64,000 nt of DNA from the NCBI GenBank assembly GCA_964416315.1, contig CAYQDR010000001.1:24639-88638 (forward strand). The letters run 5' to 3'. This document shows, piece after piece, positions 1 through 64,000 of this stretch. The stretch's first letter is position 1. Each line of letters opens with the position of its first letter. This stretch comes from an uncultured bacterium. GTDB lineage: Bacteria > Methylomirabilota > Methylomirabilia > Rokubacteriales > DASRDR01. The notes beneath the pieces are model-generated. The model did no database searches. It saw only the letters and a program-made list of their open reading frames with translations, and was not told the DNA's origin. The translations under genes and the position numbers were made by a program.

Positions 1-216
1 GCACCCCGCACACGCCCGCCGCGACCGCCTCCTGGCCGACCGACGGGTGCGCGGTGCCCTTGATCTTCCCCTCCTTGAGGAGCGGCAGGATGCGCTCCTC
101 GAACTGGCGGATGCGGACCATGAGGGTATAGAGCTCGACCCACTTCGCGGCGGGGAGCCCGTCGACGAGCTTCGGAGCGGCCATTCGGCGTCTCCTCGAG
201 TCCGTGGCCGGGGCGC

Positions 217-1206
217 TCAGCGGACGGCGAGCGCCTCCGGGTTCAAGAGACACTCGCGGGTCGGCGCCTGGCCGCGTCGGACCGCGAGGATGGCGTCGAT
301 GGCGCGGTCGGCCATCGCCGCCTCGGAGGTCTGGTCCACGCCCGCGAGGTGCGGGCTCAGGATCACGTTGTCGAGCGCGAAGAGCGGGGAGCTCCGGAGC
401 GGCTCCCGTTCGAAGACGTCGAGCCCCGCCCCGGCGATGCGCCCGCTCGTCAGCGCCTCGTGGAGCGCGGCCTCGTCCACCAGGTCGCCGCGCGCCGTGT
501 TCACGAGATGCGCGGTCGGCTTCATGAGCTGGAGCCGCCCCCGGTTGATCAGGTGGTGCGTCTCCGGCGCAGCGGGGCAGTGGAGCGTCACGAGGTCCGC
601 CCGGCGCAGGAGCTCCTCCAGCGAGGTGAGCTCGATCCCGTGCTCCCGGACGAAGGCCCGATCGGGCTGGGGCTCGTACGCGAGGATGCGCATCTCGAAG
701 CCGCGGCAGCGCCGCGCGACCGCCTGGCCGATGCGCCCGAGCCCGACGATCCCCACGGTCGCGCGCCAGAGCCCGGGGCGGAACTCCGTCCGCCACTGCC
801 CGGAGGTGATCAGCCGGTGGTTGTGGACGAGGCCGCGCTGGAGCGCGCACATCAGGGCGACGGCGTAGTCCGCGACGGCTTCGTGGTTCGCCCCGACCGC
901 GGTGCAGACGGCGACCCCGTGGCGCGTCGCCGCCTCGAGGTCGATCGCGTCGTAGCCGACGCCCCAGCGGGAGATGATCCGGAGGTCGGGGGCGCTCTTG
1001 AAGACCCGCTCCGTGTAGGGCTCGCTGCTCGCCAGCGTCGCGAAGACGCCGGGCAGCGCCTCGGTCAGCTCCTCCTCCGAGAGCTTGCCGCCGCCCTTGC
1101 CGATCGTCCGGACGACCTCGAAGCCGGCCTGTTCCAGGCGCTTGAGGTACGGCGCCGGCCGATTGTGGATGTGGGCGACGGTGACCAGCACGCGGTTCGC
1201 GGTCAT
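217..1206 (-). CDS. D-isomer-specific 2-hydroxyacid dehydrogenase (phosphoglycerate dehydrogenase-like)
   Basis: C-terminal part of the 217..3135 ORF; own start MTANRVLV after GGAGGAG RBS; GIVGLGRIG NAD motif, LVNTARG and AGLDVFERE motifs. Confidence 0.9.
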   Translation of the reverse strand: MTANRVLVTVAHIHNRPAPYLKRLEQAGFEVVRTIGKGGGKLSEEELTEALPGVFATLASSEPYTERVFKSAPDLRIISRWGVGYDAIDLEAATRHGVAVCTAVGANHEAVADYAVALMCALQRGLVHNHRLITSGQWRTEFRPGLWRATVGIVGLGRIGQAVARRCRGFEMRILAYEPQPDRAFVREHGIELTSLEELLRRADLVTLHCPAAPETHHLINRGRLQLMKPTAHLVNTARGDLVDEAALHEALTSGRIAGAGLDVFEREPLRSSPLFALDNVILSPHLAGVDQTSEAAMADRAIDAILAVRRGQAPTRECLLNPEALAVR

Positions 1207-1280
1207 CACTCCTCCCGGGCTGTGGGGGCGGCAGGATGGAAGCCGGCGAAGGTTGTTATCGCATCCCGGGCGGCCGGACG

Positions 1281-2910
1281 TCAAGCCCGCCCGGGCTGCC
1301 AGGTCTTGAACTGCTCGCGGAGGACCTTCTTGTCGAACTTTCCGACGCTGGTCTTCGGGATCGCGTCGAGGAAGACGACGCCGTCGGGGAGCGCCCACTT
1401 CGCGACCTGGGGTCGGAGGAAGTCGAGGAGCTCCCCGCCGGTCAGCGTGCCGCGGTGCTCCGGCCGGGGCACGACGCAGGCGAGCGGCCGCTCGACCCAC
1501 TTGGCGTGGGGGACCGCGATGACGGCGGCCTCGAGCACCTTGGGGTGGGCCATGAGGAGGCTCTCCATGTCCACGCTCGAGATCCACTCGCCGCCCGACT
1601 TGATGAGGTCCTTCGTCCGGTCCGTGATCTGGATGTAGCCCTCCGGGTCGATCGAGACGACGTCCCCGGTCCGGAACCAGCCGTCCGGCGTGAACTGCTT
1701 GGCGCTCTCCGGGTTCTCGTAGTAGGCCTTCACGACCCATGGCCCCCGGACGTGGAGCTCGCCGATCGTCTTGGCGTCCCACGGCACCTCGCGCCCCGCC
1801 TCGTCCACGGCCCGGATCTCCACGCCGGCGGCCGCGTAGCCCTGCTTGGCCCGGACTGCGTAGCGCTGCTCGTCGGGCCACGCCTCCATGTAGGACCTTC
1901 AGGCGTGAGACCGTGCCGAGCGGGGTCATCTCGGTCATCCCCCAGGCGTGGGTCATCGACACCCCGAACTTCTTCTCGTAGGCCTCGATGAGGCTCCGCG
2001 GGGCGGCGGAGCCACCGATCGGGATGCAGCGGACCGAGGAGAGGTCGAAGCCTTCCTTCTCGACGATCTCCTTGACGGCGATCCAGACCGTCGGGACGGC
2101 GCCGACGAACGTGACGCGCTCGGCCTGGATGATCGAGGCGAGGTCGCGGGGCTGGGGGTTCGGGCCGGCGAAGATCTGGGTCGCGCCGGCCATGACGCCG
2201 GCGAACGGGACGCACCACGCGTTGGCGTGGAACATGGGGACGACGTGGAGGATCACGTCCCGCTCGGAGATGCCGAGGGTGTCGGCCATGGCGACGGCCA
2301 TGGAGTGGAGGAAGATCGCGCGGTGGCTGTAGACGACGCCCTTCGGATGCCCTGTGGTGCCGGAGGTGTAGCACATCCCCGCGGCGTCGTTCTCGTCGAG
2401 GGCGGGCCACGCCGTCACGGGCCGGGCGTCGCGCACGAGTGCCTCGTACTCGCGCAGCCCCGGCGCCGCGGGCACAGGGGCGTCCGGCATCACGACGAAA
2501 TGGCGGACACTCGGTAGCTCCTTCCGGACCGGCTCGACGACCGGCCAGAGGCTCGCGTCCACGAAGAGGATCGCGTCCCCGGCGTGGTTGATGATGTAGG
2601 TGAGGTCCTGGGCCGAGAGCCGGATGTTCACGGTGTGCAGGACGGCGCCGAGGAGCGGCGCCGCCCAGTAGAGCTCGAGGTGGCGGTGGGAGTTCCAGGC
2701 GAGGGTGCCGACCCGCTCCCCGCGCTCGATCCCGAGCGCCCGCAGCGCGCCCGCGAGACGGCACACGCGCTCGGCGAAGTCGGCGTACGTGTAGCGGAAC
2801 AGGGGCGCGCCCGGGATGCGGGTCGCGAGCCCCTTCTTCGCGAAGAGCCGGCGGCTCCGCTCGAAGAAGTGGGTCAGGGTGAGCGGGTAGTCCATCATCA
2901 GGCCCTTCAT
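1281..2910 (-). pseudogene. Long-chain/medium-chain acyl-CoA ligase with a single +1 frameshift near 1896
   Basis: Start MKGLMMDYPLTL; AMP-binding YTSGTTGHPKG and HAWGMTE motifs in one frame; FRTGD, DRTKDLIKSGGEWISS and PKTSVGKFDKK in the 1281..1889 frame; removing one G from AAG-G-TCC-TAC restores LKSYMEAW. Confidence 0.85.
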
Positions 2911-3022
2911 CGTTCGGTCTCCTCCGGCAGGGACGGGCCGCGCTGCCGGTCCTGACCGTCGCGCATTTCGGCGGAGGCTGTCAAGCCCCGTGGTATATGC
3001 TCGGGGCGAACGGAGGATTGCC

Positions 3023-3544
3023 ATGCGCGCCGAAGAGAAGCTCCGGGGCCTCGGACTCGATCTGTGGGACCTCGAAGAGCAGTACCGCGTGAACCCCTCG
3101 GGGGCCCGCTTCGTCTCCCACCTGGCCGTCCACAACGTGCTCTACCTCTCCGGCACCGTCCCCCTCAAGGACGGGAAGCCTTTCCGGCCGGGCGCCCTCG
3201 GGAGGGACCTGACCGTCGAGCAGGGGTGCGAGGCCGCGCGCTACGCCGCGCTGACCGCGCTCGTCGCCGTCAAGTACGCGCTCGGAGACCTGGACCGGGT
3301 CGAGCAGGCCGTGCAGCTCATCGGCTTCGTCAACTCCGCGCCCGGCTTCGGGGACCAGCCGCGCGTCATCAACGGCGCGACCGACCTCCTCGTCGAGCTC
3401 TACGGCGAGCGCGGCAAGCCGACACGCGCGGCGATCGGCTGCCAGGGCCTGGCGATGAACCACTCGGTCGAGATCGTCCTCACCCTCCTCTTCAGCGGGA
3501 CCGGCGTGCGACCCCCGCTCCATCGCGACCGCCCCGCCCGCTGA
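3023..3544 (+). CDS. RidA (YjgF/YER057c/UK114) family protein
   Basis: LYLSG, GFVNSAPGFGDQPRVINGATDLLVELYGERGKPTRAAIG motifs; GGAGG RBS before ATG 3023. Confidence 0.85.
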   Translation: MRAEEKLRGLGLDLWDLEEQYRVNPSGARFVSHLAVHNVLYLSGTVPLKDGKPFRPGALGRDLTVEQGCEAARYAALTALVAVKYALGDLDRVEQAVQLIGFVNSAPGFGDQPRVINGATDLLVELYGERGKPTRAAIGCQGLAMNHSVEIVLTLLFSGTGVRPPLHRDRPAR

Positions 3545-3555
3545 CGGCCACCGGC

Positions 3556-4947
3556 GTGGCGACGATCGAGTGCCTGGGCGGCGCCGGCACCGTGACCGGC
3601 TCGAAGTTCCTCGTCGAGGCGGACGGCCGGCGGCTGCTCGTGGACTGCGGGCTCTTCCAGGGACTCAAGGAGCTGCGCCAGCGGAACTGGACGCGGCTCC
3701 CCCTCGAGCCGGGGCGAATCGATTGGGTCGCGCTCACCCACGGCCACATCGACCACACCGGCTACCTGCCGCGGCTCGTCAAGGACGGTTTCGACGGGCG
3801 GGTGTACGCGACGGGCGCGACCGCGGGGCTCGTCCGCATCCTGCTGCCGGACTCCGGCCACCTCCAGGAGGAAGAGGCCGCGTACCACAACAAGCGCGGC
3901 ACCTCGAAGCATCAGCCCGCGCTCCCCCTCTACACGGCCGAGGAGGGTCTGACCGCCGCGAGTCGCGTGACGGGGGTCGCCTGGGGCGAGCCGCTGACGC
4001 TTGCGGGCGGGATCCGGATCGCCTTCCGCTCCGCCGGGCACATCCTGGGGTCGGCCAGCGTCGCGGTGGACCTCGGCGAGGGCCCGACCCGCCGGCGCGT
4101 CCTCTTCTCCGGGGACGTCGGCCGGTTCGGCGCCCCGATCCTCACCGATCCCGCGCCGATCGGCGAGGCGGACTACGTCGTCGTCGAGTCCACCTACGGC
4201 GACCGCCGCCACGACCCGGAGCCGATCCCCGTCCAGCTCGAGCGCGCCGTGGCGGCCGCCGTCCGGCGCGGCGGGGCGGTCGTCGTCCCGTCGTTCGCGG
4301 TCGGGCGCGCCCAGGAGCTGCTCTACCACCTGAGCGAGCTCGAGCGGGCGGGGCGGATCGCGCGGCTCCCGACCTACGTGGACAGCCCGATGGCGGTTGA
4401 CGCGACCGCGCTCTACGCCGCCCACCCCGAGGAGTTCGACGCGGAGATGCGCCGCCGCGTCGCGGCGGGGGACTCGCCGTTCCGGTACCCCGACCTGCGC
4501 TTCGCGCGGAGCGCCGAGGAGTCGAGGGCCATCAACGAGGTCCGCGGCCCCGTCCTGATCATCGCGGGGAGCGGGATGGCGACCGGCGGCCGCGTGCTCC
4601 ACCACCTGCGGCTGCGGCTGCCCGACCCGCGGACGACCGTCCTCCTGGTCGGGTACCAGGCGCCCGGGACGCGCGGGCGGCTCCTCCAGGAGGGCGGGCG
4701 GTCGGTCCGGATCTTCGGGGACGAGGTGCCCGTCCGCGCCCGCGTCGAGGCGATCCACGGGCTCTCCGCGCACGCGGACCGGGACGGGCTCCTGCGCTGG
4801 CTGCGCACGGCGAGCCGGCCGCCCCGGCGCGTCCTCGTCGTCCACGGCGAGCCCGCGCCGACGGGCGCGCTGGCGGCCGAGATCCGACGGGAGCTGGGCT
4901 GGGACGCGGGCGTCCCCAGGTACCGGGATCGGGTCCCGATCGAGTGA
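3556..4947 (+). CDS. Metallo-beta-lactamase / beta-CASP RNA-processing family hydrolase
   Basis: GGAGTVTGSK, LTHGHIDH, AGHILGSA, VESTYG and LSAHAD motifs; GTG start inferred. Confidence 0.9.
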   Translation: MATIECLGGAGTVTGSKFLVEADGRRLLVDCGLFQGLKELRQRNWTRLPLEPGRIDWVALTHGHIDHTGYLPRLVKDGFDGRVYATGATAGLVRILLPDSGHLQEEEAAYHNKRGTSKHQPALPLYTAEEGLTAASRVTGVAWGEPLTLAGGIRIAFRSAGHILGSASVAVDLGEGPTRRRVLFSGDVGRFGAPILTDPAPIGEADYVVVESTYGDRRHDPEPIPVQLERAVAAAVRRGGAVVVPSFAVGRAQELLYHLSELERAGRIARLPTYVDSPMAVDATALYAAHPEEFDAEMRRRVAAGDSPFRYPDLRFARSAEESRAINEVRGPVLIIAGSGMATGGRVLHHLRLRLPDPRTTVLLVGYQAPGTRGRLLQEGGRSVRIFGDEVPVRARVEAIHGLSAHADRDGLLRWLRTASRPPRRVLVVHGEPAPTGALAAEIRRELGWDAGVPRYRDRVPIE

Positions 4948-4965
4948 GGCGCCCGGCCCGATCCC

Positions 4966-5068
4966 CGTCGCCCCGGGTCGTCCTCGGGCCTCGCCGACCC
5001 TCAACGTATGCGGCATACGCCTCGGGCCGGCTCGGCCCTGCGTCCTACCGGTGCTCGGGTCTCGGCCC
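4966..5068 (+). repeat. Structured intergenic repeat family B, copy 1
   Basis: Colinear without indels with the reverse complement of 6932-7034; shared core CCCTCAACGTATGCGGCATACGCCTCGG. Confidence 0.85.
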
Positions 5069-5133
5069 GGTCCCGATGCATCCGTGGACGCCCTGGACCT
5101 GGTCAGGGCGAGTCGTGAGGATGAGCGCGGCGT

Positions 5134-5431
5134 TCAGTCCGTCTCGCCGAGATACCAGCGCGGCCTGAGGCGGGGCCCGTAGGTCAGGCCGAAGCGCCGC
5201 ATCGCGACCTCCGTCACGGACTCGACCGCCTCGGCCGGCGAGTCGGTGACGACGAACCGCTCGAGGTCGAGCGGATCGATCGTGCCCTCGCGGACGAGCC
5301 GGGACCCCGCGCTCGAGGCTGCGGGGGCCCTGGAGGAAGCGCAGCTCCGCGCGGGCGGGGGTCGCCTTGCCCCAGCGGCTCGGCGCACCCTCTCCCCCTT
5401 GGGGGAGAGGATCGGGTGAGGGGGATCCCAC
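5134..5431 (-). pseudogene. LOG/TIGR00730-like protein remnant with internal deletion
   Basis: RWGKATPARAELRFLQGPRS (N-terminus-like) joined out of frame to LVREGTIDPLDLERFVVTDSPAEAV...PRWYLGE (C-terminus-like); family recognised from memory only. Confidence 0.55.
5388..5424 (-). repeat. BoxC/REP-like palindrome (family A)
   Basis: CCCCTCACCCGATCCTCTCCCCCAAGGGGGAGAGGG on the minus strand. Confidence 0.85.
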
Positions 5432-5435
5432 GTCG

Positions 5436-5627
5436 GTCTTCACGACCGAGCCGCTGCCGCCGGAGCACCCGTTCTGGGTGACGGAGGGGATCACGGTGCT
5501 CCCGCACATCGGCGGGCTCCACCCCGAGCGCGACCGGCTCGTGGCGGAGCTGTTCGTGGACAACCTCCGGCGCTTCCTCGCGGGCGCGCCGCTCCGGGAG
5601 GTCGTCGACCGGGCGCGCGGCTACTGA
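5436..5627 (+). pseudogene. C-terminal fragment of a D-2-hydroxyacid dehydrogenase
   Basis: VFTTEPLPPEHPFW...LPHIGG...NLRRFLAGAPLREVVDRARGY*; no N-terminal domains upstream. Confidence 0.8.
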
Positions 5628-5707
5628 GGAAGGCGAGGAGACGGTGCGCGCATCGGACGCCCGGGCTCACCGCGTACGGGTCAAGGGCGCACGGGTATCC
5701 TGACGGC

Positions 5708-6853
5708 ATGGAGGTGCAGACCGACCGCGTCCGCTTCGTCCTGAATCCGTTCCACGTGCGCCCCGTGCCTCCGGTGCTCCTCCCGCCGGAGCCGTCCGAC
5801 GTCGCCGCCTTCCACCGCGCGCTTCCCGGCTACGCACCGACCCCGCTCGTCGCGCTGCCGGCCCTCGCGGCGGAGCTCGGGGTCGGGGCGGTCTGGGCCA
5901 AGGACGAGGCCCACCGCTTCGGCCTCGGCGCGTTCAAGGCGCTCGGCGCGTCGTACGGGATGCACCGCTGGCTGGCGGCGCGGCCCGCCGCGCCCGTCAC
6001 CTTCGCGACCGCGACGGCGGGGAACCACGGGCGCGCCGTGGCCTGGACTGCCCGGATGTTCGGCTACCGGGCGGTGATCTTCGTCCCGCGCCACACGGTC
6101 GCGGCGCGGATCGAGGCGCTCCGCCGCGAGGAGGCGGAGGTCGTCGTCGTAGACGGGAGTTACGACGACGCGGTGCGACGGGCCGCCGAGGAGAGCGCCC
6201 GGAACGGCTGGCAGATGATCTCCGACACGGCCTACCCGGGCTACACGGAGATCCCCGGCTGGATCATGGCGGGTTACGCGTCAGTCTTCAGCGAGGCCGC
6301 CGCGCAGCTCGAAGCCCTCGGCGCCCCGGCGCCCGACCTCGTCCTCCTCCAGGCCGGGGTGGGTGGGCTCGCCTACGCGGGCGCGCTCTTCTACGTGCGC
6401 CGCGCGGGGACGGGGGGGCCCCGGCTCGTCGTGGTCGAGCCGACCGAGGCGGCGGGCCTCCTCGAGTCGATCCGGTCACCGGACGGCGACATCCGCGCCG
6501 CGCACGGCAGCGGCCGGACGATCATGGCCGGGCTGAACGCGGCGACCCCGTCGCTCGCTGCCTGGCCGCTCCTCCGCGCGGCCGTGGACGCCTTCCTCGC
6601 CGTGGACGACGGCTTCGCGGAGGCGGCGATGCGGCGGCTCCACGGCGGGACCGCGGGCGACCCGCGCGTCGTCGCGGGCGAGGCGGGGGCGGCCGGGCTC
6701 GCCGGGCTCCTCGCCCTCTGCCGCGAGCCCGCGCTGGCCGAGGCGCGGGCGGCCCTCGGGCTCGGGCCGACGACGCGCGTCCTGCTCGTCGTCAGCGAGG
6801 GGGCGACGGACCCGGAGAGCTACCGCCGGATCGTCGGTGCGGACCCCGCGTGA
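5708..6853 (+). CDS. dpaL: Diaminopropionate ammonia-lyase (PLP fold II)
   Basis: YAPTPLV, KDEAHRFGLGAFKALGASY, ATAGNHGRAVAW, ISDTAYPGY and AGEAGAAG motifs. Confidence 0.85.
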   Translation: MEVQTDRVRFVLNPFHVRPVPPVLLPPEPSDVAAFHRALPGYAPTPLVALPALAAELGVGAVWAKDEAHRFGLGAFKALGASYGMHRWLAARPAAPVTFATATAGNHGRAVAWTARMFGYRAVIFVPRHTVAARIEALRREEAEVVVVDGSYDDAVRRAAEESARNGWQMISDTAYPGYTEIPGWIMAGYASVFSEAAAQLEALGAPAPDLVLLQAGVGGLAYAGALFYVRRAGTGGPRLVVVEPTEAAGLLESIRSPDGDIRAAHGSGRTIMAGLNAATPSLAAWPLLRAAVDAFLAVDDGFAEAAMRRLHGGTAGDPRVVAGEAGAAGLAGLLALCREPALAEARAALGLGPTTRVLLVVSEGATDPESYRRIVGADPA

Positions 6854-7572
6854 CCCACGCGGGGTCGCTCACGCACGTGAGAAGCGCTCCAGGTTGGTTG
6901 GGCGAGCTCGCCCGGAGTTGCCCAAGGTGCGGGGCCAAGTAACGAGCATAGCGAGGACGCAGGGAGGAGGCGCTCCGAGGCGTATGCCGCATACGTTGAG
7001 GGGCGCCGACGACCGAGGACGACGCTAGGCGACGTTAATTGGGCCCGCATTAGATTAGAAGCCTGGGCGTTCCCCATGTGCGGCCACGCGAAGCCCTGTA
7101 CGTTCGCCAGGATCTGACGGATGTGGTTCCGGTCGTGGTGGACCCACTCGTGCAAGAGGTCGGCCACCGCGAGGGAACCCACCTTCGGGTGCTGCCCGCC
7201 GCGCGGGAGGTCAGCGGGCCGGAGCCCGCGGACGAGGGCGACGCTCGCCTCGCGCTCGGCGGCGAACTCGTCGAGGAGGCCGGCGAGCTCCCGCTCGCAA
7301 TCGCGTCGCGCGCGGGCGACCGCGTCCTGGTCCCACGTCTCGAGCTCGGGCGACTCGCGCTCGAGGATCTGGCGGATCCGCCCGGCGAACCCGCGCCGCT
7401 CAGCCTCGATCAGGTGGCCGACCACCTCCTTCACGCACCACTCGCCGGGCGCCGGGTGCCAGCGCGCGGCGGCGGGCGGGAGGCCGGCGAGCTCGGCCCG
7501 CACGGTGGCGCCCGCGGCCCGGAGGAGCCCGGCGACGTCGCCGGGGGCGAGGGCGGTCGTCGGATCAGCCAA
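6820..7572 (-). CDS. DinB family protein, C-terminally extended by a repeat element
   Basis: WCVKEVVGHL...HEWVHHDRNH metal-binding His pattern; TTG start without clear RBS; tail after HMGNAQA is repeat-derived. Confidence 0.75.
   Translation of the reverse strand: MADPTTALAPGDVAGLLRAAGATVRAELAGLPPAAARWHPAPGEWCVKEVVGHLIEAERRGFAGRIRQILERESPELETWDQDAVARARRDCERELAGLLDEFAAEREASVALVRGLRPADLPRGGQHPKVGSLAVADLLHEWVHHDRNHIRQILANVQGFAWPHMGNAQASNLMRAQLTSPSVVLGRRRPSTYAAYASERLLPASSLCSLLGPAPWATPGELAQPTWSASHVRERPRVGHAGSAPTIRR
6932..7034 (-). repeat. Structured intergenic repeat family B, copy 2
   Basis: Reverse complement aligns with 4966-5068. Confidence 0.85.
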
Positions 7573-7651
7573 GCTGGTCCCGGTCGACTACCACTACATG
7601 GAGCGCGGGGCGGCCAAGCTCAAGGCCTGCTTCGCCGAGATTTTTCAGTAG
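7571..7651 (+). pseudogene. C-terminal fragment resembling an ABC solute-binding protein
   Basis: KLVPVDYHYMERGAAKLKACFAEIFQ*; directly abuts the DinB start on the opposite strand. Confidence 0.45.
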
Positions 7652-8652
7652 TTTCTGGCCTGCTCGATCAGAGAGCCCAGGAACTCGATCGCCCGCCGCT
7701 CCGCCCAGGAGCGGACCCGCCACGGCCATGGGCCCTCGATGAATCCCGCGTGTCCCCCGCGGGGCGGGAACTCCGTGCGGACGTGCGGGGGCAGGGTCGC
7801 CGGATCCGGCAGCGCCTCCGCGGGGACGAGGGGGTCGTCCAGCGCGTTGACGAGGAGCGTGGGGCGCCGGATCCGCGCGAGCCAGGGGCCGCTGCTCGCC
7901 CGCCGCCAGTAGTCCTCGGCGTCCGCGAAGCCGTGGAGCGGGGCGGTGACGGCGTCGTCGTACGCGGCGAACGTGCGGGCGCGCCGGACGGCCGCCTCGT
8001 CCACGAAGCCGGGGTGGGCGCGCGCCTTCAGGAGCACCTTCTGCCGCATCGTGCGCATGAAGTTCGCCGTGTACACGGCCCGCTGGAAGCCCCGGTCCAG
8101 CACGCGCGCGCTGGCCGTGAGGTCGAACGGCACGGAGATCCCGACGGCCCCCGCGAGCTGACCCGGCGCCGCCGCGCCCTGCTCGCCCAGCCACTTGACG
8201 AGGACGTTCCCGCCGAGCGAGACACCGACGGCGCCGAGACGGGCGTCAGGCTCGCGCTCGAGGAGACGCCGGACCACCTCGTCCAGGTCGCCCGTGTCGC
8301 CCGAGTGGTAGAAGCGCGGGAGGCGGTTCAACTCGCCGCCGCACGACCGGAAGTTCAGCGCCACCCCGCGCCAGCCGCGCGCCACCGCCAGCCCGAGGAG
8401 CCCCGCCACGTAGTGCGAGCGCGCGGAGCCCTCGAGGCCGTGGAGGACGAGGAGGAGCGGCGCCCCGGGCGGGCCGTCGGTCCAGTCGAGGTCCACGAAG
8501 TCCCCGTCGGGCGTCGGCAGGCGCTCGCGGCGGAGCGGGAGCCCGTCCCGGCGGAAGAGCGGCCCCCACACCGTCTGGAGGTGCCCGTTCCGGCACCACC
8601 AGGCCGGCCTGTAGCGTGGGGGAGAGGGCAGGGGTGACGGGGTGGCGTCCAT
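7645..8652 (-). CDS. Alpha/beta hydrolase, YheT family
   Basis: NGHLQTVW, LHGLEGS, FYHSGDTGD, GVSLGG nucleophile, NALDDP and GGHAGF motifs; TGATG overlap with upstream gene. Confidence 0.9.
   Translation of the reverse strand: MDATPSPLPSPPRYRPAWWCRNGHLQTVWGPLFRRDGLPLRRERLPTPDGDFVDLDWTDGPPGAPLLLVLHGLEGSARSHYVAGLLGLAVARGWRGVALNFRSCGGELNRLPRFYHSGDTGDLDEVVRRLLEREPDARLGAVGVSLGGNVLVKWLGEQGAAAPGQLAGAVGISVPFDLTASARVLDRGFQRAVYTANFMRTMRQKVLLKARAHPGFVDEAAVRRARTFAAYDDAVTAPLHGFADAEDYWRRASSGPWLARIRRPTLLVNALDDPLVPAEALPDPATLPPHVRTEFPPRGGHAGFIEGPWPWRVRSWAERRAIEFLGSLIEQARNY
8618..8642 (-). repeat. Half BoxC-like element (family A) inside the YheT N-terminus
   Basis: CCCCGTCACCCCTGCCCTCTCCCCC encodes PSPLPSP. 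Confidence 0.55.
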
Positions 8653-9653
8653 CAGAACCACCGCGCCTTGTCCACGACGTTCCGGAGCGGCTCGCCGCGG
8701 GCGAAGCGCCCGACGTTGTCGAGGAGGACGGCGAGGTGGCGCTCGGCGACGCGTGGGGAGTAGCCCGCCACGTGGGGGGTGATGATGACGTTCTCGAGCC
8801 GCCAGAGCGGGTGATCGGCGGGGAGCGGCTCCGTCTCGAAGACGTCGAGCCCCGCGCCGGCGATCTCGCCGGCCTGCAGCGCGGCGGTGAGGTCGGTGAG
8901 GTCCACGATCACGCCGCGGCCGATGTTGATGAGATAGGCCGTGCGCTTCATCTGACGGAGCTCGCGCCGCCGGAAGAGCTTCTCCGTCTCCGGGGTGTGC
9001 GGCGCGGTGATCACGACGAAGTCGCTCTCGCCGAGGAGGTCCGGCAGGCGGTCGAGCCGCCAGAGCGCGGCGACGCCCTCCGGCGTCGCTGGCTGGACGG
9101 GGTCCACGGCGAGGACGCGCATGCCGAAGGCGAGGCCCCGTCGGGCGACCTCCGTCCCGATCGCGCCGAGCCCGACGATGCCCAGCGTCTGGTCGGCGAG
9201 GTGGAGGTGGGCGCGGTCGATGGCGCTCACGTGCCCCGGGCCGGTGGCGAAGCCGGCCCGCTCCGCCTCCCCGCCCGCGGGCTCCCACCGGCCGGCCAGC
9301 TGGTTCCGGATGTAGCGGTGGAAGTTCCGGGCGAAGCAGATGACGTAGCCGAAGACGTGGTCGGCGATGACGTCGGAGAAGATCCCGCGCATGTTCGTCA
9401 GCACGCACGAGTGCTCGACCAGCTCGGGGAAGACGTAGTGCTCGAGGCTGATGGTCGGCGACTGGACCCAGCGCAGCCGGCGCGCGGCGGCGAGGAGCGG
9501 CGGGGTGAGCTTCCCGAAGAAGGCGTCCGCGTCGGCGATGGCCCGGAGGGCCTCGGCCTCGTCGGCGGCGTTGAGGACGGCCATGCTGCCGGCCGCGACG
9601 CGGATCCGCTCGAGACGCTCGGGCTCGACGGGCGGGTGGATGACGAGCTTCAC
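8652..9653 (-). CDS. D-2-hydroxyacid dehydrogenase
   Basis: GIVGLGAIG, LINIGRG, AGLDVFETEPL and ITPHVAG motifs; GTG start. Confidence 0.9.
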   Translation of the reverse strand: MKLVIHPPVEPERLERIRVAAGSMAVLNAADEAEALRAIADADAFFGKLTPPLLAAARRLRWVQSPTISLEHYVFPELVEHSCVLTNMRGIFSDVIADHVFGYVICFARNFHRYIRNQLAGRWEPAGGEAERAGFATGPGHVSAIDRAHLHLADQTLGIVGLGAIGTEVARRGLAFGMRVLAVDPVQPATPEGVAALWRLDRLPDLLGESDFVVITAPHTPETEKLFRRRELRQMKRTAYLINIGRGVIVDLTDLTAALQAGEIAGAGLDVFETEPLPADHPLWRLENVIITPHVAGYSPRVAERHLAVLLDNVGRFARGEPLRNVVDKARWF

Positions 9654-9669
9654 GTCCGGGATTCTAACA
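9654..9669 (-). promoter_or_regulatory. Extended -10 promoter (TGtTAGAAT), probably leaderless
   Basis: TAGAAT ends 7 nt before GTG 9653; no SD. Confidence 0.55.
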
Positions 9670-9803
9670 GAGAGCGGCTTCCCCTGCGCCTCCACGCGTG
9701 GGACAATGTCCCGCACTGGCAGACGACACCTGGCACGGAGGGCTCGACTGCACCTGCGGCCTGCACCCGAACATGAAGGGGACCGTGGAGGTGACGAAGT
9801 AGC

Positions 9804-11441
9804 ATGAAGGGCGCAGCGGCCGTCGCGGAGATCCTGAAGCGCGAAGGGGTCGAGTACCTGATCGGCTATCCCGTCAACCCCATCATCGAGGCGGCGGCCC
9901 AGGCCGACATCCGGACGATCATCGTCCGCCAGGAGCGCGTCGGGCTGCACATGGCGGACGCGCTCAGCCGCCTCTCCTCGCGGCGCCGGATCGGCGTCTT
10001 TGCCATGCAGCAGGGGCCCGGGGCCGAGAACGCCTTCGGCGGCGTCGCGCAGGCGTACGCGGACTCCGTCCCGATCGTGGTCCTGCCGGCCGGCTACCCG
10101 CGCCGCCTCACGAACATCCCGCCGAACTTCAACTCGTTCGTCAACTACCGCCACATCACGAAGTGGGCGGAGCAGGTCACGCTCGCCGACGCGATCCCGG
10201 ACGCCCTCCGGCGCGCCTTCACGCAGGTCCGGAACGGCCGGCCCCGCCCCGTGCTCGTCGAGATCCCGACCGACGTCCTCGCGGAGGAGGTGCCCGAACC
10301 GCTCGCCCATCGGCCCACCGTGACGACGCGGACGGGGCCCGATCCGCGGGCGGTGGCGGAAGCCGCGCGGGTCCTCGTCGAGGCGCAGCGGCCGGTCATC
10401 TACGCGGGGCAGGGGGTCCACTACGCCCGGGCGTGGCAGCCGCTCCGCGAGCTGGCCGAGTTGCTCGAGGCGCCCGTCACGACGAGCCTCCAGGGGAAGA
10501 GCGCGTTTCCCGAGACCCACCCGCTGTCGCTCGGCTCCGGCGGGCGCTCGATTCCGAAGCCGGTCCACCACTTTCTCCAGCAGGCCGACGTGATCTTCGG
10601 CGTGGGCTGCAGCTTCTCGACGAGCAACTACGCGGTGCCGATGCCGAAGGGGAAGGTGATCGTCCACGCCACGCTGGACGCCGCCGATCTCGCCAAGGAC
10701 GTCCCCGTGGATCACGCCCTCGTCGGCGACGCCGACCTCGTGCTGGAGGCGCTCGTCGCGGAGGTCCGCGACCGCCTTCGCGGCCGGCCGCGCGACCGGG
10801 TCGACGCGGTAACCCGCGAGATCAAGGCGGTCAAGGCGGAGTGGCTCCAGCAGTGGATGCCGAAGCTCACCTCCGACGAGGTCCCGCTGTCGCCGTACCG
10901 GGTGATCTGGGACCTCCTCCACACGGTGGACGTCGCCCACACGGTCATCACCCACGACGCCGGGAGCCCCCGCGACCAGCTCTCCCCGTTCTGGGAGACG
11001 ACTGCCCCGCTCACCTACATCGGGTGGGGGAAGACGACGCAGCTCGGCTACGGCCTCGGGCTCGCCATGGGGGCGAAGCTCGCCGAGCCGGGGAAGCTCT
11101 GCGTCAACGTCTGGGGGGACGCGGCGATCGGCTTCACCGGGATGGACTTCGAGACGGCCGTGCGGGAGCGGATCCCGATCCTCTCCGTGCTCTTCAACAA
11201 CTTCTCGATGGCGATCGAGCTGCCCATCATGAAGGTGGCCACGGAGAAGTACCGGAGCACGGACATCTCCGGCAACTACGCGGAGATGGCCCGGGCGTTC
11301 GGCGGCTACGGGGAGCGGGTGACGGAGCCCCGGGAGATCGTCCCGGCGATCCGCCGCGCCATCCGGAAGACGGAGGAGGGCACGCCGGCCCTCCTCGAGT
11401 TCCTCACCGCGCAGGAGATCACCTTCTCGGTCTTCCGGTGA
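9804..11441 (+). CDS. Thiamine-pyrophosphate-binding protein (acetolactate synthase-like family)
   Basis: IVRQERVGLHMAD, QQGPG and WGDAAIGF...FNN TPP motif. Confidence 0.9.
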   Translation: MKGAAAVAEILKREGVEYLIGYPVNPIIEAAAQADIRTIIVRQERVGLHMADALSRLSSRRRIGVFAMQQGPGAENAFGGVAQAYADSVPIVVLPAGYPRRLTNIPPNFNSFVNYRHITKWAEQVTLADAIPDALRRAFTQVRNGRPRPVLVEIPTDVLAEEVPEPLAHRPTVTTRTGPDPRAVAEAARVLVEAQRPVIYAGQGVHYARAWQPLRELAELLEAPVTTSLQGKSAFPETHPLSLGSGGRSIPKPVHHFLQQADVIFGVGCSFSTSNYAVPMPKGKVIVHATLDAADLAKDVPVDHALVGDADLVLEALVAEVRDRLRGRPRDRVDAVTREIKAVKAEWLQQWMPKLTSDEVPLSPYRVIWDLLHTVDVAHTVITHDAGSPRDQLSPFWETTAPLTYIGWGKTTQLGYGLGLAMGAKLAEPGKLCVNVWGDAAIGFTGMDFETAVRERIPILSVLFNNFSMAIELPIMKVATEKYRSTDISGNYAEMARAFGGYGERVTEPREIVPAIRRAIRKTEEGTPALLEFLTAQEITFSVFR

Positions 11442-11442
11442 G

Positions 11443-11501
11443 CTCCCACCCTAACACTCCCTCTCCCCCCCAAATTGGGGGAGAGGGTGGGGGTGAGGGG
11501 G
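11443..11501. repeat. BoxC/REP-like palindrome (family A), two-armed
   Basis: CCCTCTCCCCCCCAAATTGGGGGAGAGGG followed by TGGGGGTGAGGGG. Confidence 0.85.
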
Positions 11502-11653
11502 CCCATGTTCCGACCTTCCGGCCGCGCCCGCTGCGTTGCGGGCCCTCCACTTGATTGCCCCGTTCGGAAGGTTCGACTATCCTACCTGAGTGAATAGGAC
11601 GGCCGGTCATACGGCACGGCGCCGTGTGTCCGGAGTACTGCTTAAGGTGCCCG

Positions 11654-11851
11654 GTGAAGGTACGCGAAGTGATCCACTTGCTGGAGCAGGATGGCTGGGT
11701 GTCGGTGATCACGCGTGGCAGTCACCGGCAGTTCAAGCACCCGACGAAGCCCGGGCGTGTCACGGTCAGCGGCAACTTGGGTGATGACATGCCCAAGGGC
11801 ACCTTTGCATCCGTCAGGCGGCAGGCGGGCCTGAAACGAGGGAAGAGATGA
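11654..11851 (+). CDS. hicA: HicA family mRNA interferase toxin
   Basis: VKVREVIHLLEQDGW...RGSHRQFKHPTKPGRVTV; GTG start; ATGA overlap with hicB. Confidence 0.9.
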   Translation: MKVREVIHLLEQDGWVSVITRGSHRQFKHPTKPGRVTVSGNLGDDMPKGTFASVRRQAGLKRGKR

Positions 11852-12111
11852 AGAAGCTTCGCTATCTTGTCCGCATCAACAAGGATCCTCACAGCGATTG
11901 GGGGGCGTCGGTCCCCGACCTTCCAGGCTGTGTGGCGACGGGCAAGACCATTGACGCGGCACTTCGACGCATCCAAGTGGCGATCGAGCTTCATCTCCGA
12001 GGCATGAAGGCGGACGGGCTACGACCTCCCCGGCCGCGTCAACGGACGGTGGCGCCCCGCCGCACATCCCGTCAAATCGACTTTTACGCGACCGTCGAGG
12101 TGGCAGCCTGA
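11848..12111 (+). CDS. hicB: HicB family antitoxin
   Basis: WGASVPDLPGCVATGKTIDAA...AIELHL motif. Confidence 0.9.
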   Translation: MKKLRYLVRINKDPHSDWGASVPDLPGCVATGKTIDAALRRIQVAIELHLRGMKADGLRPPRPRQRTVAPRRTSRQIDFYATVEVAA

Positions 12112-12194
12112 GGGCTCAGGCGGCAGGTAGGCGCTCGCCTGACGACGGGGCGCGCCCGCTGAGACCGGTCACCCTTTCGGGAAAGGAATGATCT

Positions 12195-12707
12195 GTGACG
12201 GAACCGAGGAAGCCTGTGGTGAGGAAGGGTCGTGGAAGCGGTGCATCGCCCGCGAAGCCCCGATGCGGGTTGTGCGGCAAGGCGGCGAGGCTGACGAGGA
12301 TCGAGTGCTGCGGTCAGTGGATCTGCGACGACGAGGACAAGTATGTCGTGTTTTCCTATGCGCGGAACAGTTGCCACCGGAATCATCGGCGGTTCACGCT
12401 CTGCGGGTATCACCATGCCGAGGGCCATCGAGGGCACTGGAAGGTGTGTCGGACGTGTCGCGCGGCCTTCGAGACGGAGATCTACGTCTACTACGGGACC
12501 AACGAGTACAATTTCCAGAAGCTCGAGAATCCGCCGGCGTACGAGCCGACTAGATGTTCGCGGTGCGGGGTGGTGATCGTGCTGAGTGCGGGCGGATATT
12601 CGATGACGGGCGACGGGTACCGGTGTGAGGACTGCACGGCCGCCGAGTTGTGGGGTCGATCCGGCGCGAGCAGGCGCCCCGCCCGAGGGGGCAAGGCGCG
12701 GGGCTGA
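12195..12707 (+). CDS. Cys/His-rich hypothetical protein (putative multi-Zn-binding)
   Basis: 13 Cys including four CxxC pairs plus HRNH and YHHAEGH; GAAAGGA upstream. Confidence 0.7.
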   Translation: MTEPRKPVVRKGRGSGASPAKPRCGLCGKAARLTRIECCGQWICDDEDKYVVFSYARNSCHRNHRRFTLCGYHHAEGHRGHWKVCRTCRAAFETEIYVYYGTNEYNFQKLENPPAYEPTRCSRCGVVIVLSAGGYSMTGDGYRCEDCTAAELWGRSGASRRPARGGKARG

Positions 12708-12737
12708 GCCGCGCTCACGCAACCGGGGCCGCCCCAG

Positions 12738-13115
12738 ATGAAGCGATACGATCCCGAGAGGGCGCCGGATCGGGAGAAGTGGCTCGCACTGGACGAGCAG
12801 GAACGGGTCGCTCTCGTCGCAGCTCATCACCGGCGGGCGAGGGTGAGACTCCCGAACCTGCGGCTCCACGCGGCGATTCATGCCGTCGTGGAGAACCAAC
12901 TCGCGGAGCGGCTTACGGTGGTTCAGGAAACGTTGGAGAGGCTGATGGCAGAGGGATTGGACCGCCACGACGCGGTCCACGCCATCGGCTCCGTGGTCGC
13001 GGAGCACCTATGGAACGCGATGAACGAGAGGCTGCGGGGCCCAGATCCTCACGAAGCGTATTTCGATCGGCTGAAGGGTCTGACCGCGGCCGCCTGGCTC
13101 GAGGGCACGCGCTAG
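12738..13115 (+). CDS. DUF1841-like hypothetical protein
   Basis: LHAAIHAVVENQLA...GLDRHDAVHAIGSV pattern. Confidence 0.65.
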   Translation: MKRYDPERAPDREKWLALDEQERVALVAAHHRRARVRLPNLRLHAAIHAVVENQLAERLTVVQETLERLMAEGLDRHDAVHAIGSVVAEHLWNAMNERLRGPDPHEAYFDRLKGLTAAAWLEGTR

Positions 13116-13137
13116 CGGGCCGCGCCTGGGCGGAGCC

Positions 13138-13162
13138 CCCTCTCCCCCGGTGGGAGAGAGGG
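13138..13162. repeat. BoxC/REP-like palindrome (family A)
   Basis: CCCTCTCCCCCGGTGGGAGAGAGGG between convergent genes. Confidence 0.8.
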
Positions 13163-13190
13163 AAGATGTTCCGACGGGGGGAGGTGAGCC

Positions 13191-14255
13191 TCAGACCTCG
13201 ACAGTCCAGCCGCGCGTGTCGGGCACCCGCGCGTACTGGATGTCCACGATCGTCTGGTAGAGGCGCTGGGTCAGCTCGCCGATCTGGCCCCGGTTGATCT
13301 GGATCCGCTCGGTCTTGTAGGCGAGCTCGCCGACCGGGGAGATGACGGCGGCCGTCCCGGTGCCCCAGGCCTCGCGGAGCGTCCCCTTCCGCGCCGCCTC
13401 GATCACCTCGTCGATCTCGACCTGGCGCTCGGAAACCTTGATCCCCCATTCGCGCAGGATGGTGAGGGTCGAGTCCCGCGTCACGCCCGGGAGGATCGTG
13501 CCCGCGAGCGGCGGCGTCACGACCTCGTCGCCGAGACGGAACATGATGTTCATCGTCCCGACCTCGTCCACGTACTTCCGGTGGATCGCGTCGAGGTAGA
13601 GGACCTGGGTGAACCCCGCGTGGTGCGCCTCCTCGGCGGGGAGGAGGCTCGCCGCGTAGTTCCCGCCCGTCTTCGATGCCCCGACGCCGGGGATGGCGCG
13701 GATGTACTTGTCCTCGACCCGGATCTTCACGGGGTTCATGCCCTCGGCGTAGTAGGCGCCGACGGGCGAGAGGATGACGTAGTAGATGTAGGACTTCGCC
13801 GGCCGGACGCCGAGGAACGGCTCCGTGGCGATGATCACCGGCCGGACGTAGAGCGCCGTGCCGACGCTCGAGGGGACCCACTCCCGCTCGAGCCCGACCA
13901 GCGTGACGAGGGACTGGAGGGCGAGGCCGGGGTCCATCGGCGGGATGCACAGCCGCCGCGCCGAGTTGTTGAGCCGCTCGATGTGCTTCTGCGGCCGGAA
14001 CAGGCGCACCTTCTTGTCCTGCCCGCGGAAGGCCTTGAGCCCCTCGAAGATGCCCTGCGCGTAATGGAAGATGGCGGCGGCGGGCTCGAGGGTGATCGGG
14101 CCGTAGGGCTCGACCCGGGGGTCGTACCAGCCCTTCTCCTCCTGGAAGTCCGCCAGGAACATGTGGTCGGTGAAGATCGTGCCGAACCCGAGCTCCGAGT
14201 CCTTGGGCTTCGGCTTCCTGGTGGTCGCGCGGGTGATCCGGATCGGCTCGCTCAT
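13191..14255 (-). CDS. ilvE: Branched-chain amino acid aminotransferase
   Basis: FHYAQGIFEGLKA, KTGGNYAASL, DEVGTMN, ILPGVTR and GTGTAAVISP motifs. Confidence 0.95.
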   Translation of the reverse strand: MSEPIRITRATTRKPKPKDSELGFGTIFTDHMFLADFQEEKGWYDPRVEPYGPITLEPAAAIFHYAQGIFEGLKAFRGQDKKVRLFRPQKHIERLNNSARRLCIPPMDPGLALQSLVTLVGLEREWVPSSVGTALYVRPVIIATEPFLGVRPAKSYIYYVILSPVGAYYAEGMNPVKIRVEDKYIRAIPGVGASKTGGNYAASLLPAEEAHHAGFTQVLYLDAIHRKYVDEVGTMNIMFRLGDEVVTPPLAGTILPGVTRDSTLTILREWGIKVSERQVEIDEVIEAARKGTLREAWGTGTAAVISPVGELAYKTERIQINRGQIGELTQRLYQTIVDIQYARVPDTRGWTVEV

Positions 14256-14314
14256 TGTCGTCCTCACTCTGGCCTGGGGTTCTCGCGCCTCGGTGAGCCC
14301 AGAGTGTACCACGC

Positions 14315-15289
14315 TCAGCTCACGTGGGCGAAGGTGCGCTCGATGTTGGTGAGGATGCCCGTGCGCCACGGGCGGTAGCTCCCGTACCGCGAGAACGGCT
14401 GCTCGTAGCGCGGGGCGAGCTGGTCCGGGACCCGCTGCTTCACCTCGTCGAGGGTCGCGCCGGCGGCCGCCTCCCGGCGCACCGCCTCGACGAGGTCCTC
14501 GACGTAGCCGCGGAACGTCCGGAGCCAGTCCTTGCCCGCGGGCTCCCCGTGCCCCATCGCCATCTGGGTGAAGTCGAGCTGCTCGAGGCGGGCGAGCGTC
14601 GGCCCCCAGTCCTCGGGGTAGCCGTCCCCCATGAACGGCGTCCAGCCGATCACGCAGTCGCCGGTGGCGACTACCTTCTCCCGTGGCAGGTAGACGAAGA
14701 TGTCGCCTTCGGTGTGCGCGCGGCCGAAGTAGAGGAGGTGGATCTCCCGGTCCCCCTTGAAGAGCCGCATCGTGTGCTCGAAGGTCATGGTGGGGAGGGC
14801 GGGCTTGAGCGCCGAAACCTCGTCGAGGTAGGCCTCCGCCTCGCGGAGACTCGCGGCGAGCTCGGCGCGCCGGGCCGGGTCGGTGGCCGCGGCGAGGTCG
14901 GCGCGGAGCTTCGCGATCTCGGCCGGGACCGACCGGACGTGGTCCCGGATCCGCTTGAAGCCTTTCCGGACCATCGCCTCGCGGGTGACGTGGCTCGTGA
15001 TGACCTCGACGTCCGGGTAGGCGGCGGGGTAGGCCTCGTTCCCGTGCCAGTGGTCCCAGTGGAAGTGGGTGTTGACGACGTAGCGCACCGGCTTCGGCGT
15101 GAGGTCCCGGAGCACCCCGAGGAGCGTCCGGGCGGCGGAGGGCTTCGAGTGGGTGTCCACGACGATCAGCCCGTCGTCCACCTCGATGATCACGGCGTTC
15201 GAGTTGACCTTGTACGCCGGGGCGGCGACCGCGACGCGGACGCCGTCGGCGACCTCGCGGAGCTCGAACAGCGCGCGGCCCTGGGTCAT
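14315..15289 (-). CDS. MBL-fold metallo-hydrolase (cyclase-like)
   Basis: VVNTHFHWDHWHGN, AHTEGD and ATGD motifs. Confidence 0.85.
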   Translation of the reverse strand: MTQGRALFELREVADGVRVAVAAPAYKVNSNAVIIEVDDGLIVVDTHSKPSAARTLLGVLRDLTPKPVRYVVNTHFHWDHWHGNEAYPAAYPDVEVITSHVTREAMVRKGFKRIRDHVRSVPAEIAKLRADLAAATDPARRAELAASLREAEAYLDEVSALKPALPTMTFEHTMRLFKGDREIHLLYFGRAHTEGDIFVYLPREKVVATGDCVIGWTPFMGDGYPEDWGPTLARLEQLDFTQMAMGHGEPAGKDWLRTFRGYVEDLVEAVRREAAAGATLDEVKQRVPDQLAPRYEQPFSRYGSYRPWRTGILTNIERTFAHVS

Positions 15290-15714
15290 CGCGCGACCTC
15301 CGCCTTCCGGATCTCGTATGACGTCGTGAACTCCATGTCCTGGCGGAGCGAGTGCCAGACCGAGCAGTGCTTCTCCCGGCTCAGCGCGATCGCCCGCTCG
15401 ACGCGGTCCGGCGGGACGTCGCCCGTCACGAGGAAACGCAGGTCGACCTTGACCAGGCGCCGGGGCTCCTCGGGGGCGCGCTCGGCCGTGAGGCGGGCGC
15501 GGAGGCCTTCGAGCCCGAGGCGCCCCTTGGTCAGGACGTGCACGACGTCGATCGCCATGCAACCGGCGAGCGCGAAGGCCAGCGCCTGGACCGGCGACGG
15601 CCCCGCCGTCCGGTCGCCGTCGAGGATCATCTGGACGCCGTCCGACCTTCCGCTGAAGCGGAGCTCCCCCTGCCAATCGAGCTCGAGAGTGACCGGCGGC
15701 CGCGGTTCGTTCAT
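15286..15714 (-). CDS. OsmC/Ohr family protein
   Basis: GPSPVQAL...LAGCMAID and SREKHCSV Cys pair. Confidence 0.9.
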   Translation of the reverse strand: MNEPRPPVTLELDWQGELRFSGRSDGVQMILDGDRTAGPSPVQALAFALAGCMAIDVVHVLTKGRLGLEGLRARLTAERAPEEPRRLVKVDLRFLVTGDVPPDRVERAIALSREKHCSVWHSLRQDMEFTTSYEIRKAEVAR

Positions 15715-15726
15715 TGCGCCCTCATT

Positions 15727-15843
15727 CTACCCTCGATGATCGCGGTTCGACCCGCGAGGCTCGAGCTCGCGCAACCCCCGGTCACACTCCGGCTCGACGT
15801 GATAGGCGACGGGAACGAGGACCACGCACGTGGAGTTGTCCAT
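15727..15843 (-). pseudogene. N-terminal stub resembling a glycosyltransferase-like family
   Basis: MDNSTCVVLVPVAYHVEPECDRGLRELE then abrupt unrelated tail and stop; similarity from memory. Confidence 0.4.
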
Positions 15844-16037
15844 GGCTCGCGGTGCTCCGCTCGGTTGCGTCGGAGTGCTCGGTACGGCCTCCGTGCGCTC
15901 CCCGGGTCGCATGACACTACGTCGCGGGAGAGTCGCCGTCAACTCCGTGTTCGCCATCTCCCGGCGCGGCGATCGGCCCGGCGATGCACCGGAGCACCCG
16001 GGCGATGTCGCGTCCCGAACAATCTCTGTTGCGCGGC

Positions 16038-16862
16038 TCAGCGGCCGCGGGGATCGAGCAGCTCGCGGAGCCCCTCCCCCAGGAAGTTGATGCTGGCGAC
16101 GGCGACCAGGATCGCGAGCCCCGGGAACACCCCGAGCCACGGCGCCTGGGCGAAGTGGACCTGGGCGCTGTGGAGCATCCCGCCCCACGTGGCCGTCGGC
16201 GGCGGGACGCCGAACCCGAGGAAGGAGAGCGCGGACTCGACCAGGATCGCGTGGGCCACCAGGAGCGTGCCGGCCACGTACACGGGGCCGAGGACGTTCG
16301 GCACGATGTGACGGGCGAGGATGCGCGGACGCGAGGCGCCGAGGGCGCGGGCGGCCTCGACGAACGGCCACTGGGCGAGGCTCAGGATCTGGCCCCGGAC
16401 AAGCCGCGCGACCGTGGTCCAGGAGAGGAACGAGAGCACCAGGACGAGCCGCCAGGGCGTGAGCTGGACGAAAGCGGCCGCCACCATCGCCAGGGCGAGC
16501 GTCGGGATCGACAGGAGCGCGTCCACGGCGGCGGAGACGGCGGCGTCCACCGAGCCCCGGAGGTAGCCCGCGAGCGCGCCCAGGAGCCCGCCGAGGCCGA
16601 CCGAGACGACGGCGACGCCCAGGCCGAGGAGGAGCGAGCCGCGACCGGCGTGCAGCAGGCGACTGAGGACGTCGCGCCCGACGTCGTCCGTGCCGAGCCA
16701 GCCGACCACGCCGGGCGGGCGAAGCACGACGCGGAGGTCCACGGCGTCCGGCGGGCGCGGCGCGAGCCAGGGCGCGGCGAGCGCACCGAGCGCGAGCAGC
16801 GCGAGGCACCCGGCGGCCGTCACCGCCAGGGGTGCAGCGCGAAGGCGACGGCGGGCCGTCAC
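16038..16862 (-). CDS. Peptide/nickel ABC permease (DppC/OppC type)
   Basis: WLGTDDVGRDVLSRL, EAARALGAS, LSFLGFG and PTATWGGML motifs. Confidence 0.9.
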   Translation of the reverse strand: MTARRRLRAAPLAVTAAGCLALLALGALAAPWLAPRPPDAVDLRVVLRPPGVVGWLGTDDVGRDVLSRLLHAGRGSLLLGLGVAVVSVGLGGLLGALAGYLRGSVDAAVSAAVDALLSIPTLALAMVAAAFVQLTPWRLVLVLSFLSWTTVARLVRGQILSLAQWPFVEAARALGASRPRILARHIVPNVLGPVYVAGTLLVAHAILVESALSFLGFGVPPPTATWGGMLHSAQVHFAQAPWLGVFPGLAILVAVASINFLGEGLRELLDPRGR

Positions 16863-17824
16863 CGCGCGGGCCCCGCGAGCTGGACCCGGGGGTCGATCCA
16901 GCGGTAGGCGAGGTCCGTCGCGAGGTTCGCGAGGACCACCGCCACGGCCAGCATCATCAGGACCCCCATGGCCACGGGATAGTCGCGCGTGAGGAGGCCG
17001 GCGGTCAGGAGGCGTCCGAGGCCGGGCCACGCGAAGACGACTTCCGTCACCATCGCCCCCGCGAGGAGCCGCGGGATCTCCAGCCCGACGATGGTGACCA
17101 GCGGGATCGCGGCGTTCGGGAGCGCGTGCCGGAGGAGCAGCGCGACCTCGGGCACTCCGTTGGCCCGCGCCGTCCGGATGTAATCTTCGCGGAGGACTTC
17201 CGCGAGGCCGGCCTGGACGTAGCGCGTCCACTGGGCGACGTACACGGAGCCGAGGACGACGGTGGGGCCGAGGAGGTGGAGCAGCCGGTCGCCGAGCGAG
17301 AATCCGGCCCCGATCGTCGCCATCCCGCCCGCGGGGAGCCACCGGAGGTAAACCGCGAAGGCGAGGAGGACCAGCGTCCCGCTCCAGAAGGTCGGCACGC
17401 TCATCCCCACGACGGCGAGCGCCTGGACGGTCCCCTGGAGCCCGCGGTGCCGGGTCGCGGCAGCGACGGTGCCGAGGAGGACGCCGGCGCCGAGCGAGAA
17501 CGCGAGCGCGCTCCCGGTCAGGAGGAGCGTGGCCGGCACGCGCTCGAGCACCGCGGTGGCGACGGGGCGACGCTCGCTGAACGAGTCCCCCCAGTCGCCG
17601 CTCACGGCGCGCCGGAGCCAGACGCCGTACTGGACCAGGACCGGACGGTCGAGGCCCCAGAGGGCCCGGATCCGCGCGACGGCCTCCGGCGACGCCGAGG
17701 GGTCGGCCGCGAAGATGTCGGCGGGCCCGCCCGGCGGGACCTGGAGGACCAGGAAGAGCAGGAGCGAGATGACGAAGAGGCGGGCGCCGGCCTCCAGCAC
17801 CCGCCTCCCTGCGTACCTCAGCAT
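16859..17824 (-). CDS. Peptide/nickel ABC permease (DppB/OppB type)
   Basis: GDWGDSF, EDYIRTARANG, HALPNA and RDYPV motifs. Confidence 0.9.
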   Translation of the reverse strand: MLRYAGRRVLEAGARLFVISLLLFLVLQVPPGGPADIFAADPSASPEAVARIRALWGLDRPVLVQYGVWLRRAVSGDWGDSFSERRPVATAVLERVPATLLLTGSALAFSLGAGVLLGTVAAATRHRGLQGTVQALAVVGMSVPTFWSGTLVLLAFAVYLRWLPAGGMATIGAGFSLGDRLLHLLGPTVVLGSVYVAQWTRYVQAGLAEVLREDYIRTARANGVPEVALLLRHALPNAAIPLVTIVGLEIPRLLAGAMVTEVVFAWPGLGRLLTAGLLTRDYPVAMGVLMMLAVAVVLANLATDLAYRWIDPRVQLAGPAR

Positions 17825-17832
17825 TGCTCATT

Positions 17833-17868
17833 ACCCTCTCCCCTGAGGGGAGAGGGTAGGGTGAGGGG
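17833..17868. repeat. BoxC/REP-like palindrome (family A)
   Basis: ACCCTCTCCCCTGAGGGGAGAGGGT perfect hairpin plus AGGGTGAGGGG. Confidence 0.9.
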
Positions 17869-17870
17869 CG

Positions 17871-19478
17871 TTACTCCTTCCACCAGTCTGCGGCGTTCCA
17901 GAGACTCCCCGCCGGGCTCGGCGCGTAGCCCCGAAGCCGCCGGCTCGCCGCGTTGAGCAGCACTCGCGGCGCGAGCGGCAGCGTCGGCACGTCCTCGGCG
18001 ACCTGGGCCTGGAACGCCCGCGCGAGCTCGAGCCGCTTCGCGCGGGCGGGCGTCGCGAGCGCTTGGCGGAGCAGCTCGAGGGCCGGTTCGTTCCGGTACC
18101 GCTGCCAGTTCGCGCCGAGCCAGAGGTTGAAGACCGGCTCGGGCTCCTCGCCGAACCAGCCGTAGGCGACCTGGAACTCGCCCTTGCCCATGGTCGGCGG
18201 GAACGCGGGCGCGTCGATCGTCCGGATCTTCGCGTCGATGCCGAACTGCCGCCACCCGGCCTGCACGACCTGGACGACCTGGAGCCGCTCGGCCTCGCCG
18301 GCGATGTTGAGGATCTCCAGCGCGAGCGGCCGCCCCTCCTTCTGCCGGATGCCGCCCGGCCCGGCCTTCCAGCCCGCCTCGTCGAGGAGCTGGCCCGCGC
18401 GCGCCGGGTCGTGCGCGTAGACGCGGACCTGCGGGTTGTGGGCCCAGTGGGCCGGCGGGAGCGCCGCGTGGAGCGGCGGGACGAGCCCCGCCATCACGGT
18501 GCTCGCGATCCCCGCCCGGTCGAGCCCGTGGGCGAGGGCCTGGCGCACCAGGCGGTCGCGGAGGATCGGGTCCTCGTTGTTGAGCCAGAAGTGCCACCAT
18601 GCGTAGGACGGGGCCGCGACGACCTGATAGTCGGCGAGGCCGCGGACGAACGCGACGTCCGCCGTGGGGACGTGGAGCTGGAGGTCGGCCTCCCCGCGCT
18701 GGAGCGCGGCCCGCTGCCCGGCGGTGCCGGGGATGATCCGGACGAGGATCTCGTCGAGGTATGGCCGGCCGGGCTCCCAGTAGTCGGGGTTGCGGACGAG
18801 GTGGACGTGACTGCCCGAGGCCCATTCCTTGACGAGGAACGGCCCTGTCCCGAGCGGCTTCCGGTTGAGCTCCGAGGCGACGAGGTCCTTCCCTTCGAGG
18901 AGGTGCCGCGGCAGGACGTACCCCCGGTCGCCCGCGACGGTGCCGAGGAAGGCGAGGTTCGGCTTGGCGAATTGGAAGCGCACGGTGTGAGGATCCGGGA
19001 TCTCCACGCGGCTCACGTCCTGCCAGACGATGCGGCTCGGGATCGGGAGCTTCGGGTCCGTGATGACCTTCCAGGTGAACTCGACGTCGGCGGCAATGAA
19101 GGGCGTCCCGTCCTGCCACTTGACGCCGCGGCGGAGCTTGAACGTGTACGTCCGCCCGTCGGTCGAGACCCCGCCGTTCTCCACCGTCGGGACCTCCGCA
19201 GCGAGCCGCGCCACGTACTGCCCCCTGTCGTCGAGGGTGAGGAGCCCGTCGAAGACGAGGCGCTGGACCTCGCGGGAGAGCGTCAGGAGGTCGAAGTGCG
19301 GCAGGAGCGTCCGGGGCTCCTGGGGCGAGACGATGACGGCACGCCCGCCCTTCTTCGGTGCCTGGGCCTCGGCCGGCCCGATGCCGGGCAGCGCGGCCGC
19401 GAGGATGAGTCCTGCGCCGACGAGGGCTTGCCACCAGGCCCGGTGCTTCCACTCTCCGTTTGGACGATCCACCCTCAT
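17871..19478 (-). CDS. Peptide ABC solute-binding protein (family 5)
   Basis: TYTFKLRRGVKWQDGTPF, PLGTGPF and VRQALAHGLDR motifs. Confidence 0.9.
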   Translation of the reverse strand: MRVDRPNGEWKHRAWWQALVGAGLILAAALPGIGPAEAQAPKKGGRAVIVSPQEPRTLLPHFDLLTLSREVQRLVFDGLLTLDDRGQYVARLAAEVPTVENGGVSTDGRTYTFKLRRGVKWQDGTPFIAADVEFTWKVITDPKLPIPSRIVWQDVSRVEIPDPHTVRFQFAKPNLAFLGTVAGDRGYVLPRHLLEGKDLVASELNRKPLGTGPFLVKEWASGSHVHLVRNPDYWEPGRPYLDEILVRIIPGTAGQRAALQRGEADLQLHVPTADVAFVRGLADYQVVAAPSYAWWHFWLNNEDPILRDRLVRQALAHGLDRAGIASTVMAGLVPPLHAALPPAHWAHNPQVRVYAHDPARAGQLLDEAGWKAGPGGIRQKEGRPLALEILNIAGEAERLQVVQVVQAGWRQFGIDAKIRTIDAPAFPPTMGKGEFQVAYGWFGEEPEPVFNLWLGANWQRYRNEPALELLRQALATPARAKRLELARAFQAQVAEDVPTLPLAPRVLLNAASRRLRGYAPSPAGSLWNAADWWKE

Positions 19479-19594
19479 GGTTCTCTCCTCCCGTCGCTGG
19501 CGCTCGCCTCTGCCAGCGTCGGGTACAGATGGTACACTACCGGGCCCCGCGGGGTTGGCCGCTCATGGCGCGCCGTGGTAGGTTGCCATTGCTC

Positions 19595-20173
19595 ATGGCT
19601 GGCTCAGCCGAGCGATCGAGGCGGGGCGAGACGGTCGAGAACGTCGCCCTGGACCTGCTTGCCGTCGTTGCGGGCCTGGAGGCCGGGTTCCTCATTGACG
19701 CCATCCTTGGCCAGGCGGGGCGTGTCGGGCTGCTGCCGCTCCTGACTATCTTTGCGGCGTTCACCGGCGTCGGCTGGTGGCGGTCCTGGCAAGCGTGCTT
19801 CCTCGCGGTGTTGTTCGGCGCGAGCTTCGTGTGGGTTATCCGTCCGGCCCAGCCAGCGGGCTTCCTCCCGCCCCTGGTGCTGGCGGCGTCCGGCCTCGTG
19901 GGGGCGCTCGTCGGGGCCGGGCTCGGGGCGCTCGCGCGCCGCTTGGGACGGAGAGAGGATCCGGCGGCGCTCGCCGCGCGGCGCCGGCGGGAAGCGTTCG
20001 CGGTGATGGCGGTCGGCGTGGCCCTCGCACTCGTGCCGTTCGCGGTCGGCGTCGTCCTCAAGGCTACGGGCGACCCGGCCGTGATGGTAGCTGTCGGCTT
20101 CCTGGTGAGCGCCACCTGGCCAGTGGCGGCGCTGTTGTTCGTCCTCGGCTTCGCGATGCTCGGCCGGCGCTAA
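19595..20173 (+). CDS. Hypothetical multi-pass membrane protein
   Basis: Several hydrophobic segments; start uncertain; TGgTACACT upstream near 19530. Confidence 0.6.
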   Translation: MAGSAERSRRGETVENVALDLLAVVAGLEAGFLIDAILGQAGRVGLLPLLTIFAAFTGVGWWRSWQACFLAVLFGASFVWVIRPAQPAGFLPPLVLAASGLVGALVGAGLGALARRLGRREDPAALAARRRREAFAVMAVGVALALVPFAVGVVLKATGDPAVMVAVGFLVSATWPVAALLFVLGFAMLGRR

Positions 20174-20218
20174 CGTCGCACCGGGCTCCGTCGGACGCGT
20201 AACGTCGCCCCCACGGTC

Positions 20219-20234
20219 TGCTAGAATCCCGCGC
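20219..20234 (+). promoter_or_regulatory. Extended -10 promoter (TGcTAGAAT), probably leaderless
   Basis: TAGAAT 20222-20227, GTG start at 20235, no SD. Confidence 0.55.
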
Positions 20235-21029
20235 GTGGACGCGACCGGGCGGCTGCGAGACCGCGTCGCGGTGATCACCGGCGCCGGCGGCGGGATCGGC
20301 CGGGCGATGGCGCTCGCGTTCGCGGCCGAGGGCGCGCGGCTCGTGCTCGGCGACCTCGGGGACTCGGTGGAGGCGACGGCGGAGGCCGTGCGGCAGGCGG
20401 GCGCCCGCGCGGCGGCCGTCCGGGGCGACGTCGGGCGCACGGCCGACATGGTCGCGCTCGCGGAGCGCGCGGTCGGGGAGTTCGGCGCGCTGGACATCCT
20501 CGTCACGTGCGCGGGTCTGGGCGACTCGGGGCTCCTCGTCGAGCAGGAGGAAGCGGCCTGGACGCGCGTCGTGGACGTGAACCTCCTCGGAACCTACCGC
20601 GCGATCCGGGCCGCGCTCCCCGCGATGATGCGCCGGCGGAGCGGCCGCATCATCACGATCGCGTCCGCCTTCGGGAAGACGGGCGGCTCCGGCTTCATCA
20701 CTGCGTACGCCGCGTCCAAGCACGGCGTGATCGGGTTGACGCGGGCGCTCGCGGCAGAGCTCGGCTCCCACGGCTACCCGGAGATCACGGTGAACGCGAT
20801 CTGCCCGGGCTACGTCCGGGCTGGCATGGGAGTGAAGCTCCAGGCGACCAAGGCGGGGCCGATGCCCGGCGAGGAGATCTTCGAACGTTATTACAAGCGC
20901 CTGGTCCCGCTGCGGCGGATGATCGAGGCGGAGGAGATCGCCCGTGTCGCCGTGTTCCTCGCGCTCCCGGAGAGCGCGGCGATCACCGGCCAGGCGCTGA
21001 ACGTGGACGGCGGCTTCGTCATGTCGTGA
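20235..21029 (+). CDS. Short-chain dehydrogenase/reductase (SDR)
   Basis: TGAGGGIG, YAASK, NAICPG and ITGQALNVDGG motifs. Confidence 0.9.
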   Translation: MDATGRLRDRVAVITGAGGGIGRAMALAFAAEGARLVLGDLGDSVEATAEAVRQAGARAAAVRGDVGRTADMVALAERAVGEFGALDILVTCAGLGDSGLLVEQEEAAWTRVVDVNLLGTYRAIRAALPAMMRRRSGRIITIASAFGKTGGSGFITAYAASKHGVIGLTRALAAELGSHGYPEITVNAICPGYVRAGMGVKLQATKAGPMPGEEIFERYYKRLVPLRRMIEAEEIARVAVFLALPESAAITGQALNVDGGFVMS

Positions 21030-21039
21030 GGGGGAGGGC

Positions 21040-22032
21040 ATGGAATACCGGACGCTCGGACGAACGGGGCTCCGCGTCTCGGCGCTGGGATTCGGCTGCG
21101 GAAACGTCGGCGGGCTCCTGATCCGCGGGACGCCGCGGGAGCGGGAGCGCGCCGTGGCGCGGGCGATCGAGCTGGGGATCAACTACTTCGACACCGCGCC
21201 GTCGTATGGGGACGGGGTGTCGGAACGCCATCTGGGAGAGGCCCTGCGCGCGCTGAAGGCCCAGGTCCACGTCGGGACGAAGTTCCGCGTGGAGCCGGCC
21301 GACATCAAGGACGCCCGCCGCGCGATCGCCCGGTCGCTCGAGGCGAGCCTCGGGCGACTCGGGATGGAGCGGGTGGACCTCCTCCAGCTCCACAACCCGA
21401 TCGGTGCCGGCCGGGACGGCGAGCCCGTCGCCGCGGCGGAGGTCCTCGACGCGGTCGTGCCGGCGCTCGAGGCGCTCCGGCGGGGAGGGAAGATCCGCTT
21501 CTTCGGGATCACGGCCCGGGGCGACACGCGGGCGCTCCACGAGGTGGTCGGGGCCGGGGCGCTCGACACGGCGCAGGTCTTCTACAACCTGCTCAACCCG
21601 AGCGCCGGCGCCGCTGTGCCGGCCGGCTTCCCGGCCCAGGACTTCGGCCGCCTCCTCGACCGCGCCCGGGCGCACCTGGTCGGCGTCATCGTCGTCCGCG
21701 TGCTGGCGGCCGGCGCGCTCTCCGGGGAGACGGCGCGGCACCCGGTCGCCGTCCCGGCGGTGGAGCCGATCGCCTCGGGCCCGGACTACGGGGCGGACGT
21801 CGAGCGCGCGCGGCTCCTGCGCGCGCTCGTCACGGAGGGGCACGCCGGGAGCCTCGTCGAGGCCGCGTTTCGCTTCCCCCTCGCGAGCGACACGGTCTCG
21901 ACCGTGCTCGTGGGCGCTTCGAGCCTCGAGCAGCTCGAGCAGGCGGCCTCCGCGGTCGCGAGGGGGCCGCTCCCCGCCGCCGCCCTCACGCGCCTCCAGG
22001 AGCTCTGGGCGCGCTTCGCCCCCTCACCCTGA
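21040..22032 (+). CDS. Aldo/keto reductase
   Basis: YRTLGRTGLRVSALGFG, NYFDTAPSYG and VDLLQLH motifs. Confidence 0.9.
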   Translation: MEYRTLGRTGLRVSALGFGCGNVGGLLIRGTPRERERAVARAIELGINYFDTAPSYGDGVSERHLGEALRALKAQVHVGTKFRVEPADIKDARRAIARSLEASLGRLGMERVDLLQLHNPIGAGRDGEPVAAAEVLDAVVPALEALRRGGKIRFFGITARGDTRALHEVVGAGALDTAQVFYNLLNPSAGAAVPAGFPAQDFGRLLDRARAHLVGVIVVRVLAAGALSGETARHPVAVPAVEPIASGPDYGADVERARLLRALVTEGHAGSLVEAAFRFPLASDTVSTVLVGASSLEQLEQAASAVARGPLPAAALTRLQELWARFAPSP

Positions 22033-22057
22033 CCCGCTCCCCCGGTGGGGGAGAGGG
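22020..22057 (+). repeat. BoxC/REP-like palindrome (family A) containing the AKR stop codon
   Basis: CCCCTCACCCTGACCCGCTCCCCCGGTGGGGGAGAGGG. Confidence 0.8.
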
Positions 22058-22125
22058 CTGAGCGGGGCCTGATAGGTGGCTCTTGGACTGGCCGGGCGCA
22101 ACGCGACGCTCAATCACGCGCCCAC

Positions 22126-22207
22126 GGTGGTCCGCTCCGAGCGGCGGCTTTGCCGCCGCAACCTATCCTGGGGGAGGTCTCGGAGGGGGCCGTAGAGGCC
22201 CCCTCCG
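22126..22207 (+). repeat. Two-hairpin repeat family C, copy 1
   Basis: GCGGCGGC-TTT-GCCGCCGC then GGGGAGGT then CGGAGGGGGCC-GTAGA-GGCCCCCTCCG. Confidence 0.8.
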
Positions 22208-22213
22208 AATGGG

Positions 22214-23761
22214 CTACGCCCGCCGCATCCGGAAGTTGAAGCGCCGGACCTCGAACTGCTGGTTCGGGTTCGGGGTGAACTCGACGTGCTTCTGGAAGCC
22301 GTAGTCCTCGTAGGGCTGGATCACGACGATCCAGGGGTTGTGCTCGAGGAAGATCCGCGTCATCTTCCGGTAGGCCTCGCCGCGGAACCTCTCGTCGAGG
22401 CTGAAGCGAGCCGCGGTCCCCAGCTCGTCGAACTCCGGGTGCCGCCAGTAGTCCTGGATGCCGCCCGGCGAGAGCAGCCGCCACATCATCCCGTCCGGGT
22501 CGCGCAGCGTGGAGGTGGGGTCGGACCACCAGGTGCCCTTGAACGTCCGCTCCCGGTTCTTCTGGGCCCGGACCGAGACCTCGATGACCTCGACCACCGC
22601 GTTGAGGCCGATGTCCTTCCACATGGCGGCGATGGCCTCCGACATCGGCTTGTCGCTGGCCATGTACCCGGCGGTGGTCTCGATGTAGATGGGCTCGTTC
22701 TTGTATCCCGACTTCCGGAGCCGCTCCCTAGCCTCCTTCGGGTCGTACCGGAGCGGGGGCAGCGACTCGTCGTAGTGGTTGTCGCCCTTGGCGATCGGAC
22801 CGCTCGGGACGATCCCGCGGCCGCGCCAGAGGTCCTTCACGATCGCCTCGCGGTCCACCGCGAGCGACATCGCTTGCTTCACCAGCGGGTTGTTGAAGGG
22901 CGCGACCTTGGAGTTGACGCCCAACACGTAGAGCCCGGCGTAGAGGGCCCCCTTCGCGGAGGTCGTCGGGTGCTGGTTCACCCGGTCGTAGTGGTCGGCA
23001 GTCAGCGCGACCATGGCGTCGATCTCGCCCTTGAGGAGCGCCGCCACCCGCGCGGCGATCTCCGGGATCGAGCGGAAGACGACCCGGTCCACGTCGATCT
23101 TGCCCCCCCAGTAGTCGGAGTTCGCCTCGAGCACGGCCTTGTCGTCCTTGATCCACGAGGCGAGACGGACCGGCCCCGTGCCCACCGGCTTGGCGTTGAA
23201 CTGGTCGGGGCCGACCTGCTCCAGGTACTTCTTGGGGATCATCTGACCGCCGTAGAACGCGAGCCGCGCGGGCAGCAGCGGGTCGGGCTGCTTGGTGTGG
23301 ATCACCACGGTCTGGGGGTCCGGGGCCTCGATGCGGCCGATCGTGGTGAAGACGGTGGCCACCAGCGTCTTCGCCGCCGGGTCGTACGTCCGCTCCAGGC
23401 TGAACTTCACGTCCGCCGAGGTGAACGGATCGCCGTTGTGGAACCGGACCCCGGAGCGGAGCTTGAACTGCCACGCGGTCGGGGCGGTCGCTTTCCACTC
23501 CGTGGCCAGACCCGGGTAGAGCTTGTCGTCCGGATGCCGGCTCACGAGGTTGTCGTAGATGTTGAAGGACACGCGGATGTCGTTGGCTGCCGTCGAGTAG
23601 TGGGGGTCGAACTTCGATATGTCGCCCCCCTGGGCGACGACCAGCTCGCGCTTCTGCGTCGTCTGGGCCGAGGCCGGCCGGGCATCCGGCAGGACGGTCG
23701 CGGCCGCCGCGCCAGCGGCGAGAGTGCGGAGAAACTCACGGCGGGTCTCGGATCGCTCCAT
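22214..23761 (-). CDS. ABC solute-binding protein family 5 with Tat-type signal
   Basis: RREFLR motif; WQFKLRSGVRFHNG and PVGTGP motifs. Confidence 0.9.
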   Translation of the reverse strand: MERSETRREFLRTLAAGAAAATVLPDARPASAQTTQKRELVVAQGGDISKFDPHYSTAANDIRVSFNIYDNLVSRHPDDKLYPGLATEWKATAPTAWQFKLRSGVRFHNGDPFTSADVKFSLERTYDPAAKTLVATVFTTIGRIEAPDPQTVVIHTKQPDPLLPARLAFYGGQMIPKKYLEQVGPDQFNAKPVGTGPVRLASWIKDDKAVLEANSDYWGGKIDVDRVVFRSIPEIAARVAALLKGEIDAMVALTADHYDRVNQHPTTSAKGALYAGLYVLGVNSKVAPFNNPLVKQAMSLAVDREAIVKDLWRGRGIVPSGPIAKGDNHYDESLPPLRYDPKEARERLRKSGYKNEPIYIETTAGYMASDKPMSEAIAAMWKDIGLNAVVEVIEVSVRAQKNRERTFKGTWWSDPTSTLRDPDGMMWRLLSPGGIQDYWRHPEFDELGTAARFSLDERFRGEAYRKMTRIFLEHNPWIVVIQPYEDYGFQKHVEFTPNPNQQFEVRRFNFRMRRA

Positions 23762-23828
23762 GGCAGCCCTCCAGGTCGGGAGTGTGGGGGAGGTGGTGCG
23801 CTAACCGTAGGCCGTGACGGGCCCCCTG

Positions 23829-24944
23829 TCAAGATCGCCCGCGGGCGAGCTCCTCGCGCAGCCGGCGCGCGACGATCGTCGCCTCGTCACCGCGGAGGCA
23901 GTGCGGGTCCAGGAGGAGGTCGCCCCGGAAGACGCGGGCCATGACCGGGGGCTCGCCCGCGCGGAGGGCGTCCCTGAGCGCGGTCGCGGTCCAGCCGGTC
24001 ATCCGCTCCTCCAGGCTCACGAGCACCGTCGGGGCCGTCCAGACGGCGCGGTCCTCCTCGATCCAGACGCGGATCCCGGGGAGCCCGGTGACGGCCTCCG
24101 CGATCTGCCGGGCCTCGCCGAGGTGGCGCTCCCACTCGGCGTCGTGGTCCTCATCGAGAAACAGCTCCAGCGCCCGGACGAGCCCGACGATTTCCTCCTT
24201 GCCGACCTTGCACGGCCGGCCGATCGCCGAGTTGGGCGCCCCGTTGGCGGCGGCGGCGCGCACGAGATCCGCGCGGCCGAAGACGAAGCCGGTGTTCTGC
24301 GGGCCGCGGATCCCCTTGCCGCCGCTCACGACGACGAGGTCCGCTCCCAGGTCGATCCACCGCGTGAGGTGACGCACGGGGGGCAGCGTGGAGGCGGCGT
24401 CCACGATCAGGGGCAGGCCGTGGGCGTGGGCGATCGCCGCCATCTGCTCCGCGGGCGCGCCCTGCTCGCCCAGGCGCGGCGAGACGATGAAGACGAGGGC
24501 GGCCGTCCGATCGCCGATCGCGGCCTCGATCTCCGCGGGGGCGCACCGCTCGGCGTCCCCGACCTCGACGAGCCGCGCCCCCGCCGTGCGGAGGGCCTGG
24601 TCGTAGTGGATCCGGTTGCACCGCTGGATGACGATCTCGTTCCGCATCCCGGTCGTGTCGGGGAGCCGCCGGATCCGCTCGGGGTCGTCTCCGGCGATGC
24701 ACGCCGCCGCGGCCAGGAGGAGCCCGCCGGCCGAGCCCGACGTGACGTGCGCCGCCTCGACGCCGATGAGCCGGGCGATGCGCTCTCCGGCCCGGGCGTG
24801 GAGCTCGAGCATGTCCACGAAGGCCGTGGCCGCCTCGGTCATCGCCTCCAGGACGGGCTTCGGCATGATGGAGCCGCCCGCCAGCGTGTTCATGCCGCAC
24901 GCGTTGATGACCGGCCGGACCCCGAGCCGCGCGTAGGCCTCCAT
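23829..24944 (-). CDS. SelA-like PLP-dependent enzyme (DgaE-type ammonia-lyase family)
   Basis: RPVINACGMNTLAGGS, VDAAS and SGGKGIRGPQ motifs; 371 aa. Confidence 0.8.
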   Translation of the reverse strand: MEAYARLGVRPVINACGMNTLAGGSIMPKPVLEAMTEAATAFVDMLELHARAGERIARLIGVEAAHVTSGSAGGLLLAAAACIAGDDPERIRRLPDTTGMRNEIVIQRCNRIHYDQALRTAGARLVEVGDAERCAPAEIEAAIGDRTAALVFIVSPRLGEQGAPAEQMAAIAHAHGLPLIVDAASTLPPVRHLTRWIDLGADLVVVSGGKGIRGPQNTGFVFGRADLVRAAAANGAPNSAIGRPCKVGKEEIVGLVRALELFLDEDHDAEWERHLGEARQIAEAVTGLPGIRVWIEEDRAVWTAPTVLVSLEERMTGWTATALRDALRAGEPPVMARVFRGDLLLDPHCLRGDEATIVARRLREELARGRS

Positions 24945-25020
24945 GGCGCCTCCTGTCCGGCAGCCTGTCGGAGTAACAGGCTGAATGCTCTCGCGCTCCT
25001 GACAGGTCGCCCACCACTGC

Positions 25021-25100
25021 CGGTTCCACTTCGAGCGCGGGCTTTGCCCGCGCAAGTTCCTTGGGGGGGAGGTCCGGAAGGGGGGCGTAGCCCCCCTCCG
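25021..25100 (+). repeat. Two-hairpin repeat family C, copy 2
   Basis: GCGCGGGC-TTT-GCCCGCGC then GGGGAGGT then CGGAAGGGGGGC-GTA-GCCCCCCTCCG. Confidence 0.8.
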
Positions 25101-25238
25101 GGTTCCCTAGACTGTAGCACGGCGCGCGAATCCGTCTTGTGGCCGCTGGCCTTGGCCCCCATAATTGGAGTGGTTGCGAGGGCACGCTCGGCAACGCGGA
25201 GCATCCCGGCGGAGACCCGCCGCGGAGGAGGGCGCGAG

Positions 25239-26591
25239 ATGCATCGCAGGACCGTGGTCGCGCTGGTGGCCGGACTCGTCACGGCATCCGGTCTCGTCGC
25301 CGCCCTCCCCGGCACGCCGGAGGCGGCGCCTACCAAGGAGCTGGTCGTCGTCACGTCCTTTCCCAAGGAGCTGTTCGAGGGGTACAAGAAAGCCTTCGAG
25401 GCCAGGCACCCCGGCGTCCGGGTCGTCATCAAGCAGCACCAGACCAACGCCGCGATCACCTACGTCCGGGAGACGCGGAACCGGCCCGACAGCGACATCT
25501 TCTGGGCGTCCTCGGTGGCCGCCTTCCAGACCCTGAAGACCGACGGGCTCCTGGACCGCTTCGCGCTCCCGCCCGCGATCGCGGGCCGCATCCCCGCGAA
25601 GATCGGGAACTTCCCGATCCACGACCCCGACGGCGACTTCTTCGGGTTCGCCGTGTCGGGGTACGGGCTCATGTGGAACACGCGGTACCTGGCCGCGCAC
25701 AAGCTCGTCCCGCCCCGGGAGTGGACGGACCTGGCGCGGCCCGAGTACCACGGCCACCTCGTCATCAGCGCGCCGAGCCGGAGCGGGACGACGCACCTCA
25801 CGGTGGAGGTGATCCTCCAGGCGTACGGGTGGGGAAAGGGCTGGGAGCTGCTCCTGGCCTCGGGTGGGAACATGGGGACGGTCACCGAGCGCTCCTTCGG
25901 GGTGCCGGAGGCGGTCATCTCGGGGCAGTACGGCATCGGCGTGGTCATCGACTTCTTCGGCCTGTCGGCTATCGCCTCGGGGCATCCCATCGACTTCGCC
26001 TACCCGTCGCAGACCTCCGTCGTCCCTGCCGGCGTCGCCATCGTCAAGGGGGCGCCCAACCTCGACAACGCGCGCGCGTTCGTGGAGTACCTCCTGTCCG
26101 ACGACGGGCAGATGCTCCTGTTCTCGCCGGAGATCGGGCGGCTGCCGGTGGTGCCGGACCTCTACGCGAAGGGCCCCAAGGCGTACCCGAACCCGTTCGC
26201 CATGAAGCTGGGCGGCGTCACCTTCGACTCGAAGCTCTCGTCGGCCCGGCGGAACGTGGTCAACGCGCTGTTCGACCAGATCATCACGTTCCGGCACGCC
26301 GAGCTGAAGGCGGCATGGGGCGCCATCCACGCCGGGGAGGCGGCCCTCGCGAAGGCGAAGGCGGCCGGCAAGGCGGGCGGGCCGGCCGAGGAGCGACTGC
26401 GCGAGGCACGGGCGCTCGCTGGCCGGGTGCCGATCGACGCGAAGCGGGCAGGGGACAAGGACGTCAGCGCGGCGTTCAAGGACAAGCCGGACCTGAAGGC
26501 GAAGCTGGAGACGGAGTGGGACGTCGCGGCAAAGACGAACTACTCGAGGGCGCGCGAGCTGGCCGAGCAGGCGCTGGCGCTGCTGAAGTAG
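25239..26591 (+). CDS. ABC solute-binding protein (Fe3+/AfuA-like class)
   Basis: Signal peptide; LVVVTSFP, PSRSGTTH and YGIGVVIDFF motifs; GGAGGAGG RBS. Confidence 0.85.
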   Translation: MHRRTVVALVAGLVTASGLVAALPGTPEAAPTKELVVVTSFPKELFEGYKKAFEARHPGVRVVIKQHQTNAAITYVRETRNRPDSDIFWASSVAAFQTLKTDGLLDRFALPPAIAGRIPAKIGNFPIHDPDGDFFGFAVSGYGLMWNTRYLAAHKLVPPREWTDLARPEYHGHLVISAPSRSGTTHLTVEVILQAYGWGKGWELLLASGGNMGTVTERSFGVPEAVISGQYGIGVVIDFFGLSAIASGHPIDFAYPSQTSVVPAGVAIVKGAPNLDNARAFVEYLLSDDGQMLLFSPEIGRLPVVPDLYAKGPKAYPNPFAMKLGGVTFDSKLSSARRNVVNALFDQIITFRHAELKAAWGAIHAGEAALAKAKAAGKAGGPAEERLREARALAGRVPIDAKRAGDKDVSAAFKDKPDLKAKLETEWDVAAKTNYSRARELAEQALALLK

Positions 26592-26655
26592 CCCCACGCC
26601 GTCCGACGCGTCCGATCCGTCGCCCGGCGCTCGCGGGGTCCCCACGCCGCGCCGC

Positions 26656-28389
26656 GTGAGCCGCCCCGCCACCGCTGCCGCGGCCCCGGGTGGGGCGCTC
26701 CGCGCGCGCCTCGACCCGGGCCTGACGGCCCTCGGCCTCGTCATCCTCGGGCTGCTCGGCGCCTTCATCGTCTACCCGCTCCTCCAGGTCCTCTGGGTCG
26801 CGGTCGCGGCGGACGGGCGACCCACCACCGCGCACGTGGTGGCGTTCCTGCGGCGACCGCTCTTCCGCGAGGCGCTGGTCAACTCGCTCGTCTCGGGCGT
26901 CGCGGCGGTCGCGGGCGGGAGCGTGATCGCCCTCCCGCTGGCGGTCCTGACCACCCGCTACGCGTTTCCCGGGCGGGGGCTCGTCCAGACCCTCGCGGTG
27001 CTCCCCCTGGTCATCCCGCCGTTCGTGGGCGCCGTCGCCTTCCAGCAGATCCTGGGCCGCAGCGGGGTGGTGAACCTGTTCCTGCTGGAGACCCTCGGGG
27101 TGTCGGTGCCCTTCATGGAAGGGCTGCCCGGCGTGATCCTCGTCCAGACCCTGCACTACTTCCCGTTCATCTACCTCAACACGGCCGCGGCGCTCGCGGG
27201 CCTCGACCCGTCCCTCGAGGAGGCGGCCCAGAACCTCGGCAGCCACGGGCCTCGGCTCTTCGCGCGCGTGCTCCTGCCGCTCGCCCTGCCGGGGTACGCG
27301 GCGGGCGCGCTCCTCTGCTTCATCCGGGTGATCGACGACCTCGGCACGCCGCTCCTGCTGAACTACACGAAGCTCCTCGCGCCCCAGGCGTATCTCCGGG
27401 TGACCACGGCCGGGCTCAACGACGTGGACGGCTACGTGATCTGCCTCATCCTGGTGACGCTCTCGTTGCTGGCGCTGTGGGGCGCGAAGTCCGGGCTGCG
27501 GCTCGCCGAGTACACACAGCAGGCGCGCGGTCCCGAATTCGAGCCGCGGCGGCTCCGGGGCGCGGGACGCGTGGCGGCGTGGGCGGTCTCGGGGGGCCTC
27601 CTGGGCGTGGCGCTGCTCCCGCACGTCGGGATCCTGGTGCTCTCCTTCGCCCAGGTCTGGTCGTTCTCGTACCTGCCGACCCGCTGGACGCTGGGCGGGT
27701 ACGAGGAGATCCTGTTCCGGGCGCCCCACTTCGTGTGGAACACGCTCCGCTACGCGGTGCTGGCCGCGGCCCTCGACGTGGTCCTGGGCGCGGCGATCGC
27801 CTGGCTGCTCCTCCGGGGCCGCACGCCCGCGGGGCACGGGGTCCCGGGCGTGGGCGCGCTGGACGCCATCGCCACCCTGCCGCTCGCGATCCCGGGCGTC
27901 GTGCTCGCCATCGGGTACCTGCGGGTCTTCCACGGGTGGGACGTCCCGGGGCTCGGCCAGCCGCTCACGGCGTCCTGGCTGATCCTCGTGATCGCCTACG
28001 CGATGCGGCGGCTGCCCTACACCGTCCGGGCCGCGTACGCTGCGCTCCAGCAGCTCCACGTCTCGCTGGAGGAGGCGGCGGAGAACCTGGGCGCCACGCG
28101 CCTCCGCACCTTCCGTCGCGTGACGCTGCCGCTGATCGCGCGGGGCCTCGTCGCCGGCGGCCTCATCGCCTTCATCACCTCGGCGGTGGAGCTGTCCTCG
28201 ACGATCCTGCTGGTCCCGCGCATCGAGCTGGGGCCGATCGCCTACGGGATCTACATCTACATGCAGTCGGCGGTCGGCCGCGGCCCGGGCGCCGCCCTCG
28301 GTGTGGTGGCGATCCTCCTGGTCGCGGTGGGCACTGCGCTGACGAACGTCGTGGCCCGACGGACCCTCGGCGCCGCGTTCCGGATGTAG
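26656..28389 (+). CDS. ABC permease, two-repeat FbpB type
   Basis: Two EAA loops (LEEAAQNLG, LEEAAENLG). Confidence 0.9.
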   Translation: MSRPATAAAAPGGALRARLDPGLTALGLVILGLLGAFIVYPLLQVLWVAVAADGRPTTAHVVAFLRRPLFREALVNSLVSGVAAVAGGSVIALPLAVLTTRYAFPGRGLVQTLAVLPLVIPPFVGAVAFQQILGRSGVVNLFLLETLGVSVPFMEGLPGVILVQTLHYFPFIYLNTAAALAGLDPSLEEAAQNLGSHGPRLFARVLLPLALPGYAAGALLCFIRVIDDLGTPLLLNYTKLLAPQAYLRVTTAGLNDVDGYVICLILVTLSLLALWGAKSGLRLAEYTQQARGPEFEPRRLRGAGRVAAWAVSGGLLGVALLPHVGILVLSFAQVWSFSYLPTRWTLGGYEEILFRAPHFVWNTLRYAVLAAALDVVLGAAIAWLLLRGRTPAGHGVPGVGALDAIATLPLAIPGVVLAIGYLRVFHGWDVPGLGQPLTASWLILVIAYAMRRLPYTVRAAYAALQQLHVSLEEAAENLGATRLRTFRRVTLPLIARGLVAGGLIAFITSAVELSSTILLVPRIELGPIAYGIYIYMQSAVGRGPGAALGVVAILLVAVGTALTNVVARRTLGAAFRM

Positions 28390-28398
28390 CGGGCGGCC

Positions 28399-29502
28399 GT
28401 GGCCCAGGCGGCGGAGGTCCGGCTCGAGGGCGTCGGCAAGCGCTACGGCACGCTCTGGGCGGTCAGCGACGTCACGCTCCACGTCGGTCGCGGCGAGTTC
28501 TACACGCTGCTGGGGCCGTCCGGCTGCGGGAAGACCACGCTGCTCCGGATGATCGCCGGCTTCGTGCGGCCGGACACGGGGGCGATCTGGCTCGACGGGG
28601 CGCGGCTCGACCCCGTCCCGCCCTGGCGGCGCCAGGTCGGCCTGGTCTTCCAGAACTACGCACTCTGGCCCCATCTCTCCGTGTTCGAGAACGTCGCCTT
28701 CGGCCTCCGGGAGCAGCGCGTGCGCGGCGACGTCCTGCGCGAGCGCGTCCGCGCCGCGCTGCGGCAGGTCGGGCTCGAGGGCTTCGAGCGGCGGCGCCCG
28801 TCCCAGCTCTCGGGGGGCCAGCAGCAGCGGGTGGCGCTGGCGCGGACCCTGGTCGTCCAGCCCCGGGTGCTCCTCCTGGACGAGCCCCTGTCGAACCTGG
28901 ACGCCCAGCTCCGGGCGCAGATGCGGACGGAGCTGGCCCGGCTCCAGCGGGAGGCGGGGATCACCACCATCTACGTGACCCACGATCAGGCCGAGGCGCT
29001 GTCGCTGTCCACGCGCATCGCCCTCCTCTCGGCCGGGGCCGTGGTGCAGGAAGGGACGGCCTGGGAGGTCTACCACCACCCCCGGAACCGCTTCGCCGCC
29101 GAATTCATCGGGGCCGCGAACATCCTCGAGGGCGTCGTCGCGGAGGTGCGCGCGGGCGAGGCGCGCGTGGATCTCGGCGGGGGCATCGCCGTTCGGGCGG
29201 CGGTCCCCGCCGTGGGGGCCGCCCCCGCGGCGGGGAGCCGGGCGGTCGTGTGCGTCCGGCCGGAGGCGATCCGGGTAGTCACGGGCGGCGCCGGGGGGGC
29301 CGCGGCCGGGGCCAATGCCCTCGCCGGCCGCGTGGGCGCGGCGACCTTCGAGGGCGGTCGCGTCCGCTACGAGGTCGAGCTGAATCGCGGGCTGCTTGTG
29401 CGGGCTGACGCGCCCGCGGCGCCGGGCGACGCGCCGGCGGCGCCCGGCACGACGGTGACGGTGGCGTTCGAGCCCCGGGACGCCCGGTTCCTCGGGGAGT
29501 AG
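28399..29502 (+). CDS. ABC ATP-binding protein (PotA/FbpC type) with TOBE domain
   Basis: GPSGCGKTT, LSGGQQQR and LLDEPLSNLD motifs. Confidence 0.95.
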   Translation: MAQAAEVRLEGVGKRYGTLWAVSDVTLHVGRGEFYTLLGPSGCGKTTLLRMIAGFVRPDTGAIWLDGARLDPVPPWRRQVGLVFQNYALWPHLSVFENVAFGLREQRVRGDVLRERVRAALRQVGLEGFERRRPSQLSGGQQQRVALARTLVVQPRVLLLDEPLSNLDAQLRAQMRTELARLQREAGITTIYVTHDQAEALSLSTRIALLSAGAVVQEGTAWEVYHHPRNRFAAEFIGAANILEGVVAEVRAGEARVDLGGGIAVRAAVPAVGAAPAAGSRAVVCVRPEAIRVVTGGAGGAAAGANALAGRVGAATFEGGRVRYEVELNRGLLVRADAPAAPGDAPAAPGTTVTVAFEPRDARFLGE

Positions 29503-29506
29503 GCCC

Positions 29507-30304
29507 GTGGCACGCGTGGTGCGGGCGACCTGCGGCGCGGCGCCGCGACTCCTGACGTCGGCCCTGGCCCTGCTTCTCGCCGGCGGCACCGCCACGGCCG
29601 GGAGCGCTCGATCCGTCTCCCTCGTCGAGCCGGGTCCCTTCGGGCCGACCGAGGTCAGGCTCGAGGACGGCCGCCACGTGGCCGTACCCGCGGCGACTCA
29701 CGCCTTCTATCGGATGCTCACCCAGGAGGGGCGGATCCACGGCAGGAACGCGGAGCCGCCGTCGGAGTCGGAGATCAGGGAGGGGATCCTCCTGAGGCGG
29801 CGGCACGAACCCGCGTGGACCGCGCGCTTCGGCGATCGCCCGCGGACTCCCGAGTCGGCCTATGCCTTCCCCGTGGAAGGGGGGAGCCTGCCCGAGCACT
29901 CGGGCTATCGCCCGGGGCATCGGGCGGAGGACATCTTCGCTCCGCCCGGGAAGCGCGTCTTCGCCCCCGCCACGATGCTGATCGTCCACGTCGGCTACCT
30001 CTCGAAGACCGCCGGCGAGGCCGTGGTGGGCTTCATCGCGCCCGGGCCCGGGCAGCCGAGGGCGCGCTACGTCGTCCTCGTCCACCTCGACCCGGCGCCG
30101 GCCAGAGCGCGGGTCGGGGAGACGGTCGAGGCGGGCCGCGTCGTCGGCAGGATCACGAGGGGCGACGACGAAGCGATCGCGGGGAACGCGCTCGGCCGGC
30201 CGCCCCATCTCCACTTCGTCGTCCGCGAGGAGCGTCCGGACGGACGGCTCGAAGGCATCCCGGTCTGGGAGCTTCTGCGGCGCGCGCGCCAGAGGAGGGA
30301 GTGA
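29507..30304 (+). CDS. M23 family metallopeptidase-like protein
   Basis: HRAEDIF (HxxxD) and PHLHF motifs; N-terminal signal-like segment. Confidence 0.7.
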   Translation: MARVVRATCGAAPRLLTSALALLLAGGTATAGSARSVSLVEPGPFGPTEVRLEDGRHVAVPAATHAFYRMLTQEGRIHGRNAEPPSESEIREGILLRRRHEPAWTARFGDRPRTPESAYAFPVEGGSLPEHSGYRPGHRAEDIFAPPGKRVFAPATMLIVHVGYLSKTAGEAVVGFIAPGPGQPRARYVVLVHLDPAPARARVGETVEAGRVVGRITRGDDEAIAGNALGRPPHLHFVVREERPDGRLEGIPVWELLRRARQRRE

Positions 30305-31080
30305 TGCGCGGGAAACGGATCAAGGAGAAGCTCCGGGCCGGCCGGCCCGTGTTCACCGTGGGGCTCCGGTTCCACGCGCCGCGGCTCGTCGAGATGCTCG
30401 CGCGGAGCGGCGCGGACCAGATCTTCCTCGACGCCGAGCACGGCCCGCTGTCGGAGCGCGAGTGCGAGGAGATGATCCGGGCCGCCGACCTCTACGACCT
30501 GCCGGTGTCGATCCGGGTGCCGGTCAACGCGCCCCACGTGATCCTCCGGTACCTCGACATCGGCACCTCGACGATCGTCGTCCCGCACGTGGCGGCTCGC
30601 GAGGACGCGCGGCGGGCTGTCCGCGCGGTCAAGTACCCGCCCGCAGGGGAGCGGAGCTTCGCCCCGGGGCGTGGGGGCGAGCTCCTCGGGCTCGCGCCGG
30701 CGGAGTACGTGCGGCGGGCGAACGAGGAGACCGTCGTGGTCGCGCTGTTCGAGGACGTGACCGGGCTCCACGAGATCGAGGCGATCTGCGCCACGCCGGG
30801 GATCGACGCGCTGGCCGTCGGCGCCTACGACCTCGCCGCCTCGATGGGCCACCCGGGGGAGCCTTGGCACGCCGAGGTCCAGGCGGTCGTGGACCGGATC
30901 CGGGAGACCTGCCGCGCGGCCCGGATGCCGTTCGGCACCGTCCCACGCGATCGGGCCGACCTCTGGCGTCAGATCGAGCGGGGCTGCCAGCTCATCAGCC
31001 TGAGCCCCCTCGAGTGGGGCATCCAGGTCGCCCGGGAGACGCTGGAGGAGCTCTCGAAGCTCAGGCCCGCCGGGGCCTGA
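30304..31080 (+). CDS. HpcH/HpaI aldolase family protein
   Basis: IFLDAEHGP, IRVP, VKYPPAGERS and VGAYDLAASMG motifs. Confidence 0.9.
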   Translation: MRGKRIKEKLRAGRPVFTVGLRFHAPRLVEMLARSGADQIFLDAEHGPLSERECEEMIRAADLYDLPVSIRVPVNAPHVILRYLDIGTSTIVVPHVAAREDARRAVRAVKYPPAGERSFAPGRGGELLGLAPAEYVRRANEETVVVALFEDVTGLHEIEAICATPGIDALAVGAYDLAASMGHPGEPWHAEVQAVVDRIRETCRAARMPFGTVPRDRADLWRQIERGCQLISLSPLEWGIQVARETLEELSKLRPAGA

Positions 31081-31086
31081 GGCGTT

Positions 31087-32199
31087 TCAGCCCAGGCAGA
31101 CCTCGAGCGGGGCGGCGGCCTGGCCGACGGCCTCGGCGACGCGCGGGTGGACGATCTTCCCGCCGCAGACGTTGACCCCCTTCGCGAGCGCGGGGTTCGC
31201 CCGGACGGCGGCCGCCACGCCCTTCGAAGCCAGCTCCAGGGCGTAGGGGACCGTCGCGTTGGTCAGGGCGAAGGTGGAGGTGCGCGGGACCAGCGCCGGC
31301 ATGTTGGCCACGCCGTAGTGGAGGACCCCGTGCACGCGGTACACCGGCTCGAGGAGCGTCGTCGGCCGGATCGTCGCGATGCACCCCCCCTGATCCACCG
31401 CGACGTCCACGACGACGGCGCCCTCCTTCATCCGGGCCACCATCGCCTCCGTCACGAGGACGGGCGCCCGGGCGCCGGCGATGAGCACGCCGCCGACGAG
31501 GAGGTCGGCCCGCTGGACGACCTGCTCGATGTTGTAGCTGTTCGAGACGAGCGTGACGACCTGGCCGCGGAAGAGGTCGTCCACGTAGCGGAGGCGGTCC
31601 AGGTTCACGTCGAGGATCGACACGTCCGCGCCCAGCCCGACCGCCGTCTTCGCGGCGTTCAGCCCGACCGTGCCCGCGCCCAGGATCACGACGTTGCCCG
31701 GCGGGACGCCCGGGATGCCGGAGAGCAGGATCCCGCGGCCGCCGTGCGCGCGCCCCAGATAGAACGCGCCTTCCTGGACCGCCAGGCGCCCCGCGATCTC
31801 GCTCATCGGCGTGAGCAGGGGGAGACTCCCGTCCGCGCGCTCCACGGTCTCGTAGGCGATCGCGACGACGTTCGTCCGCTGGAGCACGGTGACGAGCTCG
31901 GGAACCGCGGCGAGGTGGAGATAGGTGAAGAGGATCTGGCCCGCGCGGAGCCGGTCGTACTCGTCCGGCACCGGCTCCTTGACCTTCAGCACGAGCTCCG
32001 CCTGCGCCCAGACCTCCTCCACGCCGACGAGGGCGGCCCCGACGCCGGCGTAGTGCTCGTCCCGGATGCCGCTCCCGCTGCCCGCCCCCCGCTCGACCAG
32101 GACCCGGTGCCCCGCCTCCCGGAAGGCGCGCACGCCGGCGCGCGTGAGGGCGACCCGCTGCTCACCCGGTTTGATCTCGCGTGGGACCCCGACGATCAC
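31087..32199 (-). CDS. ald: Alanine dehydrogenase
   Basis: IVGVPREIKPGEQRV, LFTYLHLA, PMSEIAGRL, VAVDQGGC and VANMPALVPRTST motifs. Confidence 0.95.
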   Translation of the reverse strand: MIVGVPREIKPGEQRVALTRAGVRAFREAGHRVLVERGAGSGSGIRDEHYAGVGAALVGVEEVWAQAELVLKVKEPVPDEYDRLRAGQILFTYLHLAAVPELVTVLQRTNVVAIAYETVERADGSLPLLTPMSEIAGRLAVQEGAFYLGRAHGGRGILLSGIPGVPPGNVVILGAGTVGLNAAKTAVGLGADVSILDVNLDRLRYVDDLFRGQVVTLVSNSYNIEQVVQRADLLVGGVLIAGARAPVLVTEAMVARMKEGAVVVDVAVDQGGCIATIRPTTLLEPVYRVHGVLHYGVANMPALVPRTSTFALTNATVPYALELASKGVAAAVRANPALAKGVNVCGGKIVHPRVAEAVGQAAAPLEVCLG

Positions 32200-32211
32200 G
32201 GCCGCGCCGCC

Positions 32212-32240
32212 TTGACCGCCCCGTCACCTTCCGGTAGCGT
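32212..32240 (+). promoter_or_regulatory. Putative sigma70 promoter for AOR-leuCD
   Basis: TTGACC-N17-TAGCGT. Confidence 0.5.
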
Positions 32241-32301
32241 AGGGCCGTCGGGCCCGTAGCGGCCCGGCCTCGAGGGACGGGCAACCCCAGGGAGGAGGCA
32301 T

Positions 32302-34185
32302 ATGGCATCGGGCGTCACGGCTCGGCTCCTGCACGTCGATCTTACGACGCGTGAGACCCGCGTTGAAGAGCTTCCAGAGACGGTGGTCAGGAAGCACCTG
32401 GGAGGGGGGGCGCTGGCCTGCTACCTCCTGCTCCGCGACCTCCCGCCGGGGGTGGACCCGCTGGGGCCCGAGAACATCCTCGTCTTCACGACGAGCGTGA
32501 TCAACGGGCTCTCCCTGTCGGGGACCAACCGGTACACGGCCGCGGCGAAGTCGCCGCTGACCGAGGCGTACGGGGAGTCGGAGGCGGGCGGCTGGTGGGG
32601 CCCCGAGCTGCGCGCCGCCGGCTACGACGGGCTCGCGATCCGCGGCCGGGCGGAGTCCCCCGTCTACCTCTGGATCAAGGACGGGCAGGTGGAGTTCCGG
32701 GACGCGCGCCCGTACTGGGGGCAGCTCTCGGGCGAGGTGCAGGACGGGCTCCAGCAGGAGCTGGGGGACAAGCGGATCCGCGTGCTGCAGACCGGCCTCG
32801 CCGGGGAGCGCGGCGTGCGCTTCGCCGCGATCGTCAACCAGCTCAAGCACTTCCACGGGCGCTGCGGGCTCGGCGCGGTGATGGGCGCCAAGCAGCTCAA
32901 GGCGATCGTCGTGCGGGGGGCGAAGCCGCCCGCTGCCATGGACAAGGACGGCGCGCGGGGGGCGCTGACCTGGTTCCGCGAGCACTACGACCGCTCGAAG
33001 GACCGCTTCCACGTGCTCGGCACGGCCAGCGCCGTGCTGGCGCTCGAGGCGGGCGGGATCCTGCCGACGCGGAACTTCCGCGACGGCTCGTTCGAGCACG
33101 CGAAGGCCATCAGCGGCCAGACGATGGCGGAGACGATCCTCGTGAACCGCGGCACCTGCTTCGCGTGTGCCGTCGCCTGCAAGCGCGAGGTGGCGGTCCC
33201 CGAGGACGGGGTCACGCCGAAGTACGGCGGCCCCGAGTACGAGACGCTGGCGGCGAGCGGGTCCCTCTGCGGGGTCGGCGACCTGCGGGCGCTGGCCCGG
33301 GTGAACCAGCTCCTCGCGCAGTACGTCCTCGACTCCATCTCGACCGGGGTGACGATCGCGTTCGCGATGGAGTGCTACGAGCACGGCATCATCACGAAGG
33401 CCGACACCGGCGGGATCGAGCTCACCTGGGGGAACGCCGAGGCCGTCGAGCAGATGGTCCACCTGATCGGCCGGCGCGAGGGGATCGGCCGGCTCCTCGG
33501 CGAGGGCGTCAAGCGCGCCGCCGCTCAGCTCGGGCGGGGCGCCGAGCGCTTCGCCCTCCACGTCAAGGGGCAGGAGCTGCCCATGCACGACCCGCGGGGG
33601 AAGAAGGCGCTCTCGCTCGCCTATGCCATCTCCCCGACCGGCGCCGACCACATGGAGGCGCCGCACGACCCCCTCTACGAGGGCTTCCACCCCCAGGGCC
33701 ATCCGCTCGGGCCGCTCGGGCTCATCGAGCCGGTCAAGATGCTCGACTTTGGGCCGAAGAAGGTGCGGGCGTTCTTCCTCTGCCAGCAGGTCTGGAGCCT
33801 CTACAACTCGGTCGGGATGTGCGACTTCGTCGGCACCCCGCTGAACGCGCTCGAGCTGGAGAAGCTCGTGGGCTACGTCAACAGCGTCACCGGCTGGAAC
33901 ATGAGCCTCTTCGAGATGCTCAAGATCGGCGAGCGGGGGAACACGCTGATGCGCGTGTTCAACTGCCGCGAGGGGTTCACGCCGGCCGACGACGTCCTCC
34001 CGCAGCGGATGCACGAGGGGATCGGCAACGGCGCGCTGAAGGGCGAGCGCGTGGACCCGGACCAGTTCGTCGCGGCGCGGCGCCTCTACTACGAGATGGC
34101 CGGCTGGGACCCCGACACGGGCCGGCCGACGGCCGCGAAGCTGGCCGAGCTGGCGGTGGACGAGGCGGCGATCCGCACCGCCTGA
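32302..34185 (+). CDS. Aldehyde:ferredoxin oxidoreductase family (W/Mo-pterin) protein
   Basis: KSPLT...ESEAGG, GRCGLGAVMGAKQLKAI, CFACAVAC, PEYETL and LDSISTG motifs. Confidence 0.9.
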   Translation: MASGVTARLLHVDLTTRETRVEELPETVVRKHLGGGALACYLLLRDLPPGVDPLGPENILVFTTSVINGLSLSGTNRYTAAAKSPLTEAYGESEAGGWWGPELRAAGYDGLAIRGRAESPVYLWIKDGQVEFRDARPYWGQLSGEVQDGLQQELGDKRIRVLQTGLAGERGVRFAAIVNQLKHFHGRCGLGAVMGAKQLKAIVVRGAKPPAAMDKDGARGALTWFREHYDRSKDRFHVLGTASAVLALEAGGILPTRNFRDGSFEHAKAISGQTMAETILVNRGTCFACAVACKREVAVPEDGVTPKYGGPEYETLAASGSLCGVGDLRALARVNQLLAQYVLDSISTGVTIAFAMECYEHGIITKADTGGIELTWGNAEAVEQMVHLIGRREGIGRLLGEGVKRAAAQLGRGAERFALHVKGQELPMHDPRGKKALSLAYAISPTGADHMEAPHDPLYEGFHPQGHPLGPLGLIEPVKMLDFGPKKVRAFFLCQQVWSLYNSVGMCDFVGTPLNALELEKLVGYVNSVTGWNMSLFEMLKIGERGNTLMRVFNCREGFTPADDVLPQRMHEGIGNGALKGERVDPDQFVAARRLYYEMAGWDPDTGRPTAAKLAELAVDEAAIRTA

Positions 34186-34217
34186 GACCGATCGCGTCCT
34201 GAGCGGGTAGGCCTGCC

Positions 34218-35621
34218 ATGGCGAAGACGCTCCTCGACAAGGTGTGGGAGGCCCACACCGTCCGCGCGCTCCCGTCGGGGCAGACGCAGCTCCTGATCGG
34301 ACTCCACCTCATCCACGAGGTGACGAGCCCGCAGGCCTTCCAGATGCTGCGCGAGATGGGCCTGCGGGTGCGCATGCCGGCGCGCACCTTCGCCACGGTG
34401 GACCACATCGTCCCGACCGCCTCCCAGCAGCGCCCCTTCGGCGACGCCGTGGCGGAGGAGATGACGGTCCACCTGGTCCGGGGCTGCCAGGAGTTCGGGA
34501 TCCCGCTCTTCGACCTCGACAGCGGCCGCCAGGGGATCGTCCACGTCATCGGCCCCGAGCTCGGGCTCACGCAGCCGGGGATGACGATTGCCTGCGGCGA
34601 CAGCCACACCTCGACCCACGGCGCCGTCGGCGCCATCGCCTTCGGGATCGGGACGACCCAGGTGCGTGACGTCCTTGCAACCCAGTGCCTCCTGATGGCG
34701 AAACCGAAGCTCCGCCAGATCCGGGTCGAGGGGAAGCTCACCCGCGGCGTCTACGCGAAGGACGTCATCCTGGCGATCATCCAGCGGCTCGGCGTCAAGG
34801 GCGGCGTCGGGTACGCGTACGAGTACGCCGGCTCGACGCTCGAGGCGATGACGATGGAGGAGCGCCTCACGGTCTGCAACATGTCCATCGAGGGCGGGGC
34901 GCGGTGCGGCTACGTCAACCCGGACCAGACCACGGTCGACTACCTCCGCGGCCGGCCGTACGCGCCCCAGGGCACGGCGTTCGACCGGGCGGTCGTCTGG
35001 TGGCGGAGCATGGCGACGGACCTGGACGCGCGCTTCGACGACGTGGTCCGGCTCGAGGCCGACCGGATCCAGCCGGTCGTGACGTGGGGGATCAACCCGG
35101 GACAGTCGGTCGGGGTGGAGGAGCGCATCCCCGAGCCCGCGTCGGCCCCGGAGTCCGAGCGGGCGACCTGGCGCGAGGCGCTCGGCTTCATGGACTTCAA
35201 GGCCGGCCAGGCGATCGCGGGGACGAAAATCGACGTCGCCTTCATCGGCTCGTGCACGAACGCGCGCCTCTCCGATCTCCGGGCGGCGGCGGAGGTCGCG
35301 CGGGGGCGGCAGGTGGCGAAGGGCGTCCGGGCCCTCGTGGTCCCGGGCTCCCAGGCCGTGGCGAAGGCGGCGGAGGCCGAGGGCCTGCACGAGATCTTCC
35401 GGGCGGCGGGGTTCGAGTGGCGGAAGGCCGGCTGCTCGATGTGCCTCGGGATGAACGAGGACAAGCTCCGCGGGCGGGAGGTCTGCGCCTCGTCGTCGAA
35501 CCGGAACTTCATCGGCCGGCAGGGGAGCCCGACGGGGCGGACGCTCCTGATGAGCCCGGCGATGGTGGCGGCGGCGGCGATCGCGGGGGCGGTCGCCGAC
35601 GTGCGGGCGATGCTGCGGTGA
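34218..35621 (+). CDS. leuC: 3-isopropylmalate dehydratase large subunit
   Basis: [39 protein letters not shown] and NRNFIGRQG motifs. Confidence 0.95.
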
Positions 35622-36214
35622 GCACACCCAGCGCGCGCACCCGCATCGCCGGGCGGGGGATCCCGCTGGCCGGGAACGACATCGACACCGACCGGATCAT
35701 CCCCGCCCGCTTCCTCAAGGCCGTCACCTTCGAGGGGCTCGGCGAGCACGTCTTCGAGGACGCCCGCAAGCAGGAGCCGGAGCACCCGTTCAACCAGGCG
35801 GCGTTCCAGGGCGCCTCGATCCTCGTCTGCGGCCTGAACTTCGGCTGCGGCTCCTCGCGCGAGCACGCCCCGCAGGCCCTCCGGCGCTGGGGCATTCGCG
35901 GGGTCGTCGGGGGATCCTTCGCCGAGATCTTCTTCGGCAACTGCACGGCGCTCGGCATCCCCTGCGTCACGGCCGACATGGCCGACATCGAGTGGCTGCA
36001 GCGGGCCGTTGCGCGTGAGCCCCGGCGCGAGGTCCTGCTGGACCTCGAGCGGAAGGAAGCGCGCTTCGCGGACCGGGTGATTCCGATCCGCATCCCGGAC
36101 GGGGTCCGGGGTCAGCTCCTCACCGGGACCTGGAACGCGACCGGCGTGCTTCTCGAGGTCGGCGAGGCGATCGAGGCGGTCGCCCGGCGCCTCCCCTACA
36201 TCGCCGGTTACTGA
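35618..36214 (+). CDS. leuD: 3-isopropylmalate dehydratase small subunit
   Basis: [15 protein letters not shown] and [12 protein letters not shown] motifs; GTGA overlap with leuC. Confidence 0.95.
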
Positions 36215-36299
36215 GCGCGCCTTCCCGGGCGGCGAACTCGCTCAGCCCGCTGCCGCCCGCGTCAGCGTGTCGCCGCTCCGCGAGAGACCGGGGTCGGCC

Positions 36300-36407
36300 C
36301 GCGCGAGGTCGTCCCGGCCACCGGGGGACCCAGCACGGCCGCCGCCACCAGGAGCACGATCCAGAGGTCCTTCTTGGTGCGGTGGACGATCTCTCCTCCT
36401 CGGGCAT
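36300..36407 (-). pseudogene. Frameshifted N-terminal stub of a PH-domain-like membrane protein
   Basis: ATG-CCC-GAG-GAG-GAG-[AG]-ATC gives MPEEE/IVHRTKKDLWIVLLVAAAVLGPP, then truncates. Confidence 0.35.
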
Positions 36408-36455
36408 CCCCGCGACCGGTCGCGGCCGGATGAAGATCTCGAACGGCGCGGGCGC

Positions 36456-37064
36456 TCACCCCGGGATGTCCTCGCGCCCGTAGTACCAGGCCGTCACGGC
36501 CCAGCGCGGCGCCGCCGCCGCGAGCACCTCGTGCTCGATGCGGTCGGAGCGGAACACGACCAGGCGGTCGAGCACCGGTTCGACGTCGCGCGGGCCGTCG
36601 GGCAGGTAAAGCCGCAGCAGCCCGCCGTGCTCCGGGCGCCAGCCGGCGTTCAGGTAGTAGGTGGCAGTGAGCCGCCGGTTCGGGCCACCCGGGAACGCGT
36701 CGAGGTGCCGGGCGTACCGCGCGTCGGGCGCGTAACAGGCGAGCTGGACGTCGAAGCGGACGAGGCCGAGGTAGGCGTCGCGATTCAGGCCGAGACGGAG
36801 CGCCTCGAAGCGCTCGCACAGCGGGCGCAGGCCAGCCGGCGCGTCCGCGGGCGCGAGCCACGCGATCGCGTCGCCGCGCGTGGCGGGATCGCGCCGGTAA
36901 CCGCCGCCGCGCCTCACCCCGGCGGGGCGGAGCTCTCCGGCGCTGGCGAGCGCGCGGGCGGCCGCGCAGACCCCCTCGGCCGCAGCGGGCCCCAGGAAGC
37001 CGTCGCGCAGGAAGAAGCCGCGCTCCCCCAGCGCCCGGATCTCCGCGTCGTCGAGGTCGATCAT
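36456..37064 (-). CDS. 2OG-Fe(II) oxygenase (prolyl-hydroxylase-like)
   Basis: YARHLDAF (HxD), RRLTATYYLN and HEVL...RWAVTAW motifs. Confidence 0.9.
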   Translation of the reverse strand: MIDLDDAEIRALGERGFFLRDGFLGPAAAEGVCAAARALASAGELRPAGVRRGGGYRRDPATRGDAIAWLAPADAPAGLRPLCERFEALRLGLNRDAYLGLVRFDVQLACYAPDARYARHLDAFPGGPNRRLTATYYLNAGWRPEHGGLLRLYLPDGPRDVEPVLDRLVVFRSDRIEHEVLAAAAPRWAVTAWYYGREDIPG

Positions 37065-37089
37065 CGCCCGTGCTCCATTATGGAGCGTC

Positions 37090-37125
37090 TTGACGGCGCC
37101 GGAGCCGCGGTGTATATACATCGCG
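37090..37125 (+). promoter_or_regulatory. Sigma70 promoter with overlapping palindromic operator for the RHH/PIN TA pair
   Basis: TTGACG-N17-TATATA; near-perfect 20-bp palindrome CGCGGTGTATATACATCGCG at 37106-37125. Confidence 0.65.
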
Positions 37126-37385
37126 TGATCCGCACCCAGCTGTACCTGGACGAGCAGATTCACTCGCGCCTGCGGGATCTCGCGCGAAAGCAGGGACGGA
37201 CGATCTCCGAGCTGGTCCGCGACGCCCTGGCGAGGACCTACGGGACGACCGGCCCCAACGAGCTCCTAGCGTCCCTGCGCGCCGTCTCGGGCTTATGGAA
37301 AGATCGAGAGGACATCGGCGACACCCGAGAGTACGTGAGGCGCCTGCGTCGGGATACGCGCCGCATGCGGCGCCTCAGCCGGTAG
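37125..37385 (+). CDS. CopG/RHH antitoxin (VapB-type)
   Basis: VIRTQLYLDEQIHSRLRDLARKQGRTISELVRDAL. Confidence 0.85.
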   Translation: MIRTQLYLDEQIHSRLRDLARKQGRTISELVRDALARTYGTTGPNELLASLRAVSGLWKDREDIGDTREYVRRLRRDTRRMRRLSR

Positions 37386-37768
37386 CGGGCGTCCTCCTCG
37401 ACACCGACGTCATCATCGAGGTCTTGCGCGGCCGCCGCGCTGTCCCCGAGAGTCTCGCGGCGCTCGAGTCGGCGGGCGTGCGCACGTACACCTGCGCCGT
37501 TTCCTGGGCGGAGGTCTACGCGGGGATCCGGCCCGGGGAGGAGGTCCTCACCGAAGCGTTCCTCGGGCGCCGCGCCGAGGTCGTCATCGACGCCACCGCC
37601 GGCAGGCGGGCGGGGCAATACCTGGCGCGATACTCCAGGACCCACGGCGTCGAGATCGCCGATGCGCTCGTCGCGGCCGCGGCGACCACCGCGGGACTCT
37701 CCCTGTGGACGCTCAACCGCCGGCACTACCCGATGCCCGACATCCAGTTCCACGGGCCGGGCCCCTAG
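37382..37768 (+). CDS. vapC: PIN-domain toxin (VapC); start codon unclear
   Basis: LLDTDVIIE, SWAEVYAG, ADALVAA and TLNRRHYP motifs; expected start position reads GTA. Confidence 0.8.
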   Translation, partial: VAGVLLDTDVIIEVLRGRRAVPESLAALESAGVRTYTCAVSWAEVYAGIRPGEEVLTEAFLGRRAEVVIDATAGRRAGQYLARYSRTHGVEIADALVAAAATTAGLSLWTLNRRHYPMPDIQFHGPGP

Positions 37769-37816
37769 CCGCCTCGGCAAATCCTGGGCACACGACAGCC
37801 TCGCGGGGCCGGGCGC

Positions 37817-37897
37817 TCACCGGGCGAGGCGCGCCCGCGTGGCCTCGACCTGGGCGATGTGCTCGAGGTCGTGCTCGGCCAGGTAACGGGCATAGCC
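37817..37897 (-). pseudogene. C-terminal stub of a DinB-like protein
   Basis: GYARYLAEHDLEHIAQVEATRARLAR*. Confidence 0.45.
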
Positions 37898-37952
37898 GGG
37901 CCGGCCGAGCGCCCGCGGACCACCGTGCCCCGCGGGCGCTCGCGGCGCCGAC

Positions 37953-39689
37953 CTATGCCCGCTCGACGATGTAGAGGTGGGAGAGCATGTCCACGTAGAT
38001 GTTGCCCCACACCACGAGTTCGCCGGCCCTGTTCTTCTCGATGCCGCGCACCTTCGGCTTCGCGGCCGCGTAGCGCACGACCCACGCCACCGGGACGTAG
38101 CCGACGTCGCTCTGCATGATCTCCTCGGCCTTCAGGTAGTGCTCGAGGCGCTTCTTGACATCCCGCGTGTCGCGGCCGGCCTCGAGCTCCTTGTCGAAGG
38201 CCTCGTTCGACCACGCCTGGCGCTTGCCGGTCGTCCGCTTCGAGTAGAACGTGTCGAAGTACTCGTTGTGAGGATCCGGGTAATCCATGAACCAGCGGAT
38301 CCAGACGAGCTGGAGGTCCTGCTTCCACAGCCGCTCGCGGAACACGCGCGGCTCCAGCACCTCGAGCTCGGTCTTCATGTTGAGGTTCTCGAGCAGCACG
38401 GCCTGGACCGCCTCGGCCATGGGCTTGGACTGGAGCGCTTCGTCCCGCATGGACAGGACGATCTTCGGCCAGCTTTTGCCGCCCTCGTAGGGCGTGCCCC
38501 TGAGCATCGACATCGCGAGCTTCGCGTCGAACTTCTGGAGCTCCCTGGTCTTCTTGTCGTCGATGAACCCGGGAAAGCCAGGCGGGATCATGCAATGCGC
38601 CGGGATCGAGAAGCCCTGGGCGACTTTGGCCACGGCCTCCCGGTCCACGGCGTGGGCCACCGCCTGCCGGACCTTCAGGTTGTCGAACGGCGGCTTGGTC
38701 ACCTGGGGCGTGAGGTACCAGGTACCGGGGAACGGGTAACGGAAGACCTCCTTGGAGGTCTTCGGGTCACCCTGGAGGCGCCTGAGGTCGGCGGCCTGGA
38801 GGGCCGTCATGTCGAGCTCGTTGTTCTCGTAGGGCAGGGCGCCGGACTGCACCGGGATGATCGGGATGATCACCCGCTCGAGCGTCACGTTCTTGGCGTC
38901 GAAGAAGCGCGGGTTCTTCCGGAGGACGATCTGCTTGTTGTGCTCCCACGCCTCGAGGACGAACGGACCGTTCGAGACGAGGTTACCGGCCTCGGTCCAC
39001 TTGTCCCCGTGCTTCTCGATCGACGGGCGGTGGCCCGGAAGGGCGGCGAGGTACGCGGCGAGGACCGGGAAGTAACCCCGCGGGCCCTCCAGCGTCACCT
39101 CGAGCGTCCAGTCGTCCTTCGCGCGGACGCCCACCTGTGAGGCGTCCGTGAGCTGCCCCTTGTTGAACGCCTCGCCGTTCTTGATGTCGTAGAGGAACGC
39201 GGCGTAGGGCGCCTTCGAGGCGGGGTCGAGCTGGCGCTTCCAGGAGTACTCGAAGTCCCGGGCCCCGCACGGGCTGTTGTCGGACCAGCGGGAGTCCTTC
39301 CGGATCTGGAAGGTCCACACCGAGCCGTCCTGGTTGGAGGTGACTTTGCTGGCGACATAGGGAACCGCCAGGAAGTCGGCGTTGAACTCCATCAGGCCCG
39401 CCCACAGGTCCGGCACGCCCCCGCAGTAGAGGTCCTTGTTGAAGTCGTGGCTCGCCGGGTCGTTCTGGAACCAGCCCCCGCCGCCCAGCCGGATGACCTG
39501 CTCCCTGGCGAGCTTCTCGCCCGGCGCGAGCTTGGGAGCTGCCGAGGCGCGGCGCGCGTTGAAGCCGGCCGCGCCGAGTGTGGCGAGCCCGGCGGCGACC
39601 CGGAGGAAGTCGCGCCGGTCGAGGCCGACCGCACCGAGGCGCTCGGCGAGCAGCTCCATCTGTCTGTCGGAGATGTGAGGGCGCTTCAT
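37953..39689 (-). CDS. Oligopeptide ABC solute-binding protein (OppA type), Tat-like signal
   Basis: RRDFLR; YSWKRQLDP, VSNGPF and NLKVRQA motifs. Confidence 0.9.
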   Translation of the reverse strand: MKRPHISDRQMELLAERLGAVGLDRRDFLRVAAGLATLGAAGFNARRASAAPKLAPGEKLAREQVIRLGGGGWFQNDPASHDFNKDLYCGGVPDLWAGLMEFNADFLAVPYVASKVTSNQDGSVWTFQIRKDSRWSDNSPCGARDFEYSWKRQLDPASKAPYAAFLYDIKNGEAFNKGQLTDASQVGVRAKDDWTLEVTLEGPRGYFPVLAAYLAALPGHRPSIEKHGDKWTEAGNLVSNGPFVLEAWEHNKQIVLRKNPRFFDAKNVTLERVIIPIIPVQSGALPYENNELDMTALQAADLRRLQGDPKTSKEVFRYPFPGTWYLTPQVTKPPFDNLKVRQAVAHAVDREAVAKVAQGFSIPAHCMIPPGFPGFIDDKKTRELQKFDAKLAMSMLRGTPYEGGKSWPKIVLSMRDEALQSKPMAEAVQAVLLENLNMKTELEVLEPRVFRERLWKQDLQLVWIRWFMDYPDPHNEYFDTFYSKRTTGKRQAWSNEAFDKELEAGRDTRDVKKRLEHYLKAEEIMQSDVGYVPVAWVVRYAAAKPKVRGIEKNRAGELVVWGNIYVDMLSHLYIVERA

Positions 39690-39718
39690 GTCATGCCTCC
39701 TTCCGTTTGGCGTGAGTC

Positions 39719-40645
39719 TCACTTGAGCTTGGGGTCCAGCGCGTCCCGCACGCCGTCCCCAAGAAACGTGAACGACAGCATCGTCACCGCGATCGCGATG
39801 GACGGGAAGACGCAGAGGTGCCAGTACGTCCGGAGGTATTGCTGGCCCTCGCCCACCATCTGCCCCCAGGACGGGGTCGGCGGGTTGATTCCCACGCCGA
39901 TGAACGAGAGCGCCGCCTCCGTGAAGATCGCCTGCGGGATCCCGAACGTCACCGCCACGATGATCGGGGTCAGCGCGTTCGGCAGGACGTGGCGGACCAG
40001 GACGCGACCGAACCCGCCGCCGAGCGCCCGCGCGCCCTCGACGAACTCCTTCTCCTTCAGGGCCAGGACCTGGGCGCGCGTCTGCCGGGCGATGCCCACC
40101 CAGCCCGTCAACCCGATGGCAATGAAGATGTTCATGAGCCCGGCACCGAGCATCGACATGACCAGGATCACGAAGAGGAGGTTCGGGAAGGCGTACATGA
40201 CGTCCACGAGCCGCATCAGGACGAGGTCGGTGCGGCCGCCGAGGTAGCCCGAGAGCGCGCCGATCGGCACGCCCAGCAGGACCACGATGACCTGCGCGCC
40301 GAGGCCCACGATCATCGAGATCCGCGCCCCGTAGATCATCCGCGAGAGCATGTCGCGGCCGAGCTGGTCGGTGCCGAAGGGATAGTCGCGCGAGGGTGCC
40401 TCGTTGAGGCGGCCGAAGTTCGTCTTGGTGTACGAGTAGGGGGCGATGGCGTCGGCGAGGACCGCGAGGAGGATGAGGCCGATGACGACCGTGCCGCCGA
40501 CGACGGCGAGGCGGTTCCGGAGGAGGCGCCTGAAGGCGTCCCGCCAGAGGCTCGATGATCGAATCTCGCCGACGCGCGCGAGGGCCGGGACGGCGATCGC
40601 GCCGGCGCGGAGGTCAGTACCTGATGCGGGGGTCGAGAGCGCCAT
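39719..40645 (-). CDS. Oligopeptide ABC permease OppC type
   Basis: PFGTDQLGRDMLSR, EFVEGARALG and PSWGQM motifs; start overlaps the upstream gene by 32 nt. Confidence 0.9.
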   Translation of the reverse strand: MALSTPASGTDLRAGAIAVPALARVGEIRSSSLWRDAFRRLLRNRLAVVGGTVVIGLILLAVLADAIAPYSYTKTNFGRLNEAPSRDYPFGTDQLGRDMLSRMIYGARISMIVGLGAQVIVVLLGVPIGALSGYLGGRTDLVLMRLVDVMYAFPNLLFVILVMSMLGAGLMNIFIAIGLTGWVGIARQTRAQVLALKEKEFVEGARALGGGFGRVLVRHVLPNALTPIIVAVTFGIPQAIFTEAALSFIGVGINPPTPSWGQMVGEGQQYLRTYWHLCVFPSIAIAVTMLSFTFLGDGVRDALDPKLK

Positions 40646-41540
40646 AGATCAGGTCCACGACCAGGTTCATGACGGCCAGGAACGCGCCGTAGGTCAGCAC
40701 GACGGCCATGATCATCGGGTAATCGCGACCCGTCATCGAGAGCACGAAGAAGCGTCCCATCCCCGGGACGCGGAAGATGGCCTCCACGAAGAACGAGCCT
40801 GTCCCGATGGCGGCGAAGAGCGGCCCGAGGAGCGTCACGACCGGGATGAGGGCGTTCTTCAGCGCGTGCTTGAAGATGACCGGGGCCTCCGCCAGCCCCT
40901 TCGAGCGGGCCGTCAGCGTGTAGTCGGCCCGGATGACGTCGAGCATGCTCGCCCGGGTGTAGCGCGCGATGATGCCCATCGGCCCGAGCGCGAGGGTCAG
41001 CGTCGGAAGCACCCAGTTCCGCGGCGAGTCCCACCCGCCCGTCGGGAAGAGCGGCAGGACGAACGAGAAGAGGATGATGGCGAACACCGCCATGACGAAG
41101 TTCGGCACGGCGACGCCGAAGGTCGCGAGGCTCACCGAGACGTAGTCCCACGCGCGGTTCTGGTGCACGGCGGCGAGGATCCCCAGCGTGAGGCCCCCCG
41201 TCACCGCGACGACGAACGCCATCGAGCCGAGGAGGAGGGACACGGGGAACGTCTGGAGGATGATCTCGCTGACCGTCCGGGTCTTGTAGACGAACGACAT
41301 CCCGAAGTCGCCGCGGAGCGCCTTGCCGACGAAGATGAGGAACTGCTGATGGAGCGGCTTGTCGAGGCCGTACGCCTTGGCGAGGTTTCGCTGCACGTCC
41401 GGCGGCAGGGGATTGGCGCCCTCCGCCACGGGGTCGAGCGGGCTCCCCGGCGTGGCGTGCATGACCAGGAAGGTCACGAGCGCCATCGCCAGGAGGGTCG
41501 GGACGAGCCACAGAGCGCGCGCGGCCGCGTACTGGAACAA
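40614..41540 (-). CDS. Oligopeptide ABC permease OppB type
   Basis: GDFGMSF, DYTLTARSKG, HALKNALIP and RDYPMIM motifs; TTG start. Confidence 0.9.
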   Translation of the reverse strand: MFQYAAARALWLVPTLLAMALVTFLVMHATPGSPLDPVAEGANPLPPDVQRNLAKAYGLDKPLHQQFLIFVGKALRGDFGMSFVYKTRTVSEIILQTFPVSLLLGSMAFVVAVTGGLTLGILAAVHQNRAWDYVSVSLATFGVAVPNFVMAVFAIILFSFVLPLFPTGGWDSPRNWVLPTLTLALGPMGIIARYTRASMLDVIRADYTLTARSKGLAEAPVIFKHALKNALIPVVTLLGPLFAAIGTGSFFVEAIFRVPGMGRFFVLSMTGRDYPMIMAVVLTYGAFLAVMNLVVDLIYGALDPRIRY

Positions 41541-41659
41541 GTCAATCCCCGGGTGCCCCTACTATCGTTAAACGGGCCTCGGGGGTCAAGACCGCCCTCA
41601 CGGCCTCGCGCCCGGTGCGGTCCGGCCCGTGGGTCAGGCCTGCTCCAACCACGAAGCGG

Positions 41660-42055
41660 CTAGGGATGGATCACCTGCAGTCCCAGGACCTGCTCGAAGT
41701 GGTCGAAGTCGCGGTCGTTATGGAGCAGCGCGTGACCGTTGAGCAGGCAGAAGGTGGCGATCAGCCCGTCGATCGTCGCTCGCACCGTTCGACCTCGAGC
41801 TCGCAGGGCCCGGTAGCTCCGTGCGGTCGCCACGGCCAGCTCGACTCCCCCGGTGGGGAACACTTCGAGCTTGAGGAGTTCGTTCTCGACCTCGGAGGAC
41901 CGTGCCTCGCCTCGAATGCCTTGCAGGACCTCGCACAGGATGAGGTCGGTGATCCCGAGGCGGCGGCGCTCCACCTCGCGATGGAGCCAGTCCGTTTCCC
42001 GGGTCGGTTTTCCGTTCAGGTAGTCGACCCAGACGGTCGTGTCGACGATGAGCAC
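41660..42055 (-). CDS. vapC: PIN-domain toxin (VapC)
   Basis: LIVDTTVWVD, ILCEVLQG, IDGLIA and LLHNDRDF motifs. Confidence 0.9.
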   Translation of the reverse strand: MLIVDTTVWVDYLNGKPTRETDWLHREVERRRLGITDLILCEVLQGIRGEARSSEVENELLKLEVFPTGGVELAVATARSYRALRARGRTVRATIDGLIATFCLLNGHALLHNDRDFDHFEQVLGLQVIHP

Positions 42056-42064
42056 GCCGCGACG

Positions 42065-42265
42065 CTACCCGATGCGGCTGGCGCGCATCCGCTCCAGGTT
42101 CCCCTTCCAGGCGACCCTGCCGCGGAGCCGCCGGACGCCCGTCTGGGCCTTGACCTGGATGAGCAAGCGGAGCCCTGCCTCGACGACGGCCCGCTTCGTG
42201 TCCAGCCCGCTCGCCTTCATGGCGTCCCGCATCAACCGGTCGTCGATCACGATGTTGGTGCGCAT
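42065..42265 (-). CDS. vapB: VapB antitoxin
   Basis: MRTNIVIDDRLM...TKRAVVEAGL; GGAGG RBS. Confidence 0.9.
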   Translation of the reverse strand: MRTNIVIDDRLMRDAMKASGLDTKRAVVEAGLRLLIQVKAQTGVRRLRGRVAWKGNLERMRASRIG

Positions 42266-42283
42266 GCGACCTCCCCGTCTCCG

Positions 42284-42321
42284 GATGTGTATAGACTAGC
42301 ACTCTGATGTGTATTCGTCCA
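42284..42321 (-). promoter_or_regulatory. vapBC promoter with two ATACACATC direct repeats
   Basis: TGGACG-N17-TAGTCT; repeats at 42306-42314 and 42284-42292 flank the -10. Confidence 0.6.
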
Positions 42322-42504
42322 TGTCGGCGGCAGGCATGTGGTGGCGATGCGCCGTGCTGCGCCCATGCTTGGAGCGGTTCCTGACCGGACCTGCCGGCGG
42401 ACCCTTGCCTTGACCACGTCGCGCCCCGGGCTAGGCTGGCCCACTCTCAGACCGCAGCGGCTGCAGGCCCGTGTGCTCCTCACGTTCACCGAAGGAGGTC
42501 GATC

Positions 42505-42651
42505 ATGCCGCACTACCTGAGCGACGACGAGTTGAGGCGAGTGGCCCCCGCGGAGCTCGCGACCTTCAAGGGGCCGGTCCCGACCCAGATCGTCTCGAAC
42601 GGCGAGTTCAACCCGCCGCCCCAGACCCGCGAGCAGCGAATGCTTGAGTGA
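42505..42651 (+). pseudogene. N-terminal stub of an amidohydrolase-family protein
   Basis: GAAGGAGGT RBS; MPHYLSDDELRRVAPAEL...PTQIVSNGEFNPPPQTREQR then early stop; not in the ORF track. Confidence 0.55.
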
Positions 42652-42860
42652 AACGCTCGACTTGTCAATCCCCGGGCGTATGCAATCGGATACACCCGGG
42701 GTCGCAGCATGGGACTGTGACTGGAATCCTCGCGTGGTGTGTCCGACCCACGAGCCGTTCGGTCTCCTTCTCGTTTCGCCGAGCGTGCGGGCGGTGCCGC
42801 TCACGCATCGGAAGCTCCGTCGGCCCCCCAGCTTGCGCGCCGCGGTCGGGTGTGGTAGCC

Positions 42861-43718
42861 GTGTCGGGAGCGATCCGCCCCGCTCCAGGTACACCGTTGA
42901 AGGTCACGCTCCTCGGGACCGGCTGTCCGCCACCGAACCCGCGGCGCCGCGGGCCGGCGACGTTGTGTGCCCATGACGCGGCGCGGGTCCTCGTGGACGC
43001 GGGCTCGGGGGTGGCGGCGCGGCTGGCCGAGGCCGGGGTCCGCGCGGTGGACCTCGAGCGGGCGTTCCTGACCCACCTCCATTCCGATCATGTCGTCGAT
43101 CTCGGGCATCTCGTCCTCAGCCGCTGGATCATCGGCCAGAACCGCCCGCTCGAGGTCTATGGCCCGGCCGGCACGCGCGCCCACGTCGAGAGGGTCCTCG
43201 CGCTCTGGGAGTGGGACGTCGAGGTCCGGCGGTCCCACATGCACGACCGCGAGCCGCCCCGGGTCGAAGTCACGGAGATCGAGGAGGGTCGCGTGTTCTC
43301 GGGTGGCGGGCTGACGGTCACCGCCTTCGCCGTCGAGCACGAGCCCGTCAAGCCGGCCTTTGGCTTCGTCGTCGAGGGTGGTGGCCGGCGGGTCGTGATC
43401 TCGGGGGACACGCGCCCGTGCGAGAACCTGATCCGCCACGCCCGCAGCGCGGACGTGCTGATCCACGAGTGCACGGACGCGACCAAGGCGGCCTGGTCGC
43501 CGGGCTGCGGCTGGCCGTCCCGCGAGGCGAAGGTCCGTGACCTCGCGAGCTACCACACGGGGCCGGACGAGGTCGGCAAGGTGGCCGCGCGGGCGACCGC
43601 CGCAACGCTGATCCTCACACACCTGATGCCCGGCTCCGACCCCGCCGACCTGTCGGCCCGCGCCGCGCGGGACTTCTCCGGGAAGATCGTCGTCGGCGAA
43701 GACCTCATGGAAGTGTGA
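42861..43718 (+). CDS. MBL-fold hydrolase (RNase Z/AtsA-like)
   Basis: VTLLGTG, VLVDAGSG, THLHSDH, ISGDT, LIHE and LTHL motifs; start uncertain (GTG 42861 or TTG 42897). Confidence 0.85.
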   Translation: MSGAIRPAPGTPLKVTLLGTGCPPPNPRRRGPATLCAHDAARVLVDAGSGVAARLAEAGVRAVDLERAFLTHLHSDHVVDLGHLVLSRWIIGQNRPLEVYGPAGTRAHVERVLALWEWDVEVRRSHMHDREPPRVEVTEIEEGRVFSGGGLTVTAFAVEHEPVKPAFGFVVEGGGRRVVISGDTRPCENLIRHARSADVLIHECTDATKAAWSPGCGWPSREAKVRDLASYHTGPDEVGKVAARATAATLILTHLMPGSDPADLSARAARDFSGKIVVGEDLMEV

Positions 43719-43737
43719 AGCTCACAGGGAGGAGAGC

Positions 43738-44730
43738 ATGGCGCTGATCGATGTCCACAACCACATCCTCTCGAAGGCCTGGGTGGACCTCCTGGCGGCA
43801 TACGGCGGCCAGCGGTACCAGATCGGCAAGGATTCCGAGGGCCGGACGATCGTCCTCCGCAAGGGCGCGCGGTTCCTCGGCCTGACCGACGCGATGTTCG
43901 ACCCGGAGATGCGGCTGAAGGCCATGGACGCGGTCGGCGTCGAGCTCGAGCTGCTCTCCTACACCTGCCCGAACTGCTACTGGGCCGACGGGAAGGCGGC
44001 GGAGACGGTCGTCCGGGCGATGAACGACCACCTGGCGGAGGTCTGCGCGCGGTGGCCGGACCGGTTCCGGGGGCTCGGGAGCCTCCCGATGCAGGACGTG
44101 GACCTCGCGTTGAAGGAGCTGGAGCGGGCGGTGGACCAGCTCGGGATGGTCGGATTCATCATCCTGGCGAACGTGAACGAGACGCCGCTCGACGACCCGC
44201 GCTTCGAGCCGGTCTGGGCGGCGCTCAACGCCCGCCGGCTGCCGGTCCTGCTCCACCCGACCGTGCCGCCCGGCGTCGAGGCGATGGGCATGGACCGCTT
44301 CGGCCTCGTCCCCTCGATCGGGTTCATGATCGACACGACGCTCGCCGTCACGCGCATGGTCCTCGCCGGCGTCTTCGAGCGCTACCCCGACTGGCCGGTG
44401 ATCGTGGGCCACGCGGGCGCGACGCTGCCCTTCCTCGCCGGCCGGCTCGACCAGTGCCACCGCTTCATCCCCGAGACGCGCGCGCAGACCTCGAAGCCGC
44501 CTTCGGAGTACCTCAGGCGGCTCTACTACGACACGGTCACGTACGACGTGAACGCGCTCTGGCTCGCCTACAAGCTCGCGGGGCCCCAGCGGCTGCTCTA
44601 CGGGAGCGACTACCCGCACATCATCGGGGACATGAAGGGGTGCGCGGCGCGGATCGAGCAGCTCGAGATCCCGGAGTCGGAGAAGGCGCTGATCCGGTCG
44701 GGGAACGCGAAGCGGCTGTTCCGGCTGTAG
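43738..44730 (+). CDS. Amidohydrolase_2 family protein (ACMSD/decarboxylase-like)
   Basis: IDVHNH, LLHP, GHAG, YYDT and YGSDYP motifs. Confidence 0.9.
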
Positions 44731-44758
44731 GGCCGCTTGCGTCCCCGCCGCGGGACGC

Positions 44759-44787
44759 TTGACAGGCTTCCCACGCATCCCTACTAT
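44759..44787 (+). promoter_or_regulatory. Near-consensus sigma70 promoter of the cox operon
   Basis: TTGACA-N17-TACTAT. Confidence 0.75.
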
Positions 44788-44852
44788 TCGCTCCGAGCGA
44801 CGCGTACGGTCTCGCCCGCGACCGCGTTCGACCGATCCGAGGGGGGACGACC

Positions 44853-45728
44853 ATGATCCCAGCCGCGTTCGACTATCACGCCCCGTCGTCGCTCGCCGAG
44901 GCCACCGCCCTCCTCGCGCGTCACGGAGAGGACGCGAAGGTCCTCTCGGGCGGGCAGAGCCTCATCCCGATGATGAAGCTCCGCCTCGCCAGCCCGCGGC
45001 ACCTCGTGGACATCAACCGCATCCCGGGGCTCGCCTACATCCGCGAAGCCGACGGAAGCTTGCGGATCGGCGCCCTCGCCCGCGAGGCGGACCTGGAGGA
45101 GTCGGATCTCGTCCGCACCCGCTATCCGATCCTCCTCGACGCCAGCCGGGTGATCGCCGACCCGCTGGTCCGAAACCTGGCGACCGTCTGCGGCAACCTG
45201 GCCCACGGGGATCCGGCCAACGACCATCCGGCCGCCATGCTCGCCCTCGGCGCCGAGCTGGTCGCGACGGGCCCGAAGGGGGAGCGGCGCATCGCGGTCG
45301 GCTCGTTCTTCACCGGGCCCTTCGCCACGACCCTCGCGCGGGACGAGATCCTCACGGAGGTCCGCGTCCCGGCGCCGCCGCCGCGGAGCGGCGGGGCGTA
45401 CCTGAAGCTCGAGCGCAAGGTCGGGGACTTCGCGACGGCCGCCGTCGCGGTCCAGGTGACGCTCGGCCTGGGCGGCGAGTGCGAGCGGGTCGGGATCGGT
45501 CTCACGAACGTGGGGCCGACCCCGATCGCGGCCCGGAAGGCCGAGGCGTTCCTCAAGGGGAAGCGGCCGGACGAGGCGGCGGTGAAACAAGCGGCGCAGC
45601 TCGCGGCCGAGGAGGCCCGCCCGGCGGCGGACCTCCGCGGACCGACCGAGTACAAGCGCGATCTCGTCCGGGTGTTGACGGCGCGCGCGCTCCGGAAGGC
45701 GCTCGAGCGCGCGCGCGGGGGGAGGTGA
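44853..45728 (+). CDS. coxM: CO dehydrogenase medium (FAD) subunit
   Basis: [39 protein letters not shown] motifs. Confidence 0.9.
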
Positions 45729-45733
45729 GGGCC

Positions 45734-46207
45734 GTGCGCGTCGGGGTGACCGTCAACGGCGAGAAGCGCGAGGCCGACGTGGAGCCCCGGCTCCTCCTGG
45801 TGCACCTCCTCCGGGAGGTGTTCCGGCTGACCGGGACGCACATCGGCTGCGACACGACCCACTGCGGCGCGTGCACCGTCCTCCTCGAGGGGAGGCCTGT
45901 CAAGTCGTGCACGGTCTTCGCCGTCCAGGCCGACGGGAAGGAGCTGATGACCGTCGAGGGGCTCGAGCAGGACGGGAAGCTGCACCCGCTCCAGGAGGGG
46001 TTCTGGCAGGAGCACGGCCTCCAGTGCGGCTACTGCACCCCGGGGATGCTCATGACCGGCTACGCGTTCCTCCGGAAGCATCCGAAGCCGACGGAGGACG
46101 AGATCCGGTGGGCGATCTCCGGCAACCTCTGCCGGTGCACCGGCTACGTGAACATCGTCAAGGCCGTGCAGTACGCGGCCGCGAAGCTGTCGCAGGGAGG
46201 AGCATGA
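45734..46207 (+). CDS. coxS: CO dehydrogenase small (2Fe-2S) subunit
   Basis: [19 protein letters not shown] and NLCRCTGY motifs. Confidence 0.9.
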
Positions 46208-48573
46208 TGGCCCCCAGGACGCCGCCCGAGATCGGAGGGATGGGGCACTCCATCAAGCGCAAGGAGGACGCGCGCTTCATCCGGGGGAAGGGGACGTACG
46301 TGGACGACGTCCAGCTCCCCGGGATGCTCTACCTCGACATCGTCCGGAGCCCCTTCGCCCACGCGAGGCTCAAGAAGATCGACGCCTCGAAGGCCCTGAC
46401 GATCCCCGGGGTGCTGGCCGTCATCACGGGTGAGGACCTGGCGAAGTACAACCTCCACTGGATGCCGACCCTGATGTCGGATACCCAGATGGTCCTGCCC
46501 GTGGAGAAGGTGATGTACCAGGCGCAGGAGGTCGCGGCCGTCCTCGCCACCGAGCGCTACATCGCGGCGGACGGGGTGGAGGCCGTGGAGGTCGAGTACG
46601 AGCCGCTCCCTGTCGTCGTGGACCCGCGGAAGGCACTCGAGCCCGGGGCGCCCGTCTTGAGGTCCGACAAGAAGGACCGGAAGGACAACCACATCTGGCA
46701 CTGGGAGTGGGGCGACCGGGCCGCCACCGACCGCGCCTTCCAGGAGGCGGGGGTGACGGTCAAGCAGGACATCTACCTCCCGCGGATCCACGTCGCCTCC
46801 ATCGAGACCTGCGGCTGCGTCGCCCACTTCGACAAGGTCAATGGCAAGCTGACGGTGTGGATGACCACGCAGGCGCCGCACGCGATCCGGACGGTCTTCG
46901 CGCTGGTCGCCGGGCACGTGGGCCTGGAGGAGCACAAGATCCGGATCATCTCGCCGGACATCGGCGGCGGCTTCGGCGGCAAGGTGCCGGTCTATCCCGG
47001 CTACGTCATCGCCGTGGCCGCGTCCGTCCTGACGGGTAAGCCGGTCAAGTGGATCGAGGACCGGATGGAGAACCTCCAGGCCGACTCCTTCGCGCGCGAC
47101 TACCACATCACGGCGGAGCTGGCGGCGACGAAGGAGGGGCGGCTCACGGCGTTGCGGATCAAGACGATCGCGGACCACGGGTACGCCGACGCGGCGGCCA
47201 ACCCCTCGAAGTTCCCCGCGGGCCTTTTCCACATCTGCACGGGCTCCTACGACTTCAAGGCCGCCCACGTCGAAGTGGACGGGGTGTACACGAACAAGCC
47301 CCCGGGCGGCATCGCCTATCGCTGCTCCTTCCGCGTGACGGAGGCCGTCCACACGATCGAGCGGATGGCGGACCTCATGGCCCACCAGCTCGGGATGGAT
47401 CCGGCGGAGTTCCGGCTGAAGAACTTCATCAAGCCGGAGCAGTTCCCGTATCGCTCGGCCCTCGGGTGGGAGTACGACAGCGGCAACTACGCCGCCGCCC
47501 TTCACAAGGCGATGGAGAAGATCGGCTACGCCGAGCTGCGGCGGGAGCAGGCGGAGAAGCGGAAGCGCGGGGAGCTGATGGGGATCGGCATCTCGAGCTT
47601 CACCGAGATCGTCGGAGCCGGTCCCTCGAAGCACTTCGACATCCTCGGCCTCAAGATGTTCGACAGCTGCGAGATGCGGATCCACCCGACGGGGAAGGCC
47701 ATCGCCCGCTTCGGGACGCGGTCGCAGGGGCAGGGGCACGAGACCACCTACGCCCAGATCCTCGCCGAGGAGCTGGGGATCCCCGCCGCCGACATCCAGG
47801 TCGAGGAGGGCGACACGGACACCGCCCCCTACGGGCTCGGGACCTACGCGAGCCGCTCCACGCCCGTCGCCGGCGCGGCCGCGGCCATGGCGGCCCGGAA
47901 GATCCGCGACAAGGCGCGGAAGATCGCCGCGCACCTGCTCGAGGCCGCCGAGGAGGACCTCGTCTGGGAGCCCGGGAAGTTCTCCGTGAAGGGCGCGCCG
48001 AGCCGCTCCAAGACGATCCAGGAGATCGCGTTCGCCGCCTACACGAACCATCCGCAGGGGATGGAGGCCGGACTCGAGGCGGTCTCGTATTACGACCCGC
48101 CGAACCTGACCTTCCCCTTCGGGAGCTACATCGCGGTGGTGGACATCGACACGGGCACCGGGGAGGTCAGGGTCCGGCGCTTCGTGGCGGTGGACGACTG
48201 CGGCAACATCATCAACCCGATGATCGTCGAGGGGCAGATCCACGGCGGGCTCACCATGGGGCTTGCCCCCGCGCTGTACGAGGAGATCTCGTACGACGAG
48301 TCGGGGAACATCCGGGGCGGGAGCTTCATGGACTATCTCCTTCCCACGGCGGTCGAGACGCCCCGCTGGGAGACCGACAAGACGTGCACCCCGTCCCCCC
48401 ACCACCCGCTCGGCGCCAAGGGCGTCGGCGAGTCCGCCACCGTCGGTGCCCCGGCGGCCATCGCGAACGCCGTCGTGGATGCCCTCTGGCACCTCGGCGT
48501 GCGCCACGTGGACATCCCGATCACCCCGGCGAAGGTGTGGAAGCTCCTCCGGGATCACGGGGTGACGGAGTAG
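46204..48573 (+). CDS. coxL: CO dehydrogenase large subunit, form I
   Basis: Active-site AYRCSFR at 47314-47334; coxMSL gene order. Confidence 0.92.
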
Positions 48574-48604
48574 GAAAACCTTCCGCCAGCGCAAGGAGGA
48601 GGCG

Positions 48605-48901
48605 ATGCTCTTCTCGGTACCGTTCTCCCACACGGCCGCAGAGTGCCCCGCGGCCCACAAGGAGCAGATGGACGGGATCACGCGCTTGCTGTCACCGGAA
48701 AGCCTCGGCCCGCGCGGAATCCGGCTCGTCGAAGGGTACGTCGACCGGCTCTGACTGCAGCCCACGGAGAAGGGTCACTTCTCCTATTTCGTCTTCGAGG
48801 CCGACGCCGAGCAGAAGATCCGCGACCTGTTTAAGCCCGCCCAGGTCGAGCTGCGGACGCTCGAGCGGTGGAGTGACATGATGAAGGCGGCGCCGAGGTA
48901 G
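48605..48901 (+). CDS. Putative 98-aa selenoprotein (UGA at codon 50), small alpha/beta protein of unknown function
   Basis: AAGGAGGAGG RBS; single in-frame TGA 48752-48754; frame continues to TAG 48899-48901 and fills the coxL-coxG gap; SECIS-like hairpin follows. Confidence 0.7.
48766..48784 (+). promoter_or_regulatory. Candidate bacterial SECIS element
   Basis: GGAGAAG-GGTCA-CTTCTCC, a perfect 7-bp stem starting 11 nt after the TGA. Confidence 0.65.
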
Positions 48902-48928
48902 CCGCGGGCCCGCCCGTGTGAGGCACCG

Positions 48929-49510
48929 ATGGCCGTGAAGATGGAGCAGAAGGTGTCGCTCGGCGCGCCGCCGGACCGCGTGTGGGCGTTCCTGACCGAC
49001 CCCTTCCAGGTGGCGAGCTGCCTGCCCGGCGCCGCGATCACCGAGCAGGTGGACGACCGCACCTACCGCGGCACGATCACGGTGAAGGTGGGTCCCATGA
49101 CCACGAGCTACAAGGGAACGATCCGGTTCGAGCGACTGGACCCCGGCGCCCGGGAGGCGGAGCTGGTGGGCCAGGGCCAGGACGTGCGGGGCAAGGGCGG
49201 CGCCGAGATGCGGATGCAGAGCCGCCTCCGGGCGGTGGAGGGAGGGACCGAGGTCACGGTCGTCTCGGAGGTGAGCATCACCGGGCTCCTCGCCCAGCTC
49301 GGTCGCGGCATGATCGAGGGTGTGGCGGATCAGATCTTCCAGGAGTTCGCCGCGGCGATGCGCCAGAAGCTGGGCGCGGGGCCCGCGGGCGGAGAGGCGG
49401 CGGCGGAGGCCAAGCCGCTGGATGCGCTCTCGCTCGGCACGAAAGCCGCCGGGCAGGCGGTGGGGCGCGCCGTGCGCCGCCTCCTCGGCCGCGAGGGCGA
49501 GCCGCCGTGA
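48929..49510 (+). CDS. coxG: CoxG / SRPBCC family protein
   Basis: VWAFLTDPFQVASCLPGA, VKVGP and LAQLGRGMI motifs. Confidence 0.85.
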   Translation: MAVKMEQKVSLGAPPDRVWAFLTDPFQVASCLPGAAITEQVDDRTYRGTITVKVGPMTTSYKGTIRFERLDPGAREAELVGQGQDVRGKGGAEMRMQSRLRAVEGGTEVTVVSEVSITGLLAQLGRGMIEGVADQIFQEFAAAMRQKLGAGPAGGEAAAEAKPLDALSLGTKAAGQAVGRAVRRLLGREGEPP

Positions 49511-50484
49511 CGCTCGACCTCCTGGCCCTCGGGCTGGAGCTCGCCCGACGGGGCGAGCCCTTCGCCCTGGCCACCGTGGTCCGGTGCGAGCGCCCGGCCT
49601 CGGCGCGGCCCGGCGCCCGGGCCCTGATCCGCGAGGACGGGACCGTGTCCGGCTGGATCGGCGGGAGCTGCGCCGAGCCGCTCGTCGTGAAGGAGGCGCT
49701 CGACGCGCTGCGCGACGGGGAGCCGCGGCTGATCGCCCTGGTCGGCGAGGGCGCCGGCGGTTCGGCGGGGCGGGAAGGGGTGCGGTGGCACGCCATGCCC
49801 TGCCACAGCGGGGGGACCCTCGAGATCTACGTCGAGCCGGTGCTCCCGAAGCCGCAGATCGTACTGGTCGGAAGCGGGCCGGTCGTGGAGACGCTGGCCC
49901 GGCTCGCGGCGGCGCTCGCCTACGCGGTGGTCGTCGTGGAGCGGGAGCCCGCGGGCAAACCGTTCCTCGCGGGGGAGACGGTCGTCGACGGCCTGGCGCG
50001 CGTGCCCGCCGCGCCCCGGAGCTTCGTCGTGGTGGCCACCCACGGGCGCTTCGACGAGGACGCGCTCGAGCAGGCGCTCCAGCGCGACGCGGCTTACGTG
50101 AGCCTGGTCGCCAGCCCTCGGCGCGCGGCGGCCGTGGTGGAGACGCTGCGCGCGCGCGGCGTCACGGAGGACCGGCTGCGGCGGCTCAAGTCGCCGGCCG
50201 GGCTCGACCTGGGCGCGGTGACGCCGGAGGAGATCGCCGTCAGTATCCTGGCGGAGATCGTCCGTGTGCGGCGGAGCGCGGAGCCCGGTCCCCGGTCCGA
50301 CGCGCCCCCGGCACCGTCCACGGTCCCCGAGGCTCGCGACCCGGTCTGCGGGATGACCGTGGAGGTCGCCCGGGCGCGCGCCACCTCGGAGGCCGGCGGC
50401 CGGTCGTTCTACTTCTGCTGCGCCGGCTGCAAAGAGCGATTCGACCGCGACCCGGCCGCCTACGCGCCGGGCCTCCAGGCCTGA
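49507..50484 (+). CDS. XdhC/CoxF family Moco-insertion protein fused to a C-terminal YHS domain
   Basis: GWIGGSC, PCHSGG, VVATHG and SPAGLDLGA...EIAVSILAE motifs; DPVCGM...YFCCAGC at the C-terminus. Confidence 0.85.
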   Translation: MTLDLLALGLELARRGEPFALATVVRCERPASARPGARALIREDGTVSGWIGGSCAEPLVVKEALDALRDGEPRLIALVGEGAGGSAGREGVRWHAMPCHSGGTLEIYVEPVLPKPQIVLVGSGPVVETLARLAAALAYAVVVVEREPAGKPFLAGETVVDGLARVPAAPRSFVVVATHGRFDEDALEQALQRDAAYVSLVASPRRAAAVVETLRARGVTEDRLRRLKSPAGLDLGAVTPEEIAVSILAEIVRVRRSAEPGPRSDAPPAPSTVPEARDPVCGMTVEVARARATSEAGGRSFYFCCAGCKERFDRDPAAYAPGLQA

Positions 50485-50496
50485 CGGCCAGGATCT

Positions 50497-50523
50497 CCCT
50501 CTCCCCAAGCGGGGGGGAGAGGG
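50497..50523. repeat. BoxC/REP-like palindrome (family A) between convergent genes
   Basis: CCCTCTCCCCAAGCGGGGGGGAGAGGG. Confidence 0.8.
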
Positions 50524-50526
50524 GGC

Positions 50527-52158
50527 TCAGCGCTGGTACTTGGTCGGGGTCCGCCGCGGCGTAAAGAAGCGCGGTCTGGGCATCCGGCCCACCGGCACCT
50601 CGACGAGGGCGGGGCGGTCGAGGCGGATCGCCTCGCGCACGAGGTCTCCGACCTCGGTCGGGTCCTTGGCACGGAGGCCCGGCACCCCGAACGCCTCCGC
50701 GAGCTTCAGGAAGTCCGGGTTGTAGAGCTCCGAGCCGATGCTCCCGCCCCACGCCTCGTCCAGGTCGCGGGCGACGTTGCCGTAGCTGTTGTCGTTGAAG
50801 ACGACCGCGACGACGTTGATCCCGTGCTGGACCGCCGTCGCGAGCTCCTGGGCGTTGTAGAGGAACCCGCCGTCCCCGCAGATCGCGACCACCGGCCGGC
50901 CGGGGCAGGCGACCTTCGCCCCGAGCGCCGTCGGGTAGGCGTACCCGAGGTTGCCGGAGTAGGACGAGGTGAGGTAGGTCCGCGGCTGGGAGACGGGCCA
51001 GCAGCGGTTCGCGTAGTAGCCGATCTGCGTCATGTCCGACACGACGATGGCCTCGTCGGGTGCCCCGGCCCGGAGGGACTTCAAGATCGACGCCTGGGGC
51101 TCCTGGTCGAGGCTCGCCGCGATCTCCGCCCGGAGCACCTCCAGCTCCGCCTTCCGCGACGGCCGTGGCGGCGCCGCGGCGCGCAGCCGCTCGACGAGGC
51201 GCTCCAGCGTCGCACGCGCGTCGCCGACCAGGCCGAAGGTGTTCCGGTGGTTCCGCCCGATCTCGTCGGGGTCCACGTCGATCTGGACGACCCGCTGCTC
51301 GGGCTTGAGCGCGGCGATCGCGAGCCGCGTGCCGACGGCGAGGACGGTGTCCGCGGCGCCCACGTGCGCCCGGAGCGGCCCCTCGTGCCAGAGGGCTGCG
51401 CCCAGGGAGAGGTAGCTCGCGTCGCTCACGGCGCCCTTGCCCTCCTGCGTCTGTACCACGCCGGCCTGGAGGTGCTCGGCGGCCGCGGCGAGCGGTTCGT
51501 GGGCGCCCGAGGCGTGGACGCCGCCACCGGCGTAGATCAGCGGGTGGCGCGCCACGGCGAGGAGCCGCGCCGCCTCGTCCACGCGTGTCGGGTCCGCGGC
51601 GGACCGGACCACCGACACCGGGGGAAGCAGCTCGACCTCGCCCTCCTCCTCCATCGTGTCGGGCGGCAGCTCCAGCTCGACCGGGCGCGGCCGGCCGGTC
51701 CTGAGCTGGCGGACCGCCTCCTGAACGGCGGCCGGGACCTCCGCGACCTCGAGCACGCGCTTCCGCCACTTCGTGACGGGCGCGATCGCGTCGAGCTGGT
51801 CGTCCACCTCGTGGAGGACCCCGACCTTCTTCCCGAGGTACCGCTTCGGGACCTGGCCGGAGATCATGAGGACGGGAGAGGAGGCCGAGTACGCGGTCGC
51901 GAGCCCGGAGGAGGCGTTGAGGAGCCCGGGTCCGGGGACGACCAGCGCGGTCCCGATCCCGCCTCCCGCCCGGGCGTAGCCGTCGGCCATGTAGCTCGTC
52001 GCCTGCTCGTGCCGGGTGACGATGAAGCGGATCCCCGGCTCCTCGCGCAGCGCCGCCAACACCCCGTAGAGCTGGACGCCGGGCAGGCCGAAGACGGCCC
52101 GCACGCCTTCGCGGGCGAGCTGCCGCACGAGCGCCTCGCCCCCGGTCATCCGCACCAT
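50527..52158 (-). CDS. Thiamine-pyrophosphate-binding protein (ALS-like)
   Basis: VFGLPG, RHEQ, VVPGPG and GDGGFLYN...FNDN motifs. Confidence 0.9.
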   Translation of the reverse strand: MVRMTGGEALVRQLAREGVRAVFGLPGVQLYGVLAALREEPGIRFIVTRHEQATSYMADGYARAGGGIGTALVVPGPGLLNASSGLATAYSASSPVLMISGQVPKRYLGKKVGVLHEVDDQLDAIAPVTKWRKRVLEVAEVPAAVQEAVRQLRTGRPRPVELELPPDTMEEEGEVELLPPVSVVRSAADPTRVDEAARLLAVARHPLIYAGGGVHASGAHEPLAAAAEHLQAGVVQTQEGKGAVSDASYLSLGAALWHEGPLRAHVGAADTVLAVGTRLAIAALKPEQRVVQIDVDPDEIGRNHRNTFGLVGDARATLERLVERLRAAAPPRPSRKAELEVLRAEIAASLDQEPQASILKSLRAGAPDEAIVVSDMTQIGYYANRCWPVSQPRTYLTSSYSGNLGYAYPTALGAKVACPGRPVVAICGDGGFLYNAQELATAVQHGINVVAVVFNDNSYGNVARDLDEAWGGSIGSELYNPDFLKLAEAFGVPGLRAKDPTEVGDLVREAIRLDRPALVEVPVGRMPRPRFFTPRRTPTKYQR

Positions 52159-52227
52159 ACGCTGCTCCTTTCGGGACTCTGCGGGCCCCGATGCAGCATA
52201 CTAGAATCGGTCGAGAGGGCAAGTCGC

Positions 52228-53289
52228 ATGAAGCTCAGCCGCCGGAGCCTCCTGACGCTGGCCGGCCTCGCCGCGCTCGGCGTGACCGTGCCGGCGTGCC
52301 GCCAGATGCTCTGGCAGATCCTCTTCTCGCCCGACGCAAGCCCCGTCCCACCGCCGCCCGCCGCCGGCAACCCGTTCCGCGCCGGAGAGCGGAGCCTCGT
52401 CGCGCTCGTCCACGGCGGCGACCCGGCGAGCATGGTGCGCCGCGCGCTCGAGCTCCTCGGCGGCCTCGAGCGGCTCGACCTCCGGGGCCAGCCCGTGCTG
52501 GTCAAGCCGAACGCGGTCTCGGGCGAGGGGCCGCCCGCGACCACCGACCCCCGCGTCGTCCGCGCGGTGCTCGACCTCGCCCGCGAGGCCGGCGCCGCGT
52601 CGCTCGCCGTCGGCGACATGTCGGCCGTGCTCGCGCTTCCGACGCGGCCCAACCTCGAGCGCACCGGGCTGGCGCGGGTGGCCGAGGAGGCCGGCGCCGC
52701 GCTGCACGCCTTCGAGGAGGGCGACTGGGTCGAGGTGCGTCCCCCGAAAGCCGAGCTGGCGACGGCGGTGTACGTGGCGAAGGCCGCTTACGAGGCGCCG
52801 CGCTTGATCAGCGTCCCCGTGATCAAGACGCACCGGAGCGCCACCTTCAGCTGCGCTCTGAAGAACACGGTCGGTTGCGTCCACGGGAAGAACAAGCCGT
52901 GGGCCTACGGCGGCGCGGGCTGGGAGCCGTCCGTCGCCGAGCTGAACCTGGCCGTCCGCCCGTACCTCTACGTGGTGGACGGCCTCCGAAGCATGGTCGC
53001 GGGCGGCCCGTGGTCCGGGGAGGCGGCGGCGACGGACCTCGTCCTCGCGAGCGGGGACCCGGTGGCGCTGGACGCGGTGGCGCTTGGGCTCTTGAGGCAC
53101 CTCGGCCGCTCGGAGCTGGTCCTCGCCAAGCCCGTCTGGGAGCAGGGCCAGCTCCGTCGCGCCGTCCAGCTCGGCCTCGGCGCTCGCGGGCCGGCCGAGG
53201 TCGAGCTGGTCGCCGAGCACCTCGGCCGCGACGCGGCGGGGTTCCGTCGCCTCGTGGACGGCATCCGCCGCGAGGCCGGCCTCACCTGA
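52228..53289 (+). CDS. DUF362 domain protein with Tat-like signal
   Basis: SRRSLL; VLVKPN, PVIKTH and LKNTVG motifs. Confidence 0.8.
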   Translation: MKLSRRSLLTLAGLAALGVTVPACRQMLWQILFSPDASPVPPPPAAGNPFRAGERSLVALVHGGDPASMVRRALELLGGLERLDLRGQPVLVKPNAVSGEGPPATTDPRVVRAVLDLAREAGAASLAVGDMSAVLALPTRPNLERTGLARVAEEAGAALHAFEEGDWVEVRPPKAELATAVYVAKAAYEAPRLISVPVIKTHRSATFSCALKNTVGCVHGKNKPWAYGGAGWEPSVAELNLAVRPYLYVVDGLRSMVAGGPWSGEAAATDLVLASGDPVALDAVALGLLRHLGRSELVLAKPVWEQGQLRRAVQLGLGARGPAEVELVAEHLGRDAAGFRRLVDGIRREAGLT

Positions 53290-53343
53290 CGCTTCCCCGC
53301 GCTGCGCGGGTTTCCGTGCTCGGGCTCTTACTCCGTGAAGGAA

Positions 53344-53556
53344 CGATACAGCGTGCACGATGACGATACCGATTCGAAACGCCGAGATGGGCTGCTGGAA
53401 CTCGATGCCGCGATCCATTGTGATGAAGACATCGTAGTGGCCACTCATGCGGTGCAGGAGCTCGCTGTTCCTGATGCCAGCCCACCCGCGGCCGATCACG
53501 GTGTCGACATCGTGGCCGGCGAGTTCTCGGGCGAGGTCTACGGGTAGGTGCTCGTC
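53344..53556 (-). pseudogene. Internal fragment of a DUF5615 PIN-like toxin
   Basis: DEHLPVDLARELAGHDVDTV...GWAGIRNSELL...VFITMDRGIEFQQ; lacks start and C-terminus. Confidence 0.7.
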
Positions 53557-53557
53557 G

Positions 53558-53719
53558 TCAGTTCGAGCACCACACGACCACCTCGACCGGACCGTCGGGG
53601 CCGTGCCACGTGGCGCGGGGGAAGCCCCCGCAGTGCCGCTCGAGGTCGGCGAAGACGCGGTAGCGGCCCTCGCGCTTCAGGCGGCCGATGGCGTCCGCGA
53701 AGACCTGGTCGTACTCCAT
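53558..53719 (-). pseudogene. hemA: N-terminal stub of 5-aminolevulinate synthase (ALAS)
   Basis: MEYDQVFADAIGRLKREGRYRVFADLER...VVVWCSN then stop where DYLGM is expected; AAAGGA RBS. Confidence 0.75.
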
Positions 53720-53858
53720 GGTGGGTTCCTTTCGCCCCGTCGGGGTCGGCTCGCCGCGGGTCCGCGTGGCGGGGATCGAAGAGGCCCTTGCTGGCGAGTG
53801 TAGCAAACTTCGCGTCGGCCGTCCCGCCGCGCGCGCTCCGCGACCTCGAGCCCGCGCG

Positions 53859-54833
53859 TCAGCCTCGGGCGGGCTCCAGGTACCGGGTCGGGATCTCGGC
53901 GCCCGCCGCGAAGCTCAGCTTTCCGAGCCGGCACATCTGGTAGACGTTGACGCGGAAGTCGGGGCAGGTGCTCACCAGGCAGTAGGCGTCGGTCGGCGTG
54001 AAGCCGTAGTCGGTGACCAGCCAGTCCATCAGGTTGACGGTGGCCGTTTCCACCGCGACCTCGAGCGGCCGGTAGGCGAAGACCGAGACGATCGACGCCG
54101 GCTTCTCGATGCGCATCCAGGGGATCCGCGTGCCCTTGCGGAGGTCGAGCCGGAGCCGCACCGTCGCCGTCGTCTCGGCCGCGGTGCCGGTGAACTCGGT
54201 GTCACCCTGGCTCGCGTGGACGTCTCCGAGGTAGAAGAGCGCCCCGGGGTGGAAGATCGGGAGCCAGATGCGGTGTCCGGGGGCCACGTCGCGGATGTCG
54301 AGGTTCCCGCCCCACTCCCCCTGGCCGTCGAGGCTCGTCGTCACCTCGCGGTCGGGCGCCACGCCGAGGCACCCGATGAACGGGGTGATCGGCCACGACA
54401 GACGCGCGTCGAAGTGGAGCGTGCCGTCGCGGGTCGTGCCGCTCGGCCCGTGAGTGTGACGGAAGATCCGGGTCGTATAGTGGTGGGACAGCTCCGGCCA
54501 GCGCGTCGAGCCACCGAGGGGACCGCGCCCCGGGCCGATGGCGATCCAGGAGTAGTCGCCGACCACGATCTCCTCGATCGTCACGAGCAGCGCGTCGCCG
54601 CGCTCGGCGCCCTCCAGCCACACCGGGCCCGCGATCGGGTTGGCCAGCGGCGGCACCCGATCGAATCCCGGGCGCCGGGCGGGGATGGCGAGGTCCTCGG
54701 ACGATGTGAAGTACCCGGTGCTCGCATCCCAGGTCTCGACCTCGAATGGCTCGCCGGGCTGGACGCGGAGCAGCGGCGCGTCGCGCCAGTCGAAGGCATA
54801 CTTGCGGGCGTCTTCGCGGACAATGCGCTGCAC
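53859..54833 (-). CDS. Acetamidase/formamidase family protein
   Basis: NPIAGPVWLEGAERGD, WGGNLDI and GDVHASQGDTE motifs. Confidence 0.9.
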   Translation of the reverse strand: MQRIVREDARKYAFDWRDAPLLRVQPGEPFEVETWDASTGYFTSSEDLAIPARRPGFDRVPPLANPIAGPVWLEGAERGDALLVTIEEIVVGDYSWIAIGPGRGPLGGSTRWPELSHHYTTRIFRHTHGPSGTTRDGTLHFDARLSWPITPFIGCLGVAPDREVTTSLDGQGEWGGNLDIRDVAPGHRIWLPIFHPGALFYLGDVHASQGDTEFTGTAAETTATVRLRLDLRKGTRIPWMRIEKPASIVSVFAYRPLEVAVETATVNLMDWLVTDYGFTPTDAYCLVSTCPDFRVNVYQMCRLGKLSFAAGAEIPTRYLEPARG

Positions 54834-54843
54834 GGCTCACCTC

Positions 54844-54884
54844 CCCCTCATCCTCTCCTTCTCCCCCGCCTGGGGGAGGGAGGA
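54844..54884. repeat. BoxC/REP-like palindrome (family A), degenerate
   Basis: CCCCTCATCCTCTCCTTCTCCCCCGCCTGGGGGAGGGAGGA. Confidence 0.7.
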
Positions 54885-55961
54885 TCAACTGGCGAAGAAC
54901 GCGCGCAGGCGGTCGCGGTACTCCGGGTGGTCCACGGTCTGGACGTGGTCGCCGTCCGGCACGAGCCAGAGCTCCGCGCGCCGCCCGGTCGCTTCGTAGA
55001 GTCGGAGCGTCTCCGTGTGGGGGATCAGGCGGTCCCGCGTCCCGTGGATCAGGAGGAGCGGCCGGTCGGCGAGGGCGCGGATCACCCGCTCGGGGCGGTG
55101 GCGGTCCACGTCCGCGCCGGTCCAGACCCAGCCCCAGAACCGCCCGACGTTCCAGAGTGGTCGGGCGAGGGGCCCGAAGGGGCGCAAGAGGGTCGCCCGG
55201 GCCACGCGCTCGAGATCCCCGAAGGTCGAGTCGAGGACGCGCCGCTCGAAGAGCCCGTGCGCTGCCGCCGCGTGGACGGTCGCGCTCGCGCCCATCGAGT
55301 AGGCGAGCGCGTAGACGGGACGACCCGGGTGGGTGCGCCTGATCCAGTCGTGGGCGGCCTTGACGTCGGCGGCCTCCTCGAGGCCGAAGGTCGAGGCCCG
55401 CCCGCCGCTCGCACCATGGGCGCGGAAGTCGAAGAGGAGCGCGTCGTAGCCGAGCTGGTTGACGAGCACGACGGGGACCAGGAAGTTCTCCTTGTTCGCG
55501 TTGAAGCCGTGGGCCACGAGGACGACGGGCCGCCGGGGCTCGCGCGCGGGGATGAACCAGCCGGAGAGGCGGAGCCCGTCCGCCGTGAACGCGACGTCGC
55601 GGTAGTCGAGCCCGACGTTCTTCGGCGTCCCGCCCGGCGCGATCCGTTGCGGGTGGAACTGGAGGGTGACCAGGAGGAACGGGAAGCCGACCCCGAGGAC
55701 GATCAGCGCGTGGAGCGTGCGGGTCGTGCCCCGCCGGAGGCGCGTGTCCTGGGGGATCAGTCGCGCGAGGCCACGTTTCATCCCCGCGTCGAAGAGCCGG
55801 AGGCCCACGATGATGAGGCCGAGCGCCGCGACGTCGAAGGCGAGCTCGGCCGGCGGGTAGCGGCCGCCGAGCGCCTGCGCCAGCATGTAGCCCCGCCCGC
55901 CGACGAGCGCCAGCAGCAGAACGAGGTAGATCGCCGCGCGCACCCAGAGCCTTCGGCTCAT
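54885..55961 (-). CDS. Membrane-anchored alpha/beta hydrolase
   Basis: N-terminal TM helices; AHGF, FDFRAHGASGG, AYSMGA, LIHGTRD and GDH motifs. Confidence 0.85.
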   Translation of the reverse strand: MSRRLWVRAAIYLVLLLALVGGRGYMLAQALGGRYPPAELAFDVAALGLIIVGLRLFDAGMKRGLARLIPQDTRLRRGTTRTLHALIVLGVGFPFLLVTLQFHPQRIAPGGTPKNVGLDYRDVAFTADGLRLSGWFIPAREPRRPVVLVAHGFNANKENFLVPVVLVNQLGYDALLFDFRAHGASGGRASTFGLEEAADVKAAHDWIRRTHPGRPVYALAYSMGASATVHAAAAHGLFERRVLDSTFGDLERVARATLLRPFGPLARPLWNVGRFWGWVWTGADVDRHRPERVIRALADRPLLLIHGTRDRLIPHTETLRLYEATGRRAELWLVPDGDHVQTVDHPEYRDRLRAFFAS

Positions 55962-56038
55962 CCGGAGCCCCGGGGGTCAGCCTAGCACGGCCGCGGGGGC
56001 CGGCGGGCAGGCCGCCGGCGCCCCGCGGGCCGGTCGCG

Positions 56039-56420
56039 CTACGGACCGACGCGCCGGAAGAAGAGGCTGGAGGGGTCGTTGCCGTGGGGCTGGGTGAACG
56101 CCGGGAGGAAGCTCGCGGCGTCCGCCGCGAGCCCGACGTAGTCGCCGAGGAACAGGCCGCGGGCGAACGGCGCCTGCGTGATGTCGAAGGACCGCTTCGT
56201 CAACCGGAGCTCGTTCTGCCAGCTCGCCGGGCTCGCGCACGTCGCGTGGCAGTGGACGATCCAGTGGTCCGCCAGCTCGCTCCTGTCATCGTCGTTGCGG
56301 AAGTCGTAGTAGGTGACGGCGACGGTCCCGTCGCCCCGCACCGCGACCGACGGGAGGAACGCCTGCTGCCGGAGGGCGCGGGTCGCGTTCACCGGCGTCT
56401 TGTTGACCCGGATCGGCGAC
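56039..56420 (-). pseudogene. C-terminal fragment of a sialidase-like/BNR-type secreted protein
   Basis: PIRVNKTP, QAFLPSVAV, VTYYDFRND and FLGDYVGL motifs; no N-terminus. Confidence 0.65.
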
Positions 56421-57767
56421 TGGGGTACGGCGATGACACTGCTCGGGAACCCCCTCGCCGCGCCGCCGGCGCCCAAGGCACTCGCCGAAGGCTGGGCCGC
56501 CGTGGAGCGGGCCACGGCGATCGGTGCTAGGACGCCGCGCGAGGCGGATTACATCGCGGCCATCGGCGCCTTCTACAAGGACGCAGACCGGACCGACCAC
56601 CGTACCCGCGCGCTCGCCTACGAGAAGGCCATGGAGCGATTGGCGGCGACGTACCCCGCCGACCGCGAGGCGACGATTTTCTACGCCCTGTCCCTCAACA
56701 TGACGTTGGTGCCGACGGACAAGACGTACAGCAACCAGCTGAAGGCCGCCGCGCTTCTCGGGAAGGTCTTCGCGGAGCAGCCGGATCATCCCGGCGTCGC
56801 GCATTACCTGATTCACAGCTACGACTTCCCGCCGATCGCCGGTCGAGGGCTCCCGGCCGCCCGGCGCTACGCGAGCATCGCGCCGGCGGCGCCCCACGCC
56901 CAACACATGCCCTCGCACATCTTCACGCGGGTCGGGGCGTGGCAGGAGTCGATCGACTCCAACCGCGCGGCGGCCGCCCTCTCGCGGGCCGATGGTAAGC
57001 GCGACGGCGCCTTGCACGCGATGGACTACATGATGTACGCGTACCTGCAGACGGCGCAGGATCGTGAAGCCAAGCGCCTGCTCGACGAGGTGGCCGGCGT
57101 CACCGGCGTGAGCATGACGCCGATCGCTGGTTTCTTCGGTGGCGCCACCATTCCTGCCCGCTATGCGCTCGAGCGGCGCGCGTGGGGCCTGGCCGCCTCG
57201 CTCGAGCCTCAGCCGAGCCCGCGCTTCCCGTTCACCGAGGCCATCACGCATTTCGCCCGCGCCCTCGGTGCCGCCCGCAGCGGCAATGCGGCGGCGGCGC
57301 AGAAGGATGTCGACCGGCTCGAGGCGTTGCGCGACGCGCTGACGCAAGCGAAGGTCGGTTACTGGGCGGAGCAGGTGGAGATCCAGCGTCTGGCCGCCGC
57401 CGCCTGGGTGGCGCTCGCCCAGGGGCGGCGCGACGAGGCGCTGAAGCTGATGCGCAGCGCCGCCGACCTCGAGGATTCGACCGAGAAGCATCCCGTCACG
57501 CCGGGACCGCTCGCCCCCGCCCGCGAACTGCTCGGGGAGATGCTGCTCGAGCTAAAGGACGCGCCCGGGGCCCTGCGCGAGTTCGAGGCCTCGATGAAGA
57601 AGGAGCCCAACCGCTTCAACGGCACTTACGGCGCTGGTCGTGCGGCCGAGCTAGCGGGCGACCGCTCCAAGGCCCGCGAGCACTACACGACGCTCCTGAC
57701 GATCGCCGCGAAGGCCGACACCGAGCGACCCGAAATCCGTCAGGCCAAGGCGTACCTCGGTCGGTGA
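56421..57767 (+). pseudogene. 5'-truncated TPR-like protein
   Basis: Begins mid-motif WGTAMTLLGNP; HPGVAHYLIHSYD and HAQHMPSHIF motifs; no signal peptide or RBS. Confidence 0.7.
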
Positions 57768-57906
57768 GGAGATCATGAAGAAGGGTGCCGAGCATCCGAA
57801 CACGGCCTGATCACTCGGCTGTCCGAGGCGCCGAGCGACCGAATGCCGATGCGCGCGCAGCGCGTCGGCGACGCGCCGCATGGCGACGTGCGGCCAAGCC
57901 ATCGCC

Positions 57907-57963
57907 GCCTAACTTTCGGCTTGAGTGGAGGGGCGTGGCCCGCCGCTCAGCCAAACGTTAGCG
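57907..57963 (+). mobile_element. Solitary integron attC-like site (57 bp)
   Basis: GCCTAAC-tttcg-GCTTGAGTGG-(GGGC gtg GCCC hairpin)-CCGCTCAGC-caaac-GTTAGCG. Confidence 0.75.
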
Positions 57964-58482
57964 CGAGCGCGCGGGCTTGACAACGGCCGGGTGGGGTGAG
58001 GGATACTTCCGGGTACGCGCCGGGAGGGCCCCGGCTGTCGGCGGCGCCCGGCGTCAGTCCCGTCCTCGCCGGTGGATCGACCGAGTGGGCCGGGCGCTCC
58101 GTTCGGGGAGCCTGGGCCGCCGCGCGGCGGTCGCCAGCGGGAAGGGCGGCTTGGGATGGAGATGGTCAACGAGACGACCCGCGGCGACCGGCGCGGAGGG
58201 ATGGATGTGGTTCCGCCGTCCCGGCCCTCGCGAGTTGCACGCCGTGCGTCGGGTCTACGCCGCCTCGACGGTGGGCCGCGCTGTCCCCGCGCTCGCTTCG
58301 CGGCGCCTCCGGGTCCACACGGCGTCACCCCGGCGTCCCCCGCCTCCCGATCCCTCGTGACTTCACGGGGCCCCCCGGCCCGCCTGTTCCCGTGCCCCCG
58401 AACTGCGGTCGCGCGTGCGAAGACGAGCGCCCGATCGCGACACGAGCGAGAAGAGCGTGCGGGATACCTCAGGGAGGAACCC

Positions 58483-59040
58483 ATGGAGGCTCAATCGCTG
58501 GATCGCCGGACTTTTCTCCGTCTCTCGGGGAGCGCCGCCGCGGCCATGGCTGTGATCTCGGCCGGCGTCCCCCTCGTGCCGCTGGCCGCGGAGGCCGGGC
58601 TCTGGGGGCTCGAGCTCAGGGTCCTCAGCGAGCACGAGGCGATGACGCTGGTCAAGGTCGCTCGCCGGATCTTTCCTCACAGGACGCTGGCCGACATGTA
58701 CTACGCGGCCGTGGTCCAGGTGCTCGACGAGGACGCGCAGAAGTCGGCCGAGACCGCCAGGCTGCTCAAGGACGGCGTGGCGGCGCTGGACAAGGCCCTG
58801 GGCACCCGGTGGATCGACCTGTCGGCCGGGTACCAGTTCGCCGCGCTGCAGGCTCAGCCGAAGCTCCTCGACGCCGTCAAGGGCAAGGCGGTGGTCGCCC
58901 TCTACAACAACCCCCTCGCATGGCGCCACTTCGGCTACGAGGGCCCGTCTTTTCAGGACGGCGGCTACATCAAGCGGGGGTTCAACGACCTGAACTGGCT
59001 GCCGGACCCACCCGAAGGGGCGAGCCCGAGGGTCGGGTAG
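58483..59040 (+). CDS. Gluconate 2-dehydrogenase subunit-3-like Tat-exported partner
   Basis: LDRRTFLR; RRIFPH and WRHFGYEG motifs; GGAGGA RBS. Confidence 0.75.
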   Translation: MEAQSLDRRTFLRLSGSAAAAMAVISAGVPLVPLAAEAGLWGLELRVLSEHEAMTLVKVARRIFPHRTLADMYYAAVVQVLDEDAQKSAETARLLKDGVAALDKALGTRWIDLSAGYQFAALQAQPKLLDAVKGKAVVALYNNPLAWRHFGYEGPSFQDGGYIKRGFNDLNWLPDPPEGASPRVG

Positions 59041-59057
59041 CGGAGGAGGGCGGCGCC

Positions 59058-60626
59058 ATGGCCAAGTTTGCGCTGAGCGACGACGGCGTGGTGGTGGTGA
59101 TCGGCAGCGGGGCCGGGGGCGGCACCCTCGCCCACGAGCTGTGCCAGAAGGGCGTCAAGGTGGTCCTGCTGGAGGCCGGAGGCCGGCTGTCGCTGGCCGA
59201 CTTCGTCAATGACGAGTGGACGGCCTTCATGCAGACGGCCTGGCTCGACAAGCGCACCACCTCGGGCTCCTGGCGGGTGTCCAAGGACTTTCCGAACCTA
59301 CCGGCCTGGATCTGCAAGACGGTCGGCGGCTCCACCGTGCACTGGGCCGGCGCGAGCCTCCGCTTCCAGGAGCACGAGTTCCAGGTCCGGACCGTGTACG
59401 GCGACATTCCGGGCGCGAGCCTGCTCGACTGGCCGCTCACGCTCAAGGATCTCGAGCCCTACTACGACCGGGCCGAGGACAAGCTCGGGGTAACCCGGAC
59501 CCACGGCATTCCAGGGCTCCCGGGCAACAACAACTTCAAGGTCATGTACAACGGCGCCACGCGGCTCGGTTACAAGGACGTGCACACCGGGCGCATGGCG
59601 ATCAACAGCCGGCCGCGCGACGGGAGGCCGGCCTGCCAGCAGATCGGCTTTTGCTTTCAGGGGTGCAAGATCGGGGCGAAGTGGTCGATCCTCTACAGCG
59701 AGATTCCCAAGGCCGAGGCCACCGGCAACCTGGACCTGCGGCCGGAGTGCCAGGCCCTCCGGATCGAGCACGACGCGCGCGGCAAGGTCACGGGCGTCCT
59801 CTACGTCGACAAGAGCGGCATCCAGCAGGTCCAGAAGGCCCGGATCGTCTGCGTGGCCTGCAACTCCATCGAGAGCCCACGCCTGCTCCTCAACTCGGCG
59901 TCGTCTCGCTTCCCCCAGGGGCTGGCCAACTCCTCCGGCCAGGTCGGGAAGAACTACATGCGCCACATGACCGGCTCCGTCTACGCCAGCTTCGACCAGC
60001 CGGTCAACATGCACCGTGGCACGACGATGGCCGGGATCGTCACGGACGAGAGCGGCAACAAGCCCGCGCGGGGCTTCGCCGGCGGCTACCTGATGGAAAC
60101 GCTCTCGCTGGGCCTGCCGTTCCTGGCGGCGTTCCTGAACCCCGGGGCGTACGGAGAGCCGTTCGCCGAGGCCCTCGACCACTACAACCACACGGCCGGC
60201 ATGTGGCTGGTGGGCGAGGACATGCCGCAGGCGACGAATCGGGTGAGCCTCCACCCCACCGAGAAGGACCAGTACGGGCTGCCGGTCCCCAACGTCCACT
60301 TCGACGACCACCCCAACGATGTCGCCATGCGCAGCCACGCTTACCGGCAGGGGTCGGCCGTCTACCAGGCGGTGGGGGCGCTCAAGACCTACGAGGTGCC
60401 GTCCTATCCCTCCACGCACAACCTCGGCACGAACCGCATGAGCGCGCGCCCCGCCGACGGCGTGTGCAACAAGTGGGGCCAGACGCACGACATCGCGAAT
60501 CTCTTCATCTCCGACGGCAGCCAGTTCACCACCGGCGGCGCGGAGAACCCGACGCTGACCATCGTAACCCTGGCCATCCGGCAGGCCGAGTACATCGCGG
60601 ACCAGATGAAAACGCGGAACATCTGA
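59058..60626 (+). CDS. GMC family oxidoreductase
   Basis: VIGSGAGG, VGGSTVHW, CQQIGFCFQGC, HNLGT and ENPTLT motifs. Confidence 0.9.
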   Translation: MAKFALSDDGVVVVIGSGAGGGTLAHELCQKGVKVVLLEAGGRLSLADFVNDEWTAFMQTAWLDKRTTSGSWRVSKDFPNLPAWICKTVGGSTVHWAGASLRFQEHEFQVRTVYGDIPGASLLDWPLTLKDLEPYYDRAEDKLGVTRTHGIPGLPGNNNFKVMYNGATRLGYKDVHTGRMAINSRPRDGRPACQQIGFCFQGCKIGAKWSILYSEIPKAEATGNLDLRPECQALRIEHDARGKVTGVLYVDKSGIQQVQKARIVCVACNSIESPRLLLNSASSRFPQGLANSSGQVGKNYMRHMTGSVYASFDQPVNMHRGTTMAGIVTDESGNKPARGFAGGYLMETLSLGLPFLAAFLNPGAYGEPFAEALDHYNHTAGMWLVGEDMPQATNRVSLHPTEKDQYGLPVPNVHFDDHPNDVAMRSHAYRQGSAVYQAVGALKTYEVPSYPSTHNLGTNRMSARPADGVCNKWGQTHDIANLFISDGSQFTTGGAENPTLTIVTLAIRQAEYIADQMKTRNI

Positions 60627-60822
60627 GCGGCGGGCGGGGGACGCTTCCGCCGCCACGCGGACGCCCGGGTCAGCCCGGCCCGGGCGTCCGTGTGTCTCGA
60701 ATGCCTAGATGGCAGGCCGTAGGCTTCCGCAGGTCTCCGGTGGCCTCACCCCAATGAGGTGCGCTAGACTTGGGGCCGCCGAGAGGGTCGAGCCCGTCAC
60801 CCCCACCCGGGGAGGAGACGCC

Positions 60823-61827
60823 ATGGAGATCAACCGAGACACGCTCCTGGGGATGTACGAGCGCATGCGCCTGATCCGCGAGTTCGAGGACCGGCTGCAC
60901 ACGGACTTTGCCGGAGGCAAGATTCCGGGCTTCGTCCACCTGTACGCGGGCGAGGAAGCCGTGGCGGTGGGCGTCTGCGCCACCCTGCGGGACGACGACT
61001 TCATCACCAGCACGCACCGCGGCCACGGGCACTGCATCGCGAAGGGCGTCGCCCCGCGGGCGATGATGGCCGAGATCCATGGCAAGGCCACGGGCGCCTG
61101 CAAGGGGAAGGGGGGCTCCATGCACATCGCCGGCGTGGACCGCGGCATGCTCGGGGCCAACGGGATCGTCGGCGGCGGGCCGCCGCTCGCGTGCGGCGCC
61201 GGGCTCACCGCGAAGCTCAAGGGCGGAGACCAGGTCACGGCCTGCTTCTTCGGCGACGGCGCCGCCAACCAGGGGACCACGGCCGAGTCGCTGAACCTGG
61301 CCGGCATCTGGAAGCTCCCTGTCATCTTCGTCTGCGAGAACAACCGCTACGCCGAGACGACCTCGCCCGACTACTCGGTGTCCGGGCGCGACATCGCCGC
61401 CCGCGCCCGGGGGTTCGGCATGCCCAGCGTGGCCGTCGACGGGCAGGATGTCTTCGCCGTCTACGAGGTGACGCGCGAGGCGGTCGCCCGGGCACGCCGG
61501 GGCGACGGGCCGAGCTTCATCGAGGCTCAGACCTACCGCTACTACGGCCACTTCGAGGGGGACACCATCCGTTACCGGACCAAGGAGGAGGAGCAGCACT
61601 ACCGCGGGCGCGACTGCATCCAACGGTTCCGCAAGACCGTCCTCGAGCAGAGGCTCCTGCCCGAGGCCGAGCTGGACGCCGCCGACCGCCGCGTCGCGGA
61701 CGCCCTCGAGGACGCGGTCCGGTTCGCCCAGGCGAGCCCGCTTCCGGACTCGCGGGAGACCCTGACCGATGTCTACGTGAGCTTCCCGGAGTCGCAGCTC
61801 TGGCCGTTCCAGACGGTCAGCCGCTGA
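60823..61827 (+). CDS. TPP-dependent dehydrogenase E1 alpha (acetoin dehydrogenase AcoA-like)
   Basis: GFVHLYAGEEA, STHRGHGH, GDGAANQG...ENN and RYYGHFEGD motifs. Confidence 0.9.
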   Translation: MEINRDTLLGMYERMRLIREFEDRLHTDFAGGKIPGFVHLYAGEEAVAVGVCATLRDDDFITSTHRGHGHCIAKGVAPRAMMAEIHGKATGACKGKGGSMHIAGVDRGMLGANGIVGGGPPLACGAGLTAKLKGGDQVTACFFGDGAANQGTTAESLNLAGIWKLPVIFVCENNRYAETTSPDYSVSGRDIAARARGFGMPSVAVDGQDVFAVYEVTREAVARARRGDGPSFIEAQTYRYYGHFEGDTIRYRTKEEEQHYRGRDCIQRFRKTVLEQRLLPEAELDAADRRVADALEDAVRFAQASPLPDSRETLTDVYVSFPESQLWPFQTVSR

Positions 61828-61867
61828 GCGCGGGCGCCGGATCGAGCGCCGACTGGAGGGGACGGCG

Positions 61868-62884
61868 ATGCCAGACCGACAGCTGAGCTACCGCGAAGCG
61901 ATCAACGAGGCCCTGCGCCTGGAGATGCGCCGCGATCCGACGGTGGTGCTGATGGGCGAAGACGTGACCGGAGCGTCCCAGAGCAGCGATCCGGCCCACC
62001 TCGATGCGTGGGGCGGCGTGCTGGGCGTGACCCAGGGCCTGGTGCACGAGTTCGGGCGCACCCGCGTGCGCGACACGCCGATCACCGAGTCGGCGTTTGT
62101 GGGCGCGGGCGTAGGCGCGGCGGCGACGGGCCTCCGGCCGGTGGTCGAGCTCATGTTCATCGGCTTCATGGGCGTGTGCCTGGACCAGATCACCAACCAA
62201 GCCGCGAAGATGCGCTACATGTTCGGCGGCAAGGCGAAGATCCCGCTGGTCATCCGCACGATGATCGGCGCCGGGTTCCGGGCGGCCGCTCAGCACTCCG
62301 ACTCCATGTACTCCACCTTCGTCCACTTCCCGGGCCTGAAGGTCGTCGCCCCGGCCACGCCCGCGGACGCCAAGGGCCTCCTGGCCGCGTCCATCCGCGA
62401 CGACGACCCCGTCATTTTCTGCGAGCACAAGCTCCTCTACGACCTCAAGGGGCCCGTACCCGAGGGCGACTACGTTGTGCCGCTCGGCAAGGCGGAGATC
62501 CGACGCGAGGGGAAGGACGTGACGGTGGTCGCCATCTCGCGGATGGTCCACGTGGCCCTGGAAGCGGCCGACCAGCTGGCGAAGGCGGGGATCAGCGCCG
62601 AGGTCATCGACCTCCGGACGCTCTCGCCCCTCGACGAGGACGCTCTGCTCACCTCCGTCCGCAGGACGGGGCGGCTCGTGGTCGTAGACGAGGACAACCC
62701 GCGCTGCAGCGTGGCGACGGACATCGCCGCGCTGGCGGCGACGCAGGCGCTCGAGTTCCTGAACGCGCCGGTCAAGTTGGTCACGGCGCCGCATACGCCC
62801 GTGCCCTTCAGCCCGGCCCTCGAGGACTACTATGTCCCGACGCCCCAGCGCGTGGTCGACGCCGCCCGCACCGCCATGATCTGA
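61868..62884 (+). CDS. TPP-dependent dehydrogenase E1 beta (AcoB-like)
   Basis: AWGGVLGVT, DTPITES, AAQHS and IDLRTLSPLD motifs. Confidence 0.9.
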   Translation: MPDRQLSYREAINEALRLEMRRDPTVVLMGEDVTGASQSSDPAHLDAWGGVLGVTQGLVHEFGRTRVRDTPITESAFVGAGVGAAATGLRPVVELMFIGFMGVCLDQITNQAAKMRYMFGGKAKIPLVIRTMIGAGFRAAAQHSDSMYSTFVHFPGLKVVAPATPADAKGLLAASIRDDDPVIFCEHKLLYDLKGPVPEGDYVVPLGKAEIRREGKDVTVVAISRMVHVALEAADQLAKAGISAEVIDLRTLSPLDEDALLTSVRRTGRLVVVDEDNPRCSVATDIAALAATQALEFLNAPVKLVTAPHTPVPFSPALEDYYVPTPQRVVDAARTAMI

Positions 62885-62961
62885 GCCCGCCCGGGCCTCG
62901 GCGCGCTCCCTCCCTCGGGTGCCGGAGGTGGTGAGCGCGCCGTTCCCCGAAAGGACCGTCC

Positions 62962-64000
62962 ATGGCCGTCGAACTCGTCATGCCCAAGTGGGGCCTCAGC
63001 ATGCAGGAGGGTGTCATCACCACCTGGCTCAAGCGCGAGGGCGACTCCGTGGAGAAGGGGGAGCCGCTCCTGGAAGTGGAGACGGAGAAGATCACGAACG
63101 TCGTGGAGGCGCCCGCCTCCGGCATCCTCGCCCGGATCCTCTACCCGGCCGGGAGCGTCGTGCCCGTGACTCGGGTCATCGCCCTCATCGCGGCGCTCGG
63201 TGAGCCCGTGCCCGAGGTCGCCGTCCCGCCGGCGGCCGAGGCCAAGGCCCCGGTGGCGGCACCGACCGTCGTCGAGCGTCCGGCGCCCGCGGCGGCCGGG
63301 ACCGGGCCGATCCCCGCCACGCCGGCCGCCCGCCGGCTCGCGAAGGAGCACGGCGTGGACCTGGCGAGCGTCCGGGGGAGCGGGCCGGGCGGCACGATCA
63401 CCAAGGAGGACGTCGAGCGCGCGCTGGTGCACGCGGTGCCCGCCGCCCCGGCACCGATCCAGAAGGTGTCCTTCTACAGCGACGGCTACCGGTTGGACGG
63501 CCTCCTCTACACACCCCGGGACCTCGCGGCCGGCGAGCGGCGGGCCGGCGTCGTGCTCTGCGTGGGCTACACGTACCTGAAGACCCTGGTCATGCCCGAC
63601 GTCGCCAAGGCGCTGACCGCGGCAGGCTACGTCGCCCTGGTCTTCGACTACCGCGGCTTCGGCGACAGCGAGGGACCGCGCTGGCGCCTCATCCCCCGGG
63701 AGCAGGTGGCCGACGCGCGCGCCGCGCTCACGTTCCTGGGCGACCAGCCCCACATCGACCCCGCGTGCCTGGCCGTCCTTGGCCTCAGTCTCGGCGGCTC
63801 CAACACCGTCGCCGTGGCCGCCCTCGACCGGCGCGTCCGCGCGGCGGTGGCGATCGAGGCGATGGGGGACGGCGAGCGCTGGCTCCGGAGCCTCCGCCGC
63901 CACTGGGAGTGGCTGGACTTCCAGGCGCGGCTCGCGGCAGACCGCTCGGCGCGCGTTCGGAGCGGTCGGTCCGCTCGCGTCGATCCGCTCGAGATCGTCC
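62962..64000 (+). CDS. Lipoyl domain + E3/E1-binding domain + alpha/beta hydrolase fusion (AcoC-like), runs off the window end
   Basis: MPKWGLSM...VETEKIT lipoyl; ATPAARRLAKEHGVDL...GSGPGGTITKEDV PSBD; FDYRGFGDSEG and GLSLGG hydrolase; absent from the ORF track because it is incomplete. Confidence 0.85.
   Translation, partial: MAVELVMPKWGLSMQEGVITTWLKREGDSVEKGEPLLEVETEKITNVVEAPASGILARILYPAGSVVPVTRVIALIAALGEPVPEVAVPPAAEAKAPVAAPTVVERPAPAAAGTGPIPATPAARRLAKEHGVDLASVRGSGPGGTITKEDVERALVHAVPAAPAPIQKVSFYSDGYRLDGLLYTPRDLAAGERRAGVVLCVGYTYLKTLVMPDVAKALTAAGYVALVFDYRGFGDSEGPRWRLIPREQVADARAALTFLGDQPHIDPACLAVLGLSLGGSNTVAVAALDRRVRAAVAIEAMGDGERWLRSLRRHWEWLDFQARLAADRSARVRSGRSARVDPLEIV

Follow-up and report, generated by a model that had tools for sequence, protein, structure and literature searches.

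The accessory proteins of aerobic CO dehydrogenases (CoxD, CoxE, CoxF, CoxG, CoxI, and XdhC) are not known selenoproteins, and XdhC serves in xanthine dehydrogenase systems as the chaperone on which the molybdenum cofactor (Moco) is sulfurated. None of these accessory proteins appears in a catalogue of 119 selenoprotein families (PMC13188914). The same catalogue contains small predicted selenoproteins, including the DUF3179 UxxC, GOS_B/GOS_C, and HesB-like families, which are short, carry a single selenocysteine (Sec) aligned with the Cys of their homologues, and were predicted purely by comparative genomics (PMC13188914, Table 1). The bacterial SECIS (bSECIS) was modeled as a stem of 4 to 16 bp and a loop of 3 to 9 nt with G in the first two loop positions (PMC13188914, Fig. 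2), at a UGA-to-loop distance of 16 to 37 nt and with a minimum free energy (MFE) of at most −7.5 kcal/mol (PMC13188914). In the minimal SECIS of Escherichia coli fdhF, the upper stem-loop lies 11 nt after the UGA, and SelB contacts G23 and U24 of the loop (PMC8659212).

The locus described here belongs to a 64-kb stretch of DNA, referred to as the window. Its forward strand encodes coxM, the FAD-binding medium subunit (44853–45728; Pfam FAD_binding_5 and CO_deh_flav_C), coxS, the [2Fe-2S] small subunit (45725–46207; Pfam Fer2_2 and Fer2), and coxL, the large subunit of a form I aerobic CO dehydrogenase (46204–48573). These are followed by coxG of the SRPBCC-fold CoxG family (48929–49510; Pfam COXG, E = 4e-21) and by a xdhC/coxI-type Moco maturation factor (49507–50484; Pfam XdhC_CoxI, XdhC_C, and YHS; NCBIfam XdhC family), which carries a C-terminal YHS/TRASH metal-binding domain with the motif CGMTV...YFCCAGC. 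Beyond coxG and this xdhC-YHS fusion lies a convergent gene for a TPP enzyme. The assignment to a form I CO dehydrogenase operon, made in the original prediction, was borne out by the AYRCSFR sequence of the AYXCSFR loop, by a TIGR02416 score of 1269 bits (cutoff 991), and by the adjacent coxM and coxS. The genes coxD, coxE, and coxF are not in the cluster, and a scan of about 60 window open reading frames (ORFs) found no CoxD (MoxR AAA+) or CoxE (VWA).

Between coxL and coxG, the original prediction had placed a single 98-amino acid gene read through an in-frame TGA. We consider it very probable, judging from the comparative data below, that positions 48605–48901 form one intact and real gene in which UGA50 is decoded as Sec. 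The 98 codons on the forward strand run from Met1 to Arg98 and contain a single in-frame TGA at codon 50 (48752–48754), before a TAG stop at 48899–48901. The ATG lies 31 nt beyond the coxL stop (TAG, 48571–48573), and the coxG ATG at 48929 follows 27 nt after the TAG of the frame. A Shine-Dalgarno–like sequence, AAGGAGGAGG, occupies 48593–48602, with 5 nt between the end of its first GGAGG core and the ATG. The predicted start, ribosome binding site, TGA, TAG, intergenic distances, and peptide all agreed with the sequence to the base. Gene callers had been expected to split or miss such a gene, and the public collection indeed holds the window product solely as a 49–amino acid ORF; thus, the gene is truly hidden. 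The same 49–amino acid call occurs on three contigs from several archives, which shows that the TGA is not a private read error. TGA normally serves as a stop in the window, where it ends 26 of 32 genes; the one at codon 50 is the sole in-frame TGA there with coding signal on both sides, and the window contains no other candidate selenoprotein gene with an in-frame TGA. For the original description of the window as rich in scars no support emerged: the suspected gene-free stretches that were checked proved to be mostly ordinary genes with lower GC3.

The presence of either Cys or another TGA followed by a hairpin at codon 50 had been proposed as a supporting property of orthologues, and this is what the homologues show. 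TGA occupies the identical codon in 22 distinct homologous genes from Rokubacteria metagenome-assembled genomes (MAGs) and soil or groundwater metagenomes, and full-length homologues of the window protein are 64 to 88% identical. At least six homologues carry TGC at this codon (P0001 to P0005, L008, L009, L011, L028, and L029; the tally is also given as five loci plus P0003 to P0005). In the Cys-type homologues the aligned Cys is invariant, as seen in alignments of 18 and of 45 sequences with identities down to about 20%. On the tree, Sec and Cys were exchanged at least two times. The peptide 3′ of the TGA, LxP[TS]EKGHFSYF, is conserved in frame across the Sec genes. Downstream of the TGA, in-frame codon differences were 919 synonymous to 1101 nonsynonymous, as compared to 318:1823 and 121:1957 in the shifted frames, and the upstream ratio (1387:1528) was similar to the downstream one. 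Thus, purifying selection acts in frame on both sides of the TGA, as the conservation check had anticipated. Clear signs of decay mark some family copies elsewhere, with frameshifts in L002 and L030/31, an internal deletion in L007, and a truncated N terminus in L012/L034/L035. Two matches of the representative search, P0011 (3212 amino acids) and P0031, were repetitive and were discarded as spurious.

A perfect stem-loop had been described exactly 11 nt 3′ of the TGA, and it is present as described. This bacterial SECIS-type hairpin, GGAGAAG-GGUCA-CUUCUCC (48766–48784, forward strand), was characterized by folding, covariation, and frozen synonymous sites. After an 11-nt spacer (48755–48765), the arms GGAGAAG (48766–48772) and CTTCTCC (48778–48784) form a perfect 7-bp stem around the 5-nt loop GGTCA (48773–48777). 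RNA folding returned the hairpin as both the MFE and the centroid structure, with −11.4 kcal/mol in context, while a variant with an A-U closing pair folds at −7.5 kcal/mol. The bSECISearch-type folding suggested in the original prediction placed the hairpin within all published bSECIS limits: The loop begins with GG and lies 18 nt after the UGA, the stem has 7 bp, and the energy of the hairpin alone is −10.0 kcal/mol. As in E. coli fdhF, the in-frame UGA is directly followed by a stem-loop at a spacing of 11 nt, and G23 and U24 are found in the apical loop here too. The fdhF loop presumably carries GGUC at the same numbering as G22, G23, U24, and C25 of the window hairpin, counted from the U of UGA. 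In contrast to fdhF, the bulged U17 is missing, as the perfect stem pairs an A at position 17 with U31; a longer lower stem around the UGA is not predicted; and the encoded protein is unrelated to formate dehydrogenase.

From the single sequence, the hairpin stood out from chance only weakly. In the single-sequence fold, the 66-nt hairpin region was no more stable than shuffles (z = −0.49), and perfect 7-bp hairpins occur at SECIS distance from 10 of the 577 TGA triplets in the window, about 2% of positions. An Rfam scan of 48500–49000 (E ≤ 10) returned chance matches on the opposite strand and nothing else. The significance of the hairpin comes from the homologues, because these share the TGA and the hairpin and include Cys forms. 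The closing pair was G-C in 8 and A-U in 14 of the 22 distinct Sec genes without G.U or A.C intermediates, and 7 G-C versus 10 A-U in the consensus structure of 17 distinct 63-nt segments, again without intermediates. This exchange, which arises via synonymous Lys/His codon changes, occurred independently at least two times on the tree; the covariation is limited to this one base pair. The GGUCA loop is frozen, and Gly57 is encoded by GGT in 22 of 22 Sec forms, while the synonymous-site test found GGT in only 2 of the 71 other Gly codons. Position 3 of codon 54, GAG55, GGT57, TTC59, and TCC60 are likewise invariant in the Sec forms, and in a 16-gene subset, invariant codons made up four of six within the hairpin as compared to 5 of 60 elsewhere (Fisher p = 0.002). 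Four of five Cys loci lack the hairpin features, having AGGCA or GCUCA loops and G.U pairs or mismatches in the stem, whereas the Cys-type L009 retains an intact hairpin. As the hairpin sits within the conserved peptide TEKGHFS, the intact copy in L009 implies that part of the conservation is at the protein level or is left over from a recent exchange of Sec for Cys. We propose that the UGA at codon 50 would not be taken as a stop during translation. The hairpin in the mRNA would act as a bacterial SECIS and, by analogy with established bacterial Sec decoding, would bind SelB and thereby bring its Sec-tRNA(Sec) to the UGA.

Neither Pfam nor NCBIfam (release 20.0) contains a match for the window protein or for its homologue P0002, and the window protein gave no Pfam match even at E ≤ 1. 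The only invariant residues of this family of about 100 amino acids are H9, C14, P15, D47, C50, H58, and P78. The site originally proposed was upheld for Sec50 (Cys in homologues), Cys14, His9, and His58, all of which are invariant, but not for His18, which is not conserved; Asp47 and Pro15 are conserved although they had not been listed. The AF2 model (pLDDT 90) adopts a ferredoxin-like β-α-β-β-α-β arrangement, in which β1 and β2 precede codon 50 and β3 and β4 follow it, so that both halves contribute to one sheet. Deduced from this fold topology, the invariant residues except Pro78 would share one end of the sheet, at the end of β1, the loops after β1 and β2, and the start of β3. The best explanation of the family pattern is that Rokubacteria exchanged the Cys of the β2-β3 loop for Sec.

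Foldseek against the PDB returned nothing at E ≤ 0.001 and, at E ≥ 0.01, generic ferredoxin-like folds only; the weak matches include HI0828 (YciI-like) and the Ni-binding SCO4226. A sequence profile search of the PDB matched only prion proteins at E > 0.1, which we regard as spurious. The length of about 95 amino acids and the predicted fold are shared with DUF3303 (PF11746), SCO4226-like (PF14026), and YciI-like proteins. The suggested resemblance to DUF3303 was upheld in part: The modeled fold is ferredoxin-like, and a bridging relative in L039 scores 21.9 bits on DUF3303 (cutoff 21.2) and aligns to the family with an hhalign probability of 97.5%, but none of the 45 family members matches the DUF3303 HMM directly. 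In contrast to the family, the L039 protein does not have the loop of about eight residues between β2 and β3 that carries the Cys or Sec. The family is only remotely tied to DUF3303. Like the small catalogued selenoproteins, the window protein is short, has a single Sec aligned with the Cys of homologues, and is predicted purely by comparative genomics. Unlike these, it gave no match to the NCBIfam or Pfam models of the Table 1 families, is ferredoxin-like rather than thioredoxin-like, and carries its Sec outside UxxC or CxxU, with the partner Cys 36 residues away. The 119-family catalogue (PMC13188914) has no entry comparable to this family. A search for characterized homologues found none, and literature searches on DUF3303, on XdhC- or coxL-linked selenoproteins, and on Sec in Rokubacteria yielded nothing on this protein.

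The window contains none of selA, selB, selC, and selD and no tRNA of any kind, and no tRNA-Sec was found in the window or in the 39 loci. A SelA-like ORF at 23832–25106 on the reverse strand was considered as Sec machinery but is not selA, because its best match is the DgaE family (TIGR01437, 235.8 bits); it scored 71.7 bits on the selA model against a cutoff of 267.9. In a review, a Methylomirabilota MAG, which is reportedly the subject of a 2026 paper by Deng et al. in Cell Rep, is credited with 63 predicted selenoprotein genes. Convergent to the family gene in L013 (a named Rokuibacteriota MAG), L016, L017, and L018, we found a DUF3179 gene whose W-U-P-L-C (UxxC) motif contains an in-frame TGA that is followed by a hairpin of its own. 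DUF3179 is a catalogued selenoprotein family (PMC13188914), and its occurrence beside family members in these four contigs indicates that the organisms decode Sec.

The order coxL (AYRCSFR), family gene, (coxG), and xdhC-YHS is found in the window, L014, L008, L009, and L011. The xdhC-YHS fusion lies 3′ of the family gene in L008, L011, L028, and L029, and in L028 the Cys-type gene directly precedes it. The predicted linkage to coxL recurs, with TGA in L014 and with Cys in L008, L009, L011, and L028, but it is restricted to the clade of the window, where form I coxL and (coxG-)xdhC-YHS consistently flank the gene. The gene resembles those of the Cox accessory proteins in its position inside the coxMSL-...-coxG-xdhC cluster, in its adjacency to XdhC, and in its conserved Cys/Sec and His residues, which suit S or Cu handling. 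It differs from them in that the window protein resembles none of the Cox accessory proteins in sequence and that XdhC is here fused to a YHS domain. The claim of a dedicated cox accessory was not sustained, as most Sec members lie in unrelated neighborhoods and adjoin LigD/DUF72, DinB, MBL + MFS, cupin, DUF3179 selenoprotein, or PDZ/phosphodiesterase genes. Around members of the wider family, genes for rhodanese, TusA, rhodanese-MBL, CMD/AhpD-like, peroxiredoxin, and DinB proteins abound, and SCO4226-like genes also adjoin them.

These non-cox neighborhoods, together with archaeal and other relatives without cox neighbors, speak for a real selenoprotein that serves redox or metal chemistry in general and has no link to CO dehydrogenase, with the cox position as a lineage-specific accident. 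We assign this alternative a substantial probability, somewhat below even. It sits poorly with the coxL–gene–xdhC-YHS order, which is kept in one clade at 64 to 88% identity across Sec-to-Cys switches. The 31- and 27-nt gaps, along with stop and start codons that overlap at other junctions of the operon, suggest co-translation with coxL, coxG, and xdhC, and in L024, which has lost coxL, the gene still lies beside a YHS remnant. As for function, our tentative first choice is a thiol/selenol redox or sulfur-relay protein, in which the Cys14/Sec50 pair would accept or pass on persulfide sulfur or form a selenenylsulfide. In the cox operon, such a protein might act when the Mo cofactor is sulfurated with the help of XdhC and when the Mo-S-Cu site is assembled; as the cox and xdhC-YHS linkage is confined to the window's clade, this role stays a conjecture. 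A His2-Cys-Sec(-Asp) metal site, for example for Cu(I) or Ni, is a less likely second choice. It is improbable, although conceivable, that in Rokubacteria the Sec protein acts with XdhC-YHS as a dedicated chalcogen/copper relay that builds the Mo-S-Cu (or Mo-Se-Cu) site and replaces the CoxD/E/F route of Oligotropha; if true, an aerobic CO dehydrogenase would here depend on selenium for its maturation.

The remaining alternatives concern the decoding of UGA50 itself. The codon might be recoded to Cys via SECIS and SelB by a tRNA of the tRNA-ReC/SelC* type, or be read through by a near-cognate Trp or Cys tRNA, either of which would yield a full-length, selenium-free protein. tRNAs that read UGA as Cys via the Sec pathway have been described and were discussed for Sec-rich MAGs (PMC13582414); Cys can function at position 50, and the identity of the inserted residue cannot be read from sequence alone. 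We nevertheless regard such recoding as quite unlikely, since maintaining a costly UGA and SECIS merely for Cys would be unexpected across many lineages when TGC is one mutation away, and both the adjoining UxxC gene of a catalogued selenoprotein family and the reported Sec richness of the phylum argue for Sec.

Still less likely is that the UGA is a true stop, with a 49–amino acid product, perhaps a separate C-terminal ORF, and a hairpin that is a by-product of the encoded peptide or an attenuator. The frequent use of TGA as a stop in the window would fit this reading, as would the conserved residues encoded by the hairpin and its retention in the Cys-type L009. However, the downstream ORF has no start codon or ribosome binding site, with Leu first after the TGA and no ATG or GTG nearby, and the Cys homologues are single 98–amino acid chains. 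In addition, the one β-sheet of the AF2 model requires both halves, and the invariant site straddles codon 50, with H9 and C14 before it and H58 after it. The least likely account, a nonsense pseudogene derived from a Cys gene by a TGC-to-TGA change (or a sequencing error) and without full-length product, could appeal to the single base between these codons, to the decaying family copies, and to public gene calls ending at 49 amino acids, but is already refuted at the sequence level by the TGA shared among 22 distinct sequences across the whole tree, the equal in-frame selection downstream and upstream, the identical calls on three contigs from several archives, and the synonymous hairpin sites that are frozen in TGA forms while drifting in most Cys forms. 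Together, the sequence-level tests put forward in the original prediction came out in favor of Sec at UGA50 within one 98–amino acid gene.

Read in this way, the gene would add a selenoprotein family that is missing from the 119-family catalogue, Pfam, and NCBIfam, and whose product is truncated to 49 amino acids in public annotation. Its compact 19-nt SECIS, with an fdhF-like GGUC loop in register, could aid the study of SelB specificity in an uncultured Sec-rich phylum. With its Sec among invariant His, Cys, Asp, and His residues on a ferredoxin-like rather than thioredoxin-like fold, the protein may reveal a new use of Sec, whether for relaying sulfur or for binding metal. Its neighbors in one clade are the gene of the catalytic subunit of an aerobic, atmospheric CO–oxidizing enzyme on one side and that of a Moco chaperone–YHS fusion on the other, which makes it a candidate for a part in building the Mo-S-Cu site, a poorly understood process, where coxDEF are not clustered.

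Translation of the family gene (window 48605-48901, +) gave one frame of 98 codons from an ATG at 48605 to a TAG at 48899-48901, interrupted only at codon 50 by an in-frame TGA (48752-48754, +). A Shine-Dalgarno-like sequence, AAGGAGGAGG, was read directly at 48593-48602 (+), and a gap of 27 nt separates the TAG from the ATG of coxG at 48929. The frame, TGA, hairpin, and spacing described in the original prediction all match the sequence exactly. The form I CO dehydrogenase operon in which it had placed the gene is a genuine cox cluster: Pfam domains identify coxM (44853-45728, +) and coxS (45725-46207, +); coxL (46204-48573, +; stop TAG at 48571-48573) carries the form I AYRCSFR motif and scores 1269 bits against TIGR02416 (cutoff 991); and coxG (48929-49510, +; Pfam) is followed by an xdhC/coxI gene with a C-terminal YHS metal-binding domain (49507-50484, +; Pfam and NCBIfam). 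As anticipated for gene callers, public annotation hides the gene, calling only a 49-aa product. TGA is the stop codon of 26 of the 32 window genes, and coding signal on both flanks of a TGA was found in the window only at codon 50 of the family gene.

Directly upstream of coxM lie genes for an MBL-fold hydrolase (42648-43718, +) and an amidohydrolase_2 protein (43738-44730, +); MBL genes also flank family members at loci L020, L021, L030, L044, and L045. A tungsten/molybdenum-type aldehyde:ferredoxin oxidoreductase gene (AFOR_N/AFOR_C; 32260-34185, +) adjoins an aconitase-family gene (34203-35621, +), and the window carries an AFOR-type gene and an aerobic CO dehydrogenase together. OsmC-like proteins are among the catalogued selenoprotein families; the OsmC-like gene at 15289-15726 (-) lacks an in-frame TGA. 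ORFs within 7054-8637, 11441-12200, 13100-14300, and 52200-53860 yielded neither a Pfam match nor a clear high-GC3 frame.

The read-through protein has five full-length homologues of 98-101 aa, 65-74% identical to it, all with Cys at codon 50 (..YVDRLCL..); it also matches several fragments that end exactly at ..YVDRL or start just past it. We assembled 39 loci of DNA from public contigs, species-representative genomes, and metagenomes; a search of 185,579 species representatives gave four genome matches, all Rokubacteria (Ca. Rokuibacteriota) MAGs. A script that locates VEGYVD[RKQ]L and reads off the following codon gave just two outcomes, TGA (22 distinct genes) and TGC (five loci), as expected of orthologues of a selenoprotein. 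Past the TGA, every Sec form continues LxP[TS]EKGHFSYF[VIL][FL]EA... and ends at about residue 95-98. Conservation had also been predicted on both sides of the TGA, and this holds. Among 15 intact Sec-type genes, downstream codons 51-89 vary mainly at third positions, with synonymous:nonsynonymous codon differences of 919:1101 in frame against 318:1823 and 121:1957 in the shifted frames (upstream half, 1387:1528 in frame). The third-position bias and the excess over the shifted frames thus indicate that the region after the TGA is translated in frame and under purifying selection. Because the window's 49-aa truncated product recurs on three contigs, deposited in several archives, and three further 49-aa cluster members stop at the identical place, the TGA is no private read error.

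Some family copies are damaged. L001-L006 (e.g., L001 1557-1823) look decayed, with an A.C mismatch in the SECIS stem and a shortened C terminus; L002 and L030/L031 are frameshifted; an internal deletion in L007 (2762-2935) joins codon 12 to about codon 53; and L012/L034/L035 are truncated N-terminally with TGA and hairpin retained.

The family was widened by profile-searching 1.8 billion representatives and then running a second, word-indexed search; together these brought it to about 45 clusters of hypothetical proteins (95-124 aa), one of them from a Nitrososphaeraceae MAG. Two profile matches, P0011 (3212 aa) and P0031 (331 aa), were set aside as apparently spurious, repeat-derived ORFs matching through short VEKGHF.SF.F-like or YVDRPC-like repeats. 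Alignments of 18 and of 45 sequences, with identities as low as about 20%, leave just seven columns invariant: H9, C14, P15, D47, C50, H58, and P78. Thus, the window TGA occupies one of the family's very few invariant positions, where the residue is Cys. Of the residue set first proposed as functional, Cys14, His9, His58, and residue 50 are invariant, while His18 is not conserved. A neighbor-joining tree built without the hairpin codons placed the Cys forms in two positions, L008 alone and an L009/L011/L028 clade whose sister, L024, has TGA, indicating at least two Sec/Cys exchanges.

The hairpin begins 11 nt after the TGA and consists of GGAGAAG (48766-48772, +), GGTCA (48773-48777), and CTTCTCC (48778-48784). 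Its loop presumably coincides with the whole GGUC of the fdhF loop. The 11-nt spacing is the same as in the E. coli minimal SECIS, and with numbering from the U of UGA (G22 G23 U24 C25 A26) the G23/U24 contacted by E. coli SelB fall at identical positions (PMC8659212). The bulged U17 of fdhF is absent. With a 5-nt loop starting GG, a 7-bp stem, and 18 nt from UGA to loop at an MFE of at most -7.5 kcal/mol, the hairpin agrees with all four features of the published bacterial SECIS model (PMC13188914). It was both the MFE and the centroid structure (-10.0 kcal/mol alone, -11.4 in context); the fold of the 66-nt region was no more stable than that of shuffled sequences (z = -0.49). In this 72%-GC window, 10 of 577 TGA triplets (~2%) have a perfect 7-bp hairpin with a GG-starting loop at SECIS distance. 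On the window sequence alone, the hairpin is only mildly unusual.

Constraint at the RNA level was assessed on 17 distinct 63-nt segments from the 22 distinct Sec genes. Their consensus fold is this single hairpin, with 99.2% of cells pairing. The closing pair is G-C in 7 segments and A-U in 10 (8 and 14 genes), switching through paired synonymous changes (Lys AAG/AAA with His CAC/CAT) at least twice independently on the tree; neither G.U nor A.C occurs as an intermediate. Synonymous sites elsewhere in the hairpin are invariant (ACG/TCG54, GAG55, GGT57, TTC59, and TCC60); in a 16-gene subset, invariant codons made up 4 of 6 in the hairpin versus 5 of 60 elsewhere (Fisher p = 0.002). In all Sec forms, Gly57 is encoded by GGT, a codon used for only 2 of the 71 other Gly residues in those genes. 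Cys forms have AGGCA or GCUCA loops and stems with G.U pairs or mismatches, except L009, whose intact hairpin fits the expectation of a recent Sec-to-Cys switch. The hairpin thus behaves as a SECIS, beyond mere coding sequence, with the caveats that covariation is confined to a single pair, that the compared sequences are related by descent, and that the TEKGHFS peptide is itself conserved.

No sel gene and no tRNA of any kind was found within the 64-kb window. A selA candidate at 23832-25106 (-) has a Pfam SelA match, yet encodes a PLP enzyme of the DgaE (SelA-related ammonia-lyase) family and not selenocysteine synthase; it adjoins a family 5 solute-binding protein gene (22217-23800, -). Four other loci, L013 (from a named Rokuibacteriota MAG), L016, L017, and L018, carry a DUF3179 gene convergent to the family gene (L018 866-1825, -; L017 608-1549, -; TGA at 1130 in L016 and at 830 in L013); the DUF3179 gene has an in-frame TGA in W-U-P-L-C and, 14 nt on, a GGGCAU-CGUGU-AUGCCC hairpin. 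The two form a conserved pair of selenoprotein genes in these four contigs. We take Methylomirabilota to be the phylum containing Rokubacteria (GTDB). The UxxC form of DUF3179 is listed among the catalogued selenoprotein families (PMC13188914, Table 1); that review also cites a MAG from Methylomirabilota in which 63 selenoprotein genes are predicted, and Sec-type [NiFeSe] hydrogenases have been reported from Methylomirabilota (PMC13582414). The evidence that these organisms decode Sec is good, if indirect.

The same TGA in 22 genes, the invariant Cys column, and the SECIS-type hairpin uphold the central proposal that UGA50 encodes Sec within one 98-aa gene; window 48605-48901 is very probably Sec-decoded, through the Sec-decoding system already known from bacteria. 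Insertion of Cys via a tRNA-ReC-type tRNA, or near-cognate read-through, is improbable. Genuine termination at codon 50 is less probable still: Cys homologues are single chains, both halves build the beta-sheet in the predicted model, and a downstream start is absent. That the gene is a nonsense pseudogene is hardly credible given the conserved TGA and the selection downstream of it, even though decayed copies exist elsewhere (L001-L006, L007, L012/L034/L035, and L030/L031).

Pfam, NCBIfam, and PDB sequence searches with the family protein gave no match. Modelled by AlphaFold2 with the 45-sequence alignment as input, the Cys homologue P0001 is confidently predicted (pLDDT 90.1, pTM 0.78) to have a ferredoxin-like fold: beta1 (2-9), two helices, beta2 (40-46), a short helix (48-51) bearing residue 50, beta3 (58-65), helix, beta4, and helix. 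From this topology, H9, C14, D47, residue 50, and H58 would lie at one end of the sheet. Foldseek matches were all weak (E >= 0.01) and of a generic ferredoxin-like kind: the NikR Ni domain, YciI-like HI0828, Ni-binding SCO4226, and ribosomal protein S6. The L039 relative, whose homology to the family is shown by hhalign (97.5%, E = 7e-12), lacks the 8-residue Cys/Sec-bearing loop and scores 21.9 bits against DUF3303 (cutoff 21.2), while no family member matches DUF3303 directly. Thus, of the suggested DUF3303-like ferredoxin resemblance, the fold is retained in the model, and we class the family as remotely related to DUF3303, with an inserted Cys/Sec loop, rather than as a member.

The predicted linkage to coxL held for the window's clade. 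There, form I coxL (AYRCSFR) precedes the gene and (coxG-)xdhC-YHS follows it, both in Sec forms (the window and L014) and in Cys forms (L008, L009, and L011); L028 and L029 have the gene followed by xdhC-YHS. Elsewhere, neighbors vary, so the family is no obligate cox accessory. Other Sec members adjoin genes for the DUF3179 selenoprotein, LigD/DUF72, DinB, MBL+MFS, cupin, 1-Cys peroxiredoxin, pyridine-nucleotide disulfide oxidoreductase, rhodanese, or PDZ/phosphodiesterase proteins; in the wider Cys family, rhodanese, TusA/GCV_H, rhodanese-MBL fusions, and CMD/AhpD-like and SCO4226-like genes recur. Thiol/persulfide and redox chemistry is the common thread. In L024, an M24 peptidase gene stands where coxL would be, XdhC after the Sec gene is reduced to its last ~80 residues, the YHS domain (1100-1332), and a 1-Cys peroxiredoxin gene follows; the locus resembles a cox cluster that has been deleted, leaving the selenoprotein gene behind.

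We favor a mechanism in which the Cys14/Sec50 protein would act as a redox or sulfur relay; a His2-Cys-Sec(-Asp) metal site would be our second choice. In the cox operon, the Cys14/Sec50 relay would contribute to Mo-S-Cu assembly and to the XdhC-dependent sulfuration of Moco, although a role in CODH maturation is tentative and somewhat doubtful. No CoxD- or CoxE-like gene was found among the ~60 window ORFs scanned, which leaves room for a different maturation route. The XdhC/CoxI proteins with C-terminal YHS/TRASH domains (CGMxV...YFCCxGC; window 49507-50484, +; L008 3473-4456; L011 10349-11329; L028 506-1483) could couple copper delivery with Moco handling in form I CODH.

New selenoprotein families are found regularly. 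This one is absent from the 119-family selenoprotein catalogue of May 2026, NCBIfam 20.0, and Pfam, and was not found in literature searches, whose coverage left out one possibly relevant paper. Its distinctive features are a non-thioredoxin fold, an unusual invariant His/Cys/Asp/Sec/His site, and a position between coxL and an XdhC-YHS fusion, and with it the assembly of the Mo-S-Cu center becomes testable from a new angle.
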